The notes beneath the pieces were generated by a model, which was given only the letters and a program-made list of their open reading frames with translations, did no database searches and was not told the DNA's origin. 64,000 bases of DNA. Origin: Syntrophorhabdaceae bacterium. GTDB lineage: Bacteria > Desulfobacterota > Syntrophorhabdia > Syntrophorhabdales > Syntrophorhabdaceae. The stretch spans positions 1,088,001 through 1,152,000 of the forward strand of contig CAXXUO010000001.1 of NCBI GenBank assembly GCA_963666485.2, given 5' to 3'. Position 1 is the stretch's first letter; the number at the start of each line of letters is the position of its first letter. This document shows, in pieces, positions 1 through 64,000 of this stretch. The position numbers were made by a program, and so were the translations under genes.

Positions 1-264
1 ACAAAAAAAGCGCATTTTTATTCACGTTCACGGCAGCAACTCTGGCTGAAAGGCGAGAGCTCCGGCCACACGCAGGACGTAAAAGAGATCCGTATCGACT
101 GTGACAATGATACGATCCTCCTTCTCGTCGATCAAAAGGTCGCGGCCTGCCACACCGGCTACTTCAGCTGTTTCTATCGTGCCTGGGCCGACGAATGGAA
201 GATCGTCGGGACGAAGGTCTTCGACGAAAAAGACGTCTATGGTGAAAAGAAGACCGATCGATAA
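1..264 (+). CDS. hisI: Phosphoribosyl-AMP cyclohydrolase, 5'-partial
   Basis: Frame 1 reads ..[39 protein letters not shown], the PRA-CH signature; not in the ORF track because the start lies outside the window. Confidence 0.95.
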
Positions 265-691
265 TGTCCTGTCAGTTTTCAATACCTGTTTCTGGACAGG
301 GTACATTCCTTTCGCGCCCGGCACATTCGCATCGGTCCTTGCAGCCGTCCTGATCTACCTCGTCCCCGGGGTCTTCACGAGTTTCTATTTTGCCGGCCTC
401 TGCATTATATTCGGTACACTTTCCATCAACGGGGAGAGGTATGAGGGAAAAGACCCCGGGCATATCGTCATCGACGAGTTTGCGGGGATGTGCGTGGCCA
501 TGGCAGGACACAAGGCATCGCTCATGAATGTCATTATCGGTTTCGTCCTCTTCCGCATTTTTGATATCGTGAAGCCGTTCCCGATAAACCGGGTGGAAAG
601 ATTGCCGGGAGCCTGCGGCATCATGGCGGATGATGTCCTGGCAGGAATTTTTTCCAGCATCCTCATCCTCGCCTTCACGAGGTTGATATGA
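239..691 (+). CDS. pgpA: Phosphatidylglycerophosphatase A
   Basis: [41 protein letters not shown] motifs; start moved to ATG 239. Confidence 0.93.
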
Positions 692-1173
692 AACCGGAGA
701 GGAAGATCTGCAGCGAGATGGCAAAACACGGGCTCAGCCTGTGCACTGCTGAGTCCTGCACGGGCGGGCTCATTGCGGGGCGCATCACGAGCGTATCGGG
801 GGCATCTGCCTGCTTTGAAGGCGGGTTCATCACGTACAGCAACGCGGCAAAAAGCCGCCTCATCGGCGTCCCGGGGGAATTGATCGAGAAGTACGGCGCG
901 GTGAGCGGCGAGACGGCGCGCGCGATGGCCGAGGGGGCCCGCGAAAAGCTGGCTGCGGACATGTCCGTCGCCGTTACCGGTATCGCCGGGCCGACAGGCG
1001 GAACGCCGGACAAGCCCGTCGGCACCGTGTACATAGCAGTCGCCCGGAAGGGGAAGACATCGGTGAGGAAATTCCTGTTTACCGGCACGCGCCACGGGAT
1101 ACGAAAACAGACGGCCGAGGAGGCGCTGAAGTTCGTGCTGGACGAAATGGAAGAGATGCCGGGGCCTTTATGA
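688..1173 (+). CDS. pncC: CinA C-terminal domain protein (NMN deamidase PncC family)
   Basis: AESCTGG, YSNAAK, GAVS, TGIAGPTGG..KPVGTV motifs; conserved position upstream of thpR-recA. Confidence 0.9.
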   Translation: MKPERKICSEMAKHGLSLCTAESCTGGLIAGRITSVSGASACFEGGFITYSNAAKSRLIGVPGELIEKYGAVSGETARAMAEGAREKLAADMSVAVTGIAGPTGGTPDKPVGTVYIAVARKGKTSVRKFLFTGTRHGIRKQTAEEALKFVLDEMEEMPGPL

Positions 1174-1724
1174 GATGCTTTCTCGCCTTTGAGATACCGG
1201 CGGATGTGAAGGCATGCCTGGCCGAGGCGTCCCGGCAGATGGCGAAAAGATTGCCCGGCGTGCGCTGGGTCAAGCCCGAGGGCCAGCACATAACGATCTA
1301 TTTCTTCGGGGAGATACCAGACAGGCAGGTAGAAGAGCTAAAGGACGTTTTGAAAGGCTGCGGCCCCTACGAGCGGGTCATGGCATCGCTCAAGGAGGTC
1401 GACGCATTTCCCGGCAAAAAACGCCCGCGCGTCATTGTCGCGACCCTCGATGAAGGAGTTGACATCATCCGTCCGATATACCATGATATAGTGAACCGTC
1501 TCACAGTCCTGGGTTACGAGGAAGAAAAGAGGGGGTACACCCCCCACATTACCTTTGGCAGGATGAAAATACCGGCACCCATTCTGGAAAGAGACATCGT
1601 TCGCCTGGAATGCCCGCGGTTCGCAATCGATCGCATAGTTCTTTTTAAGAGCATCCTTGGAAGTCAGGGCGCAACATACGAGCCCATCTTCGAGTTAAGT
1701 TTAAAGGCCGGTCCGCACCCGTAA
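1170..1724 (+). CDS. thpR: RNA 2',3'-cyclic phosphodiesterase (2H family)
   Basis: Two HxT motifs (HITI, PHITF); MRCFLA N-terminus. Confidence 0.92.
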   Translation: MRCFLAFEIPADVKACLAEASRQMAKRLPGVRWVKPEGQHITIYFFGEIPDRQVEELKDVLKGCGPYERVMASLKEVDAFPGKKRPRVIVATLDEGVDIIRPIYHDIVNRLTVLGYEEEKRGYTPHITFGRMKIPAPILERDIVRLECPRFAIDRIVLFKSILGSQGATYEPIFELSLKAGPHP

Positions 1725-1769
1725 GACGGGCCGGCAACGCGGAACATCACGATAGAAAAAAGGAGAAAC

Positions 1770-2810
1770 ATGAACCCGAAGACAGTGAAGGGAGGCAGCG
1801 ACTTGAAAGAGGAGAACAATAAAGGCAAGGCTATCGATATGGCAGTGTCCCAGATCGAACGTCTCTTCGGGAAAGGCGCGATCATGAAGCTGGGAGAGAA
1901 GGCCCTCGAGGCCGTCCCCGTCGTTTCAACGGGCTCCATTGCGCTCGACCTCGCGCTCGGCATCGGCGGCCTTCCCCGCGGACGGGTGATCGAGATATTC
2001 GGGCCGGAGGCATCGGGCAAGACGACGCTTGCACTCCAGGTGGTCAGCGAGATACAGAAGACAGGCGGAGTTGCGGCATTTATCGATGCCGAGCACGCAC
2101 TCGACGTCAGCTACGCGCGCAGGATCGGCGTGAATACGGACGACCTCCTTATTTCACAGCCGGACACCGGCGAACAGGCCCTGGAGATCGGGGAGATCCT
2201 GGTGCGCAGCGGCGGGGTCGACGTCGTTGTCGTCGACTCGGTGGCGGCGCTTGTCCCGCGCGCAGAGATAGAGGGTGAAATGGGCGATTCCCACATGGGC
2301 CTCCAGGCGCGCCTCATGTCGCAGGCCTTGCGCAAGCTGACGGCGATCACGAGCAAATCGATGACGACTGTCATATTCATCAACCAGATACGCCAGAAGA
2401 TCGGCATCATGTTCGGAAATCCCGAGACCACGACGGGCGGGAACGCCCTCAAGTTCTATTCCTCCGTGCGCCTCGACATCAGACGCATCGCGGCCATCAA
2501 GGACGGCCAGGAAATTGTCGGGAACCGGACACGGGTCAAGATCGTGAAGAATAAACTGGCACCTCCCTTCAGGGAAGTGGAGTTCGACATCATATTCGGC
2601 GAAGGCATATCCCGCGAAGGCGATGTCATAGACCTCGCCGTAGACATGGGCATCGTCGAGAAAGCGGGCACCTGGTATTCGTATAATGATGCACGGATAG
2701 GCCAGGGAAGGGAAAACGCCAAGGAATACATGAAGACGCATCCCGAGACCATGAAAGAAATAGAGGGCAGGATCAGTGCCGAGGCCGGGATCGGAAAGGG
2801 AGAGAAGTGA
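1770..2810 (+). CDS. recA: Recombinase A (alternative start TTG 1803 after GGAGG)
   Basis: GPEASGKTT Walker [23 protein letters not shown]. Confidence 0.99.
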
Positions 2811-5434
2811 CATCACGAGAGTTACGACGCAAGTTCCTTGAATATTTTGAACGGAACGGCCATACGATAGTTCCCAGCTCGGGTTTGCTGCCGGAAAAGG
2901 ACCCGACACTTCTTTTTGTCAACGCGGGGATGGTCCAGTTCAAGAACCTTTTCCTCGGCATCGAGAAGAGACAGTACAACAGGGCAACGTCCTGCCAGAA
3001 ATGCGTCCGCGCAGGAGGAAAGCACAACGACCTCGACAATATCGGCAAGACCTTGCGCCATCACACGTTCTTTGAAATGCTGGGAAATTTCTCTTTCGGG
3101 GATTATTTCAAGAAGGACGCGATTGCCTATGCTTGGGAGTTCCTGACGAAAGAGCTGGGCCTCGATCAGTCGAAGATGTGGATAACGGTGTTCGAAGAGG
3201 ACAACGAGGCGGAGGAGCTCTGGAAACAGACCGGCGTCAATCCCGACAGGATCGTCCGGCTCGGTGAGAAGGACAATTTCTGGTCGATGGGCGACGAAGG
3301 CCCCTGCGGACCCTGTTCCGAGATACTGTACGACCTCGGCCCCGACGTCGGGTGCAGGCAGCCTACCTGTGCTGTCGGCTGCGACTGCGACCGTTACCTG
3401 GAGATATGGAACCTCGTTTTCATGGAATTCGACAGGAGCGCCGACGGGTCCATGAAGAAGCTGCCGAGGCCGTCGATCGACACGGGCATGGGGCTCGAGC
3501 GCGTAACCTCGGTCATGCAGGGCAAGATCGGGAACTACGACACGGACCTTTTCGTGCCGATCATCAGGCGGATCGAGGACATAGCAGGCTGCGCGTACGG
3601 GGAGAACGAAAAGAACGATATCGCCATCCGCGTTATCGCGGACCACGCCCGCGGTGCAACGTTCATCATAAACGACGGTATCCTCCCGTCCAAAGAGGGC
3701 AGGGGATACGTCTTGAGGAGGATTATCCGGCGGGCCTTGAGGTACGGGAGAAAACTCGGCATACAGAAAGAGTTCCTCAATGAGCTGACGAAGAACGTTG
3801 TCGATATCATGGAGGACGCATACCCGGACATAAAGAACAATCACGCGTACATCATGCGGGTCATAAAAGGCGAAGAGGAAAGGTTCACCGAGACACTCGG
3901 CATGGGTATGAAACTCTACGAGGAATTTACCCGTGACCTGAAAAGCAAAGGCGATAAGGTCATCCCGGGGGACCTGGTATACAAGCTGTACGATACCTAC
4001 GGGTTCCCGGTCGACATCACGACAGACATGGCCGACGAGGACGGGCTTGCCCTCGACAGGGACGGCTTCGAGAAGGCGCTTGCCGAACAGAAGGAGCGCT
4101 CGAAAACGGGCTCACATATCAAGGGCGAAGAGTGGAACGAAGGGCACCTGGCAATATTGCAGAAGGGATTGTCAAACGTCTTTACCGGGTACGAAACGTT
4201 TGTAGACGAGGGTATCGTCCAGGCGATCCTTGTCGGGAACGACATTGTCGAGCAGATAGGCGAGGACGAGGAAGGCGAGCTTTTTCTCACAAAAACCCCG
4301 TTCTACGCGGAAAGCGGCGGGCAGATCGACGACTCCGGCACGGTTCAGGCGGGCAATGCCATAGCGCGTGTGACGGGCGTCGCCAAGATAAAGGAAGACC
4401 TCTTTGCCCACAGGGTGATCATGGAATCCGGTACGCTGCGCCGCGGCGACACCGTTTCTCTCGCGGTGGATGAAGAAAAAAGGAAGGGGGTGTCGCGGAA
4501 CCATACGGCGACACACCTGCTCCAGTATGCCTTGAGGCAGGTCCTCGGGGACCACGTCAAACAGTCGGGGTCGCTGGTCGAGCCCGGCCGGATGCGCTTC
4601 GACTTCACGCACTTCGAGGCGGTGAAAGAGGAAGAGGTCCGCAGGGTCGAAGATATCGTCAATCAAAAGATAATGGACTGCGTTCCGGTCATCGTCAACG
4701 TCAGGAGCCGGGAGGAAGCGATACGGGAAGGTGCGACGGCGCTGTTCGAGGAGAAATACGGGGAAACGGTCCGCGTCATATCGATCGGCGATTTTTCCCG
4801 GGAGCTGTGCGGCGGTACGCATGTTGCCAATACGGGCCAGATCGGGAGCCTCTACATCCTGAGCGAAAGTTCCCTTGCATCAGGTGTGCGCAGGATCGAG
4901 GCGACGACGGGCATGGGGGCCATTGCCTATAAGCGCAGGGTCGAGGGGACCTTGAGGTCCATCGCCAGGAAGACGAATATCGAGTTTGACCGCGTCGAGT
5001 CACGCGTCGACGCGCTTCTCAACGATCTGGCGTCGAAAGAAAAAGAGCTCATGCATTTCAAGCAGGACGTTGTGGCAGGACGGGTCGACGGGGCTATCGC
5101 CGAGGCGCCCGATATCGGCGGCGTCAAGGTCGTCACCCTCTTTGTGGAGAATGCGAGCGCGGAAGACTTGAGAAAAGTGACAGACGTGGTGCGGTCCCGC
5201 GTCAAGGACTGCATTGTCGTCGTGGGCACCGAAGGTGAGGACGACAAGGGGCTCGTCGTCGCGTCGGTCAGCAAGGACGCGCAGAAGACATACAGTGCCG
5301 GAAAGATCATAAAGAATCTCACGGCGCACTACGGCGGCAAGGGCGGGGGCAATCCCAACACGGCCCAGGGCGGGATATCGGGCGTCAAGGTGAGGGAATC
5401 TCTCAAAAATGTTGTACAATTCATCGGCAATTAG
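2807..5434 (+). CDS. alaS: Alanine--tRNA ligase
   Basis: [26 protein letters not shown], editing NHTATH/ELCGGTH, C-terminal GGKGGG. Confidence 0.99.
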
Positions 5435-5461
5435 TATGATGACCTGAAAAAGGGCGGATAC

Positions 5462-6133
5462 ATGAAAAGATACGCGGACAATCTCCGGAGCGTTCACCTT
5501 TTTTCAAATCTTAAGGACGCCGATCTCGAGACCATCTCCCGCATACTCTACATGAACACGTATCACCGGGGCCAGCTTATCTTCCAGGAAGGCGAGGAAG
5601 GCAACGCCCTCTTCATCGTCCTGGGCGGCAAGGTAAAGATCAGCCTGTATGACGAGGACGGCCGGGAATATGTTCTCGACGTGATCGGCAAGGACGGTTT
5701 CTTCGGCGAACTCGCCCTCATCGACGAGTTGCCGCGTTCGGCAAACGTCATCGCGATGGAGGTCTGCGACCTGCTCATCGTCAGGAGGAATGATTTTATG
5801 AAGCTCCTGATGGAGAACCCTTCCATCTCTATCAACATCCTGAAGGTGATGGCCGGCAGGCTGCGCGCCGCCGATGAAAGAATAAAGTGGCTTGCGTTCC
5901 TGAACGTCGAGGGCCGCGTCCTCAAGTATCTTCTCGATGTCGGGGAGAGGATCGGGATCAAGATGAAGGATTATACGATCATAGAAAAAGGGCCCACCCA
6001 GATAGAAATAGCCAACGCGTGCGGGTGTTCACGGGAGACCGTTTCCCGCATGATGACGTCGCTCGTCAAGAAGGGCATCCTCGGCGTCCGCAGAAAACAG
6101 TACACCCTGTTTCCCGAAACACGGACATTTTAA
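5462..6133 (+). CDS. Crp/Fnr family transcriptional regulator
   Basis: cNMP-binding FFGELAL..PRSA and HTH SRETVSR. Confidence 0.93.
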   Translation: MKRYADNLRSVHLFSNLKDADLETISRILYMNTYHRGQLIFQEGEEGNALFIVLGGKVKISLYDEDGREYVLDVIGKDGFFGELALIDELPRSANVIAMEVCDLLIVRRNDFMKLLMENPSISINILKVMAGRLRAADERIKWLAFLNVEGRVLKYLLDVGERIGIKMKDYTIIEKGPTQIEIANACGCSRETVSRMMTSLVKKGILGVRRKQYTLFPETRTF

Positions 6134-6154
6134 TGAAAGGCTAAAACGGGACGT

Positions 6155-7855
6155 ATGAAGAAGATAGTGCGCATCGGCCTTGCACAGGTAAACGCCACCG
6201 TCGGCGATCTTTCCGGCAACAGCACGAAGGTCCTCGATTGCACCGAAAGGGCGCGGGAGAATGATGTCGACATCATCGCTTTTCCCGAGCTCGTCATTAC
6301 CGGGTACCCGCCTGAAGACCTGCTCCTGAAAAAAAGTTTCATCGATGCCAACATCAAGGCGGTACATGACCTCGCGGCACGGATAGACGGGCCCGCAGCC
6401 ATTGTCGGTTTCGTCGACTCGTCTGCACGCGGCATATACAACGCGGCTGCGGTGATCTATAAGCGCAGGATACGGGGCGTGTACCGCAAAAGGTTCCTGC
6501 CGAACTACGGGGTTTTCGACGAGAAACGGTATTTCATCCCCGGGGACAGGCCCCGCGTTTTCCGGTTCGGGGACGTCGTCTTCGGGGTCGCCATCTGCGA
6601 AGACACCTGGTTCAAGGGCCCGCCGATATCCGAAATGGCCCGGATGGGCGCCGGGCTGATCTTCAATATCAACGCATCGCCCTATCATATGGGGAAGATA
6701 TACGACCGTGAAGACATCGTCCGCAAGCGCGTCCGGGAGAACCACGCATGGATAGCCTATACGAACCTTGTCGGCGGTCAGGATGAAATAGTCTTTGACG
6801 GCCAGAGCTTTGTTATGGACAGATCGGGCAAGATCACTGCCAGTTCCCCGGCATTTGTGGAAGACCTCCTCGTGCACGATATTGAGGAAAGATCGCTCAT
6901 GAAAAGGTCGGGCACGGATAGCGCGCCTGTTACCGTTATTACCGGGATTTCCGCGAAAAAGACGCCAAAAAAACCGGTCGGGCCGCATCCCGTCGTACGG
7001 CTCGATCCTGCCGAAGAGGTATACCGTGCGTTGACGCTCGGGCTTCACGACTACGTCGGCAAGAACGGGTTCAAAGGGACCATCATCGGCCTGTCGGGCG
7101 GAATCGATTCGGCGCTCGTCGCTGCGCTGGCTGCCGACGCGTTGGGCAAGGAAAATGTCACGACCGTTTTTATGCCGTCGAAATATACATCGCGCGAATC
7201 CCGTGAAGACGCGTATGAACTTGCCGGGAATCTCGGGGTGCGGCTGATCGAGATATCGATCGACGTCATCCTCTCAGGTTACCTCGAAAACCTGAAAAAC
7301 CTTTTTGCGGGGATGAAAGAAGATATTACGGAAGAGAACCTGCAGGCGCGCATACGCGGCAATATCCTGATGGCCCTTTCGAACAAGTTCGGGTACCTTG
7401 TCCTGACGACCGGCAACAAGTCGGAAATGAGCGTGGGGTATGCCACTCTTTACGGGGACATGGCAGGAGGGTTTGCCGTGATCAAGGATGTCCCGAAGAC
7501 AATTGTGTACGAGATATGCGCCTGGCGCAACACGCAGGGCAGGGTCATCCCTCAGCGGATCCTCACGAAGGAGCCCACCGCGGAATTGAAGGCTGACCAG
7601 AAGGACAGCGATACGCTTCCGCCGTATGACCACCTCGACCAGATATTGAAGAGCTACGTGGAGGAAGACAAGGAACCGACGACCCGCGACTTCCCCACCA
7701 TGCCCGCTGCGGAGATCGCCCGGGTACTCAGGATGGTCGACTTAAGCGAATACAAGAGGCGCCAGTCGCCTCCCGGGATAAAGATCACCCCGAAGGCGTT
7801 CGGAAAAGACCGGCGCATGCCCATCACCAACAAGTTCAAGCCCTCGCAGGAGTAA
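6155..7855 (+). CDS. nadE: Glutamine-dependent NAD+ synthetase
   Basis: Nitrilase domain (FPEL, ICED) plus SGGIDS, ENLQARIRG, TGNKSE, EYKRRQ. Confidence 0.97.
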   Translation: MKKIVRIGLAQVNATVGDLSGNSTKVLDCTERARENDVDIIAFPELVITGYPPEDLLLKKSFIDANIKAVHDLAARIDGPAAIVGFVDSSARGIYNAAAVIYKRRIRGVYRKRFLPNYGVFDEKRYFIPGDRPRVFRFGDVVFGVAICEDTWFKGPPISEMARMGAGLIFNINASPYHMGKIYDREDIVRKRVRENHAWIAYTNLVGGQDEIVFDGQSFVMDRSGKITASSPAFVEDLLVHDIEERSLMKRSGTDSAPVTVITGISAKKTPKKPVGPHPVVRLDPAEEVYRALTLGLHDYVGKNGFKGTIIGLSGGIDSALVAALAADALGKENVTTVFMPSKYTSRESREDAYELAGNLGVRLIEISIDVILSGYLENLKNLFAGMKEDITEENLQARIRGNILMALSNKFGYLVLTTGNKSEMSVGYATLYGDMAGGFAVIKDVPKTIVYEICAWRNTQGRVIPQRILTKEPTAELKADQKDSDTLPPYDHLDQILKSYVEEDKEPTTRDFPTMPAAEIARVLRMVDLSEYKRRQSPPGIKITPKAFGKDRRMPITNKFKPSQE

Positions 7856-7858
7856 AGG

Positions 7859-7889
7859 CCCCGACAGTTGTGCCGGCGTCGGGGGTTTT
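7859..7889 (+). terminator. Intrinsic terminator after nadE
   Basis: ccccgac...gtcgggg stem followed by TTTT. Confidence 0.65.
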
Positions 7890-8042
7890 ACTATCATCAT
7901 CGGACCTGGAACGTCCAATTGCCCGTATGTCCCCTATATCGCTCGCCCTTATAAATTTTTTCAATTTTTTCCTACCATTTATCTTTGCAGTAGGATATAT
8001 ATGCTTCTAATACATCAATACTAAATAAAGGAGGTGAAAACT

Positions 8043-8306
8043 ATGAAGAAGGCATTGGTATTTTTCTTTGCACTGGTAATCGGTCTTTCCTTAACATTGA
8101 CAGGTTTTGCCGCCGACGAGAAGAAGGGCGCAGCCGCAACCCCGGCGACACCCGCCAGCCCGGCCACACCGCCGGAAAAGGTTGATGCACCGAAGGAAAA
8201 ACCGGTAAAGAAAGAGAAAAAAGCAAAAAAGCCCAAAAAAGCCAAAAAGTCCAAAAAGGCTAAAAAGGCAGCCCCCGCCGAGGAAAAACCGGTAGAGGCA
8301 AAATAA
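8043..8306 (+). CDS. Small secreted Lys/Ala/Pro-rich protein
   Basis: Strong RBS AAGGAGGTG, signal peptide ending GFA-A, KKAKK repeats, own terminator. Confidence 0.85.
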   Translation: MKKALVFFFALVIGLSLTLTGFAADEKKGAAATPATPASPATPPEKVDAPKEKPVKKEKKAKKPKKAKKSKKAKKAAPAEEKPVEAK

Positions 8307-8326
8307 GCGATTGACGTGAAAACCGT

Positions 8327-8368
8327 AAACAATGAAGGGGAGAATTCTTTCTTCCCTTCATTGTTTTT
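8327..8368 (+). terminator. Intrinsic terminator
   Basis: aaacaatgaaggg...cccttcattgttt stem with T tail. Confidence 0.8.
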
Positions 8369-8527
8369 GTATGCCCGGATATCCCCGAAATGCGCATTAA
8401 TGACCAATGCATTATCTTCCGCACCGTAACCTGCGAAAAATTGTCCGCACCGGGTTAGAGGAAATACCTAAAACCTGCTGATCCAAGTTTTCAGGACGGT
8501 AGAATTCTGTGATATACTACACGACCA

Positions 8528-9076
8528 ATGAGAATGATCATTATCGATATCGACAACACCCTGTGGGATTTTGCACCTGTTCTTTACGAAAGGCTCAACC
8601 ATACACACCCGGGTTTTCCCGATCCATCGCAGTGGCACTCGTGGAGCTTCTGGAAAGGGCTCATTTCCCCCGAAAAGCTCTATCGCGCCATCCGGGATGT
8701 CCACATGGAGCAGGACAATTTCCCGCCATACAACGATGCCCGCATTTTTCTGGAAAGGCTCAGGAAGAGGGGATACTATATCGTCATCGCGAGCCACCGG
8801 GAGAGCGAAACGCTTCCCTCAACGCGCAGGTGGCTCGAGAAGAACGACCTTCCCTTCGATGAGATACATCTGAGCTACGACAAGTCCGTTCTCTTCGACC
8901 GGTGCTGGGCGATCATCGATGACAGCCCGGTGACCCTCGACAAGGCCCGTTCTGCAGGCATCGTCCGCGCCGGCCTCAAGAACCCGTGGAACGAGCACGA
9001 GGACCACCCTCTCTTCGAGAACCTGGAAGAAATTTACAACTATCTGCGAAACGAATGTGGGTCGGCGAAAGGCTAA
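8528..9076 (+). CDS. HAD-superfamily hydrolase, 5'(3')-deoxyribonucleotidase-like
   Basis: IDIDNTL motif I, IIDDSP motif IV, PWN. Confidence 0.85.
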   Translation: MRMIIIDIDNTLWDFAPVLYERLNHTHPGFPDPSQWHSWSFWKGLISPEKLYRAIRDVHMEQDNFPPYNDARIFLERLRKRGYYIVIASHRESETLPSTRRWLEKNDLPFDEIHLSYDKSVLFDRCWAIIDDSPVTLDKARSAGIVRAGLKNPWNEHEDHPLFENLEEIYNYLRNECGSAKG

Positions 9077-9079
9077 AGG

Positions 9080-9496
9080 TTATTCGCCGATTATTTTGAC
9101 GAGGACGCGTTTTCTGCGGCGGCCGTCGAATTCACCGTAGAAGATCTGCTCCCATGGGCCGAAATCGAGGCGGCCATCCGTGATCGCGACGACGACCTCG
9201 CGGCCCATGACCGATCGTTTCAGGTGGCCGTCGGCGTTGTCTTCACCGACGTTGTGCCGGTAACCGGACACGGGTTCATGGGGCGCCAGTTTTTCAAGCC
9301 AGACCTTGAAGTCGTGGTGAAGGCCGCTCTCATCATCGTTGATAAAGACGGATGCGGTTATGTGCATGGCGTTGACGAGAACGAGGCCCTCCGTAATTCG
9401 ACTTTCCTTCAGACACTCCTCCACCTCGCCGGTGATGTTGACGAAACCGACCCTTTCAGGGAGATGGAACCAGAGCTCTTTTCTGTATGTTCTCAC
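9080..9496 (-). CDS. yjbQ: YjbQ/UPF0047 family protein
   Basis: [31 protein letters not shown]. Confidence 0.92.
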
Positions 9497-9507
9497 GATG
9501 CCTATCC

Positions 9508-10110
9508 TTATCTTTCGTGTCCCTTGTCGAGGATTGCCGAGAGCTCTGCGAGAAATGTTTGAAACATCTCCTCGCCTTTATTCCCCATCTCCGCGTCATA
9601 ACTGTAACGGAGCTTTACCCAGTTGTTCTTATACTGGGTCAGATATAATTTCGAGTTCATATCCCTTCCCTGCATGCGGAAGGTGAACAACGCCACGAGC
9701 GCCTTCCGGCCCGGTTTTCCCGGCATTGTCGTTACCTCACCGCCGGGCAGTCTCTTGACATTCTGTATGGCCCCCATTTTCTCCGCCTGGTATATATCGC
9801 CGATCGCCCGGTCAAGATGCTCTTTAAAAACAGGAGAGGAAACATCCGTGGGAATCTCTTTCATGCCGAGGTTATAGATGAATACCATCATGGAAGCGCC
9901 GGGGGCATTATATGCCACGCCCACACCAAGCTCGGGACTGTCAAAGACGGTCACCTTTGATTTGGACATACCCGCCATCGCGTCCGGGAAAACGAGGCCC
10001 GTAGCGGGGTTCTTATAGGTTTCCGCGGCGGTTATTGATGCCGCGAGGAAAAAGACCAGGGAAAAGAACGAGAGACAAAAGACGGACCGGCCGAAACGCT
10101 GCATTGTCAC
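9508..10110 (-). CDS. Secreted hypothetical protein
   Basis: RBS CAGGAG, N-terminal signal peptide, protein-like composition. Confidence 0.75.
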
Positions 10111-10167
10111 CTCCTGAATGTACTATGCATTACCATCGCGGGGAAAGTTAGGCAAGGAAAATGTTTG

Positions 10168-10223
10168 AACGGCTGACGGCTGACGGCTGACGGCTAACGG
10201 CTAACGGCTAAAGGCTAAAGGCT
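10168..10223. repeat. Heptamer tandem repeat, 8 x RAMGGCT
   Basis: aacggct gacggct gacggct gacggct aacggct aacggct aaaggct aaaggct. Confidence 0.92.
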
Positions 10224-10243
10224 TCTTCTGCTGGGTTGCCTTT

Positions 10244-10574
10244 CTGCCCTAGTCAACATTTGCGTTGACAACCAGTCTCCCGGTTAAGCTCGTTATACTG
10301 TAAAGGCAAAGGGGGACGTCCTTAAGAAAGTAAGTAACTTAAAATCACCCGGTCCGGGGATAATAACGACAGGGCGGTCCGTTTAGTTGTTTGAGGAGTT
10401 TCTTACTTTCTTAAGGACGTCCCTCACATTTTTCCGGAAGGTTTGACAATGAATGAGTGGCAGTTGATATCCCTCTGCGATTGGAGTGTCTTACACTGAA
10501 ACAATCTTAACCGGAAGACCGTGACTCTTCATTTATGAGTCTGTAGTTGTCAACGCTTATCCTGACCAGTGCAG
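10244..10574. mobile_element. MITE-like non-autonomous element (331 bp) with nested inverted repeats
   Basis: 29-bp imperfect TIRs (23/29; 10244-10272 and 10546-10574), flanking CCTTT direct repeat, internal perfect 22-bp IR (10313-10334 / 10402-10423); no transposase ORF. Confidence 0.7.
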
Positions 10575-10614
10575 CCTTTCAGGTTTTTTGTCGATCAGCC
10601 GTCCTTGTCTTTTA

Positions 10615-10646
10615 ACGCCTTACGCCTTACGCCCTCACGCCTTACG
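10615..10646. repeat. Heptamer tandem repeat (ACGCCTT)n
   Basis: acgcctt acgcctt acgccctc acgcctt acg. Confidence 0.8.
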
Positions 10647-10649
10647 AAC

Positions 10650-10685
10650 AAAAAAGCCCCCGCTGCCTTTCGGCAAACGGAGGCT
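10650..10685 (-). terminator. Intrinsic terminator after carB
   Basis: agcccccg..cggaggct stem with A6 on plus strand (U-tract on minus). Confidence 0.65.
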
Positions 10686-10703
10686 CATATTTCCGCTTGG
10701 AAG

Positions 10704-13700
10704 TTACTTAATGGCTTTGTGATACGACTGAAGCGCTTTCACCCTGATCTCGCCCTTGTTTGCGAGGGATGCCTTGATGCCTTCCGCCGTTGCCTTTGCC
10801 GCAGCTGCGGTTGTGATGTACGGTATTTTGTATTTGATGGCCGTTTTCCGTATGTAGGAGTCGTCGTATTTGCTGCTCTTGCCCGACGGCGTGTTGATGA
10901 CCAGCTGGATCTCTTTGTTGTGAATGGCGTCGACGATGTTCGGTCTGCCCTCATGGACCTTCTTTACAAGCTTGCTCCTGACCCCATGCCCGGCAAGGAA
11001 TTTGTGCGTGCCTTCGGTCGCTATGATGGTGAACCCCATTTTGACGAGCTGTTTCGCGACGTCGAGGATCTCCACCTTGTCGTGATCGACAACGGTCACA
11101 AGGACGTTGCCCGAGCGGGGCAGCCTCTGTCCCGCAGCTTCCTGGGATTTGGCGAATGCGAGGCCGAAGGAGTTCGCCATTCCAAGCACCTCGCCGGTCG
11201 ATTTCATCTCGGGGCCGAGTGTCGGGTCAACTTCCGGGAACATGTTGAACGGGAAAACGGCCTCCTTGACGCCGACGTGCGGGTATTCCTTGTGGGTGAG
11301 GTGCATGTCCTTCAGTTTCTTCCCGAGCATGAGCTGGGTCGCGATGCGTGCCATCTGAACGCCGGTCACTTTTGAAACGAGAGGGACCGTCCGGCTTGCC
11401 CGGGGATTGGCCTCGAGGATGTAGACCTTATCGCTGGCAATTGCGTACTGAATGTTCATAAGGCCGACAACTTTGAGTTCTATGGCAAGTTTCTTCGTAT
11501 ACTCGTTGATCGTCTTAATGTGCTTTTCAGCCAGCGTCTTCGGCGGTATCGCGCACGCGCTGTCCCCGGAGTGTACACCGGCGAGCTCTATATGCTCCAT
11601 GATGGAGGGAACGAAGGCGTCCCTGCCGTCGGAGATCGCGTCAGCCTCGACCTCGATCGCGTTTTCAAGGAATTTGTCGATAAGGATCGGCCTGCCGGGG
11701 GTGATGTCGACGGCGGCGTTGACGTAGGACTTGAGCATTTCGTCGTCATAGACGATCTCCATGCCCCGGCCGCCGAGGACATATGACGGACGGACCATGA
11801 GCGGGTACCCGATCCGCCGTGCGGCCTCGATGGCCTCCTCCAGCACGACCGCCGTACCGCTTTCGGGCTGCGGGATACCGATCTTCCTGATTATCTGGCT
11901 GAAACGCTTGCGGTCTTCGGCTATGTCGATACTCTCGGGCGTTGTGCCGAGTATTTTTACCCCTGCGTCCTCGAGCTGCCGCGCGAGGTTGAGGGGCGTC
12001 TGGCCGCCGAACTGGACGATCGCGCCGATCGGTTTTTCTTTTTCGTAAATGCTCAGGACGTCTTCCACGGTGAGCGGCTCGAAATAAAGTTTGTCCGATG
12101 TGTCGTAATCCGTGGAGACCGTCTCCGGGTTGCAGTTGACCATGATCGATTCGTATCCCTCGTCGCGCAGGGTGAATGCCGCATGAACACAGGTATAGTC
12201 GAACTCTATGCCCTGGCCGATACGGTTCGGGCCGCCGCCGAGGATCATGACCTTTTTACGCTTGCTGACCGCTACCTCGTCAGGGGCGTTGTATGTCGAG
12301 TAATAATAGGCCGCATCGGCCCCGCTGACCGGCACCCTGCACCAGGTCTCGTTCTTTCCGAGCGCGGAGCGCCTGCGCCGTATCTCGGGCTCCGCTATGC
12401 CGAGGATCATGGACAGGTACCTGTCGGAGAACCCGTCTTCTTTTGCCTTGACGAGAAGGTGGTCGGGAAGGGAGCCGCCCTTATGCTTGAGCATCTCCAT
12501 TTCGACGTCGAGGATCTCCTTCATTTGCCCGATGAACCAGTGCTTTATCTTTGTTTTTTCGAAAAGCTCGTCGATCGTCGCACCCTTGCGCAGCGCCTCG
12601 TACATGATGAACTGGCGCTCCGAGGAGGGCTCGTTGAGAAGACGCATGAGGTCGTCGAGAGGCAATTCGTTGAAATTCTTTGCGAAGCCAAGACCGTACC
12701 TTTTCGTTTCGAGCGAGCGGATCGCCTTCTGGAAAGCTTCCTTATATGTCTTGCCGATGCTCATGGCCTCGCCGACGGCCTTCATCTGGGTCCCCAGCTT
12801 GTCCTCGGCCTCGCTGAACTTTTCGAACGCCCAGCGGGCGAACTTGATGACGACGTATTCACCGGACGGGACGTATTCATCAAGCCCCGATCCGCGGTAA
12901 TAGGGTATGTCCTTCAGGGTGTACCCGCCCGCCAGTTTTGCCGAGATAAATGCGATCGGGAACCCGGTCGCCTTGGATGCGAGCGCTGACGAACGCGACG
13001 TCCTCGGATTGATCTCGATGACGACGATGCGCCCGGTTCCGGGGTCGTGGGCAAACTGTATGTTCGTCCCGCCGATCACCTGTATCGCTTCGACGATTCG
13101 GTATGAATAATCCTGCAGTTTTTTCTGGACCTCTTCGGAAATGGTGAGCATCGGCGCGCAGCAGAAGGAATCTCCCGTGTGGACGCCCATCGGGTCGATG
13201 TTCTCGATAAAGCACACGGTGATCATCTTGTTCTCGGCGTCGCGGACGACCTCGAGTTCCAGTTCTTCCCAGCCGACCACCGCCTCCTCGATCAGGATCT
13301 GCCCGATAAGGCTCGCGGAGATGCCGCGGCTCGCGATCGTGTTCAGCTCGTCCTTGTTGTAAGCTATGCCGCCGCCGGTCCCTCCCATCGTGTACGCCGG
13401 GCGGATAACGACGGGGTATCCGAGCCGGTCGGCGATGCCGAGGGCCTCTTCCACGGAATACGCGAGCGCGCTCTCAGGCATGGGGATGCCCAGTTTGGCC
13501 ATGGTCTTTTTGAACTCGTCGCGGTCTTCCCCGCGCTCGATCGCATCGGCCTGAACGCCGATGATGCGTACGCCGTGTTTCTCAAGTATGCCCTTCCGGG
13601 AAAGCTCGGCTGCCAGGTTAAGGCCTGTCTGGCCGCCAAGGTTAGGCAGCAGGCCCTGGGGCTTTTCCTTTTCGATGATCTTCTCAAGCACCTCGATGGT

Positions 13701-13916
13701 AAGGGGCTCCACGTATGTCCTGTCGGCCATGCCAGGATCCGTCATGATCGTTGCAGGATTTGAGTTTACAAGGACGATCTTGTACCCCGCTGCACGCAGG
13801 GCCTTGCACGCCTGGGTCCCCGAGTAGTCGAATTCACATGCCTGGCCGATAATGATCGGGCCGGAACCGATAATGAGCACTTTCTTGATGCCTTTGATCC
13901 TGGGAGGCTTTTTCAT
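10704..13916 (-). CDS. carB: Carbamoyl-phosphate synthase large subunit
   Basis: GSGPIIIGQACEFDYSG, duplicated ATP-grasp halves, GPNRIGQGIEFDY, C-terminal MGS domain. Confidence 0.99.
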   Translation of the reverse strand: MKKPPRIKGIKKVLIIGSGPIIIGQACEFDYSGTQACKALRAAGYKIVLVNSNPATIMTDPGMADRTYVEPLTIEVLEKIIEKEKPQGLLPNLGGQTGLNLAAELSRKGILEKHGVRIIGVQADAIERGEDRDEFKKTMAKLGIPMPESALAYSVEEALGIADRLGYPVVIRPAYTMGGTGGGIAYNKDELNTIASRGISASLIGQILIEEAVVGWEELELEVVRDAENKMITVCFIENIDPMGVHTGDSFCCAPMLTISEEVQKKLQDYSYRIVEAIQVIGGTNIQFAHDPGTGRIVVIEINPRTSRSSALASKATGFPIAFISAKLAGGYTLKDIPYYRGSGLDEYVPSGEYVVIKFARWAFEKFSEAEDKLGTQMKAVGEAMSIGKTYKEAFQKAIRSLETKRYGLGFAKNFNELPLDDLMRLLNEPSSERQFIMYEALRKGATIDELFEKTKIKHWFIGQMKEILDVEMEMLKHKGGSLPDHLLVKAKEDGFSDRYLSMILGIAEPEIRRRRSALGKNETWCRVPVSGADAAYYYSTYNAPDEVAVSKRKKVMILGGGPNRIGQGIEFDYTCVHAAFTLRDEGYESIMVNCNPETVSTDYDTSDKLYFEPLTVEDVLSIYEKEKPIGAIVQFGGQTPLNLARQLEDAGVKILGTTPESIDIAEDRKRFSQIIRKIGIPQPESGTAVVLEEAIEAARRIGYPLMVRPSYVLGGRGMEIVYDDEMLKSYVNAAVDITPGRPILIDKFLENAIEVEADAISDGRDAFVPSIMEHIELAGVHSGDSACAIPPKTLAEKHIKTINEYTKKLAIELKVVGLMNIQYAIASDKVYILEANPRASRTVPLVSKVTGVQMARIATQLMLGKKLKDMHLTHKEYPHVGVKEAVFPFNMFPEVDPTLGPEMKSTGEVLGMANSFGLAFAKSQEAAGQRLPRSGNVLVTVVDHDKVEILDVAKQLVKMGFTIIATEGTHKFLAGHGVRSKLVKKVHEGRPNIVDAIHNKEIQLVINTPSGKSSKYDDSYIRKTAIKYKIPYITTAAAAKATAEGIKASLANKGEIRVKALQSYHKAIK

Positions 13917-14132
13917 GGGAGGGTGTCCTTTCGGATTTGCTCTGCATCCTAGCAGAAGAACATAAGCGAGTCAAGCGTTTTCGGGGGTTATCCGGGGCAG
14001 TTTTGCATGACATTCAGGCCACGAAGGGCCTTGTCGACCAGTCAAGACCGATAAAAAGACGTTTTTGTATCAAATTAGGCAAATCTGGATGGTTTTCCAC
14101 AAAGGCATGGGGGCGATAAGGACATTTTTGTA

Positions 14133-15161
14133 TCAGATCGTCCGATTTAATGAGCGGGACCCGGGGTCCTTGATAGACTGCTGGGACATGCCGCTCGGCA
14201 GTGTCAGGCAGAAGATAAGGATCACGGCAAAGAGTATTATCTTCAGCAGAGCAATGCCCGACGACATGGGCCCCCGCTTTCGGAAGGAGATGGGAGCAAA
14301 CTGCATTGTTCCGAGATCGGAATACCTCTTCGAGTATTTCTTCTTTTCTTTTCGGGCTGCGTGGGCGATGATCAGAAGGCCCAGGATGACGACAAGGACA
14401 TAAAAGACCAGCCGCGACCCGGGATTGAAAGATATTCTGCCCGATGACAATGCGAAATAATCGATCATAAACGACCCGACCCCGGACCAGAAAAAAAACT
14501 GACCCAGGGTTTGCCCCCGCCCGGTCCGGGCGCTTCCCGCAAGGAAGAGAAGAATAAAGAATATAATGAGGTCCTTGAGTGCTTCGTAGAGTGCGACCGG
14601 ATGCCTGAAGCCGGCCGCAAAGGGATATTTGAAGCCCCACGAGGCGCTGGTGACCGAGCCGTACAATTCGCCGTTCACGTGGTTCGCTACCCGCACCATG
14701 ACGAGCAGGAGACAGAACGGGATAATGACCTCATCGGCGATGGTAAGGAATTTCTTCTTGTAGAGGTAAGAAAAGGCGAGAGATCCTGCCAGCAGCCCTG
14801 CCACAACCCCCGTGACCGCCATTCCGCCGTGCCAGAATGACGCCATCTCCAGGTATCTGCCGGAGAAGACGCCGCGTTCATAGATAAAAACATCGAAGAC
14901 GCGGCCGACGAGCAAGCCGAGAATACCGATGATGAGCGAAAGGTCGAGGGCCCGTGACGGGGATATCCCGATATATCCCCGCCGGATGATCAGCCATAAG
15001 AAAATGCAGAGGAATCCGAGCGCGTAGGCAAGCCCGTGGTACCAGAAACTTATACCCGATATTTCAGCGAATACAGGATCGGTATTGACGACATAGGGCC
15101 CGTCGAACACCAGCGTAACCCCCCCTCGCAGATCTGCGTTGAATTTTCCCGTTTCTCTCAT
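14133..15161 (-). CDS. Prolipoprotein diacylglyceryl transferase (Lgt)-like protein, atypical
   Basis: DPVF..WYHGLAY, GRV, WHGGM, RVANHVNGELYG, RHPVALYE; several canonical residues changed; C-terminal extension. Confidence 0.8.
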   Translation of the reverse strand: MRETGKFNADLRGGVTLVFDGPYVVNTDPVFAEISGISFWYHGLAYALGFLCIFLWLIIRRGYIGISPSRALDLSLIIGILGLLVGRVFDVFIYERGVFSGRYLEMASFWHGGMAVTGVVAGLLAGSLAFSYLYKKKFLTIADEVIIPFCLLLVMVRVANHVNGELYGSVTSASWGFKYPFAAGFRHPVALYEALKDLIIFFILLFLAGSARTGRGQTLGQFFFWSGVGSFMIDYFALSSGRISFNPGSRLVFYVLVVILGLLIIAHAARKEKKKYSKRYSDLGTMQFAPISFRKRGPMSSGIALLKIILFAVILIFCLTLPSGMSQQSIKDPGSRSLNRTI

Positions 15162-15206
15162 TTTCCTATTCGCACCGAGATATTGTCAACTGAAGAATAA
15201 ATGAGA

Positions 15207-15225
15207 CCCTCCCGTTGCGGGAGGG
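15207..15225 (-). terminator. Hairpin downstream of rubredoxin
   Basis: ccctcccg-ttg-cgggaggg; weak U-tract. Confidence 0.5.
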
Positions 15226-15268
15226 AATTGGGGGACTTGAAAAACTAAAAGTGGGTGTGTGGGGGGGA

Positions 15269-15406
15269 TTATGCTTCTGATTTTTCGAACGCCTCTTTCG
15301 GGGCGTTGCATATCGGGCAATTCCAGTCGTCCTGAAGCGATTCGAACGGGACGCCTTCCGCCTTCTCATCATATTTGTATCCACATATTGAACATGTCCA
15401 TACCAT
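15269..15406 (-). CDS. Rubredoxin
   Basis: [11 protein letters not shown]...[24 protein letters not shown]. Confidence 0.95.
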
Positions 15407-15429
15407 ACGAAAAACCTCCTTGTTTATGA

Positions 15430-15840
15430 TCAATTCTTCTTCTTCCCGGCATCCGAGCATTCCCCGCAGATGCCGTAAAAATCGACACGGTTGCCGATCA
15501 CCTCAAAGCCCTGTTTCTCACCCTCGGTAAGCCCGACCGGAAATTCTGTGAAGATATCCACGACTTTCTTGCACTCGATGCATATCAGGTGGTGGTGCGG
15601 TTCAACATTCGGGTCAAACCGTTTCTTCACCGGGTCTATCGAAAGTTCTATGACCATTCCCTGCTCTTTCAGAGTCTCCATCGTATTGTATACCGTCGCA
15701 AGGGACATTGTCGGAAACCGTTCATTCAGGGCACCGTATATATCGGCCGCTCCCGGGTGTGTCACATTTCCGTCCAGATATTCCATGATCGCTATCCTCT
15801 GGGGCGTCATCTTCATCGTCTTGCGCTTTACATCATCCAT
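15430..15840 (-). CDS. Fur family repressor, PerR-like
   Basis: [30 protein letters not shown]; flanked by rubredoxin and ferritin-like genes. Confidence 0.92.
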
Positions 15841-15864
15841 TTAATATCGCCTATCACCTAATAT

Positions 15865-15894
15865 AGAATAATACCTAAGAATGATTCTTGTCAA
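15865..15894 (-). promoter_or_regulatory. sigma70-type promoter overlapped by a Fur/Per-box-like palindrome
   Basis: Minus strand TTGACA-18-TATTCT; palindrome AAGAATGATTCTT at 15877-15889. Confidence 0.6.
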
Positions 15895-15944
15895 GTATTT
15901 TTTATAAAATAAATATCAAACCCGGTTTTTGTGAAAGACCCGGG

Positions 15945-16469
15945 TCAACCGCCATCCCACATGGGATGTTCCGTCTTGACGAACCAGGCTGCAGGGTTCT
16001 CGAAATACTCCTCGGCATCCCGAAGCGCAAGGTAGTGTTCGTATTCGATGGACGAAAGAAGTTCAAAAAAAGCCTTTTCGCGTTCATCGATGGAAGAGGC
16101 CGCGAGGTCCTTGTAAAAAATGACGCCTTTTTCCTCAAATTCCGCAGCTATCCTGACAGCCTCCCGGTCATTGGGGTCGCATGGCTCGGCCCTGTCGACA
16201 TTTTTGAGTGTCGTAAGCAGGATATCGCGGACGTTGGTCTGGTTGATCGTAAGCGGTACGGTTTCGGGCCACCTTGCCGCTTTTGCCCATTCCTCGTGCA
16301 GCTTCTTCAGTCTTTCATAATGTTCCACCTCGTCCTGTGCTATACGGTTGAACATGGCCCGGCCGACCGAATTTTGCGTCCTTGCGGCATTCTTCAGGTA
16401 AAAATCACGCTCGCGGTCCTCGTTGTTCAAGGCTGCTTCCAATGCATTGAGCCTGTCTTCGCTACCCAT
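15945..16469 (-). CDS. Ferritin-like / rubrerythrin diiron-domain protein
   Basis: Two E..FY / ExxH repeats (DEVEH, IEYEH). Confidence 0.9.
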   Translation of the reverse strand: MGSEDRLNALEAALNNEDRERDFYLKNAARTQNSVGRAMFNRIAQDEVEHYERLKKLHEEWAKAARWPETVPLTINQTNVRDILLTTLKNVDRAEPCDPNDREAVRIAAEFEEKGVIFYKDLAASSIDEREKAFFELLSSIEYEHYLALRDAEEYFENPAAWFVKTEHPMWDGG

Positions 16470-16552
16470 AGCGCACCTCACTTTTTTTGATGTGACTTAA
16501 TATAGGGATGAAAGGGTGGAGAATCAAGGTGGGATAAGCTATGGGGAAAACC

Positions 16553-16688
16553 GTTCAACAGTTCAAGCGTTCAACAGTTCAACGATAAAAGAAGAGATAC
16601 ATTGGATTCCGGTATCATACTTAAGAAGCAACGAAGTGTATTTTTTGCTTTGAACGGTTGAACGGTTGAACGGTTGAACGGTTGAACC
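16553..16688. repeat. Two inverted octamer arrays, (GTTCAAnn)x4 and (TTGAACGG)x5
   Basis: Visible at 16553-16584 and 16650-16688. Confidence 0.9.
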
Positions 16689-16696
16689 TTATTTTT

Positions 16697-17671
16697 TCAT
16701 ATTTTCAGCCTGTCCACGATCACCTCATCTATCCTCTTCTTACCGAGAAGCGCCATGATCAGGCGGTCGATGCCGACGCTGACGCCGGTGCAGTCGTGCC
16801 GTATCGATCCGAGGGAATCGAGGAACGCCTTATCGGGAGGGAATTTCCTTTTCCCCATGCGGGCCCTTATCCGGTTGTCCTCTTCGAAACGCATGAGCTG
16901 CTCTTCGGGGTCGGTCAGCTCGGTGTAGCCGTTCGCTATCTCGAGGCCGCCAATGTAAAGCTCGAACCTCTCGACCATATTCGGCCTGTCACGGAATTTC
17001 TTCGCCATTGTCGAGATGGATGAAGGCCAGCCGTATATAATAAAGGGTTTTTCACGGTCTAATTTTGGTTCTATCTCCTGGATGAACGCCTTGAAGAAAA
17101 GGCTGTTCCAGTCATCTTTATCATCGACCCCCGGGAAGCCCCTGCCGTCTAGGGCCGTGAACAGGGCGTCCCTTGTGAGGGGAAACGGGTCGAACCCCAT
17201 GATACGGAGGAACAGGTGATCGAGTTCGTATACCGTGAACGGGGTGGTGAACCTTTCCTGGTCCGGCAGATCAAGGCGCCGGGCGACCTGTTCGACAAGG
17301 CTGCCCGTCTCCGCCATGATATCCGTGCAGGACCCTTCCCGGTACCATTCGAGCATTGTGAATTCCGTATTGTGTATCTCTTCGAGGTCTTCGACCCTCC
17401 AGACCTTGCAGATCTCGAAGATCCTCGTGTGGCCCGCCCGCAGCAATTTCTTGAGCCCCATCTCCGGCGACGTGTGGAGAAAATAAGGTCCCTTTCCGGA
17501 TACCCACACCTCGAGCGGGTCTATATGCGGGTCAGGTGGAGCGGTTGCCATAAGGTTCGCCGTCTCGACCTCGACATAATCCCGATCGTAAAAGAACTCG
17601 CGCGTGAGCCTGAGCACGTCGTGGCGTGTTTTCAGGATCTCACTTATCTGCTGTATATGGCTGGTTGGCAT
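16697..17671 (-). CDS. epmA: EF-P lysine aminoacylase EpmA (GenX/PoxA)
   Basis: LHTSPEMGLKKLL, HNTEFTMLEWY, ERFELYIGGLEIANGYTEL, GIDRL; no anticodon-binding domain. Confidence 0.93.
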   Translation of the reverse strand: MPTSHIQQISEILKTRHDVLRLTREFFYDRDYVEVETANLMATAPPDPHIDPLEVWVSGKGPYFLHTSPEMGLKKLLRAGHTRIFEICKVWRVEDLEEIHNTEFTMLEWYREGSCTDIMAETGSLVEQVARRLDLPDQERFTTPFTVYELDHLFLRIMGFDPFPLTRDALFTALDGRGFPGVDDKDDWNSLFFKAFIQEIEPKLDREKPFIIYGWPSSISTMAKKFRDRPNMVERFELYIGGLEIANGYTELTDPEEQLMRFEEDNRIRARMGKRKFPPDKAFLDSLGSIRHDCTGVSVGIDRLIMALLGKKRIDEVIVDRLKI

Positions 17672-17738
17672 GGGTCCCCGTTATGCCATGTTATTGCAAT
17701 TCATCGAGCAAATCAGTATACTTTGTCCGTATCTTTAC

Positions 17739-17831
17739 GGAGAGGTGACCGAGTAGGCCGAAGGTGCTCGCCTGCTAAGCGAGTGTACGGTGAAAGCTGT
17801 ACCCAGGGTTCAAATCCCTGCCTCTCCGCCA
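17739..17831 (+). tRNA. tRNA-Ser(GCT)
   Basis: GGAGAGG acceptor, ctcgc-ctGCTaa-gcgag anticodon arm, long variable arm, GGTTCAAATCC, encoded CCA. Confidence 0.97.
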
Positions 17832-17921
17832 AATTATATCGATTCCGGTATATCACAGCTGAATCATCTAATCAAGGATTAGTCAGACAGGAACAGGGTG
17901 GTGCGCGCTTTAAGGCCGGCG

Positions 17922-19880
17922 TCAGCTTTCGTACGGGAAGGTCATCCTGAATTCCGTACCCCCGTCGCGGGACATCTCGATCGTTCCTTCGAGCTGTTCC
18001 ACCAGGGACACGACAAGCTGCATCCCCAGCGTTTCGGTACGGGTAAAGTCTATATCCTCCGGGAAACCTATGCCGTTGTCACGCACGATAAAAGTAATTT
18101 CATCCCCGGTCCGTTTGAGGCCGATCATGACCGTGCCCTCCCTGTCGTCGGGAAAGGCATATTTCATGGAATTTGAGTACAATTCGTTCAATATGAGCCC
18201 CAGCGGTATCGCCGTATCGATGCTGAACTGGATGTCATCCATCGCAACGGAGAGGTCTATGGCCGCCGCGTGGAGGTTGTACGACCGCGATATGTCGGCC
18301 AGCAGTTCCTGCCCGTACTCCCTGAAGTTTATGCGTGCAAGGTCCGTGGAGCGGTACAGCTTGTTGTGGATCATCGACATGACATGGATCCGCTTGCGGC
18401 AATCGTCGAGGAGCTCTTTTGCCTTCACGTCGCGGATCGTGCCGGACTGCAGGTTGAGGATGCTCGACACGACCATGAGATTGTTCTTCACACGGTGGTG
18501 GATCTCCTTGAGAAGGAGCTCTTTTTCCCTCAGAGATGTCACAAGTGCTTCTTCGGCCGCCTTGCGTTCGGTTATATCCTCTATCTGGGATATGAAATAC
18601 GCGGGCCGGTCCGCGTCATCGCGTACCAGGGAAACGCTCAGCAATACCCACACGATGTGCCCGTCTTTATGAAAATACCTTTTTTCCATCTGGTATGTCT
18701 TGATGTCGCCGGAAAGCATCTGTTCCACATACGAAAGATCGGCATCAAGATCGTCCGGGTGCGTTATGTCCTGGAACGTCAGTGCAAGCAGCTCTTCTTC
18801 CGTGTATCCCAACAGTTCGCAGACAGCGCGGTTCACACGGAGCCAGCTCCCTTCCGGTGAAACGAGTGCCTTTCCAATGGAGGCATACTCGAAGGCCTTG
18901 TGAAAACGCTGCTCGCTTATGCTCAGATCGGCCTCGAGCTTTTTCTGCTCGGTAATGTCATGAACGAACGAGAATATAGACAAAAGGTCCCCATGGTTAT
19001 CGAGCAGAACCGAGTTGTGCCATTCACAGACGATCAGCGAACCGTCCTTCCGGTAGTTCCTGTTGATATGGGTATTTGTGGTTTTCCTGCCATGGAACAT
19101 ATCCGCACTGAGGGCGGCCACTCTTTCGGCATCGTCTTCATGGACCCAGCGGATGTCCGTTATTTTTTTACCCAGGATCTCGCCGGCGGTCCACCCGAAC
19201 ATATCCCGTGCCTTCGTCGACCACCGGATGACCCTGTATTCCGGATCGAACCCGACAAATGCAAGGGGGGAGTTCTCCATATGGTGCCTGAGCATGCCGA
19301 CCGCGCGGGTCAATTCCTGTTCCCGGTCTTTCAGCGCCTGCTCGGCTTTTGCCCGCGCAACGGCCTCCGCTATCAGGTCCGAAACCGTTTTCATGAAGGA
19401 AAGATCATGTTCGCTGAAGGTGTCCCGGGTGCTTGTCCCGAAGGACAATGTCCCGATGACATCGTCGTTCCGGGCGAGCAGGGGATGGCACGCGTACGCC
19501 CTGATTCCGTAGGACTTCACGAGCTCGGTGCGCTCATCCACTGTCGAGCATATGTGGTCCGCTATTATCCGCCGGCCCTCGCGCGCCACGCTTCCGCAGA
19601 CAGCAGCGCCATAGTCGAGCCACTGTATCTTCCCGATCTCTTCTTCGGGAATGCCCGAACATGCGTTGAGCCTTAAGCGCCCGGCATTCTCGTCGGCCAT
19701 GAAGTTAAAAAATGCCTGGCAATCGAGGTGGTCCATTACCCTCAGGCCGATGCTCGCGACAGCAGCCTCCGGGTCTGTGGATGAGAGGAGCGTTTCCGCT
19801 ATTGCGGAAATGAGCCGGAAGTTTTCCTCGCCCGGGAGAAGCCTCTTTTCGCTATCTTTCGAGGAGCTTGTGTCGTCCAT
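17922..19880 (-). CDS. GAF-PAS-PAS sensor histidine kinase (HisKA_2 type)
   Basis: [11 protein letters not shown]-box, [17 protein letters not shown]; two PAS/PAC units. Confidence 0.93.
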
Positions 19881-19915
19881 AGGGGCCCTCCGGTCCCGCC
19901 CTGTCCTGCGCAAGC

Positions 19916-21328
19916 CTACCGGTGCTTGAATTCCATGATGAACCGGGTGCCATTGCCTCTTTCCCTGCGCAGGGACCCGTCAAGCTGCTCGTTCAGCATT
20001 TCGACAAGCTGCATGCCGAACCCGTGCTTTGCGCCCTCGGGCATCCCTGTCCCGTTGTCCTCGACGACGAGCGCCGCTTGATCCCCGTCTGTCAGGAAAG
20101 ATACATATATCATTCCCCGTTCCCTGCCGTCAAAGGCATACTTCATCGCATTCGTGATGAGCTCGTTTATAATGATGCCCACGGCCGAGAGGACCCTCGC
20201 ATCGAGGGTAATGTCCTCAATATCGGTCGTGACGGACACGCTCTCCCGGTTGGCAAAGTTCTCTATGATCTCCTTAACGAGGGCGGGAAGATATTCCCTG
20301 GCAGAGATGGCCCTGAAATCCATCGACCGGTACAATTTTTCGTAGAGGACCGCCATGCTCCGGATGCGGCTTTTCGTGTCCTCGAGCATCGCCAGGGCCG
20401 CGGGGTCTTTGACCGTATCGGATTGCAGGGAAAGAAGGCTCATGATCGTGACCATGTTGTTCTTGAGCCGGTGATGCACCTCCTGGAGAAGTATCTCTTT
20501 TTCGGAAAGAAGCGACCGGACCCTCTCCTCATTTTGCTTGCGATTGGTGATGTCGGACACCGTGCCGGTGAAGAGATATGCGGACCCGTTCGCATCGAAT
20601 ACGGGAAAGCCCCTGTCTTCGACCCATATTTCCGTGCCATCCGGACGAATGACGCGGTACGGGATCACCCATGGTGTGAGATTCGACCTGTGAAGCTCAG
20701 ATTCATCGAGGAAATGCTGCCGGTCTTCGGGATGGATGGCCTCAACGAAAGAGGTCGGTGATTCGTAGAGGCTTTCGGGTGTCCTGCCCCACAGTTTCTC
20801 GTAGGCCGGACTGACATATATCATGCGGTCTAACCCGGGTGTTGCCATCCAGAAGACATCATGGATGGTTTCGGCTATCAGGCGGTATTTTTTCTCGCTT
20901 TCTTCAAGGGATCTCTCAGTCCTGTATTGTTCGGTCACATCCTGTATCTGGGCCACGTAACCGGCCGGCTTGTCGCCTATCGCCAGGGGCGCCACCATGA
21001 TATCAAGCGTGCAGGTCCCTTCCCGGGTCGTCTCGTATAAATTATATTTTTTGACCAGATCGAAACTAAAATCATATGTCCGCCTGACCGTTTCCCCCTT
21101 TTTCAGTCTGGCTTTCATGTCATCGGTAATGTTCGGGTCGTCAAAGAGGCTGAATTTCGCTATTTGCCCGGAGTGAACGACGCCGAACATCTCGAGGCAG
21201 GCCTTGTTTGCCACTTCCAGCCTGCCATCCGCATCATAATACTCGATGGCAATAGGAGATCTATCGAAAATGGCCATGTACCGTGCGAGGTCTAGTTCAA
21301 TGGTTTCCGGTTCTATTGTTGTATGCAA
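19916..21328 (-). CDS. PAS-PAS sensor histidine kinase (HisKA_2 type)
   Basis: [26 protein letters not shown]. Confidence 0.93.
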
Positions 21329-21331
21329 TGT

Positions 21332-24300
21332 TTATCCTGATCGCTGTGCGTCGTCTATGTTCCGTTCCAGCACGTCTTTCAATTCCCGGAACGCGTCTTC
21401 GAGGCCGGGCAACCTTTCGCGGACTCCCGGTGTGTCGTTTGCCCTGCCCTTGAGTTCAATATCATACGCAAGGGCACGGAGCCTTTCCGCCCCGATATTC
21501 GCCGCGGCGCCTTTTATCGTGTGGGCGCTGCGTTCAGCGCTTACGGCATCTCCCGCCCCGGCGTGCTCTTTCAATGTAGAGATCTGACGGGGCATATCGT
21601 CCAGAAAGGTGCGTACAATAATTGCCGCCAGTTCCCGGTCGTCCCCGAGAAACCGGTCCATTACCGTTCTGTCGAAGACCGGGGCCGCGGCCTTTTTATC
21701 GGCAGCTTTGCCCGGCGACGAAAAGACAGGCCCTTCGACATCGCCGGTCTTTGCCCACCTGTGTATGGCTTTCTCCAGGTCTTTCGGGATGACGGGCTTG
21801 CTCAGGTAATCATTCATGCCGGCCTCGAGACAGCGTTCCCTGTCTCCCTGCATGGCATGTGCGGTCATCGCGATGATCGGTATGGAGGGGTTGAGTACCC
21901 GGGATTCGGGATCGCGTATGCGCCGCGTCGCCTCCAAACCGTCCATCTCGGGCATCTGTACGTCCATTAAGACCAGGTCGTACGGGACCGCCTTAAGGGC
22001 ACTGACCGCTTCCGAGCCGTTCGCTACGGCATCGGAATGGAAACCGAGCTTCTTCAAAATACCCATTGCGACCTGCTGGTTCGTAATATTATCTTCCGCG
22101 ATGAGGATCCGCACCGAGCTTCGCCGCATCTCACGGACCCGGTGCCGCGTCACGATAGGGGGCCTTTCATCGCTGCCTGTCACGGATGTCAGCACAGCGG
22201 TCAGGCACCCCATGAGTTCGGATTGCCGCGCGGGTTTTGTCAGGTACCCTGAGAACCCGCTCTCCTCCATTTTCCGGGCATCCCCGCGCTGGCCGAGCGA
22301 TGACAGGAGCACCATCCTGGTCCCGGCGAGCCCTTCGTCGCTGCGGACAGCACGGGCGAAGGCCGCTCCGTCCATGCCGGGCATCTGCATGTCAACGATC
22401 GCTATCCGGACGGGGTCGCCTTCTCGTGCTGCTGCATGCAGTGATTCAAGTGCCGTCGGGCCGTCACCCGCCTCGCTCACCCGCATGCCCCACACCCGTA
22501 ACTGGTTTCCCATGACATCGCGGTTGGTCGGGTTGTCGTCCACTACGAGAACGCGAATGTCTTTGAGCTCTACAGGTATCGCCGCATGTTCCTGTTTTAT
22601 GTCCGGCTGCTTCGCAAAACGGGCGGTGAATGAAAATTCAGACCCGGTGCCGGCGTCGCTCTTAAGCGTAATGGACCCGCCCATCATTTCCACAAGCTCC
22701 CGGGAGATGGCAAGCCCGAGCCCCGTTCCCCCGTACTTGCGCGTTGTGGACGCGTCGGCCTGGGTAAATTTTTCAAAAAGAATGGCCTGCTTATCCTGCG
22801 GGATACCGATGCCGGTATCCTTGATGGAGAACAGGATGAGCGCATCGTTATCTGTCTCCGAAACAAGGGCCGCCCTGATAGCGATCTCGCCCTTGTGGGT
22901 AAATTTTATTGCGTTGCCGGTGAGATTTGTCAGCACCTGGCGCAGGCGTCCGGGATCACCGCGCAGAAAGGACGGGACATCCGGGGATACCGCACAGATA
23001 AGCTCCAGGCCTTTTTCCGCGGCCTGCGCAGAAAAGATCACGCTGAAATCGTCGAGAAGGGCACGAAGGTCAAAGTCCAGTTCTTCAAGCTCGAACTTGC
23101 CCGCCTCGATCTTCGAAAAATCGAGGATCTGGTTGATAAGGGCGAGAAGCGCCTCGGCGCTTGACCGGACGGTTTCCGCGTAATGGCGCTGCTCTTCGCT
23201 CAACTGCGTGTCAAGCAAAAGGCCCGTCATCCCGATGACCCCGTTCATCGGCGTGCGGATCTCGTGGCTCATATTTGCAAGGAACTCGCTCTTTGCCGCG
23301 CTTGCCGCCTCTGCAAGGGCCCGGCCCTCAATGATCTCCTGCTCGGCTTTTTTCCGGTCGGTGATATCGAAGAAGGTTATAACGGCCCCCACGACCTTCC
23401 CGTCAAATACCTGCGGGTAAGACCAGTACTCGGCGGGAAAGCTGGTGCCGTCCTTACGCCACAGGACCTCATCGTTCACGGTGACCGCTTTCGCCTGGCG
23501 GAACGCCCGGTATATGTTGCAATCCTCTACGGGCATAGGACGCCCGTCGGGCCACGCGTAATGGATCAGGTCGTGCATATTTCTGCCAAGAAGTTCCTCG
23601 AGATGCGAGTACCCGAGGGTCCTGACGCATGACGGGTTTGCGAAGGTACAGTTTCCCTCGAGATCGATGCCGTAAATGGCCTCGGCGGTCGAGTCAAGAA
23701 GTATCCGGACACGCTCGTCGCTGTCCCTGCGTCTCTTTTCCGCCTCTTTCCGTTCGATGACCTTGCCGATGCGCTCGCATATCGACTTGAGCACGTCCGC
23801 CTCTTCTTTCAGGAAGGGTCCTTCGCCGTGATCGGGCATTTTCTCGAGATAGCCGACCTCGATGTGCCCCCGCCGTTGCCCGCTCGCCATGACGGGTGCG
23901 CTTAACTTCCATTCGGTTTCGTGGAAATTGGAGGTCCTGAATTCCGCGTCATCCACGGTGATCCTCGCATATGCCATCTCGGGGTAGAACCATCCCGGCG
24001 GGATCGCATCGGCAATGTGCTGCAGCATATCCCCGAGGGCGTCATATGTTTCGATGCAGTTCGCCACCGAGTAGATGCACCGCAATTCCTTCGTCCTTTC
24101 ACGCAGCGTCTCCTCGGCGAGCATCCTTCCGGTCACCTTCCAGACGGCTTCCATGAGGAGCGATACCTGGAGGACATCCGTCTCGTCGTAATCCGCCTCT
24201 TTGTTGGCGAGCCCGACGACGCCGACGATCTCGAGGTCTTTGAATACCGGGACGGTCATAAATTTGCGGAGCATGACATGACCTTCCGGATATCCCTTCT

Positions 24301-26140
24301 TCAGGGGATGGTCTGCCTCAAAATCGTTGAGCACGATCGGCTTTCTCTGCCTGACCGCCTCGCCCCAGGCACCCGTTTTATCGAGTTCGTACCGGGACTG
24401 GGGGTTCGCGACGGCGCATTCGGGCATGACGTCTTTCGACCACGTGTTGAGCACGAATTCCCGCCGGTGCTCGTCGTAATAGTAGATATAACCGATCTTG
24501 CTCCCGGTGAGCCTGATCGCCTGTTCGAGTGCGTAGTCGAGAAACTCTTGGACGTTTTCCGAGGGGTGCTGCAGTATGTCGACAAGCCTTTTCAGGCGGG
24601 ACGCGTTGCGTGCGAGTTCATCTATGATGTGTTTTCTCTCTGTTATATCGCGCAGGTACGCAAGAATTGCCGGAGCGCCCATGTATGTGATCATGTTGAC
24701 CGAAACTTCTATTTCAACGGGTGACCCGTCTTTGCGGATCCCCTTGAATTCATATCGTGCAGGGACAAACTCACCCTTCTGCCGGGCCCTGGCGTAGCCG
24801 GCGACCTTTTCGCGATCGTCGGGGTGAACGATCAAATATTGCTCGGTGCCGGCTATCTCGTCAAGGCTCGTATACCCGAATATATCGAGGAACCTCGGGT
24901 TTACGTAAACGTGCGTGAAACCCTGGACTATTGCGACGGCGTCGTTCGACGATTCTATGGCAACGCGGTACCTTTCCTCGGATTCTTTCAGGACCTCTTC
25001 GGCCTGTTTGGTTTCATTGATGTCGCGCGCTACGTGTACCCCGCCGGCAAGGTCTCCGTCCCGGGAAAAAAGCGGAGTGCATGTTACGAGAAAATGTCCG
25101 CCGATCTTTTCCTCAAAAATCTCGGCAACATGCTCCTGGTGATCGGCCATAAGTTTTGCGTGGGGGCAAAAAGAGGGCGGGGCGTCGGTCCCGTGAACCA
25201 CCTGATAACATTTGAGGCCGACGGCATCCGGGGGGAGCGTGCCGAGTTTTGCCGCCATCGCACGGTTGATGCGCCGTATCGTATGATCAGGCGCCATTAT
25301 GGAAATGAGGTCCGGGACCGCGTCGAACGTCCTTTCCCATTCATCCTTGGCCCGAAGGATCTTTTCCTCGGACGCTTTTCGGTCGGTTATGTCATGAACA
25401 GTACCGTAGAGCCGATAAAAACCGGCACCGTCGTCTTCGAAACACCGTGCAGAGGAATGTATCCAACGCTCCCCGCCCGTCTTCGTTGTTATCTTTATCT
25501 CGCAGTCGCTTGCTTCCCCGGGTTTGAGGTCCAGGATGTTCCGCTGGAAATCAGGAAAGGAACCCGGGTGGACCATAGGCTTCCAGCATCCCCATGCGAC
25601 AATCTCATCTATGCTGTAGCCCGTTATCTTTTCCGTGGCGCCCGCTATCCAGTCGATCGCGTATTCGCCGCCCGGTGATTTTGTGCACGAATAGATGTAG
25701 TCCGCTATCATCCCGGAGATGTGCTTGTGGCGGGCCTCGCTTTCCGCCACCTTCCGGTGCGCCTCGTGCAGCTTGAACGCCATCTTGATCGAGGCGTTGA
25801 GGACCGTCTCGCCGGAATCTTTTACCACGTATCCGTACGATGTTATCTTTTCGGTTTTTTCTACGATGTCCGCCTGGGTATAGCTTGACAGGAAAAGTAC
25901 CGGGACATCGATCTCCCTGAGGATGATCTCGGAACATTCCGTGCCATCCATCTTACCCTTGCCGAGGTTTATATCCATCAGGATAATATCTGGCCGCCGG
26001 CCTTTTCTTACTGCCTGGATGGCTTTTTCCGCGGACGATACGGTCATGACCTCATAACCGTACTTCTCGAGCGCCTTTTTCTGCGACATGGCGATCAGGG
26101 CTTCATCTTCCACGAGAAGAATGGTCTTTCTGTCTCCCAC
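21332..26140 (-). CDS. Unorthodox hybrid kinase REC-PAS(3)-GAF-PAS-HisKA-HATPase-REC-REC-Hpt
   Basis: [21 protein letters not shown], two C-terminal receivers, AHTIKGAA Hpt. Confidence 0.95.
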   Translation of the reverse strand: MGDRKTILLVEDEALIAMSQKKALEKYGYEVMTVSSAEKAIQAVRKGRRPDIILMDINLGKGKMDGTECSEIILREIDVPVLFLSSYTQADIVEKTEKITSYGYVVKDSGETVLNASIKMAFKLHEAHRKVAESEARHKHISGMIADYIYSCTKSPGGEYAIDWIAGATEKITGYSIDEIVAWGCWKPMVHPGSFPDFQRNILDLKPGEASDCEIKITTKTGGERWIHSSARCFEDDGAGFYRLYGTVHDITDRKASEEKILRAKDEWERTFDAVPDLISIMAPDHTIRRINRAMAAKLGTLPPDAVGLKCYQVVHGTDAPPSFCPHAKLMADHQEHVAEIFEEKIGGHFLVTCTPLFSRDGDLAGGVHVARDINETKQAEEVLKESEERYRVAIESSNDAVAIVQGFTHVYVNPRFLDIFGYTSLDEIAGTEQYLIVHPDDREKVAGYARARQKGEFVPARYEFKGIRKDGSPVEIEVSVNMITYMGAPAILAYLRDITERKHIIDELARNASRLKRLVDILQHPSENVQEFLDYALEQAIRLTGSKIGYIYYYDEHRREFVLNTWSKDVMPECAVANPQSRYELDKTGAWGEAVRQRKPIVLNDFEADHPLKKGYPEGHVMLRKFMTVPVFKDLEIVGVVGLANKEADYDETDVLQVSLLMEAVWKVTGRMLAEETLRERTKELRCIYSVANCIETYDALGDMLQHIADAIPPGWFYPEMAYARITVDDAEFRTSNFHETEWKLSAPVMASGQRRGHIEVGYLEKMPDHGEGPFLKEEADVLKSICERIGKVIERKEAEKRRRDSDERVRILLDSTAEAIYGIDLEGNCTFANPSCVRTLGYSHLEELLGRNMHDLIHYAWPDGRPMPVEDCNIYRAFRQAKAVTVNDEVLWRKDGTSFPAEYWSYPQVFDGKVVGAVITFFDITDRKKAEQEIIEGRALAEAASAAKSEFLANMSHEIRTPMNGVIGMTGLLLDTQLSEEQRHYAETVRSSAEALLALINQILDFSKIEAGKFELEELDFDLRALLDDFSVIFSAQAAEKGLELICAVSPDVPSFLRGDPGRLRQVLTNLTGNAIKFTHKGEIAIRAALVSETDNDALILFSIKDTGIGIPQDKQAILFEKFTQADASTTRKYGGTGLGLAISRELVEMMGGSITLKSDAGTGSEFSFTARFAKQPDIKQEHAAIPVELKDIRVLVVDDNPTNRDVMGNQLRVWGMRVSEAGDGPTALESLHAAAREGDPVRIAIVDMQMPGMDGAAFARAVRSDEGLAGTRMVLLSSLGQRGDARKMEESGFSGYLTKPARQSELMGCLTAVLTSVTGSDERPPIVTRHRVREMRRSSVRILIAEDNITNQQVAMGILKKLGFHSDAVANGSEAVSALKAVPYDLVLMDVQMPEMDGLEATRRIRDPESRVLNPSIPIIAMTAHAMQGDRERCLEAGMNDYLSKPVIPKDLEKAIHRWAKTGDVEGPVFSSPGKAADKKAAAPVFDRTVMDRFLGDDRELAAIIVRTFLDDMPRQISTLKEHAGAGDAVSAERSAHTIKGAAANIGAERLRALAYDIELKGRANDTPGVRERLPGLEDAFRELKDVLERNIDDAQRSG

Positions 26141-26182
26141 CCGGACCTCCTCGGGGCTAAGAATGGCGCGGGGCGGTCCCCG

Positions 26183-28231
26183 TCACGCACTGTCCCCGGC
26201 TATCTGTATTGCGAGCGAAAAAACGGTCCCCTTGCCGCGTACGATGTCAAGGTTTCCTTCGAGCTGTTCGGTCAAAAGGCCAACGATCTGCATGCCGAGG
26301 CCTGTGGCGTTCTCCATGCTGAAGCCGTCAGGCAGGCCCGCCCCGTTATCTGAAACCATAAGGACTACAGCGGGGCCCGATGAGGAAAGGGCGACCGCGA
26401 CCTCACCGCCCGTGCCTCCGGGGAAGGCATGCTTGAGAGAGTTCGTGAGAAGCTCGTTCAGGATAAGGCCCAGAGGTGCCGCTGTTTTCACATCTATTTC
26501 GACAGCGTCGAGGTCTTTTCGGACGGCGATCCTGTCGTTGTCCTGCAGGTACGAGGACGCGATCGATTGGATGATAATTTCGAGGTAGCGGTCGAGCCTG
26601 ACCTTGCGCGAGTCCCCCGTCTGGTACAACAACTGGTACAGGTTGCCGAGGGACCGTATCCGGTCGTTGACCGACTTGAGCGCCGAGCGTGTCTCCTCAT
26701 CCTCGTGGTTGCCGATCTCTAAAGATACGAGGCCCGCAATGATGGAAAGGCTGTTCTTGATGCGGTGCTGAAGCTCGCGGAACATGGAGTTCTTCTCTTC
26801 CAGGGCCCTGGCAATGATATTTTCCGCTCTTTTGCGGTCGGTGATATCCTGGATGGTCCCCATGACACTGTTCTTCCCGGAGGCATCGTCATGGAAGAAG
26901 AGCCCCCTGTCAAGGACCGTGATGTAATGACCGTCCTTGTGCCGCATCCCGTATTCCACCTGGAACCTGTTCTTCATTCTCGCGGCCTCGTTTATTGTCT
27001 CGAGTACCCGCGAGAGGTCCTCCGGTTCGACCAGGCCTTTCCACTGTTCGAAATAATTCGATGCGATCTCCTTGGGCCCGTACCCGAGAACCTCCCCGAG
27101 GCTCCCGCTGAAGGCTACCATTTTGTCGTCCAGGGTCATATCGTACACTATCTGCCCGGAAGAACCGACGACAAGGTCGTACCGCTTTTTCCATGCAAGT
27201 GCTTCATCCTCGGCGTGTTTTCTCTGCGTGGTCTCATGGGCGAAGATCACTATCCGGGAGACCGTCCCGTCGTCGTCAAACACCGGCGAGCAAAAGAGTT
27301 CGAAGTTCCTCCCGTCCCGGACATCCTCGAAATAGACCGTTTCACCTGTTGCGGCGACGGCGTCTACCCCTGCCTTTCTCCGTTTCGCGACGGCAGGCGG
27401 AAAATGATCGTAGAGACAGGTCCCCACAAGCTCGTCCACTTTTTTACCCAGCCGCTCTGCGCCGGTCGTGTTGGAAAGCAGGACAGTCCCGTCCCGGTCG
27501 ACCATCACAAGGCTCTCATGCGTTGCATTGATGAGGGTGCGGAGGGTGTCCTCATTGTCCGTGCCGCCGCCCGCCGGTGCAACGCGCGGTGCGGCAGGCA
27601 TATCCGGGCGGGGCATGTCGTCACGGCCCTCCGGTGCCTTGTAAAACTGGGGATACAGCTTGGCCGCGCACTCCGGGCAGATGCCGTGGCTGAACTCGGC
27701 ATCGGTATGTTCCCTGACGTACGCCTCCACCTGTTTCCAGTACCCCTGGTCATCCCGTATCCTTTTACAGCTCGCGCAGATAGGGACGATGCCGCGCAGC
27801 GTCTTCACGTGGTCGAGCGCGTCACGGAGCTCTGCCACGTTGTCCGCCAGTTTGCCCTGTAATTCTATCATTCGCCTGCCCACCTCGATCCTGGCCTTCA
27901 ATTCGCCCGGATCGAAAGGCTTTGACAGGTAATCGTTGGCCCCGGCGCTGAGGCCCTCGATGATGTCGGCCTTTTCCGTCTTTGTGGTGAGCATGATGAG
28001 GTAGGGCGGGTTGGTGCGCTGATCGGCGCGCAGCGCCCTGACAATGTCGAGCCCGTCCATTTTCGGCATCATCCAGTCGAGTATTGCAAGTTTCGGCGCG
28101 TCAGGCCCTTCCAGTATCCCTAAGGCCTCGAGCCCGTCGACTGCCTGCACCACCTCGTGCCCCGCTTTTCTCAGGACGGCATCGAGCAATACCCGGGAAG
28201 TGAGATCATCTTCAGCAATGAGAATTCGCAT
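26183..28231 (-). CDS. REC - CxxC/CxxC domain - PAS-PAS - HisKA_2 kinase
   Basis: ILDWMMP receiver; PICASCKRIRD..SHGICPEC; ELQHRIKNSL H-box. Confidence 0.9.
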   Translation of the reverse strand: MRILIAEDDLTSRVLLDAVLRKAGHEVVQAVDGLEALGILEGPDAPKLAILDWMMPKMDGLDIVRALRADQRTNPPYLIMLTTKTEKADIIEGLSAGANDYLSKPFDPGELKARIEVGRRMIELQGKLADNVAELRDALDHVKTLRGIVPICASCKRIRDDQGYWKQVEAYVREHTDAEFSHGICPECAAKLYPQFYKAPEGRDDMPRPDMPAAPRVAPAGGGTDNEDTLRTLINATHESLVMVDRDGTVLLSNTTGAERLGKKVDELVGTCLYDHFPPAVAKRRKAGVDAVAATGETVYFEDVRDGRNFELFCSPVFDDDGTVSRIVIFAHETTQRKHAEDEALAWKKRYDLVVGSSGQIVYDMTLDDKMVAFSGSLGEVLGYGPKEIASNYFEQWKGLVEPEDLSRVLETINEAARMKNRFQVEYGMRHKDGHYITVLDRGLFFHDDASGKNSVMGTIQDITDRKRAENIIARALEEKNSMFRELQHRIKNSLSIIAGLVSLEIGNHEDEETRSALKSVNDRIRSLGNLYQLLYQTGDSRKVRLDRYLEIIIQSIASSYLQDNDRIAVRKDLDAVEIDVKTAAPLGLILNELLTNSLKHAFPGGTGGEVAVALSSSGPAVVLMVSDNGAGLPDGFSMENATGLGMQIVGLLTEQLEGNLDIVRGKGTVFSLAIQIAGDSA

Positions 28232-28249
28232 CGTTAACCCGGCCTCCCG

Positions 28250-28645
28250 TCACCAGATCAGGTTGAGCCTGCGCAGCTCTTCCAGCAGCTTCGTCTTCTG
28301 GATCGGCTTCACGAGAAAAGCATCGCATTTCCCGCGAATGGCTTCGATCACGTTCTCTTTGTCGGCGAGGGCGGTCGTCATGATTATTTTCATCCATCGG
28401 GATATGACGAGCCCTTTTTCCTCTTCCAGGGCCCGTATCTCCTTGAGCGCCTGCTGGCCGTCCATTTCGGGCATCATGATGTCGAGGCAGATGAGATCGT
28501 AGGGCTCCCCGGATTGTTCCGCCAGCTTTACGGCCTCCAGGGCCTCCTTGCCGTTGAATGCCATGTGCACCGGGCCATATTTTTTCAGAAGCTCCTGGAG
28601 AAGCAGGCGGCTTACAAAATCATCCTCGGCTATCAATGTTTTCAT
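28250..28645 (-). CDS. Single-domain response regulator (CheY-like)
   Basis: AEDD, CLDIMMPEMDG, MTTA, LVKP. Confidence 0.93.
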   Translation of the reverse strand: MKTLIAEDDFVSRLLLQELLKKYGPVHMAFNGKEALEAVKLAEQSGEPYDLICLDIMMPEMDGQQALKEIRALEEEKGLVISRWMKIIMTTALADKENVIEAIRGKCDAFLVKPIQKTKLLEELRRLNLIW

Positions 28646-30618
28646 GTTCTTTTCCCACCCAGATTATTTTCCCCGGAGGTCTTTCCCGTTGCGTGCCAGC
28701 CCCCGCCGGGACGCGCCGATCTGTCGAGCAGCGCCCGGACCTCCGCGAGGAGCTTTTCGACGGTAAAAGGCTTCTGAATGTAGCCGGCCTGATCGTCGAT
28801 GAGATACTCCTTCACGAGCGAGTCCCTGTCATGCCCGCTCATGAACAGGGCACCGATGTCCGGGTTTATCCCTTTCATTTTATCGAGAACGGCCTGCCCG
28901 TTCGCTTTCGGCATGACGACGTCGAGTATCACGAGCGAAAAGCCCCCGTCGTACTGCCTGAACTTTTCCAGGGCTTCATCCCCGTCACGCGCGGTTATCA
29001 CGGTATAACCGTGGCTTTTAAGCCCGGTCTCGACGAAATCGCACACAAGGGATTCATCTTCGGCAAGGAGTATCTTTTCGCTGCCGGCACGGGGTGAAGC
29101 CGTCCGGGCGATCGAGGCCTCCCGGTCTATCGGTTCGGTCAGGGGGAAATACACCTCGAAGGATGTTCCTCGTCCCGGTTCGCTCTTCAACGTTATAAAC
29201 CCGCCGTGCTGCTTTATGATGCGGTAGATGATCGACAGGCCGAGCCCGGTCCCTTTCCCCGCTTCCTTCGTGGTAAAGAAGGGGTCGAATATCTTTTCCC
29301 GGATCGAGGTGTCGATCCCGATGCCCGTGTCCGATACGGTCAGGAGCACAAAATTACCCGAATGGCCAAATTCAGCGTAGACGTCACTTTGCGCATCGAG
29401 TGTACAGCGGCCCGTCCTGATGCGTATGGTGCCGCCGTCCGGCATCGCGTCGCGGGCGTTTGTCGCCAGGTTCATGATGACCTGTTCTATCTGGTCCTGG
29501 TTCGCAAGGACCACGAGCTTTTCTTCGTCGAACCCGATGTCGAGCACAATGTCGTCCCGAAGGAGCCTTCCTAAGAATGTCTCGAATTTCCGTATGATCC
29601 CGTTGATGTCGACGGGCATCCGGGCAACGGTCTGTTTCCTCGAGAACACGAGGAGGCCCTTGGTCACGTTCGTCGCCTTCTCGCAGGCGCTGGATATGTT
29701 GTCGGCATAGATGCTGAGCATCGGGTCGCTTATTTTCAGCTTCAGAAGGCCCGCGTAGCCGGAAATGGTCGTGAGGATATTGTTAAAGTCATGGGATATG
29801 CCGCTCGCCAGCGTCCCGATAGCCTCGATCTTCTGGGTGTGCCGAAGCTGCGCCTCGAGGAGCCGCTCTTCCGTGACGTCCCGGACGCTGCCCTGGTAGC
29901 CGGAGCGCAGGCCGTCCGCGTCCTTCAATTCCACGGCATTGACAAGGCATTCGAGGACCTTCCCATCCTTCCTTTTCAACTTCATGGGAAATTCCTTCAC
30001 GGAACCTTTGAGGTTGAGCTCGTCGATAATCTTGTCCGCATCGGCCGTATCGTGGCACAGGTCGACGATCCTGACCCCTGTCATCTCGGTGTCGTTGTAG
30101 AGGAAGGTATCGAGGAAGGACCTGTTGTATTCTGTTACAGCCCCGGCTTTGTCCGTGATGAAAATGGAATCCTTGGAGTTCTCGAACAGCGTGTGGTATT
30201 TCTTTTCGCTCTGCCTGAGGAGCTTCTCGGTCCTGTGGCGATAAACGGCCATCTCGATCGTCGTGTGCAGCTCGCGGTCGTTGAAAGGCTTGAGGATATA
30301 CCCGAACGGCTCCGTTATTTTCGCCCTCTCGAGGGTTGTGTCGTCGGCAAACGCCGTGAGGTACACGATGGGGACGTCACAATAGTCCTTGATCATCGCT
30401 GCGGCTTCGATGCCGTCGATCTTGCCTTTCAGTTTTATATCCATGAGAATGAGGTCCGGTCTTATCTCCCGGGCCTTTTCAAATGCCGCCGCCCCTGTCT
30501 GGACTATCGCGGCAACCTCGTACCCGAGCCCTGACACGCTGCGCTCGATGTCCTTCGCCACGATCCGTTCATCTTCAACCAGGAGAATGCTTATCATTTC
30601 CGTCTCCTTATTCTTCAT
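28642..30618 (-). CDS. Hybrid kinase REC-PAS-HisKA-HATPase-REC
   Basis: [33 protein letters not shown]. Confidence 0.94.
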
Positions 30619-33082
30619 GCCAGGCCCCCCGCATTGTCATGGTAACACGCGTACCATTGCTATTGGCGAGATGGAGGTCACCTTCGAGCTGTTCCACAAG
30701 CGTCATGACGAGCTTGAGCCCCAGGGATTCGGCGTTCCTGATGTCAAGGCCCTCGGGCAGGCCCACTCCATCGTCCGCAACGGTCAGGACCGTACCATTT
30801 TCACCGGACCTGAAGCCGACAAACACATTGCCCTGCCCCCTGCCCGGAAACGCGTGCTTGATCGCATTGGAAATGAGCTCGCTTATGATGAGACCGACGG
30901 GGACCATGGTATCAATATCAAGGAATGTTTCGTCAGAGTCAATAGTGTATTGCATATTATTCGCCATAACACCATAGGACCTGAACAGGTCCCGCAAGAG
31001 CTCCGCCGCATATTCACGGAAATGTATCCCGGACAGGTCGTCAGACTGGTACAGTTTTTGATGGACAAGCGCCATCGTCCTTACCCGTGACTGGCTGTCC
31101 CGGAATATCTCGAGCATCTTACCGTCTTTTATATGCACCGATTGCAGGCTCAGCAGGCTGGATATGATCTGCAGGTTGTTCTTGACCCGGTGATGGATCT
31201 CCTTGAGAAGGACCTCTTTTTCACCGAGCGAATCGCGCAGGCGGTCCTCGGACCTTTTCAAGTCGGTGATGTCCATGATGACACCCACCAATCCTTCAAT
31301 TTCTCCATTTTTCCCGAAAAAAGGCGCCTTGTGCGACATCAGATTGTGCCGGGCCCCGTCCGCATAGGGGATCGTGACCTCATATGTGTAGGGCTCTCCT
31401 GTGTCGAATACGACACCGTCTCCCGTCGTATTTATCTCCGCCACGTCCCGGGGCATGACGTCGAAAACGGTCTTGCCGGCGACAGCCTCCCGGGAAATCC
31501 CGAAAGCTTTTTCATACGCTTTGTTGCACCAGAGGTACCTGCCCCCGCGGTCTTTATAAAAGAGGGGAGCCGGCAGGGCATTTATCACACTTTCCAGGAG
31601 CAGGCGCTGTTTCTCGAGGGCCGCCTCCATCTGTTTGCGCGACGTTATGTCCCGGGCGGTCGCCAGGATGCAATATTCACCGTTCAGCGTGATGCGGTTC
31701 AGAAATACTTCGACGTCAAACAGCGACCCGTCGTGCGGTCGGCGGGCCTGCCATTCAAAATGGTGCGCGTGGCCCTGCAGGACGCGCTTCCAGATAGCCG
31801 TCAACCCGTCGCGGGATATGCCCGGCGCAGAATAATCCTCCACTATGGACAGGCCTGCGGCCTCGGCGCGGGTTACCCCGTACATTGCGAGCATCCGGTC
31901 GTTCACATCGATGATGCTGCCGTCACGCCGGTGAATGAATATCGCGTCGCTGATGCTGTCGAAAACGCTTTGAAGGGTCTCCTGCGAGCTTTGCAGGGCA
32001 ATTTTTGCCTCGTAATTCTCACGCTCCCTCTGCTCGAGCTGTTTGGCGGCACTGTTGAGAACGACGGCCAGTTCGTCGAGTTCGTCCCCTACCCGGGGTA
32101 TGTCGATCTTTGAGAAGTCGCCCAGGCCAAATTTTCGCGATGCCCGCCGCATTATATCGAATCGTTTCCCGATAGTTAATCTGCTGAACGCCCATGCGAT
32201 CACCAGGATAGCCAGGAAAGATGCCAGGAGAAGCCCGATGCCCGCAATAAATTCCCTGCGTGCCACGGTATTCAATTGGGAAACAGGGACCCCCACACGC
32301 ATATAGAGAAAAGGCCGGTCTTCCGCGGGGAGCGTGAACGTCCTGTAGGCGTAAAACCGTTTTGTCCCGTCAACGCCCGTCTCCAGGAAGGTGCCCGAGG
32401 CGGCAGGGCCGCTCATATGGCCCATCATGCTCCCGAGGTCCTGCCGGCCGGTATAATTTTGAGTATCAGGGTAACGGTACAGCCTTTTTCCGGCGTGATC
32501 GGTAAGGGCTATGATCGAACCTTCGGGGAGTTTTGCGATGGAAATCAGCTCGCCATACGTGTCAAGCTCGATGGCTGCAACGAGGACCCCCACCGCGTCA
32601 CCCCGGCTGTTTAATACAGGGTATGCAAAGTGGAGGCGGGGCCTTCCGTATGTCGCGCCCAGGACGAATTCCCCGACAGAGAATTTCTTCTTCGTCATGG
32701 CGTCCCGAAAGTATTTCCTTTCACTCAGGTCGACCTTGCGGATGGGAAGGGCCGATGCGATTATCGATCCCGCGGAATTGACGACGTAAATGTTCGCATA
32801 TGCGCTCTTTTCTGTCTGGACCTTTTTCAAAAGGTGTGTGGCGGCGGGGATATGCATGATACCGGGCGAATGAGACAGTGTGGAGAGCACCTGCTCGATC
32901 CCCATGATCAGGGTCTCGTTCTCGTGGCCTAAGAGATGGACCATCCTTTCCAGCTCGAATTCGGCCTGCGCACGGACATATTCGCCAATCTTCATCCCCA
33001 GGAGGCCAATGACGATGAGGCCGGGAACCGCGCTTATAAGGACAAGCACGACGATCCGGGTTCTTATTGACCGAAACCGCAT
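30608..33082 (-). CDS. Membrane sensor kinase: TM-Cache-like-TM-HAMP-PAS-PAS-HisKA_2
   Basis: Two TM helices, DLSERKYF Cache motif, [22 protein letters not shown]. Confidence 0.92.
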   Translation of the reverse strand: MRFRSIRTRIVVLVLISAVPGLIVIGLLGMKIGEYVRAQAEFELERMVHLLGHENETLIMGIEQVLSTLSHSPGIMHIPAATHLLKKVQTEKSAYANIYVVNSAGSIIASALPIRKVDLSERKYFRDAMTKKKFSVGEFVLGATYGRPRLHFAYPVLNSRGDAVGVLVAAIELDTYGELISIAKLPEGSIIALTDHAGKRLYRYPDTQNYTGRQDLGSMMGHMSGPAASGTFLETGVDGTKRFYAYRTFTLPAEDRPFLYMRVGVPVSQLNTVARREFIAGIGLLLASFLAILVIAWAFSRLTIGKRFDIMRRASRKFGLGDFSKIDIPRVGDELDELAVVLNSAAKQLEQRERENYEAKIALQSSQETLQSVFDSISDAIFIHRRDGSIIDVNDRMLAMYGVTRAEAAGLSIVEDYSAPGISRDGLTAIWKRVLQGHAHHFEWQARRPHDGSLFDVEVFLNRITLNGEYCILATARDITSRKQMEAALEKQRLLLESVINALPAPLFYKDRGGRYLWCNKAYEKAFGISREAVAGKTVFDVMPRDVAEINTTGDGVVFDTGEPYTYEVTIPYADGARHNLMSHKAPFFGKNGEIEGLVGVIMDITDLKRSEDRLRDSLGEKEVLLKEIHHRVKNNLQIISSLLSLQSVHIKDGKMLEIFRDSQSRVRTMALVHQKLYQSDDLSGIHFREYAAELLRDLFRSYGVMANNMQYTIDSDETFLDIDTMVPVGLIISELISNAIKHAFPGRGQGNVFVGFRSGENGTVLTVADDGVGLPEGLDIRNAESLGLKLVMTLVEQLEGDLHLANSNGTRVTMTMRGAWHEE

Positions 33083-33126
33083 TGTTCATGCCCCCGGGTA
33101 TCGTGATGGATCTTTCGGCATCAGGA

Positions 33127-33573
33127 TCATTCCCGCGCTGTGTTCGCTCTCACTATTGTCCGGCGAGGTGCTCTCTTCGCCGGGTGGAACCCGAGTTTCG
33201 CCAGTTCATCAGCAAGTTTCGCCTTGTGTATCGGTTTTACCAGGTAGCTCTCGCACTGCGCCCTGAATGATCTCATAATGTCCCGGAAATCGTCGAGGGC
33301 CGTGGTCATCATTACCTTGACACCATTCAGGCCCGTTATTCCCCTGCTCTCTTCCATGTTCCTGATCTTTTTGAGGACCTCCTGCCCGTCCATCCTCGGC
33401 ATCATGATGTCGAGGCAGACAAGGTCATAGGGTTGCCGGGAATTGAGGGCATATTCGAAGGCTTCGACGGCCTCTATCCCATCAACGCTCAGGTCGACCT
33501 TCCCATAGCCCGAGAGCATCTTCATCAGGATCTTGGCACTCGTGATGTCATCCTCGGCAATAAGTATTTTCAT
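33127..33573 (-). CDS. Single-domain response regulator (CheY-like), paralogue of 28250-28645
   Basis: [23 protein letters not shown]. Confidence 0.92.
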
Positions 33574-35140
33574 GAGCCCCTTCCTCCTTTTCATTCAGGG
33601 AATGTGCATTGAAACTGAGGCTGACGTTAAAGGTCGACCCGTTCCTGCCGTCGCTTACGACCCAGACATCGCCCCCCATCATCCGGACAAGCTCCTTGAC
33701 GATGGCCAGTCCGAGGCCTGTCCCGCCGTATTCACGCGTTGTCGAGGGGTCGGCCTGGGTGAATTTCTCGAAAATAATGCCCTGCTTATCTGACGGGATC
33801 CCTATCCCGGTATCCTGCACGGCGAAAAGCACCGGGACCTTGCCGTTCCCGTTCCCGCCCATATCCCGCGAGACCTTTCCATTGATCCGCGAGACCCTTA
33901 CGGAGACGGAGCCTTCCCGTGTGAATTTTATGGCGTTCCCGATGAGATTGAGCAATACCTGCCTTAACCTGACCGGATCGCCCCGAAGTATTTCCGGAAG
34001 TCCGGGATCGATGGCGTATTCGTAGGCGAGGTCCTTCCCGCGTGCCTTTGCCGAGAGAATGTTGACGCTCTCACTGACAACATTGCCCAGGCTGAAGTCT
34101 ATATCCTCGAGTTCGATCTTCTGGGCCTCGATCCTCGAATAATCGAGGATGTTGTTTATCAGCATCAACAGGGTGTTGGCACAACCGCCTATATCGCGGG
34201 CATACTCGGCCTGTTCGTCCGTGAGGTCAGTGTCGAAGAGCAGCTCGCTCATCCCGATGATCCCGTTGAGCGGTGTCCTGATCTCGTGGCTCATGTTCGC
34301 AAGGAACGCACCCTTCATCCTGCTTGCACTCTCCGCCATCTCCTTCGCGCGCCGCATTTCCCGCATGGCTTTTTTCCGCTCCGTCACGTCAAGCAGTGAC
34401 GCGATCAACTGCATTGTCCCCGGTATCCTGTTTATGGTCGCGATAATGTCCCGCAGGGAGCCGTCCCTCACCCTCACGGCGAGCTCCAGCTGTTTCGGCG
34501 AGGCCATGCCGTCATCCATGCAGGTTTTGAAATAACTCTTCATTTCCTCGCAATCCTTGTCGGAAGCAAGGCAGGCCGAAAATGAGGCACCCTCCACCTC
34601 GGGCCTTTTGTACCCGAGGTCCCGTTCAAATTCGCCGTTTACCCGGGACACGATCATATCGGGTTCGATGATGACCGTGGGGTTCCCCGTGTTCTCGAAC
34701 ATTGCCCTGTAGCGCTCCTCGGATGCCCTGAGCTTCAAGTCCATCGCATGGCGATATATGCCGATCTTTATGGCGATATCGAGCTCCTGGTCGTTGAAGG
34801 GCTTCACCAGGTAGCCGTAAGGGGCCGCGGTTTGCGCCCGCTCCACCGTCACGTCGTCTGCGAATGCCGTGAGAAAAATGAACGGTATGTCACGGGTGTT
34901 CTTGATGACGTTTGCCGTTTCGATCCCGTCCATGGTCCCCTTGAGCATGATGTCCATTAAAACGAGGTCCGGTGCCGCGGCATCTATCTTTTCGATCGCC
35001 TCCGGGCCGGACGCCGCGCTTCCGCAGATATGGTATCCAAGGATACCAAGCCTGTTCCTGATATCCATGGCTACTATTTTTTCGTCTTCAACGACGAATA
35101 TTTTCTTCCTGCCGCTTTGAGGAATGTTCTCTGAGATCAT
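33548..35140 (-). CDS. REC-PAS-HisKA-HATPase histidine kinase
   Basis: [27 protein letters not shown]; start uncertain. Confidence 0.92.
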
Positions 35141-35171
35141 GCCGGTCACGCCTTTTATGAAACAGTTAGCA

Positions 35172-35207
35172 TGTGCCCGCCGCCCTCCAAAAAGGGCGGC
35201 GGGCACA
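35172..35207. promoter_or_regulatory. 15-bp GC-rich hairpin after cheW (RNA stabiliser or attenuator)
   Basis: tgtgcccgccgccct-ccaaaa-agggcggcgggcaca; no clear U-tract on the coding strand. Confidence 0.7.
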
Positions 35208-35220
35208 AATTCGCTTTTGT

Positions 35221-35742
35221 CTATACAGCCATCTTCTTGTCTTTGCGGTCCTCCAGGGCGGCGCTCAGTTCCGTCACGAGGTCAATATCCTCCGTGGAGA
35301 AGACCTTGTCGATGTTGAGGATGATAATGAAAGCGTCGTCGCGCTTCCCCATTCCCTTGATGAATTCGGTCTTAAGCTGCGTTCCGATCTTGGGCGCGGG
35401 CTCTATCTGGTCAGGTTCCAGTTCGAAAACCTCCTGGACTGAATCGACAAGCGCGCCTATAATGGTCGTCTCGTTCTCGAACGTCACCTCGACCACGATG
35501 ATGCATGTGTTGATGGTCCTTTCCGTCCGGCTGAGCCCGAACTTGAGGCGCATGTCGAGCACCGGGACGACGCTCCCGCGCAGGTTGATCACCCCTCTCA
35601 TGAATTCAGGGGTCTTCGGGACCTTGGTCACCGTCGTGAATTCCAGTATCTCGCGGACATTTGCCACGTCGAGACCGAAGATCTCCTCGCTCAGTTTAAA
35701 TGTCAGGTACTGCCGTGTCTGTGTTATGCCGGTCACGCTCAT
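35221..35742 (-). CDS. cheW: Chemotaxis adaptor CheW
   Basis: [31 protein letters not shown]. Confidence 0.96.
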
Positions 35743-35753
35743 GGAGGGCCTCC

Positions 35754-38700
35754 TTAGAATCTCTCGAAGTCGTCGTCGAGATTGTCAGCCATGTCGATGT
35801 TGATGCCCGACCCTGACCACTGACCGTTGCCGTTCCTGCCGTCCTTCTTCGTTTTCTTCCCCGCTGCCGGTTCTGCTTTCGCTTTCGCCATCGCCTTCGG
35901 GGCCGCGTGTGCGTGCTGCATGGGCTTGCGGGCATTGAAATTCCGTGCGCCGGAACCGCTGTTCTCTACCCTGAAGAAAGCTATGGTGTCGAGCAGCTGG
36001 TTCGATTGCCCGGCAAGTTCCTCTGTCGTTGACGCGATCTGCTCCGCGGCGGATGCATTCTGCTGGATGACCTGGTCAAGCTGCTGGATGGCCCGGTTGA
36101 TCTGCTCCGCACCGGAGTTCTGCTCGTTGCAGGCAGCGTTGATCTCCTGGACAAGCTCCGCCGTTTTCTGGATATCCGGTACGATCCGTGTGAGCATCTC
36201 GCCGGCTTTTTCCGCAACGTCGACGCTGCTTGCAGACAGTTTGTTGATCTCGGCTGCAGCCGTCTGGCTTCTTTCCGCCAGCTTTCTTACTTCCGTTGCG
36301 ACAACCGCGAATCCTTTGCCGTGCTCACCGGCGCGCGCTGCTTCGATCGCCGCGTTGAGCGCCAGGAGGTTCGTCTGCCGTGCGATCTCTTCGATGATCG
36401 AGATCTTGTTCGCTATCTCCTTCATTGCCGCTACGGTCTCGGTGACGGCCCTTCCGCCTTCCTGCGCATCACCTGCCGTCTTCTGGGCGATCTTCTCGGT
36501 CTGCTGCGCGTTGTCGGCGTTCTGCTTGATGTTTGAAACCATCTGCTCCATCGAAGAGGAAACCTCTTCGGCGGATGCCGCCTGTGTGGATGCGCCTTCG
36601 GACATCTTCTGCGCACCGCTTGACATCTCCTGGCTTCCCGAGGCGACGTTTTCGGCCGCGCCCTTGACGTCATTGACGACGCCGGTCAGTTTGTCGACCA
36701 TGGAGGCGAGAGCCCTCATGAGTTCATCCTCGGGGGACCTTTCCCTGGCCGTGACGGTCAGGTTGCCGTTGGCTATTTCCTGTGCGAGCTTTGTCACTTC
36801 ATTCATCGCGTCGATCAGGACATTGAGGTTGTTCTTGATAACGTTGTACTGGCCTTTGTACTCATCGGAGATCTTGCCGGGGATATCACCTTTCGATATC
36901 CGTTCCACGTAGTCCGCCGTCACCATGAGCGGGTTGACGATGTTCGTGATCGTGTCGTTGACACCCGACACCAGCTTGTTCCACCCGCCGATGAAGAGGT
37001 CTGCGTTCGCCCTCTGGTCGAGCTGACCGTCCGCAGCCGCCTTGATGATCTTGTCGGTCTGCTGGAGAAGCTCGGTCATCATCTTCACGACCGCGTTGAG
37101 GTTGTTCTTGATAACGTTGTACTGTCCCTTGTAGACGTCGGTGATCTCCGGCGGGATGATGCCCTTCGATACCTTGTCCACGTAATCCGCCGTGACCATG
37201 AGCGGGTTGACGATGTTGGTCACAATTTCGTTGACGCCGAGGACGAGCTTCTTCCATCCTCCGATAAAGAGGTCGGCATCTGCCCGTTTGTCGAGTTCGC
37301 CGTCGGCAGCGGCCGTGATGACCTTGCCGGCCTCGGTGAGCAGGTTGTTCATGATATCGATGCAATTATTGAGGTTGTTCTTGATCTCGTTGAAGTCACC
37401 CTGGTATTCATCAGTGATCCTCTGCGGAATGTCGCCCTTCGAGATCCTGTCCACGTACTCCGCCGCCACGTTGAGAGGCCCGATAACCGCGTCGAGGGTT
37501 TCGTTGACGCCCTGGACGATCTTGCGATAGTCGCCCTGGTGCTTCGATGCGTCGGCCCTTGTCGCGAGCTTGCCTGCGACTGCCGCTTCGACGAGCAGGT
37601 TGGCGTCGGCCACGAGGGCGTTCATATTGTCGATGCAGTTGTTCAGGTTGTTCTTTATTTCGTTAAAATCGCCGTTGTAGGAATCGCTGATCCTCTGCGG
37701 GATGTCGCCCTTCGAGATCCTGTCCACGTACTCCGCCGCCACGTTGAGGGGCCCGATGACCGCATCGAGCGTGTCGTTGACGCCCTCGACGATCTTGCGG
37801 AAGTCTCCCTGGTGTTTCGATGCGTCGGCCCTGGTTGCGAGCTTGCCTTCTACCGCGGCCATCGCCAGTACATTCGCATCGGCCACGAGCAGGTTCACCG
37901 CTTCGATGCAGTTGTTCAGGTTGTTCTTTATTTCGTTAAAATCGCCGTTGTAGGAATCACTGATCGTCTGCGGGATGTCGCCCTTCGAGATCCTGTCCAC
38001 GTACTCCGCCGCCACGTTGAGGGGCCCGATGACCGCATCGAGGGTTTCGTTGAATCCCCGCATGAGTTTCTTGTACACGCCGGCGAGCTGGTCAGCGTCA
38101 GCCCGGGCGTCGAGCTTACCCTGTGTTGCCGCTGTTATCAGGACCCCCGTCTGGTCGACAAGTGTCGATATCGCGTCAATGCAGGTATTGAGGTTGTTCT
38201 TGATCTCGTTGAAATCACCGTTGTACTCGTCCGTGATCTTCTGCGGGATGTCGCCCTTCGAGATCCTGTCCACGTACTCGGCCGCCACGTTGAGAGGCCC
38301 GATGACCGCGTCGAGCGTGTCGTTCACGCCCTCAACGATCTTCCGGTATTCACCCTGGTGCCTCGACGCGTCAGCGCGGGTTGCGAGCTTGCCTTCCACC
38401 GCCGCCTTCGCCAGCATGCCTGTGTCGTTGATGAGGTTGTCGATCGTTTCCAGGCACCCGATGATAGCCGGAAGCAGATGGTCTTCTTCGCTTCTCTTGC
38501 CTACCTTTATCAGCTCGGGCAACTCCTTTGTATCGCCGAGGGCGATCTCGTTGATCTGGCGGGTCACGCCGCGGAGCCGTTCCCTCACCTCGTTGACCGA
38601 TTTTCCGATCGACGCGAAAACCCCCTGGTATACCCCTTCAACACTCTTGCTGTGGTCGTTGAGCGTCATCCTGTGGAGGACCGCGTCGGCCTCGACAAGG

Positions 38701-40073
38701 CCCTGCAGCCCGTCGATACAGTTGTTGAGGTTGTTCTTTATTTCATTGAAATCGCCGTTATATTCATCCGTGATCTTCTGGGGTATCTCGCCCTTCGAGA
38801 TCCGGTCCACGTACTCGGCCGCCACGTTGAGAGGCCCTATGACCGCATCGAGCGTCTCATTGACGCCCTGAACGATCTTCTGGTATTCACCCTGGTGCCT
38901 CGATGCGTCCGCGCGGGTCGCGAGCTTGCCTTCCACGGCCGCTTTTGCCAGCATGCCGGTGTCGTTGATGAGGTTGTCGATCGTTTCCATGCACCCGATA
39001 ACGGCGGGGAGAAGGCGGTCTTCGTCGCTTCTCTTGCCTACCTTTATCAGCTCGGGCAACTCCTTTGTATCGCCGAGGGCGATCTCGTTGATCTGGCGGG
39101 TCACGCCGAGAAGGCGATCCTTGACCTCATTGACGGCTTTCCCGATCGACGCGAAAACTCCCTGGTATACACCTTCAACAGATTTGGTGTGGTCGTTGAG
39201 GGTCATCCTGTGGAGGACCGCGTCGGCCTCGACAAGGCCCTGCAGCCCGTCGATGCAGTTGTTGAGGTTGTTCTTGATCTCGTTAAAATCGCCGTTGTAG
39301 GAATCTGTGATCTTCTGGGGTATCTCGCCCTTCGAGATCCTGTCCACATACTCGGCCGCGACGTTGAGAGGTCCGATGACGGAGTCGAGGGTGTCGTTCA
39401 CGCCCTCAACGATCTTGCGATAGTCGCCCTGGTGCTTCGACGCGTCGGCGCGGGTCGCGAGCTTGCCTTCCACGGCAGCCTGGGCCAGCATGTTGGCATC
39501 CTTTACCAGTTCCTTCAGATTGGTCCGGAGGTTCTCCAGGTTTTCGTTGATAAATGCCTTCTTGCCGGGGAATTTCTCGAGTTCCGCTTCGAAATTGCCC
39601 CGTGCGAATTCGGCGACACACGCCATGGCTTTCTTCTTTACCGATATGTGGCCGTTCACCATGTCGTTGACGCCGCGTGCCATCACCTGGAATTCACCCT
39701 TGAACTTCGCAACATCCATGACGACATCGATGTCGCCGAGGTCGTGCTGCCTGCTCATGTTCGTCATCTCGGTGACAAGGTCGAGAAGGTTCTTCTTGAG
39801 CATGTCCAGCTTCTCGTTGGCCACCGCCTGTTTGCCCGGCAACCTGTCGAGGGATTTTGCAAGGTCGCCCTCGGCATAACTGCCCACGACGTCGAGGATC
39901 CTGACGGCATTGTCCACGTGGAGCTTTGTCACCTGGTTCACGTAATCGGCCATCTGCCTGAATTCGTCATCAAGGCCGGCTGTCGGTATGAAATGATCGA
40001 TATCGCCCGCCTTGTGACTGTCGAGCATCGTTTTGAGCTCGCCCATAAAAATGTCTTTTGCCTTGTTGCCCAT
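35754..40073 (-). CDS. Soluble methyl-accepting chemotaxis protein with long poly-HAMP array and C-terminal pentapeptide
   Basis: [27 protein letters not shown] hairpin tip; ~91-aa repeats; no TM; ends DFERF. Confidence 0.96.
36780..39500 (-). repeat. Intragenic tandem repeats of 273 bp and 537 bp in the MCP gene
   Basis: [16 protein letters not shown] x6 plus [10 protein letters not shown] x2; DNA anchors at 38281/38818/39355 and 36825/37098. Confidence 0.92.
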
Positions 40074-40145
40074 ACTATACCCTCCTTCCTTTCTGTATTA
40101 TTTCAAGATCTTTTATCCTGGTTCCGGTAAGCAATGCCTCACCTC

Positions 40146-40748
40146 CTAAAAGCACAATAAACGTGCGGTTTTTACGTTCCTTAAGGTCGTGGAGATCATA
40201 TCAGTGATTCCTTTATTGCTCGGGTGCTCGTGGCCTGCGAACAGGTGCCGGATCTTCAGGCTGCTGAGCAGCTCCAGGGTCTCGACGAATTCCGGCGCAT
40301 ACGTCCCGCCGACCGACAGTATCCGCAGGGATGTATCGCCCGAAAAAAGGACCCCTTCTTCCTCGCAATAGATGCATATAGAATCGCTCGAATGTCCCGG
40401 CGCGTGGATGATACGGCACATGCGATCGGCAATATGGATGAACTGGCCATCGGACAACAACTCGTCAACGTGCGGCCCATCGGAGAATGCATACACCTTC
40501 GGGTGGTAAAGCCTTACGATCTCGGGAAGGTTCCCCATATGGTCGAAGTGGTTGTGCGTGAGGATCACCTGGTCCACGCGCCTTTTCCCCACGCCAGTCG
40601 GTGCCTGCTCGATCGCCTGGAAGACCGAAGGGTCGCTCCCGACATCGATGAGCGTGTTCACGTCCTCCAACCGGCTCCACGTACCGAGCGCCAGGTAGGC
40701 GTTTGAGGAATAGACGGTATTGTCGGGATTGAGCAGCTGCACTTTCAT
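40146..40748 (-). CDS. Metallo-beta-lactamase-fold hydrolase
   Basis: LIDVG, THNHFDH (HxHxDH), PGHS, FSGD, AGH; start overlaps the cheR stop. Confidence 0.93.
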   Translation of the reverse strand: MKVQLLNPDNTVYSSNAYLALGTWSRLEDVNTLIDVGSDPSVFQAIEQAPTGVGKRRVDQVILTHNHFDHMGNLPEIVRLYHPKVYAFSDGPHVDELLSDGQFIHIADRMCRIIHAPGHSSDSICIYCEEEGVLFSGDTSLRILSVGGTYAPEFVETLELLSSLKIRHLFAGHEHPSNKGITDMISTTLRNVKTARLLCF

Positions 40749-41359
40749 TTCACGGCCCCGTTCTTCTTGTGTATCTGGCCGTCTCCGACGACGTGTTCGA
40801 ACAGGGGGCGCATCTCTTCCGGCATCTTCTGTGTCTGCTCGGTCGCAAAATAACCGCCGGCAGTCAGGGCATTGTGAAACATCCTGATGACCTCGATCCT
40901 TTCGCTCTGCTGGAAATGAAGTAGCACGTTCTTGCACATGATGAACGTGAAATCGCTGCCCACGGGCTTGAGCGACAACAGGTTATGCTTCATGAACTGG
41001 ACGCTTCTCTTGATGGGGTCGATCACCTCGTAAAACCCTTTTTCATCAGCAGGCTTGAAATACTTCTCGAACAGGTCTCTGGGTGCTCTCTGGAGCTCTT
41101 CGTAGCTGTACACACCCTTCCGGATTATTTCGCCGAACGTGTCCTGGTCGTCGATATCCGATGCAACGATCGTGAGGTTCTTGAAGGCAAAATACCCCAT
41201 CTTCTCGGCAAGCATGATGGCGAGTGAGTACGGCTCGGGGCCCATCGCGCAGCCGGCGTCCCAGACCCTGACCTTGCTTCTGCCCATCGAGAAAGGGACG
41301 ACGTGCTTTATCGCGAGCTCGAGTATCTGCATGTCCCTGAAAAAGAAAGTGAACGCCAT
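40745..41359 (-). CDS. cheR: CheR-like SAM-dependent methyltransferase lacking the N-terminal domain
   Basis: Begins at TFFFRD; RVWDAGCAMGPEPYSLA, ASDID, HNLL, CKNVLLHF. Confidence 0.88.
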   Translation of the reverse strand: MAFTFFFRDMQILELAIKHVVPFSMGRSKVRVWDAGCAMGPEPYSLAIMLAEKMGYFAFKNLTIVASDIDDQDTFGEIIRKGVYSYEELQRAPRDLFEKYFKPADEKGFYEVIDPIKRSVQFMKHNLLSLKPVGSDFTFIMCKNVLLHFQQSERIEVIRMFHNALTAGGYFATEQTQKMPEEMRPLFEHVVGDGQIHKKNGAVK

Positions 41360-43509
41360 TAGTGCACCATTCTCCGGGCTTCGTCTATCTCGACGCACTG
41401 GATTATCTTTCCCGCATCCACGATGAGGGCCACGTTGCCGTCACCTAAGATCGTCGCCCCCGATATCCCCTCGACATCCTTGTATATCTTGCCGAGGTTC
41501 TTGATAACGGTCTGATGTTCACCGATCACGTTGTCGACGACGAACCCGACCCGCGAACCGTTCACGCCGGTGACGACTATCTGTTCGATATCCGGCAGCT
41601 CACCGTTTATCTCAAATTCCTTGCGAAGCCTTATATAGGGGACGAGCTCGCCGCGGATCGGGGCCATGTTCCGCCCGTTCGATCTCCTGACGTCCTCCCG
41701 GGTGAGCTCAACGCATTCCTCTACTATGGAGAGCGGCAGTATGTAGCGGTCATCCCCCACCCCGACGAGGAGGCCCTCGATAATGGCGAGCGTGAGCGGC
41801 AGCCTTACCGTCACGGACGTCCCCCTGCCCGGTGCGCTCTCAACCTCGATCGTCCCGCGCAGCGAATCGATGGACCTCTTCACGACATCCATGCCGACGC
41901 CTCTTCCGGAGACGTTGGTCACCTTTGGGGCTGTCGAGAAGCCCGGCATGAAGATAAGCCCGAAGAGTTCTTTATCCGTCATCTCGGCGTTCGGGGCGAT
42001 AAGCCCTCTTTCGATCGCCTTCGACCGGATCGCCTGCGTGTCGAGGCCCTTGCCGTCATCGACTATCGTGATGAGGACACTGGCGCCCGAGTGAATGGCC
42101 GAGAGCTTGATGGTGCCCGCACGGTCTTTTCCCGCGGCCTGCCTGTCGGCCGGTGTCTCGATGCCGTGGTCGATGCTGTTGCGTATGATGTGAACGAGCG
42201 GGTCGTTGAGTTTCTCGATGACCGTCTTGTCGAGCTCTGTCTCGGCGCCTTCCGTGACGAGCTCTATTTCTTTTCCCAGTTCCTGGGACAGGTCACGGAC
42301 GAGGCGCTTGAACCGCCCGAACGTCGTGCCGATGGGCAGCATCCTGATGTTCAGCGTGTTGTCCCTGAGCTCCGATGTAAGCCTTTCGATCTCTTCCGCA
42401 ACGGAGATGAACTCATTGTCTTCCGTCCCGGACGCGATCTGCGTCAGGCGCGCCTGCACGGTGACAAGTTCACCGACAAGGTTCACGAGGATATCCAGTT
42501 TTTCGGCAGGTACGCGGATGCTCGTCGCGCTTTCCTTGTCCTGGCCTGCCTGGCGTGTCATCTTGACCTGGTTTTGCTCCGCCAGGGCCGACATGACCTT
42601 GTCAGGAGAGACGAGGCCTTTTTCGACGAGCATTTCGCCGATCATTTTCTTGTCCCGCAGCACATCATGGAGGTCTTTCTCCGAGATGTCGCCCTTTTCG
42701 ATCAGGATCTGCCCCAGCTTCTTGTATTCCGTATCGCCATCGAAACCCCTGTTATCGATGACATCGATATGTATCTCGGCGCTGTCCTCGATAAATATGA
42801 ATACGTCCCTGATGACATCGACGCTCCTGTCCGTCGTTAAGATGACGTCGAAATAGGCATAGCAGGACTCGGCGTCGAGCTCATCGAGTGAGGGGACCCT
42901 GTCGAGCTGGGCTATCACCCTGCATTCCCCCAGTTCTTTAAGTTCGGACAGAATGCGCAGGGGATTGCTCCCGATCCGGAAGAGATCGGCCCCCGGGATG
43001 AAGCGGATCCGGTATGTAAGGCTTGCCGATTCCGGGTCAGGCGACGTCCCCGGCGCTTCGCCGGGCCCATCCGGGAGCTTTTCTGCAGCGGGGGACCCCG
43101 GTGCACATGCTTCTTCATCGTCTTTTTCCAGGAGCTTCTTGAAGGCTTGAACGATCTCGCCGGCATCGATCTCAAGCTGGGCCTCGTCACCGGGGGCCGG
43201 GTCGAGCATTTTTTTTATCTGGTCCCGCCCTTTGAGCGTTAAGCTGATGAGGTGAGAGGACACGCGCATCTGCCCGGAACGCACCAGGTCAAAGACCGTT
43301 TCTATCTCGTGGGTGAAGTGTGCAATGTCATCGAACCCGAACATCGCACCCGAACCTTTTATAGTGTGCATGGACCTGAAAACGCGGCCCACCAGGTCCA
43401 TATCATCAGGGTTCTCTTCGAGTTCGAGAAGGGCGATCTCGAGGTCCGCAAGGAGTTCCTGGGCCTCTTCCCGGTATGCGTCAGAGTAATTACTGTCAGT
43501 CTTCGTCAT
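41359..43509 (-). CDS. cheA: Chemotaxis histidine kinase CheA
   Basis: FRSMHTIKG P1, HIIRNSIDHG, GFSTA..SGRGVGMDVV, LPLTLAI, GATILGDG. Confidence 0.97.
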   Translation of the reverse strand: MTKTDSNYSDAYREEAQELLADLEIALLELEENPDDMDLVGRVFRSMHTIKGSGAMFGFDDIAHFTHEIETVFDLVRSGQMRVSSHLISLTLKGRDQIKKMLDPAPGDEAQLEIDAGEIVQAFKKLLEKDDEEACAPGSPAAEKLPDGPGEAPGTSPDPESASLTYRIRFIPGADLFRIGSNPLRILSELKELGECRVIAQLDRVPSLDELDAESCYAYFDVILTTDRSVDVIRDVFIFIEDSAEIHIDVIDNRGFDGDTEYKKLGQILIEKGDISEKDLHDVLRDKKMIGEMLVEKGLVSPDKVMSALAEQNQVKMTRQAGQDKESATSIRVPAEKLDILVNLVGELVTVQARLTQIASGTEDNEFISVAEEIERLTSELRDNTLNIRMLPIGTTFGRFKRLVRDLSQELGKEIELVTEGAETELDKTVIEKLNDPLVHIIRNSIDHGIETPADRQAAGKDRAGTIKLSAIHSGASVLITIVDDGKGLDTQAIRSKAIERGLIAPNAEMTDKELFGLIFMPGFSTAPKVTNVSGRGVGMDVVKRSIDSLRGTIEVESAPGRGTSVTVRLPLTLAIIEGLLVGVGDDRYILPLSIVEECVELTREDVRRSNGRNMAPIRGELVPYIRLRKEFEINGELPDIEQIVVTGVNGSRVGFVVDNVIGEHQTVIKNLGKIYKDVEGISGATILGDGNVALIVDAGKIIQCVEIDEARRMVH

Positions 43510-43513
43510 GGCC

Positions 43514-44278
43514 TCATCTCCCCGCTGCTGCCGCAGCGCCGTCATACCAGAGGCAGTCTGCCGGCTTCTCCGCCACGCATCCCGCGTGACGGGAAAAACC
43601 GGACTCCCTGACACTGTCTGTAAATGCCGCAGATCTGTGCCCGTCGAGTGATAGCGCTATTTTGCGCTGTTCACAGGTCCTGTGCGCCGCACACAAGACC
43701 TGGAGCCCCGCCACATCCGCCTCTGACAGGGACTCGACATTGAACATGACCGTTTGTGCACCGGACAGGATCTCTGTGAGGGCCCTGGCGATGGCCGCGG
43801 CCTTGTCGATCGTCAGGCTGCCGGTGAAATAGACGGTGCGCGTCCCGTTTGCACTCTCGACCCGCATGTCGTCTGCAAGCTGCTGCCGCTCCTCGATCAT
43901 TTTCTCCACCCTTAGCGTCTCGAACTTGTTCAATGAATCTTTCAGTATCCTGGCGGATACCGGTTTCTCGAAATACTCGCTGGCCCCGAGCGCATAGGCC
44001 TCCTGCATTGTTGAGGCGTTGCCGTGCCCCGTAATGATGATCACGTAGGCGGCCGGCGATCTCTTCCTGACAAGCTTTAAAACCTCGAAGCCGCCTTCCT
44101 TCATGGTGCCCGAGAGCCTTAAGTCCGTGATGACGCAAAAATAGTCTTTCTGATCGATGAATTCTTTTGCCTGATCGAGCGTTTCCGCTATATCGACCTT
44201 TGTTTCCTTGTTTTCCAGGGATTTCTTGAATCCCAGCAATATGTCGCTTTCATCATCAACAATGAGGATATTTTTCAT
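43514..44278 (-). CDS. Response regulator REC fused to a STAS domain
   Basis: VDDE/ITDLRL/FEKP receiver; GSLTI..EADVAGLQVLCAAH STAS. Confidence 0.87.
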   Translation of the reverse strand: MKNILIVDDESDILLGFKKSLENKETKVDIAETLDQAKEFIDQKDYFCVITDLRLSGTMKEGGFEVLKLVRKRSPAAYVIIITGHGNASTMQEAYALGASEYFEKPVSARILKDSLNKFETLRVEKMIEERQQLADDMRVESANGTRTVYFTGSLTIDKAAAIARALTEILSGAQTVMFNVESLSEADVAGLQVLCAAHRTCEQRKIALSLDGHRSAAFTDSVRESGFSRHAGCVAEKPADCLWYDGAAAAAGR

Positions 44279-44358
44279 AGCCAGCCCCTTAATGGTCCGT
44301 GTGAACCTGAAGATCAATCATGGGAAACACCATCATCATGGTCGCGGACTAGAACAGG

Positions 44359-44373
44359 GCAAGAAATATGCCA
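44359..44373 (-). promoter_or_regulatory. sigma54 (-24/-12) promoter of the che sub-operon
   Basis: Minus strand TGGCATATTTCTTGC (GG-N10-GC). Confidence 0.85.
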
Positions 44374-44437
44374 GAGATTTTTGTCGTTGTAATATCTGGA
44401 TTTTATTTGATTAGTTTAATTCGGCGCACAGCTGATA

Positions 44438-44475
44438 TGTTTCAGGTGAAACAGAAATGTTTCACCTGTGAGACA
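44438..44475. promoter_or_regulatory. Tandem palindromic enhancer sites (putative bEBP UAS)
   Basis: TGTTTCAGGTGAAACA-gaaa-TGTTTCACCTGTGAGACA. Confidence 0.75.
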
Positions 44476-44480
44476 AGAGG

Positions 44481-45773
44481 TCACTTCGGCTCTTTATTTT
44501 TTTTTCGATAGAGCGTTGCGCGGGAGATCCCGAGCGACCGGGCTGCCTTGGCCATGTTGCCGCCGCTTTGCCGTATGGCGTCGTCTATGAGCCGGTCTTC
44601 CTGGGGCGGGCTGTCCGATGCCTTGAACTGGGGTTCGATAAAGAAATGCTCCGCCCCGAGCAGCGATCCGCCGGAAAGAAGGACCGCCCGTTCGAGGACG
44701 TTCTTCATCTCCCTCATGTTGCCGGGCCAATGGTAGGCGCGCATCTCCTCCCGGACGCTTGCGGGCAGCTTCAGGTGCCCCATGTTCATCTGCCCGAGAA
44801 AATACCGGGTGATCGCGTCAATATCCTGGACCCGGGAGCGCAAGGGCGGAATGGCGATGGGGAACACAAATATCCGGTAATACAGGTCCTGCCGGAATGC
44901 GCCCTTTCTCGTCTCCTCGGCCAGGTCCTTGTTCGTTGCGCAGATGAGGCGGAAATTGCTCTGCCGTGTCCGTACGTCGCCCAACCGGCGGAATTGCTTC
45001 TCCTCGATCACCTTGAGAAGCTGGGCCTGTACCAAAAGGTCCATGTCGCCGATCTCGTCGAGGAAGAGGGTCCCCTTATCGGCATATTCTATGAGGCCCA
45101 CGCGGTCCTGGGATGCCGACGTAAATGCACCCTTCGTGTGTCCGAAAAGCTCACTCGCGAGAAGGTCCCCCCTTAGGCCCGAGCAATTGACCTCGACGAA
45201 GGGTGCCTGACTTCTCCGGCTTCCCTCGTGGATCCATCGTGCGAGGACACCTTTACCCGTCCCTGTCTCGCCGGAGATCATGAGGATCGAATCGTTGTCG
45301 CATGCAATAGCGGCGAGCCTCTCGACCTTGCTCATCTCCGGCCCTGTGCCGAAAAATGGCGTGCCTTTCTTTGCAAGGCGCTGGGCCACGTGATGGTCTC
45401 TTCTTAACGAACCGAACTCTATCGCTTTTTTGAGGGACACCTCGAGTTCGGCCATATCGACCGGTTTTGTCAGGAAGTGGTCCGCCCCCCTGCGCATTGC
45501 CTCGACGGCCGTAGGTATGTCTCCCAACCCCGTTATAACGATAAGCGCAATATCGGGCCTTTCGGAGCGCGCCTCGGCGATCCAGTCTATACCGTTGCCG
45601 TCGGGAAGATTGAGATCGAGCAGGATACCGTCAAATGTCCGGGAATTGAGAAGCTCCCTCGCCTCGCTCAAACTTGCCGCCACCTCCACGTCATAACCCG
45701 TCTTGCTCAGGTACCGGTTGAAGGCAAACTGAACGGCATCGTCATCGTCGACGACCAGGACGAGCGGTTTCAT
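44481..45773 (-). CDS. sigma54-dependent NtrC-family response regulator
   Basis: REC, GETGTGKG, ELFGHTKGAFTSA, LFLDEI, WPGNMRE, Fis-type HTH. Confidence 0.96.
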   Translation of the reverse strand: MKPLVLVVDDDDAVQFAFNRYLSKTGYDVEVAASLSEARELLNSRTFDGILLDLNLPDGNGIDWIAEARSERPDIALIVITGLGDIPTAVEAMRRGADHFLTKPVDMAELEVSLKKAIEFGSLRRDHHVAQRLAKKGTPFFGTGPEMSKVERLAAIACDNDSILMISGETGTGKGVLARWIHEGSRRSQAPFVEVNCSGLRGDLLASELFGHTKGAFTSASQDRVGLIEYADKGTLFLDEIGDMDLLVQAQLLKVIEEKQFRRLGDVRTRQSNFRLICATNKDLAEETRKGAFRQDLYYRIFVFPIAIPPLRSRVQDIDAITRYFLGQMNMGHLKLPASVREEMRAYHWPGNMREMKNVLERAVLLSGGSLLGAEHFFIEPQFKASDSPPQEDRLIDDAIRQSGGNMAKAARSLGISRATLYRKKNKEPK

Positions 45774-47248
45774 AATGAACCTCCCCTGTAGGCGGGAAGA
45801 CCGATCTCAACGGTGCATCCGGGCCCCGGGTCATTGTTGCGCACCGAAACGTTCCCTCCCATTGATTCCACGAAATGCTTAACAATGCTCAGGCCAAGCC
45901 CTGTTCCTCCCCGGCGCGTCGTAAAAAATGGTTCGAATATCTTGTCGAGGTTCTGCTGCGCGATGCCCGTTCCCGTGTCGTGGAAGGATATGGCCAGATG
46001 GCCGTCCTGCCGTTCATTGAGCGCGATCCTGATGTCGCTGCCCTTTTCGCTGTGATGGACGGCATTGTCGAGGAGGTTGATGAATACCTGCTGCAGGCGG
46101 GCGCTGTCCGCCATGACAAGCTTGTCTGTGATGGCCGGTGAGGATTCAAGCTGCACCGTGTAATTATGCGATACGTCTGTCTCATTCCACAGGTTGATGG
46201 TGCTCCTGCAGATATTTTCGATCGATTCCGGCTGGATGCTCGCTGACTGGAGGGGTTTACCGAGGTCGAGCAGGTCTTTCATGAGGCGTGAGAGCCTGTT
46301 GACCTGGCTTTTGATATGAACAAGGTAGGGGCCGTATTCCGTGTCCTCGCCGATATCCTGAAATAGCGCCTCCGTTATTGCGAGTATGGCGTTGAGCGGA
46401 TTGCGCACTTCGTGCGCCACGTTGGCGGCGATCTGCCCGAAAACCTTCATCTCGCGTGCGTATTCCAGTTGTTTTTCCATTTCCTGCCGGTCCGTCACGT
46501 CCCTGAAGACAACGACAGCACCGGACGCTTTTCCTGTTTCATCTTTGATTTGGTCTATATTGCCCTCGATCGATATCAGGTGGCCATCGCATGCTTCGAG
46601 AACGCTGCCTTCGGGGAATACCGAAAAGCCTCCGTCGCCGGCATCACCCCCCGGGACCTCGAGGGGCTCCCCGCCGTCACCGGCAAGGATGCGAAAGGCC
46701 TGCGACACGGGGATTCCCTTGGCCTCTTCGAACTTCCATCCCGTCAATTGTTCGGCAATGGTGTTCATGAGAACGACCTTTCCGTCGATATCAGAGGCGA
46801 TGACCCCGTCGCCGATGCTGTTCAATGTGGTTGCCAGCCATCTTTCATTCTCCTTTAGCCTTTTCACGATCGCGTGCTTGTACAGGGCCATTTCCACAGT
46901 GGAATGCAGTTCGCGAATATTGAATGGTTTGAGGAGATAGCCAAAGGGCTCGGTCACCTTCGCCCTCTCCAGGGTCTTTTGATCAGCGTACGCCGTAAGG
47001 TATACAATCGGGACATCCATTTCGTCCTTCACGATCATCGCGGATTCGATCCCGTCGATGTGACCCTTCAGCCTGATATCCATGAGAATGAGATCAGGAA
47101 TTTCACGCCTCGCGGTCTCGATCGCTGCCCGGCCTGACACGGCAGTCCATACCGGCCCGTAGCCGAGGGTCTGCAGCATCTTCTGGATGTCCCTGGCAAC
47201 GATAACCTCATCTTCGACGATCAGAATCTTTACCTGTTTCTCGATCAC
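45770..47248 (-). CDS. REC-PAS-HisKA-HATPase kinase, likely cognate of the bEBP
   Basis: VAHEVRNPLN, PFFTTRRGGTGLGL; overlaps the bEBP start. Confidence 0.92.
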   Translation of the reverse strand: MIEKQVKILIVEDEVIVARDIQKMLQTLGYGPVWTAVSGRAAIETARREIPDLILMDIRLKGHIDGIESAMIVKDEMDVPIVYLTAYADQKTLERAKVTEPFGYLLKPFNIRELHSTVEMALYKHAIVKRLKENERWLATTLNSIGDGVIASDIDGKVVLMNTIAEQLTGWKFEEAKGIPVSQAFRILAGDGGEPLEVPGGDAGDGGFSVFPEGSVLEACDGHLISIEGNIDQIKDETGKASGAVVVFRDVTDRQEMEKQLEYAREMKVFGQIAANVAHEVRNPLNAILAITEALFQDIGEDTEYGPYLVHIKSQVNRLSRLMKDLLDLGKPLQSASIQPESIENICRSTINLWNETDVSHNYTVQLESSPAITDKLVMADSARLQQVFINLLDNAVHHSEKGSDIRIALNERQDGHLAISFHDTGTGIAQQNLDKIFEPFFTTRRGGTGLGLSIVKHFVESMGGNVSVRNNDPGPGCTVEIGLPAYRGGSL

Positions 47249-47269
47249 TTTAAGCCACCTTAAGGGTAC

Positions 47270-49366
47270 TTACATATTTACTTTAAATGTGATAACGAAC
47301 TCGGTCCCCGGGTCCTTTTTCAGTTCGATCGAGCCTTCAAGCTGATCGACAAGGATCAGCACGAGCTGAAGGCCCATTGAGGCATATTCCTCGAACCTGT
47401 CAGCCGGGCCGGCGAACCCTATCCCATTGTCTTTCACGGACAATATGCACGCATCGCCATCCCGCGTGAACCGTATCGAGATCAAACCTTCGTGTCCCGA
47501 CGGGAAGGCGTGTTTTATCGCGTTGGACACAAGCTCGTTTATGATGAGCCCGCAGGGGATTATGGCATCCAGCGTAAGTTCGATATCCGACGCCGAATGC
47601 TCGATCCTGAGTCGGGAATTATCGACGCCGTAGCTCACGCACAGGTCCCCGACCAGGCTCGCTATATAGCCGGCGATATTGATCTCCGCCAGGTTCTTCG
47701 ATTGATACAGCTTGTCGTGTATAAGGGACATGGACCGGATGCGATTCTGGCTTTCCCGGAATATCTCGTGTACCTTTTCGTCCTCGATGTGCGCTGCCTG
47801 GAGGCTGTACATGCTGGATATCACCTGGAGGTTGTTCTTTACCCGATGGTGTATCTCCCTGAGCAGCACCTCTTTCTCCCTCAGGGCCGCCATGATCTGC
47901 GATTCGGCGAGCCTTCTCTCCGTGATATCGTAAATGACCATGATGGCGCAGTTCCTTTTGTCCACAATGAACGGGCTTACGCTGAAGATGGACCAGGTTT
48001 TGCGTATCCCGCCTTTACTGTCGTCATATATCATCGCCTCTTTATCACGGACGGGATTCGCCCTGACGAGGGCCTCTTTGATGGCGGAAAAAAAAGGACA
48101 GGTGGGGCATTCAGGGGAATTGCCGCACCCGGCAGGATCTTGAAGCCGGTTAGGGCACGCGATGATATCCCCGAACCGCTTGCGGTTAAGGTCGAATATC
48201 GATCTCCCGAAAAGGTTCTCGGCAGCGGGATTTGCAAAGATGACCTGCTCCCGGTCGTCGATCACAAGCATGGCGACAGGCGTCGAGATGAGCATCGAGC
48301 TTAAGTTGTCCCGTTCCTGCTCAACGGCCCTTGCCAGCATTTCAGCCCTTTCCTCCGATAATTTCCGCTTGGTGATGTCGGTGAAGACCGTTATGGAGCC
48401 GGCGAACGCCCCATCGTGATCGATGAGGCTTTTCGAGGATATGATGCACCACACGACAGGGCCGTCCCGGTGGCGCATCTTCGCTTCATATATCTCGGAC
48501 CTTCCCATTCTGCGCTCTCTCAACTTGTTTGAGAGACCGGGAATATCATCCGGGAAGACGAAGATCTCAGGCGTTCTCCCGATCATTTCTTCTGGAGAAT
48601 AGCCGGTCAGCTGCGTCATCGCGGGATTGACAAAGGTTATCACATGGTCCCGGTCAAGCTGCACTATGCCTTCAAGCGTGGTCTCGAAGAGTGTCCGGTA
48701 GAGCGCTTCGCTTTTGCGCAGCTGATCTTCAGAGATCTCAAGCTTTTCCTTCGCCTGCCTCTGTGCTATGCCTATCACCATCGCGTCCGTGATCCGTTCG
48801 AGAAATTCGATGATGTCCGGTGAAAAAAAATCCCGGGCGTGATTGTTTACCTGGACAAGGCCGAAGGGGACGCCGCCGAGCCGCAGGGGGAAAAGGCCCA
48901 CGGATTCATAGCCCATGCTGTTGCACCGGTTCCGCGTCCTGGTCTGCCGGTCTTCGTCGCTCGTCGATGCAAGCAGCTCGGTCGTGCAATTGGAGACGAA
49001 GCTGCCGTATGGCGTAAAGAAAGGCAGGGAAGGGTCGACGCGGCCGAGGATGATATTTCCGCACATGCATTCGATATACGCATTTCCGTCACTGTCGCGC
49101 AGCAGGGCGCCCGTGTCGTCGCGGGCGCACAGGGAGGTCTCGAGAAGGAGGAAATCCTGGGGGAACCCGTGCGATACATAATACGGGAAATCCTCGCCGT
49201 CCTTAAGGCGGATCCCCATCGCGTCGCAGGCGAGCCAGCCTTTGAGGAACTCACAGATTTTCCTGATGAGATCGGGCATGCCGTCGTCCTTGTTAAGGAA
49301 GGACATAACGGTGATCGTGGCTCTCTGGATGTCCTCGAGCCGGGTCGTTGCGCTGCGGTCACTCAT
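47270..49366 (-). CDS. Cys-rich GAF-PAS-PAS sensor kinase (HisKA_2 type)
   Basis: [32 protein letters not shown]. Confidence 0.92.
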   Translation of the reverse strand: MSDRSATTRLEDIQRATITVMSFLNKDDGMPDLIRKICEFLKGWLACDAMGIRLKDGEDFPYYVSHGFPQDFLLLETSLCARDDTGALLRDSDGNAYIECMCGNIILGRVDPSLPFFTPYGSFVSNCTTELLASTSDEDRQTRTRNRCNSMGYESVGLFPLRLGGVPFGLVQVNNHARDFFSPDIIEFLERITDAMVIGIAQRQAKEKLEISEDQLRKSEALYRTLFETTLEGIVQLDRDHVITFVNPAMTQLTGYSPEEMIGRTPEIFVFPDDIPGLSNKLRERRMGRSEIYEAKMRHRDGPVVWCIISSKSLIDHDGAFAGSITVFTDITKRKLSEERAEMLARAVEQERDNLSSMLISTPVAMLVIDDREQVIFANPAAENLFGRSIFDLNRKRFGDIIACPNRLQDPAGCGNSPECPTCPFFSAIKEALVRANPVRDKEAMIYDDSKGGIRKTWSIFSVSPFIVDKRNCAIMVIYDITERRLAESQIMAALREKEVLLREIHHRVKNNLQVISSMYSLQAAHIEDEKVHEIFRESQNRIRSMSLIHDKLYQSKNLAEINIAGYIASLVGDLCVSYGVDNSRLRIEHSASDIELTLDAIIPCGLIINELVSNAIKHAFPSGHEGLISIRFTRDGDACILSVKDNGIGFAGPADRFEEYASMGLQLVLILVDQLEGSIELKKDPGTEFVITFKVNM

Positions 49367-49875
49367 GGCGCGTCACCTGCCCGGGGCGGCGCGGTATGGT
49401 TTCCCTTGGATGGCAGGCTGGCAGGACCAAATTTGAAATGATTTTTACCGAGGGTACTCCCTCTTTTGCCGTAATGCATAGACTACCCTGATGACACCCC
49501 ATACCCTGTTATTGAGATCGTGTAACCAATTATTATAATATTTCGGCATCAAAGACAATCCCTTAATTTCGAATCAGCCGGGGGATTGCCAGGGTCTCGT
49601 CCGAGAGACGTCACCTTATGTTTTGCATGCCAGGCCCTGAAAAAGATGCCCGGCATTTTTAGGGGAGGACGAAGCCCTTCTGCGAAAATTATAGAGCGAT
49701 GGGGGGTTGCAGAAGCTTGAGCTTCTCCTGCTTTTTTCTTCACCAGGAATATGTGTAAGAGAGCCGATATTATCCTGCGAAGATATTTTCAGAAGGGCTT
49801 CGTCGTGAGGGGCTAAGCTAAACATTTATTCGCTTCATCCATTTTCTTCGTTTTTTTGGTACGTAAATATATAGA

Positions 49876-49890
49876 GCAAGATCCATGCCA
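49876..49890 (-). promoter_or_regulatory. sigma54 (-24/-12) promoter
   Basis: Minus strand TGGCATGGATCTTGC (GG-N10-GC). Confidence 0.85.
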
Positions 49891-49956
49891 GTGTGCACTT
49901 ATCAGACAATAGCTTGATTTATTTGGGTATTTTAAATACCGGACACGACGGGTTTG

Positions 49957-49993
49957 TGTATCACATGATACATAAATGTCATATCATGAGACA
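49957..49993. promoter_or_regulatory. Tandem palindromic enhancer sites (putative bEBP UAS)
   Basis: TGTATCACATGATACA-taaa-TGTCATATCATGAGACA. Confidence 0.75.
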
Positions 49994-50020
49994 GTAAGAA
50001 CGCCTAAATTTGACGATATC

Positions 50021-50869
50021 CTATTTTCCGACCAGTGCCTTGATCTTCGGCATGGCCCGTTCAGCCGCTTTTATGCCCTCTTCCATCAATGCCTTTTTCT
50101 GGGTGAAATCGAACATGGTTATTCCCTTCGTATCGGGCTCGAGTATGACGTCGGCGTAGGCCAGTTTGCTCTTCGAGTTGACATGCATCATGATGGCTAT
50201 GGATTGGGCGATGACGTCGATGACCGAATTTATATCCGTGTCGCGGACATCCTTCTGGAGATTGACCGCAATGATGACGTCGGCGCCTTTCGCACGAGCT
50301 ACCTCACACGCGATGTTGTTTGTCACCCCGCCGTCGACGAGCGTCCTGTTGCCGAACCTGACCGGGACAAATATGCCGGGGATTGCCGATGAAGCATGGA
50401 TGGCCCTCGCCAGCGAACCTTTTTCCAGGGTGACAGTCTCGCCCGTGTTCAGGTCGGTTGCGACAGGGTAAAAAGGTATCTTTGTCGCTTCAACCGTTTT
50501 GACCTTTGCATTCTGTTCCACAAAGGACTCGAGTTTTGCCCCCTGTACCGGGCCCATCTTTGACGATGCGACGGAATAATCGAGTATGTCGCCCCGGTTG
50601 ATCTTGAATGCGGCCCATTCAAGCTGGAAGCTGTCGGGGTTTGCCGCGTAGAGGCCGCCGATAAGGCTGCCGACACTTGTCCCGACTATCATGTGGATCG
50701 GTATCTTTTCCTTTTCCAGGGCCCGGATGACGCCGACATGCGCAAAGCCCTTGGCCGACCCGCCTCCGAGCACGAGGGCCACTTTCGGCTCGGTCTTCTT
50801 AGGCGGGGGCATTGTCCCGCACGAACATGCGATCAGAAGAACGAGAAAACAGAGTACAAATTTCTTAAT
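50021..50869 (-). CDS. Patatin-like phospholipase, predicted lipoprotein (probable ATT start)
   Basis: LGGGSAKG, GTSVG, DGG; in-frame upstream signal peptide IKKFVLCFLVLLIACSC. Confidence 0.9.
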   Translation of the reverse strand: MKKFVLCFLVLLIACSCGTMPPPKKTEPKVALVLGGGSAKGFAHVGVIRALEKEKIPIHMIVGTSVGSLIGGLYAANPDSFQLEWAAFKINRGDILDYSVASSKMGPVQGAKLESFVEQNAKVKTVEATKIPFYPVATDLNTGETVTLEKGSLARAIHASSAIPGIFVPVRFGNRTLVDGGVTNNIACEVARAKGADVIIAVNLQKDVRDTDINSVIDVIAQSIAIMMHVNSKSKLAYADVILEPDTKGITMFDFTQKKALMEEGIKAAERAMPKIKALVGK

Positions 50870-51509
50870 AGCCGCCTCTCTTTCCGACGAACGGGTTGTA
50901 TATCTTTTCCCTGCCTATCGTGCTGCGCGTGGAATCCCCGTAATTATGCCCCGGCGCGACGACCGTATCATCCGGCAGGGCGAACAGCTTCTTCTGGACC
51001 GATGCAAGCAGCGTCTCCCATGACCCGCCGTCGAGGTCCGTCCTGCCGACGCTCCCGACAAAAAGCGTATCGCCTGTGAACACCATTCCTGTGTGGTAGA
51101 GGGATATACTCCCCGGCGAGTGGCCCGGCGTGTGGATGACGGCAAGCGAGGTGTTGCCTACCGCTATGACGTCCCCGTCCCGGACTGTCCTGTCAGCCGG
51201 CGGTGAAGGCTCGCCCCCGAACATCTGGAAGGAATGGGCGGACTGATGGACGAGTGCATTCGCCTCGGTCTCGTGAATGATGATCTCGGCACCGGTCAAG
51301 TCCTTCATCTTCCGGTTACCCATGATGTGGTCGATATGGCAATGCGTGTTGACAATATACTTGATCGTGTATCCCCGCGATACGGCCTCGTCGTAGATGC
51401 GTTTGCAATCCGCCGCCGGGTCGATGACGAGGGCTTCGTTGGTCTCCTTGCAGGCCACGATATAGGCAAAAATGGCAAAGCCGCCTACTTCCATTTGCTT
51501 GACGAACAT
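50865..51509 (-). CDS. MBL-fold metallo-hydrolase (glyoxalase II-like)
   Basis: THCHIDH, HTPGHSPG, FTGDTLF, PGH; AGGAGG RBS. Confidence 0.93.
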   Translation of the reverse strand: MFVKQMEVGGFAIFAYIVACKETNEALVIDPAADCKRIYDEAVSRGYTIKYIVNTHCHIDHIMGNRKMKDLTGAEIIIHETEANALVHQSAHSFQMFGGEPSPPADRTVRDGDVIAVGNTSLAVIHTPGHSPGSISLYHTGMVFTGDTLFVGSVGRTDLDGGSWETLLASVQKKLFALPDDTVVAPGHNYGDSTRSTIGREKIYNPFVGKRGGY

Positions 51510-51616
51510 GTAGGTCCTCCTTAAGATCGGCTCTAAATTTAATACTTTTTGGTGCCGTTTTTCAAATTTTTTGGTAAGATTGAGCGTTAACGAACCGGGG
51601 GACACCAGGAGGAAAA

Positions 51617-52324
51617 ATGAGGCCAGTCTTCATCGAGGCGCGGGACCTGCCCGACGCGTGGTTCCAGTGCATCTACCGTATATTTGAGAATGAAGGGGTG
51701 CATGAATATGTCATCGACAGAGGCTCGTTCGAGGGCAACAAGCGCCGCGAGTTCGACCTCGCCATGGTCCACATAAAATACCCGGGGACCATACCGATCA
51801 TCCCCGATATCCCCGCTGAGCTCGGCGTTCCTGCCCCGACATCGATGGACTACGTCGAGGAATACCTCCAGTACCTCATGACGGACAAAAAAGCCCCGAA
51901 CGAACTGTACACGTACGGGGAGAGGCTCACGAACCCGAAGGTGATCATCGACGGCAGGGAATATGCCTGCGGGGTGAATCCCGTCGAAGAGGTCATCGAC
52001 ATTTACAGGAAGGGCAATTTCGGGACGAACCAGGCGATCATGGAGATCGGCATGCCCTCCGATATAACGATAGAAGACCCGCCATGCCTGAGGCTCATCG
52101 ACACGCGCGTGACCGACGGAAAGCTGCATTTCGTCCTGTATTTCCGGAGCTGGGACCTGTGGGCGGGCTTTCCTTCAAATCTCGCGGCGATCCAGCTCCT
52201 CAAGGAATACATGTGCCAGGAGATCGGCATAGAGGACGGAACGATCACCGCCGTGAGCAAAGGCCTCCATCTCTATGAATATACTTTCGGCTTTGCCCTG
52301 CAGCGGCTCCGCAGGGACGCCTGA
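51617..52324 (+). CDS. thyA: Thymidylate synthase (short, divergent ThyA)
   Basis: YTYGERL, DPPCL, FRSWD..GFPSNL, LHLY. Confidence 0.88.
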   Translation: MRPVFIEARDLPDAWFQCIYRIFENEGVHEYVIDRGSFEGNKRREFDLAMVHIKYPGTIPIIPDIPAELGVPAPTSMDYVEEYLQYLMTDKKAPNELYTYGERLTNPKVIIDGREYACGVNPVEEVIDIYRKGNFGTNQAIMEIGMPSDITIEDPPCLRLIDTRVTDGKLHFVLYFRSWDLWAGFPSNLAAIQLLKEYMCQEIGIEDGTITAVSKGLHLYEYTFGFALQRLRRDA

Positions 52325-52337
52325 CGATCACCGGCGG

Positions 52338-53225
52338 TCAGTTCCGGTCATGCATGGACAACACTGTGAAGCGGTCCTTGATCTTCTTCTGGATCTCGTC
52401 GACCCCTGAATCCTCCGTTATCTCGAGGGTGTCGTATCTTTCCGTCCGGGGATCGAGCATGGTCATGACGACCCCTCCCTCCTGCGAAGGTATCAATTCG
52501 AAAAACACCTTGTTCCGGTAAACGAAAACGATCCCGTAATGGCAGGGTGTTATGACCCCGTCCTTGCAGGAATACGCCGAAAAGCTCAAGAGGTCGTTCA
52601 ATATTCCCCATAATTTGGGGGAATTGAGCCCGTCCAGGTGTTTCCCGACCGTCGGGTGATGCAGGCACGGCGCAAGCGTCTGCTCGATCGAAGGGGCTTT
52701 ATCCCTTTTCGGGTCAAGAAGCCTCTCTTCGAGGTGATAGCTCAGGTCGACGATCTCCGGGTATGTGAAGGATTGCCGGGACCAGAGCCTGTCGAAGATG
52801 TCTCCGGCATCGGTCCACCCAAGGTTTCTTTCAAGGTCGATAAACAGGTTCTTCCTGAGCCTCATGTCGAAAAAGCTCTCTATGCCGAGGCGCTCCATCC
52901 TGCTGTCGACATAGAGGCTCCAGATCTGGTTATAGCGGTCCCTGATGGCAGGCTCTTTCTCCTCGTCGGGGGTGATGCCCGGATCATACAGGAATGCAGG
53001 GTCAAGGACATCGGCGATATAGAGAAAGATCCGGTAAATACGGCCGTAGAGGTGGGAATTGTCGGCCCAGAGAAACGTCTTTACATCGAGAGACCCTTTT
53101 TTACGCTTGATCAGGGCTTTTTCGAGCCAGGGCGAGTTCGTGTCCTCTATGACGACATTGTTGATGTTTTTCGATATTCCGAGATTGTCTATGACTAATT
53201 GTACAACGGCTTTCCGCGTTTGCAC
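52338..53225 (-). CDS. Hypothetical protein
   Basis: 295-aa ORF directly abutting the upstream gene; start uncertain. Confidence 0.7.
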   Translation of the reverse strand: MQTRKAVVQLVIDNLGISKNINNVVIEDTNSPWLEKALIKRKKGSLDVKTFLWADNSHLYGRIYRIFLYIADVLDPAFLYDPGITPDEEKEPAIRDRYNQIWSLYVDSRMERLGIESFFDMRLRKNLFIDLERNLGWTDAGDIFDRLWSRQSFTYPEIVDLSYHLEERLLDPKRDKAPSIEQTLAPCLHHPTVGKHLDGLNSPKLWGILNDLLSFSAYSCKDGVITPCHYGIVFVYRNKVFFELIPSQEGGVVMTMLDPRTERYDTLEITEDSGVDEIQKKIKDRFTVLSMHDRN

Positions 53226-53804
53226 TTAGAATTCGCCTTCAAGGCTGTACAGCCCGAGAAGGAAGGTCTTGGCTTTCATCCATTTTGAATTCTCGCTTGC
53301 CGAAAAGGGAACGGCCTGGAGGTATTCGCTCAAATACTTGCGCGCCCGCTCTGATTCATGGCGTTTGGCATAGATGTACCCGAGGTAGTAGAGGCTTGTC
53401 TCGTACGCCGCCGTATAGCGCGGGATGAGATCGGTCAGGCTCTTCAGCTTGAGGTACAGCTGCTCCTTGTCCTTGGTGGCGATGGAGGGATCGTTGACGG
53501 CCTTTTCATACTGGCCCTTGATAAATTTTACGGTCGTGAGGACCTCTTTCGTGTATTCGTGTATCTTGAGCTCTATCCTGAGCGATTCGTTCAGGTCGTT
53601 CTTCTTGAGGAGTTCATCCACCTTTTTCTGGCTTGCCTGCAGGTTGGCGTCGTTGATCACGCCCGACTCTTTTTGCGGAACGGGTTTCGGTTCCTTTTTG
53701 GGTGCGGCATGAGCCGAAAGGCCGAGAACGAGAGGTAAAACGATACCGACAACGAAAAACAGAAAGCATGATGTCCTGCCGAAGGTCCCTGCGACATATT
53801 TCAT
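53226..53804 (-). CDS. Exported helical protein with a TPR-like C-terminus
   Basis: Signal peptide; SLYYLGYIYAK..ARKYLSEYL. Confidence 0.75.
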   Translation of the reverse strand: MKYVAGTFGRTSCFLFFVVGIVLPLVLGLSAHAAPKKEPKPVPQKESGVINDANLQASQKKVDELLKKNDLNESLRIELKIHEYTKEVLTTVKFIKGQYEKAVNDPSIATKDKEQLYLKLKSLTDLIPRYTAAYETSLYYLGYIYAKRHESERARKYLSEYLQAVPFSASENSKWMKAKTFLLGLYSLEGEF

Positions 53805-53834
53805 ACGATATGTTCCCCCGATGTGAAAGAAAAA

Positions 53835-53908
53835 TGGCGGTGCAGAGATTTGAACTCCGGACACTGCGGATATGAGCCGCATGCTCTGACCACCTGAGCT
53901 ACACCGCC
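53835..53908 (-). tRNA. tRNA-Met(CAT), elongator-like, CCA not encoded
   Basis: GGCGGTG/CACCGCC acceptor, tgcgg-ctCATat-ccgca, AGTTCAAATCT. Confidence 0.93.
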
Positions 53909-53956
53909 TTGCCATTTGATATAAGCTATAAGGGCACGGAATGTCAATATTAAATA

Positions 53957-53997
53957 GGCTGACGGCGTACGGCTGACGGCTGACGGCTAAGGGTTGA
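53957..53997. repeat. Heptamer tandem repeat (GGCTGAC)n
   Basis: ggctgac ggcgtac ggctgac ggctgac ggctaag; same family as 10168. Confidence 0.85.
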
Positions 53998-54007
53998 TGG
54001 CATAATA

Positions 54008-54176
54008 AACTACCACCACCCCCCCGTCATTGAGATGGCAGGACCCGCGGTTCTGTTTTTCACATCCTGCAATGATCCGATTCTTCACCCTGCAACGATC
54101 TGATATTCGTCATCCTCAATTATATAATATTCGTCATCCCGGCTCAAGGCCGGGATGACGCGGTATGGTGGTCGTT
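54008..54176. repeat. REP-like composite element
   Basis: Perfect cgtcatcccggc-tcaag-gccgggatgacg palindrome (54132-54160), degenerate ~24-bp repeats, imperfect outer IR. Confidence 0.6.
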
Positions 54177-54192
54177 TTGCCGTTAGCCGGTC

Positions 54193-54801
54193 TTATTTTA
54201 TTCCGATCAATTTATGGAGTTGGACCCCGAGGCGCCAGCGGGGATGCGCGAGGCAATACGCAACGGCTCGCCGGAGATTTTCCAGCCCGTCTGCATCGTC
54301 AACAGGTTGGATGATGAAATGCGTAAAATCAAGAGATTCAAATGATGCGGGATCGATACCCCTCTGGGGATAGAGGAGCTTGAGTTCATGGCCGGCCGTG
54401 ACGACAAGGCTGCTTCCCGCTTTCGGGCTGACGGTTATCCAGTCGATGCCGGGAGGTATCGGGAGGGTCCCGTTGGTCTCGACCGCGATCTCCCAGCCGT
54501 CGCCGTGGAGTTCCCGGATGAGGGCGGCATCTAACTGGAGTGCCGGCTCGCCCCCGGTCAGGACGGCGAACCGGGGCCCGTCGCCGTGTTCAAATGAAGA
54601 AAGGCAGGCCCTCATGGCGGCGATGATATCGGAAGGCCGGTCGTATACACCCCCGCCCGGACCGTCGGTGCCCGAAAAATCCGTGTCGCAGAAGGGACAC
54701 GCGAGGTTGCACCCCGAGAATCGTACGAAAACGGCGGGCCGCCCGGTATGTATGCCTTCGCCCTGGAGTGAATAGAATATCTCTTTTACGCGGTATGGCA
54801 T
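54193..54801 (-). CDS. queE: 7-carboxy-7-deazaguanine synthase (radical SAM)
   Basis: EIFYSLQGEG, CNLACPFCDT, TGGEP, ETNG, VSPK, QLHK. Confidence 0.96.
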   Translation of the reverse strand: MPYRVKEIFYSLQGEGIHTGRPAVFVRFSGCNLACPFCDTDFSGTDGPGGGVYDRPSDIIAAMRACLSSFEHGDGPRFAVLTGGEPALQLDAALIRELHGDGWEIAVETNGTLPIPPGIDWITVSPKAGSSLVVTAGHELKLLYPQRGIDPASFESLDFTHFIIQPVDDADGLENLRRAVAYCLAHPRWRLGVQLHKLIGIK

Positions 54802-54814
54802 CTATGACATCTCG

Positions 54815-55507
54815 CTATGCATAGTCAACGGGATCTTTGAGTCCCGCCTCACGAAACCCCTCGAGGCGGAGGACGCAGGCCTCGCATGACCCGCACGCCT
54901 TTCCGTCTTCCGCGGGATCGTAGCACGTCGTTGTCAGGGAGTAATCGACCCCGAGCGAGATGCCTGTCCGGATGATCTGCGCCTTTGTCATGGCAATGAG
55001 CGGCGCATGGATGGTGAACGACCGTCCTTCGACGCCGGCTTTTGTGGCGAGGTTGGCCAGGCGCTCAAAAGCGGCTATAAATTCCGGCCTGCAGTCGGGA
55101 TAGCCGCTGTAGTCTACGGCATTGACGCCGATGAAAATGTCCCGGGCATCGACAGATTCGGCAAAGGCGAGGGCGAACGACAGGAATATCGTGTTCCTCG
55201 CGGGCACGTATGTGACGGGAATTTCGTTCGATATGTCGGATGCACTTTTTCCTTTGGGAACATCGATGTTGTCGGTGAGCGCAGAGTGGCCGAAGCCGGC
55301 GAGGTCAATGTCGAGGGTGACGTGCCTCGTGATGCCGATCGAACGGGCGATCTTTGCCGCTGCCTCGACCTCCCTCATATGCCTCTGGCCGTAGCGGAAG
55401 CTGAGCGTGTACAACCCGTACCCTTCGCTTCGCGCAATGGCCAGCGTTGTCGAGGAATCGAGGCCGCCGCTCAAAAGCACGACCGCCTTCTTCGGTGCTG
55501 TGTTCAT
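54815..55507 (-). CDS. queC: 7-cyano-7-deazaguanine synthase
   Basis: [31 protein letters not shown]. Confidence 0.97.
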
Positions 55508-55516
55508 GCAGGCCCC

Positions 55517-55729
55517 TTATTTCCTGAATATCGAAAAAAGGATCGATAACAGGATACTGATAATGATGCTCGTGGCGAGGGGAAAATAGAACGTGAAATT
55601 GTCCTTCTTTATCGAGATATCGCCGGGAAGCCGCCCAAGCCAGGGGATCCGGGGCCCGTAGAGGAAGACGAGCCCGAGGATAACGAGGACAAAGCCGGTC
55701 AGAATGAGCATTTTGCCGAAAGAGGGCAT
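55517..55729 (-). CDS. DUF2905-family small membrane protein
   Basis: LGRLPGDI..FYFPLATSIIIS. Confidence 0.88.
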   Translation of the reverse strand: MPSFGKMLILTGFVLVILGLVFLYGPRIPWLGRLPGDISIKKDNFTFYFPLATSIIISILLSILFSIFRK

Positions 55730-56274
55730 TATTTCCTTTCGTAGCGCTCTTTCTCGCTGAATATGCACCCGCAATACTGCTGGCGGTACATGTTGAGCTT
55801 TCTCGATCCCTCGATCCCTTCCTGCCACCCCTTCCTGAGATCACGGTAGACAAAGGCAGTGCCGTAGGCGCCTGCCAGTTCGTCGCCGATCGCCCGTATG
55901 TCGTCATGGCGCTGGTACTTGCTGTAAAGAAGGGTTGTCGAGACCCCGTCGAATTTTTCCCGGACGGCCTTCTGAAAGGTCTTTTCGAGGCGCAACCGGT
56001 AGCAGAAAAGGCACCGGTCCCTGCCGAGCGGAAGTACGCCGCGGCAGAAATCCTCGAGATCGTACGACGCATCCACACTAAGGGGAAGCATGACGACCTT
56101 TGCGTATTCGTTCAGCGTCTCGAGCCTTTTCGAAAATTCGGTGTACGGATGGATGTTGGGGTTATAAAAATACCCGGTGAGCTGGGCACCCTCGCCGCGA
56201 AATTCCCTGATAGTGTACACGCTGCACGGAGCGCAGCATATATGGAGCAAGACCCGCTTATCCCGAATGTCCAT
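55729..56274 (-). CDS. queH: Epoxyqueuosine reductase QueH
   Basis: LLHICCAPCS, YNPNIHP, RCLFCY, YRQQYCGC. Confidence 0.94.
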   Translation of the reverse strand: MDIRDKRVLLHICCAPCSVYTIREFRGEGAQLTGYFYNPNIHPYTEFSKRLETLNEYAKVVMLPLSVDASYDLEDFCRGVLPLGRDRCLFCYRLRLEKTFQKAVREKFDGVSTTLLYSKYQRHDDIRAIGDELAGAYGTAFVYRDLRKGWQEGIEGSRKLNMYRQQYCGCIFSEKERYERK

Positions 56275-56445
56275 AGTTTTACCCCGCCTGCCCGTATTTA
56301 CTCATACATTAACACCTTTGGCCCTTATTTTCCAAGCCTTTGGTCGTGTGCGCGGGGCCTTTAAGGGTATTGCAGTCGTTCCCGGATATCTGATATCGTC
56401 AGAGAAGCCTGTTAATGCATTATAATGAGTCAGGAGGCAGCAAAG

Positions 56446-56793
56446 ATGATCAAATATATCCTTTATATACTGCGCTGGACCGTGCTGGCGATACCGGGCG
56501 CGCTCTTTTTCAACAAGGTCAAGGAGATATTCGGGATCGAGAACGTCTACCTTGCCATGATCATCAGCCAGGCCATGATGGGCGCGATGGTCTATTTCGT
56601 GGACAAGCTCATTTTCACATCAGGGGCCGTGCCGATCCCCTGGGAGATAAAACCACGCGGGACATGCGCCGACTGCGGACATGTGGGGAAATGCTACCGT
56701 ATGCCGGGCGAAAAATGCTGCGAATTGAAAGACAACGGCGAGAATTCATTTCGGTGCGAGAAGTGCGCGCTCAAAAAGCTCAAGTCCGCTTGA
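56446..56793 (+). CDS. Small membrane protein with a C-terminal CxxC..CxxC Zn-ribbon-like tail
   Basis: GGAGG RBS; two hydrophobic segments; CADCG...FRCEKC. Confidence 0.75.
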   Translation: MIKYILYILRWTVLAIPGALFFNKVKEIFGIENVYLAMIISQAMMGAMVYFVDKLIFTSGAVPIPWEIKPRGTCADCGHVGKCYRMPGEKCCELKDNGENSFRCEKCALKKLKSA

Positions 56794-56860
56794 GCCGGTC
56801 AACATGCTATAGAGTCTTATCCTTATTTGATATATAATGAGCCCCGGAGCCATGTGAATC

Positions 56861-57649
56861 TTGGAAGAAACTAATTCCCCTAAAACTACAACGCTGGCAG
56901 GTTACACAGACGTCTTCCTGGTCTTCCTGGGCCAGGCGCTCATCGTTTTTGTTATCTCCGCCGAGAACGCCCCTGCGTTCCTGATAGCTCCCGCACTGGT
57001 CCTCAATGCGGTCGGTCTCGGGATGCGGGCAAAAAAGTGTGGGCTCGGCGTGATCCTCTGGGGATTGATCGGGTGTTTGTTCCCTGTTATCGTGCCTGTT
57101 GTCGCGATCCTTTTCATGGTTTTCCGGCACAGGAAGGGCCCCCGGGAGAAAAGGCCCCTCCCTCTGTGGGGACACATCATTATTGGAGCTGTCCTGTTCC
57201 TGGCCGGCGCCATACTGATGGACTCGTTCAGTTTTGCCTTTTTTTCCACGACCGCAGCGATCATCTGGGCGCTGACAGGAAGGCGCGGCCTGTATACGAA
57301 GAAACAACGGTTATTCCACGTGATGATCTACCTCGCGGCGTTTGCGATGGTCCTCGGGGCGAAGACCGCAAATAACCGTATGTCGGAAAGAAATGCGAGT
57401 ATCATAATCACCGCGTGCGACGAGTATTTTAAGAAGAACGGGACATATCCGGAGACCTTGAAAGACCTTGTCCCCGCATACCTGCCGAAGGTCCCGGCCG
57501 CGCGTTACACGTGGATATCCCCGGAATTCCGCTATCGGACGTTACGCATGGAGTCGGGAAAGAGCTATACTCTCACGTATGTCGTTGAAGCGCCGTTTGC
57601 CAGGCGGTCCTACAATTCGGAACAAAAGACATGGCGCAGCATTGACTGA
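56861..57649 (+). CDS. Multi-pass membrane hypothetical protein with a pseudopilin-like C-terminus
   Basis: About 6 TM segments; YFKKNGTYPETLKDLVPAYL. Confidence 0.7.
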   Translation: MEETNSPKTTTLAGYTDVFLVFLGQALIVFVISAENAPAFLIAPALVLNAVGLGMRAKKCGLGVILWGLIGCLFPVIVPVVAILFMVFRHRKGPREKRPLPLWGHIIIGAVLFLAGAILMDSFSFAFFSTTAAIIWALTGRRGLYTKKQRLFHVMIYLAAFAMVLGAKTANNRMSERNASIIITACDEYFKKNGTYPETLKDLVPAYLPKVPAARYTWISPEFRYRTLRMESGKSYTLTYVVEAPFARRSYNSEQKTWRSID

Positions 57650-57841
57650 TAACAGGTCCGGTCACGTCGCGCCGGCCATCTTCGGGTCCTTGGATTGCCT
57701 GAATTACTTCGAGAGTTTCTTCCCGTACCATAATGATATAATTCTTTTCATGGGTCACAAAAACCAGTGAGCGGGAACTTTTCCGGTCCCTGTTTGTCAA
57801 AGACAGAGGGCCTGCGGAATAAAAGTGAAAGGAGATAAAAG

Positions 57842-59047
57842 ATGAACCGGCTGCATGTTGTATGTGCTGTAGTGATCATGACCTGTTTCATGGGTTTTTC
57901 TTGCCTGTCAGAAGCGGGTGTCACCGCGGCATCTCATAAGAGCGTCGCGCAGGGGAATACCGAACTCGCCGTTGATCTTTACCGGGAGCTCGGGCAAAGG
58001 CAGCAGGGGAACCTCTTCTTCTCGCCGTTCTCCATCTCCTCCGCGCTTGCAATGACATATGCCGGCGCCCGTGGGGAGACAGCGGCGCAAATGAAAGGGA
58101 CCCTTCATTTTGAACTCGAGCAGTCGGGGCTCAACTCCTCTTTCAGGGGCCTAACCCTGAAGCTTGGCGAGTCTGTCAAAATGTCGGACCAGAAGCTCAC
58201 TATCGCGAACGCGCTTGTCTTCACGGGAGGCAAGGTGAGCGATACCTACCTGAAGACCCTGAGGACGTATTACAACGCCGAGATCTTCGGGGGCGATCTC
58301 AGTGCGATCAATGCGTGGGTGAAGCGCAAGACCGAGGGCAAGATCCCGTCCATCCTCGACCAGCTTTCCCCCAACTCCATCTGCGTTATCCTGAACGCGA
58401 TATATTTCAAAGGTACGTGGGACGTGCAGTTCGACAAGGCCGGCACCCGGGACGATGTCTTTACCACGGCGGCAGGCCGGCAGGTGAAGGCCCCTCTTAT
58501 GCATCGCAAAGACAATTACAAGCTTCTCGATGAAGGGGGATTGCAGGTCATTTCATTACCCTATAAAGGAAAATCCCTTTCAATGGTCGTGGTCCTTCCG
58601 AAAGAGGCCCAGGGCCTCGCCGGTTTCGAGGACGCATTGAAAGCGGCCGACCTCAAGCAACTGCTCGCGAAGCTGGACAAGATCCCGGAACGCAAGGTAT
58701 CCGTCTATTTTCCGCGCTTCAAGATGGAATCGAAGTACGATCTGGGCGGACCGCTTCAGAAGATGGGGATGACGGACGCCTTTACGCCGCGTGCCGATTT
58801 CACGGGCATGGGTTGGCACCGGGGCGAACTCTTCATCGGTCAGGTAAAACACAGGGCATTTGTCGAGGTCAATGAGGAAGGAACGGAAGCCGCCGCCGCG
58901 ACGGCCGTTGAAATGGTGACAAAGTCGATGCCTCCCCGCGAGGAGGTATTTCGCGCCGACCATCCTTTCTTCTTTATGATCCGCGACAATGAAACGGGCA
59001 CCGTTCTTTTCATGGGAAAGCTCGCGGACCCGACATCGGAGAACTAA
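57842..59047 (+). CDS. Secreted serpin
   Basis: NLFFSPFSIS, NAIYFKGTW, EEGTEAAAAT hinge, FRADHPFFFMI. Confidence 0.97.
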   Translation: MNRLHVVCAVVIMTCFMGFSCLSEAGVTAASHKSVAQGNTELAVDLYRELGQRQQGNLFFSPFSISSALAMTYAGARGETAAQMKGTLHFELEQSGLNSSFRGLTLKLGESVKMSDQKLTIANALVFTGGKVSDTYLKTLRTYYNAEIFGGDLSAINAWVKRKTEGKIPSILDQLSPNSICVILNAIYFKGTWDVQFDKAGTRDDVFTTAAGRQVKAPLMHRKDNYKLLDEGGLQVISLPYKGKSLSMVVVLPKEAQGLAGFEDALKAADLKQLLAKLDKIPERKVSVYFPRFKMESKYDLGGPLQKMGMTDAFTPRADFTGMGWHRGELFIGQVKHRAFVEVNEEGTEAAAATAVEMVTKSMPPREEVFRADHPFFFMIRDNETGTVLFMGKLADPTSEN

Positions 59048-59074
59048 AGGTTACGGTTCACGTTTAAGTTTCAA

Positions 59075-59133
59075 GCAAAAACGACTGCCCGGGATCAATG
59101 TTTTCAGGCCTTACCCCGGGCAGTCGTTTTTGC
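59075..59133 (+). terminator. 19-bp perfect inverted repeat after the serpin (terminator-like)
   Basis: gcaaaaacgactgcccggg ... cccgggcagtcgtttttgc. Confidence 0.75.
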
Positions 59134-59226
59134 AACAGGGCCGGGATAATGTTGTTTACGCGAAGCCGGCCCGGTGTTATAAATAGAATTTGAATGTTTT
59201 ACATAATCAATGCATAGGAGGTTCTT

Positions 59227-59757
59227 ATGGTGGCTCGTAAACGCGTTTTCTTCCTGGTGCTCACAATGGTTTTTGGATTCGCACTCTTCGCAGGCTTTAC
59301 AATTCCTGCAGATGCCGGCACCAGGGCGAAGCAGGATCCGGTCGATCAGTACAAGGAAATGGCAAAGATCATGACACACAGTTTTGCGGTGGGGTTGGGG
59401 AGTGCCCTTGCGAATGTAAAGAATGAGCAGGACCGCATCAACCTTGTCCGGTCATTCATAGATCCTGTACGGTTTTTTCCGGATAATTCCGGCTATTTTT
59501 ACGTGTATGACATGAAATGCGTCAATATTGCCCATGCAATGCAGAAAGATCTGCAGGGCAAGAACCTGTTCGATTATAAGGATGCCAAAGGCAAACTGGT
59601 CATTCAGGCCCTCGCGGACGCAGCCAAAAAAGGCGGCGGGCTTGTCGATTTTTACTGGGTAAAACCCGGGACAAAGGAACAGATGCCGAAACTGGGATAC
59701 GTCGAACCGATCCCGGGGACGGATTATTTTATAGGTACCGGCGTGTACCTTCCATAA
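59227..59757 (+). CDS. Stand-alone exported single Cache domain protein
   Basis: GYFYVYD..AH..LQGKNL..KDAKGK..GGGLVDFYWVKPG..PKLGYV..IGTGVY. Confidence 0.9.
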   Translation: MVARKRVFFLVLTMVFGFALFAGFTIPADAGTRAKQDPVDQYKEMAKIMTHSFAVGLGSALANVKNEQDRINLVRSFIDPVRFFPDNSGYFYVYDMKCVNIAHAMQKDLQGKNLFDYKDAKGKLVIQALADAAKKGGGLVDFYWVKPGTKEQMPKLGYVEPIPGTDYFIGTGVYLP

Positions 59758-59902
59758 ATTACGAATAATTTCGCCGGCTGGTCGCCTTAACCCGCGACGA
59801 TCAGCCGGCACTTTCGGTCCGCCTCGCCCCCGCTTCCCCTTGTCTATTTGGAACTCACTGCTAAGATTACTATAGAGAATAACGTTTTCAGGGGAGGGGA
59901 CC

Positions 59903-60382
59903 ATGGACAACAGGAACGTACTCGTTGCATTTGACGGTTCAGAGAGCGCTTTTAAAGCGGTTGATTATGTCGGGGCCCAGTTTGAGGGGATTACCGATAT
60001 GACGATCACCCTGTTTTATGTCGTGCCCAGCGTTCCACCTCAATTCTGGGATGACGGACACATATTGTCGCCGCAGGAAAGGCAGGAGAGGCAGGGTGTC
60101 ATCGATAAGTGGTTCGAAAACCAGAAGAAGGTCATGGAGCCGCACTTCGAAAAAGCCGGCAAGGTGCTGATAGATACGTATCTTTTTGGCGCGAAGCAGG
60201 TTGAAGGGAAAATGCGCAGCGACGTCACGAGTGTGGCCGATGCGGTGGTCGAGGAGGCGAAGTCAGGTAAATACCGCACGCTTGTACTGGGGCGCCGCGG
60301 GGGGGTCCCGACAGTCGCCGGGAGCCTTACGGCGGCCATCCTCCACAAGGGTGCCGGACTCGCCGTGTGCGTCGTGGAGTAA
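59903..60382 (+). CDS. Universal stress protein
   Basis: VLVAFDGSESA, LVLGRRG..GS. Confidence 0.92.
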   Translation: MDNRNVLVAFDGSESAFKAVDYVGAQFEGITDMTITLFYVVPSVPPQFWDDGHILSPQERQERQGVIDKWFENQKKVMEPHFEKAGKVLIDTYLFGAKQVEGKMRSDVTSVADAVVEEAKSGKYRTLVLGRRGGVPTVAGSLTAAILHKGAGLAVCVVE

Positions 60383-60440
60383 GGCGCCCTGTTTGCCGTT
60401 GACTTTCCTGCTCTCAACGATGAAGAATATGTTGAGCACT

Positions 60441-61067
60441 ATGGACGGCGCGGACGTACATGCACAAGTACCGCTTGATCATATTCCCCGGGGCCGCAGG
60501 ATAACCGGGACATTCGGGTTTCAGTGGGGCATATGGGGAATTTTCCTCATCATGGTCCTCATCCTGATGCTTGCCGGGTCGGGCAAGCGCCCGGCCCTTT
60601 TCGAGATAGAGATATATGTATCGTTGTTCGTTGCGGGCGGGGTATCGATCGCATGGGAAACGATGCGGCGCCGGCATCCGACGGTCCTTGTGCGGCAGGA
60701 TGGCATGATCGCGGTCTACCGGAAGCGTTACGGGGATGCTGTGGTCTCCCGGGACCGCGTGCGCTGTGAAAGGATCGATCTCATTATCATTGTGAAGGTC
60801 GGGGTGCCTCTTCTCATGTGCACTATCCTGTTTACGGCCATTGCCGTTGCGATCATGGGGGACGAAAAAAGGATAACCGCGGAAACGCTGATCCTGCTGT
60901 CGTTCGGTCTTGCCCTCGGCGCATCTCTCGTTTCCGCCGCGTGGACGACATTCTTCAGGAAACACCTGCGCGTGCCTGTGGAAGGTTCCCGGTGGATCGC
61001 CGAGCAGACGGTCCTTGTGACCCGGGAACAATGCAAGAGATTGTTCGCCGGGTCCGGGGAGGGTTGA
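60441..61067 (+). CDS. Membrane hypothetical protein (start uncertain)
   Basis: About 4 TM segments in the 60186-61067 frame. Confidence 0.6.
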   Translation: MDGADVHAQVPLDHIPRGRRITGTFGFQWGIWGIFLIMVLILMLAGSGKRPALFEIEIYVSLFVAGGVSIAWETMRRRHPTVLVRQDGMIAVYRKRYGDAVVSRDRVRCERIDLIIIVKVGVPLLMCTILFTAIAVAIMGDEKRITAETLILLSFGLALGASLVSAAWTTFFRKHLRVPVEGSRWIAEQTVLVTREQCKRLFAGSGEG

Positions 61068-61110
61068 CCGGCGCCCGAAAAAGAATTAACAACGGGACGG
61101 GGAGAGTACA

Positions 61111-61275
61111 ATGCAGAGAGAGAAAAAAAAGAGCGAAACTTTTTTCCGGGCGGTCCGTATTGCGAAGGCGGTAACGACACTGGCGGTCGTCGCCGTGCCG
61201 GTCGTGACGGCGGTAGGTATTATCGCGGGCTACGGGGCATATTCGCTTTTCAGGCGTATACGGCGATCACGCTAA
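61111..61275 (+). CDS. Small single-TM protein (54 aa)
   Basis: GGAG RBS; MQREKKKSETFFRAVRIAKAVTTLAVVAVPVVTAVGIIAGYGAYSLFRRIRRSR. Confidence 0.6.
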   Translation: MQREKKKSETFFRAVRIAKAVTTLAVVAVPVVTAVGIIAGYGAYSLFRRIRRSR

Positions 61276-61393
61276 GGCAATTTAGCATATCCGGGCATGC
61301 GATGTGATCCGGAATAAAAGTTGGCGGGAAAGCTGAATCGGGGAATTAGGTTACAGGTAACAGGCTATGGGTTGCAGGGGCGCTTGTTGCCCG

Positions 61394-61546
61394 TCACTTT
61401 GACGTGTCCTGAAGGTCCTGTTTTTCCCCGGAAGATGGTTGATGCCCGACGTAAATGATCTGGTTGCAGCAGACCGCGATGAACCTGGTCCCGAACGGGA
61501 TGATACTTACTTCCTTGCCGCAGTGAGGACATCTCTTTTTTACCAT
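61394..61546 (-). CDS. Small Cys-rich putative zinc-finger protein (50 aa)
   Basis: AGGGGG RBS; MVKKRCPHCGKEVSIIPFGTRFIAVCCNQIIY.. Confidence 0.65.
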   Translation of the reverse strand: MVKKRCPHCGKEVSIIPFGTRFIAVCCNQIIYVGHQPSSGEKQDLQDTSK

Positions 61547-61711
61547 GCCTGATCCCCCTAAGAACCCACTTGGATCGTACCATGAAAACGGCCCGGGCGT
61601 TCCACCTTTTTTTGGGGATAAAATATGGGTATTATAACCATATTATTGGAGGGACCGGGCCTCATTTGAAAAAACAGCTTTTTTGGTGTACATTTATGTC
61701 GTTTCCGGCCT

Positions 61712-62533
61712 GTGACGGCAGGTCTCAATAAGGTGACCAGGGTAGCACATCTCGATATAGCTTACGGAAGATACAGGAATACGGTCCCGGAAGATTTTGA
61801 CCGGGACCCGGTGTCGTTCGTTCACCGTTTCAGCAATAACGGCGACCGGGAAATAGCCGGTTTTATAGCGGCCCAGTTCGCGTACGGCAAGATCGGGCTC
61901 TTTATGGGTTTTCTCGAGCGGTTATTCGCTGCGATGGACAATGACCCGGCCGGATTTGTGAGGAACGGCCGGTGGGACGCACTCGCCGGCCTGTATTACC
62001 GGTTCCAGAAGGCCGATGACCTCACCATGCTCTTTGAGGTGCTCAAAAGGATCCTCGATGAACACGGCACGCTCGGAGCCATGTTCCGTACGCTGTATGA
62101 CGGCGATACGCAGAAGGCCATATGGCGCATCCGCAAGATGTATGTGCCCGATGATCGAAAGCTGCTGTTCTTTTTCCCGCGTACCGGTTCGGCCGGCGCC
62201 CAGAAGAGATGGAACATGTTCCTCCGGTGGATGGTGCGCAAGGATGACATCGACATCGGTATCTGGGATTTTATCGACCCCGCCGATCTCGTCGTCCCGC
62301 TCGATACCCACATTTACAAGATCGGGAAGTGCTTGGGCTGGATAACCGGGAACGCGCCTTCGTTCCGGGCGGCACGCGAGGTCACGAAGGCCCTTAAAAA
62401 ATTCAGCCCGTCCGACCCGCTCAAGTATGATTTTTTCCTCTGCCACGGGGTCGGCATCTCGGCAGGGTGCACGGGCAGGAAAACAAAAAATTGCAAGGAG
62501 AGATGCGCCGTTTATGATATTCAGGATGATTAG
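61712..62533 (+). CDS. TIGR02757/DUF2400 family protein
   Basis: DPVSFVH, AYG, KRWNMFLRWMVRKD, PLDTH, DPLKYDF. Confidence 0.9.
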   Translation: MTAGLNKVTRVAHLDIAYGRYRNTVPEDFDRDPVSFVHRFSNNGDREIAGFIAAQFAYGKIGLFMGFLERLFAAMDNDPAGFVRNGRWDALAGLYYRFQKADDLTMLFEVLKRILDEHGTLGAMFRTLYDGDTQKAIWRIRKMYVPDDRKLLFFFPRTGSAGAQKRWNMFLRWMVRKDDIDIGIWDFIDPADLVVPLDTHIYKIGKCLGWITGNAPSFRAAREVTKALKKFSPSDPLKYDFFLCHGVGISAGCTGRKTKNCKERCAVYDIQDD

Positions 62534-63779
62534 CCTCGGGTGCCCGAAAAATCTCGTTGAGTCGGAGTACATCTGCGAGAGGCTGTGCGCGGCGGGCCAT
62601 GTTCAGGGTGACGACGGGGACACCGTTGTTGTCAACACGTGTGCATTTATTGCAGAGGCCGCCCGGGAATCGATCGAGACGATCCTCGAGGCCGCGAAAG
62701 ACAGCGGGAAAAAGATCATCGTCACGGGGTGCCTTGTCGAGAGGTATCGCGGGGACCTCACCGCGCTCCTGCCCGAGGTCCGCTCATTTATCGGCAGGGC
62801 ATGCTATGCAGACATTGCGGCACTTGTCGACCGTCCCGGTTTCCATTATCGCGATACCGGTTTTTCCGAAACGTTCCCCCGGCGCGTGCTGACGCCGCCC
62901 CCGAGCAGTTATCTGAAGATACAGGAAGGCTGCAACAACAGGTGCAATTACTGCACGATACCGTCGATCAGGGGAGGCCTGACGAGCAGGCCGTCCGGTG
63001 ACATCGCGTCCGAGTTCCGCTGGCTTCTTGACAACGGGTATCGCGAAATAAATGTGATAGGCCAGGATATCACGTCCTACGGGGCCGGCAGTCCGCGCGG
63101 CGAGAGCCTGGCGGGCCTCATCCGCCTGATACTCGAAGAGCCGCGTGATTTTTACCTGAGGCTTCTTTACATGCACCCGAAGGGCATTACAAAAGACCTC
63201 ATCGATATCATGCGCAGCGATCCCCGGATAATCCCGTACCTTGACGTGCCCATCCAGCACAGCGAGGACAGGATCCTGACGCTCATGGGGCGGGGGCACA
63301 CAAAGGCCTACCTCGAGGACATCCTGGAGATGATGCGCGAGCGCCTGCCCAAGGCAGTCTTGAGGACATCGATCATCGTGGGCTTCCCTTCCGAAACGGA
63401 TGCAGAGTTCGAGGCGCTTCTCGCCTTCCTGAAAGGCCACCCTTTCGATATGCTCGGCGCGTTCCGGTATGCACGGGAAGAAGGTACGCCCGCGTATAAG
63501 TTTAAAGGACAGGTGCCGAAGAGGGTCAAGGAAGAGAGGTACGCACGGCTCATGGAGGCGCAGAAAGATATCTCGCGCACGAGGCTTTCCCGGCTCAAAG
63601 GAACGATCGTCAAGGTCATCGTCGAGAATGCCGCCGAGGACGTCAAGACGGGCAGGATCCTTCTCCAGGCGCCGGACATCGACGGCATGGCATTCATAAG
63701 CGGGGATTGCCGCACGGGCGACATATGTGACGCGAAGGTCCTGAAAACACTTGATTATGATGTCGTAGTGGAAGTATAG
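62514..63779 (+). CDS. rimO: Ribosomal protein S12 methylthiotransferase
   Basis: SLGCPKNLV, NTCAFI, EGCNNRCNYCTIP, APDIDG TRAM. Confidence 0.95.
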   Translation: MIFRMISLGCPKNLVESEYICERLCAAGHVQGDDGDTVVVNTCAFIAEAARESIETILEAAKDSGKKIIVTGCLVERYRGDLTALLPEVRSFIGRACYADIAALVDRPGFHYRDTGFSETFPRRVLTPPPSSYLKIQEGCNNRCNYCTIPSIRGGLTSRPSGDIASEFRWLLDNGYREINVIGQDITSYGAGSPRGESLAGLIRLILEEPRDFYLRLLYMHPKGITKDLIDIMRSDPRIIPYLDVPIQHSEDRILTLMGRGHTKAYLEDILEMMRERLPKAVLRTSIIVGFPSETDAEFEALLAFLKGHPFDMLGAFRYAREEGTPAYKFKGQVPKRVKEERYARLMEAQKDISRTRLSRLKGTIVKVIVENAAEDVKTGRILLQAPDIDGMAFISGDCRTGDICDAKVLKTLDYDVVVEV

Positions 63780-63819
63780 AAATATATCGTTAATATACCG
63801 CCAGAACATTGAGGAAAAA

Positions 63820-64000
63820 ATGGAACCCATAAATGAACTGTATGCCGTGCGCAAGGATAAAGAGAAATACCTGAAGGAGCAGGGTATCGAGACGTACCCG
63901 CAGGACCGCGGTCCGTATATCACGACCGCGGATGTCGAGGCACGGTTCGGCGCCCTCGAAGCCGGCGAGCTCGAGAAGACGGATGAACGGGTCGCAATAG
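63820..64000 (+). CDS. lysS: Lysine--tRNA ligase, 3'-partial
   Basis: GAGG RBS; MEPINELYAVRKDKEKYLKEQGIETYP...ERVAI resembles the class II LysRS N-terminus. Confidence 0.75.
   Translation, partial: MEPINELYAVRKDKEKYLKEQGIETYPQDRGPYITTADVEARFGALEAGELEKTDERVAI

Follow-up and report, generated by a model that had tools for sequence, protein, structure and literature searches.

A gene pair of a shortened CheR and an MBL-fold hydrolase, widespread and apparently undescribed, is linked to poly-HAMP chemoreceptors

Receptor adaptation is taught as the work of CheR and CheB, together with CheD. A chemosensory operon of a Syntrophorhabdaceae bacterium raises the question of what acts on its receptor, since neither cheB nor cheD is encoded nearby and a shortened CheR (CheR*, gene cheR*) is encoded beside an MBL-fold hydrolase (MBL). 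We followed this pair from the window, the whole 64,000-nucleotide stretch of DNA analyzed here, into the rest of the genome and across other bacteria and archaea.

The operon and the adaptation genes around it

Open reading frames and Pfam matches place the genes on the minus strand in the order REC-STAS, cheA, cheR*, MBL, poly-HAMP MCP and cheW. As the preliminary description had it, cheA and cheR* overlap by 1 nt and cheR* and MBL by 4 nt, and the HxHxDH motif that it read in the MBL is intact. The features are as follows.

43514..44278, minus strand: REC-STAS fusion, 254 aa (Pfam Response_reg and STAS_2; strain X5 without a gap here)
41359..43509, minus strand: cheA histidine kinase (Pfam Hpt, the dimerisation domain H-kinase_dim, HATPase_c and CheW)
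near 42568-42642, minus strand: predicted MshEN-like c-di-GMP-binding motif in cheA (NF053729, 44.1 bits, cut-off 38)
40745..41359, minus strand: cheR*, 204 aa, CheR-fold, predicted to bind SAM (Pfam CheR catalytic domain alone)
40146..40748, minus strand: MBL-fold metallo-hydrolase, 200 aa (Pfam Lactamase_B; HxHxDH at residues 65-70)
35754..40073, minus strand: soluble poly-HAMP MCP, 1439 aa (8 HAMP_2 stretches and MCPsignal)
37353..37898, minus strand: two 91-residue di-HAMP units, the array reference and candidate target region of the module (repeat analysis)
35221..35742, minus strand: cheW (Pfam CheW, 128 bits)
35172..35207, no strand assigned: GC-rich hairpin of 15 pairs, 3' of cheW, where relatives continue with cheR-cheD-cheB

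Contigs of the related strain X5, from another study, span 34283-36363, which holds the cheW-hairpin-kinase junction, and cover 39940-45991 with 0 gaps. Because they cross both regions, the locus is not an assembly artefact, and loss of cheB in an assembly gap was rejected. REC and STAS are separate genes in relatives, and all 41 STAS-labelled ORFs of loci L001-L187 hold STAS alone.

The operon is a 34H-receptor, F8-like cluster, a label based on the order of its genes and the length of its receptor, and in part on the Wuichet and Zhulin scheme. As far as the accessible parts of the sources go, it shares STAS, cheA, a 34H-length xFxxF receptor and cheW with the Geobacter "E. coli-like type 2" 34H clusters (PMC2577667) and with class F8 (PMC7184735), and differs from them in its REC-STAS fusion and its CheR*-MBL insert. 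The insert is not mentioned in the available text of either source, and the word "lactamase" has 0 occurrences in PMC2577667. Whereas these relatives go on with cheR-cheD-cheB, which is also the cluster order after cheW in L001, L002, L166 and L197, the window cluster lacks these genes in cis.

The absence of cheB and cheD from the window, noted in the preliminary description, is real: genome-wide matches to CheB (four), CheD (three) and CheX (three) all lie outside it. CheC had no match in the genome-wide search, and CheZ had no Pfam match among the 30 window ORFs scanned. The cheR-cheD-cheB tail is thus missing in cis, and a cognate-type full-length cheR-cheB pair is present on another contig (C3: 243710-245708), its CheB (C3:244500) being 70-72% identical to the CheB within related clusters. 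Two further receptor clusters of the source genome lack cheR-cheB and also lack the MBL. The genome encodes FliG as well, which bears on the suggestion in the preliminary description that the cluster may signal to kinases instead of flagella.

Among 23 well-flanked related clusters having CheR*, MBL and CheA, 20 carry cheB and 21 a full-length cheR. Under a second cut, cheB occurs in 25 of 39 loci, and 12 of the 39 have no cheB and no full cheR in the flanking stretch available; CheB was found in all ten further genomes tested. The preliminary proposal that the MBL replaces CheB is contradicted by this co-occurrence in clusters and genomes, the source genome included, and the anti-correlation that had been anticipated was not seen. 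Moreover, clusters of several types have the pair as an insert, so that a new chemosensory class is unsupported. A CheB encoded in trans can serve a cluster that has no cheB of its own, a point relevant to annotation.

The CheR* and MBL families

The window CheR* matches the CheR catalytic domain (PF01739, 130 bits) and gives no match to CheR_N (PF03705). Since the same N-terminal motif is kept by 149 of 150 family members, and a local CheR_N profile matches 0/150, we rejected a pseudogene or frameshift. The ten best Foldseek matches are all CheR chains, with TM-scores of 0.81-0.83 to CheR and at most 0.5 to small-molecule methyltransferases. CheR* shares the catalytic fold, the beta-subdomain and the equivalents of R98, E129 and D154 with canonical CheR (Salmonella 1AF7/1BC5, Bacillus subtilis 5FTW, Pseudomonas aeruginosa CheR1 5XLX), the catalytic Arg (R8, Salmonella R98) being kept in 150/150. 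Unlike canonical CheR, it lacks the N-terminal domain and has H148 in place of catalytic Y235 and Lys in place of R230, both in 150/150, whereas Tyr is found in 39/39 canonical CheRs from the same loci. An acidic residue occupies the position of D34 in 146/150, against Ser in 36/39 canonical CheRs. The beta-loop is two residues shorter than that of Salmonella CheR, a statement resting on a separate comparison, as a regular expression for the loop had no match in 62/150 and 20/39 sequences. In a quick tree, CheR* (43 rows) and canonical CheR (25 rows) lie on either side of a long branch that has a support of 100.

Y235 is one of the two named catalytic residues of CheR (PMC3447774), and with its replacement CheR* may therefore not methylate protein at all. 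Databases label CheR* as "CheR", atlas searches with CheR* and MBL returned generic CheR and MBL clusters alone, and CheR* was not found in a plasmid collection. One protein in which CheR* is followed by a receptor start (P0314) looks like frameshift read-through and not a fusion.

The predicted metal ligands of the window MBL (H65, H67, D69, H70, H119, D138 and H173) are all kept in 130-131 of 131 family members, which also have the family-specific invariant residues Y13, Y18, G22, G52 and K55. CheR* and the MBL each form a tight family; 436 relatives of the MBL occur in the species-genome collection. Fold and binuclear ligands are shared with glyoxalase II-like proteins (YcbL 2XF4, LACTB2 4AD9, PqsE 2Q0J; Z 18-19.5, rmsd 2.4-3.2 over 174-187 residues), from which the MBL differs in its own invariant residues, chemosensory context, identity of only about 22%, and score of 65 bits to TIGR03413 (GloB), far under the cut-off of 200.8. 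To our knowledge, no MBL-fold protein methylesterase has been described. A search for long MBL fusions among proteins of 409-2000 aa returned a single protein (P0241), rejected because it looks like an MBL with a frameshift that continues into PAS sequence.

Linkage of the pair to poly-HAMP receptors

In 72 of 76 testable loci, spread over several bacterial phyla and methanogens, CheR* is encoded no more than 1.2 kb from the MBL, and the MBL stands beside CheR* in 55 of 65, with one further in-frame CheR*-MBL fusion. A HAMP array is encoded within 3 kb in 52/65 and 44/47 testable loci. Ten loci hold stand-alone pairs among housekeeping genes, and all five of these tested have HAMP_2 proteins elsewhere in the same genome. 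The linkage of the MBL to short CheR and poly-HAMP receptors that the preliminary description expected elsewhere is therefore borne out, and this specific and wide linkage is why we conclude that a conserved module exists. In three genome samples, every genome with the MBL also has CheR* (4/4, 7/7 and 13/13), and the array is found in 4/5, 8/9 and 13/14 genomes with CheR*, against 9/146, 7/59 and 15/87 without it. Receptors linked to CheR* were the source of the array profile (A3), which favours the association, and our Fisher tests overstate their outcome, the genomes being related. Since poly-HAMP receptors are found in 9, 7 and 15 genomes without CheR*, the array can do without the module.

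The window MCP has a 34H-length signalling domain, about 16 residues shorter in its signalling region than Tar/Tcp profiles, and three canonical methylation motifs. A separate heptad-class proxy for receptors is rough and serves solely to say that lengths differ. The C-terminal xFxxF pentapeptide of the window MCP fits the motif xF/YxxF/Y given for 34H receptors in the accessible part of PMC2577667. Crude hydropathy detected no transmembrane segment in it, and the Pfam scan no recognised sensor domain. Linked receptors vary in sensor and membrane anchoring: 36/52 are transmembrane, 12 have PAS, and 13/52 are soluble without PAS. They thus do not lack inputs, and a sensor supplied in trans was rejected as a general rule. 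What they share is the 91-residue di-HAMP repeat. Its motif occurs in 107/131 CheR*-linked receptors and in 6/16 proteins without CheR*; it is enriched, and the exclusive motif that we sought was ruled out by these unlinked carriers.

CheR* distances track HAMP-unit distances with the signalling domain controlled (partial r 0.32) and do not track CheA distances (partial r -0.03), both comparisons being weak and inflated by kinship. MBL distances track those of CheR* weakly (0.21, likewise inflated) and show no such relation to those of the HAMP units (partial r 0.07, p 0.19). A predicted complex of HAMP dimer, MBL, SAM and CheR* scored 0.31 and 0.02 against a mark of 0.32, with no controls folded, and counts neither for nor against binding. 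We found no description of the CheR*-MBL pair in the literature searched, and it is apparently a widespread and previously undescribed gene pair.

A possible second cycle at the HAMP array

We put the probability at about 0.9 that CheR*-MBL is an accessory module additional to CheR/CheB and tied to di-HAMP-array receptors; unlike the canonical enzymes, CheR* is paired with an MBL and found beside CheR/CheB, not instead of them. For these receptors, the pair may provide a second layer of control. In the full mechanism, which is quite possible though short of probable and is read from sequence, canonical CheR and CheB, tethered via the C-terminal pentapeptide, would carry out ordinary adaptation at signalling-domain glutamates. 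CheR*, predicted to bind SAM, is without the domain by which CheR normally faces the methylation helix of the receptor, and its acceptor site appears remodelled. We therefore infer that CheR* has a different methylation target, the likeliest being a conserved HAMP-repeat residue (candidates E56 or E80 of the unit). The binuclear MBL would hydrolyse the CheR* product, and the outcome would be a phosphorylation-independent writer/eraser cycle tuning signal passage through the HAMP array. Besides the replaced Tyr, the poly-HAMP receptors without CheR* and the MBL distances given above, two observations count against this mechanism: CheR* occurs without MBL in 9/65 testable loci, and these clusters would be eraser-less; and the folds closest to that of the MBL belong to hydrolases of small molecules or RNA.

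Those folds (YcbL, LACTB2, PqsE, glyoxalase II) fit a rather unlikely alternative, akin to one that the preliminary description raised. In it, a metabolite is methylated by CheR*, this metabolite or an ester or thioester akin to it is hydrolysed by the MBL, acetyl is added by a GNAT and removed by a deacetylase where these are present, and the product or the liganded enzymes signal via the HAMP array. A changed acceptor is suggested by His for Tyr and by acidic D34. Over loci L001-L187, one GNAT family recurs in nine, a deacetylase-like family in six and a second methyltransferase in three, two CheR*-GNAT fusions exist, and the pair can stand alone amid housekeeping genes. However, the pair has no recurrent neighbour among transporter or biosynthetic genes, CheR* keeps the CheR fold and beta-subdomain, and the profiles of the GNAT and the second methyltransferase are both without a match in the source genome.

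It is distinctly unlikely that both proteins are non-catalytic sensors or scaffolds, with CheR* reporting SAM/SAH by binding the array and the MBL serving as a metal or oxygen sensor resembling ODP. There is precedent for each half. According to the accessible parts of the sources, ODP is an oxygen-binding di-iron sensor of MBL fold coupled to chemoreceptors (PMC6978683, PMC7319448, PMC7785958), soluble ones in the first two, and like the MBL it is a stand-alone protein whose gene adjoins a chemoreceptor gene in bacteria and archaea. In F2 spirochaetes, a second, altered CheR-like domain next to a normal CheR is structural (bioRxiv 2020.03.11.986844). Moreover, the window receptor has no recognised sensor domain, carriers are mostly anaerobes, judged by record title, and a hemerythrin gene follows MBL in L101. 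Yet the spirochaete domain is CheW-fused and has lost both catalytic residues, whereas CheR* is free-standing and keeps its Arg throughout the family. The metal site of ODP is altered, the third His of motif 2 being replaced (PMC7785958, in the part available), whereas the MBL family has the full HxHxDH set, always has a CheR* companion and is linked to poly-HAMP receptors mostly with their own sensors. The MBL scores 24.7 bits with the ODP model (PF19583, cut-off 27.2), and ODP ranks 34th among its fold matches (Z 15.7 versus 19.5 for the best).

Two last explanations are very improbable: a CheB or CheD replacement that acts on the canonical sites of methylation, in a class that has no CheB, which the window and the 12 loci without cheB or full cheR would suit and the cheB counts above, the cognate-type CheB and the MBL-free clusters without cheR-cheB speak against; and passenger genes functionally untied to the receptor, which would suit the stand-alone pairs and the patchy distribution (the pair is absent from 18/18 other genomes of the genus) and which is opposed by adjacency kept over phyla and archaea in several gene orders, by fusions, by nested profiles and by duplicated CheR* paralogues that again adjoin poly-HAMP receptors.

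A broader form of the second-cycle reading, extended from sequence comparisons to many anaerobic bacteria and methanogens, is speculative and on balance unlikely. Here, poly-HAMP receptors would be subject to a further covalent control, reversible and exerted away from the classical methylation helices, with a headless His-type CheR writing on the array, the MBL erasing as a protein demethylase unrelated to CheB, and a GNAT/deacetylase acetylation cycle in some lineages; if so, SAM and acetyl-CoA status would set receptor output. With two small, soluble proteins, a family of clear limits and specific candidate sites, the second-cycle mechanism is inexpensive to test. If it is true, chemoreceptors would gain an additional layer of control from a conserved second methyltransferase-hydrolase pair tied to HAMP arrays, and long poly-HAMP arrays would have a function.

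Anatomy and surroundings of the cluster

ORF and Pfam analysis of the window agrees with the preliminary description on the six genes of the chemosensory cluster, their order and both overlaps (cheA/cheR* and cheR*/MBL). The features are as follows.

35221-44278, minus strand: REC-STAS, cheA, CheR* (204 aa, a short CheR), MBL (200 aa, an MBL-fold metallo-hydrolase), a poly-HAMP MCP (1439 aa) and cheW
43514-44278, minus strand: REC and STAS, fused
42568-42642, inside cheA: MshEN-like c-di-GMP-binding motif (NF053729, 44.1 bits, cut-off 38)
17922-35206 and 44481-49366, flanking the cluster: a run of about 13 kinases and receivers, with five HisKA_2-type kinases, hybrid kinases and a sigma-54 activator
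50865-51605: a second MBL-fold gene (Lactamase_B, 108 bits), outside the chemosensory MBL family

A 15-pair hairpin lies 3' of cheW. The cheW-kinase junction and the REC-STAS-to-MBL stretch are both spanned by related-strain contigs from another study, and the arrangement is therefore no assembly artefact. STAS is separate in 41 of 41 labelled ORFs of related loci, and the window has no lone CheY gene between STAS and cheA. As to the output of the pathway, kinases and receivers flank the cluster, but the genome also encodes FliG. The chemosensory MBL family has one match in the whole genome.

Linkage of CheR* and MBL to each other and to poly-HAMP receptors

For comparison, we retrieved the 79 top-scoring loci among 436 with MBL in a species-genome collection and the 80 top-scoring among at least 536 metagenomic loci with CheR*, a sample biased toward closer relatives since only best-scoring loci were taken; their genes were labelled using local profiles. 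In 72 of 76 testable MBL loci, CheR* is no more than 1.2 kb from MBL (3 of the 79 were too short to test, and two of the 72 positives are weak or broken CheR* matches), while MBL adjoins CheR* in 55 of 65 testable CheR* loci (15 of 80 too short); L087, one of the 10 non-adjacent loci, is an in-frame fusion of the pair. Among 103 pairs with callable order, 46 overlap and 32 are spaced within 30 nt, with order uncallable in 22 more. A HAMP array is found within 3 kb of the pair in 52/65 and 44/47 testable loci of the two sets. Thus, the proposed linkage of MBL with short CheR and poly-HAMP receptors holds. In the first set, the 10 array-lacking loci hold the pair on its own amid housekeeping genes, and HAMP_2 proteins occur elsewhere in the genome in 5/5 tested.

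By record titles, carriers include Thermodesulfobacteriota, Nitrospirota, Bacteroidota/Ignavibacteria, Bacillota, Chloroflexota, Acidobacteriota, Spirochaetota and methanogenic archaea. Insertions of the pair are seen in clusters of the STAS type, in others containing CheA-receiver hybrids, in Bacillota clusters and in archaeal strings of MCP and cheW; contrary to the earlier suggestion, it therefore does not define a chemosensory class of its own. In one genome group it adjoins purH, with or without receptors (L008, L012, L014, L026, L056, L061, L065, L077, L142), and four-helix "23S rRNA intervening sequence" genes lie beside or between cheR* and MBL in L004:7776-8132, L009:7407-7790 and L085:4303-4662. 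In two archaeal genomes (L192-L195), diverged paralogues of CheR*, some of them in tandem, adjoin strings of poly-HAMP MCP and cheW genes and retain the His that replaces Y235.

In a minority of loci the pair is joined by one small GNAT family (9), a deacetylase-like family (6) or a second methyltransferase (3), and two proteins are CheR*-GNAT fusions (P0246, P0331); GNAT and the second methyltransferase are both absent from the window's genome. An extended string of CheR*, second methyltransferase, MBL, deacetylase-like protein and GNAT occurs in L112:10612-13033, L146 and L151.

At thresholds of our choosing, samples of 151 genomes of the phylum, 68 of the family and 101 of an archaeal order have CheR* in 5, 9 and 14 genomes, MBL in 4, 7 and 13, and the array in 13, 15 and 28, respectively. 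No MBL genome lacks CheR* (21 distinct genomes in all). The array accompanies CheR* in 4/5, 8/9 and 13/14 genomes, with the three exceptions at contig ends, whereas 9, 7 and 15 genomes have the array without CheR*. CheR*, MBL and the array are each in 0/18 other genomes of the genus, reflecting either recent gain or repeated loss.

The 52 linked receptors comprise 27 transmembrane, 9 transmembrane with PAS, 13 soluble and 3 soluble with PAS by crude hydropathy, and share a 91-residue di-HAMP unit despite varied inputs. In a 49-row alignment its second HAMP hardly varies, and E56 and E80 are each at least 90% conserved; the repeat motif is enriched rather than specific (107/131 linked proteins versus 6/16 unlinked). 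Many repeat units, including those at 37353-37898 of the window, end in Cys (262/500 linked versus 11/35 unlinked), a possible redox or modification site.

CheR and CheB in the genome and in related clusters

Every CheB, CheD and CheX match in the genome maps outside the window, confirming that the window lacks cheB and cheD; a genome-wide search for CheC found none. The genome totals are 4 CheB, 4 other CheR and 3 CheD matches. A cognate-type CheR/CheB pair lies on another contig (C3:243710-245708), in a cheA-less locus (C3:241512-245708). Its CheB is 70-72% identical to those inside related clusters L001 and L002, compared with 43-55% for two other REC-CheBs, and its CheR shares 50-54% identity with theirs and falls in the same group of the tree. 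All three related cheA clusters of this genome are without cheR-cheB, and the adaptation enzymes are probably shared among them. In the window receptor, three canonical methylation motifs are present and the C-terminus carries an xF/YxxF/Y-type pentapeptide, a feature that PMC2577667 associates with 34H receptors and with a CheR group of their own.

Two same-family genomes, G151 and G307, retain cheR-cheD-cheB after cheW; they may already belong to the retrieved loci and were not taken as independent cases. Thirty-four loci contain the two genes with 9 kb per side; 23 of them have cheA, with cheB in 20 of these and full-length cheR in 21; the three without cheB are multi-receptor clusters reaching the end of the examined stretch. 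With 8 kb downstream and a HAMP receptor, cheB is present in 25/39 and neither cheB nor full cheR in 12/39. CheB is encoded in 10/10 genomes tested from loci without adjacent cheB. Given these counts and the cognate-type CheB on C3, the earlier proposal that MBL replaces CheB is very improbable; nor does MBL explain the missing cheB, since the two other cheA-MCP-cheW clusters (C3:215852-220402; C8:150111 within C8:148909-156531) lack MBL as well as cheR-cheB. CheR* and MBL are thus an accessory module, additive to CheR/CheB and tied to the HAMP array.

Possible activities of the two proteins

The predicted fold of CheR* is that of a CheR catalytic domain (pLDDT 91; TM-score 0.81-0.83), and in a quick tree a long branch with full support separates it from canonical CheRs (43 versus 25 rows). 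It begins just ahead of the SAM-binding linker, T4 corresponding to Salmonella T94, and lacks the N-terminal domain, which in CheR faces the receptor helix; E129 and D154 of CheR bind SAM. An R98 equivalent is present in 150/150 CheR* sequences and Y235 is replaced by His in 150/150, canonical CheRs having Tyr in 39/39. PMC3447774 names both as catalytic residues of CheR. MBL (predicted fold pLDDT 95) keeps all seven metal ligands, and its nearest folds are YcbL, LACTB2 and PqsE (Z 18-19.5).

We infer, at a probability of roughly 0.4, that CheR* would be a SAM-dependent writer at the HAMP array, with an acceptor differing from that of canonical CheR, and MBL a hydrolytic eraser there. Against this stand the loss of Y235, the 9/65 CheR* loci without MBL, arrays occurring without the module, and MBL distances that do not track HAMP distances. 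A small-molecule cycle run by the two enzymes is rather unlikely. Non-catalytic sensing is somewhat more doubtful; the di-iron oxygen sensor ODP ranks 34th by fold. The lists of ODP family members in Muok et al. 2019 and PMC7319448 could include these MBLs. That the linked pair are passengers is highly improbable.

We found no description of the CheR*-MBL pair in the literature searched, mostly non-subscription papers. The pair represents a real, widespread and apparently undescribed accessory module of poly-HAMP chemoreceptors.
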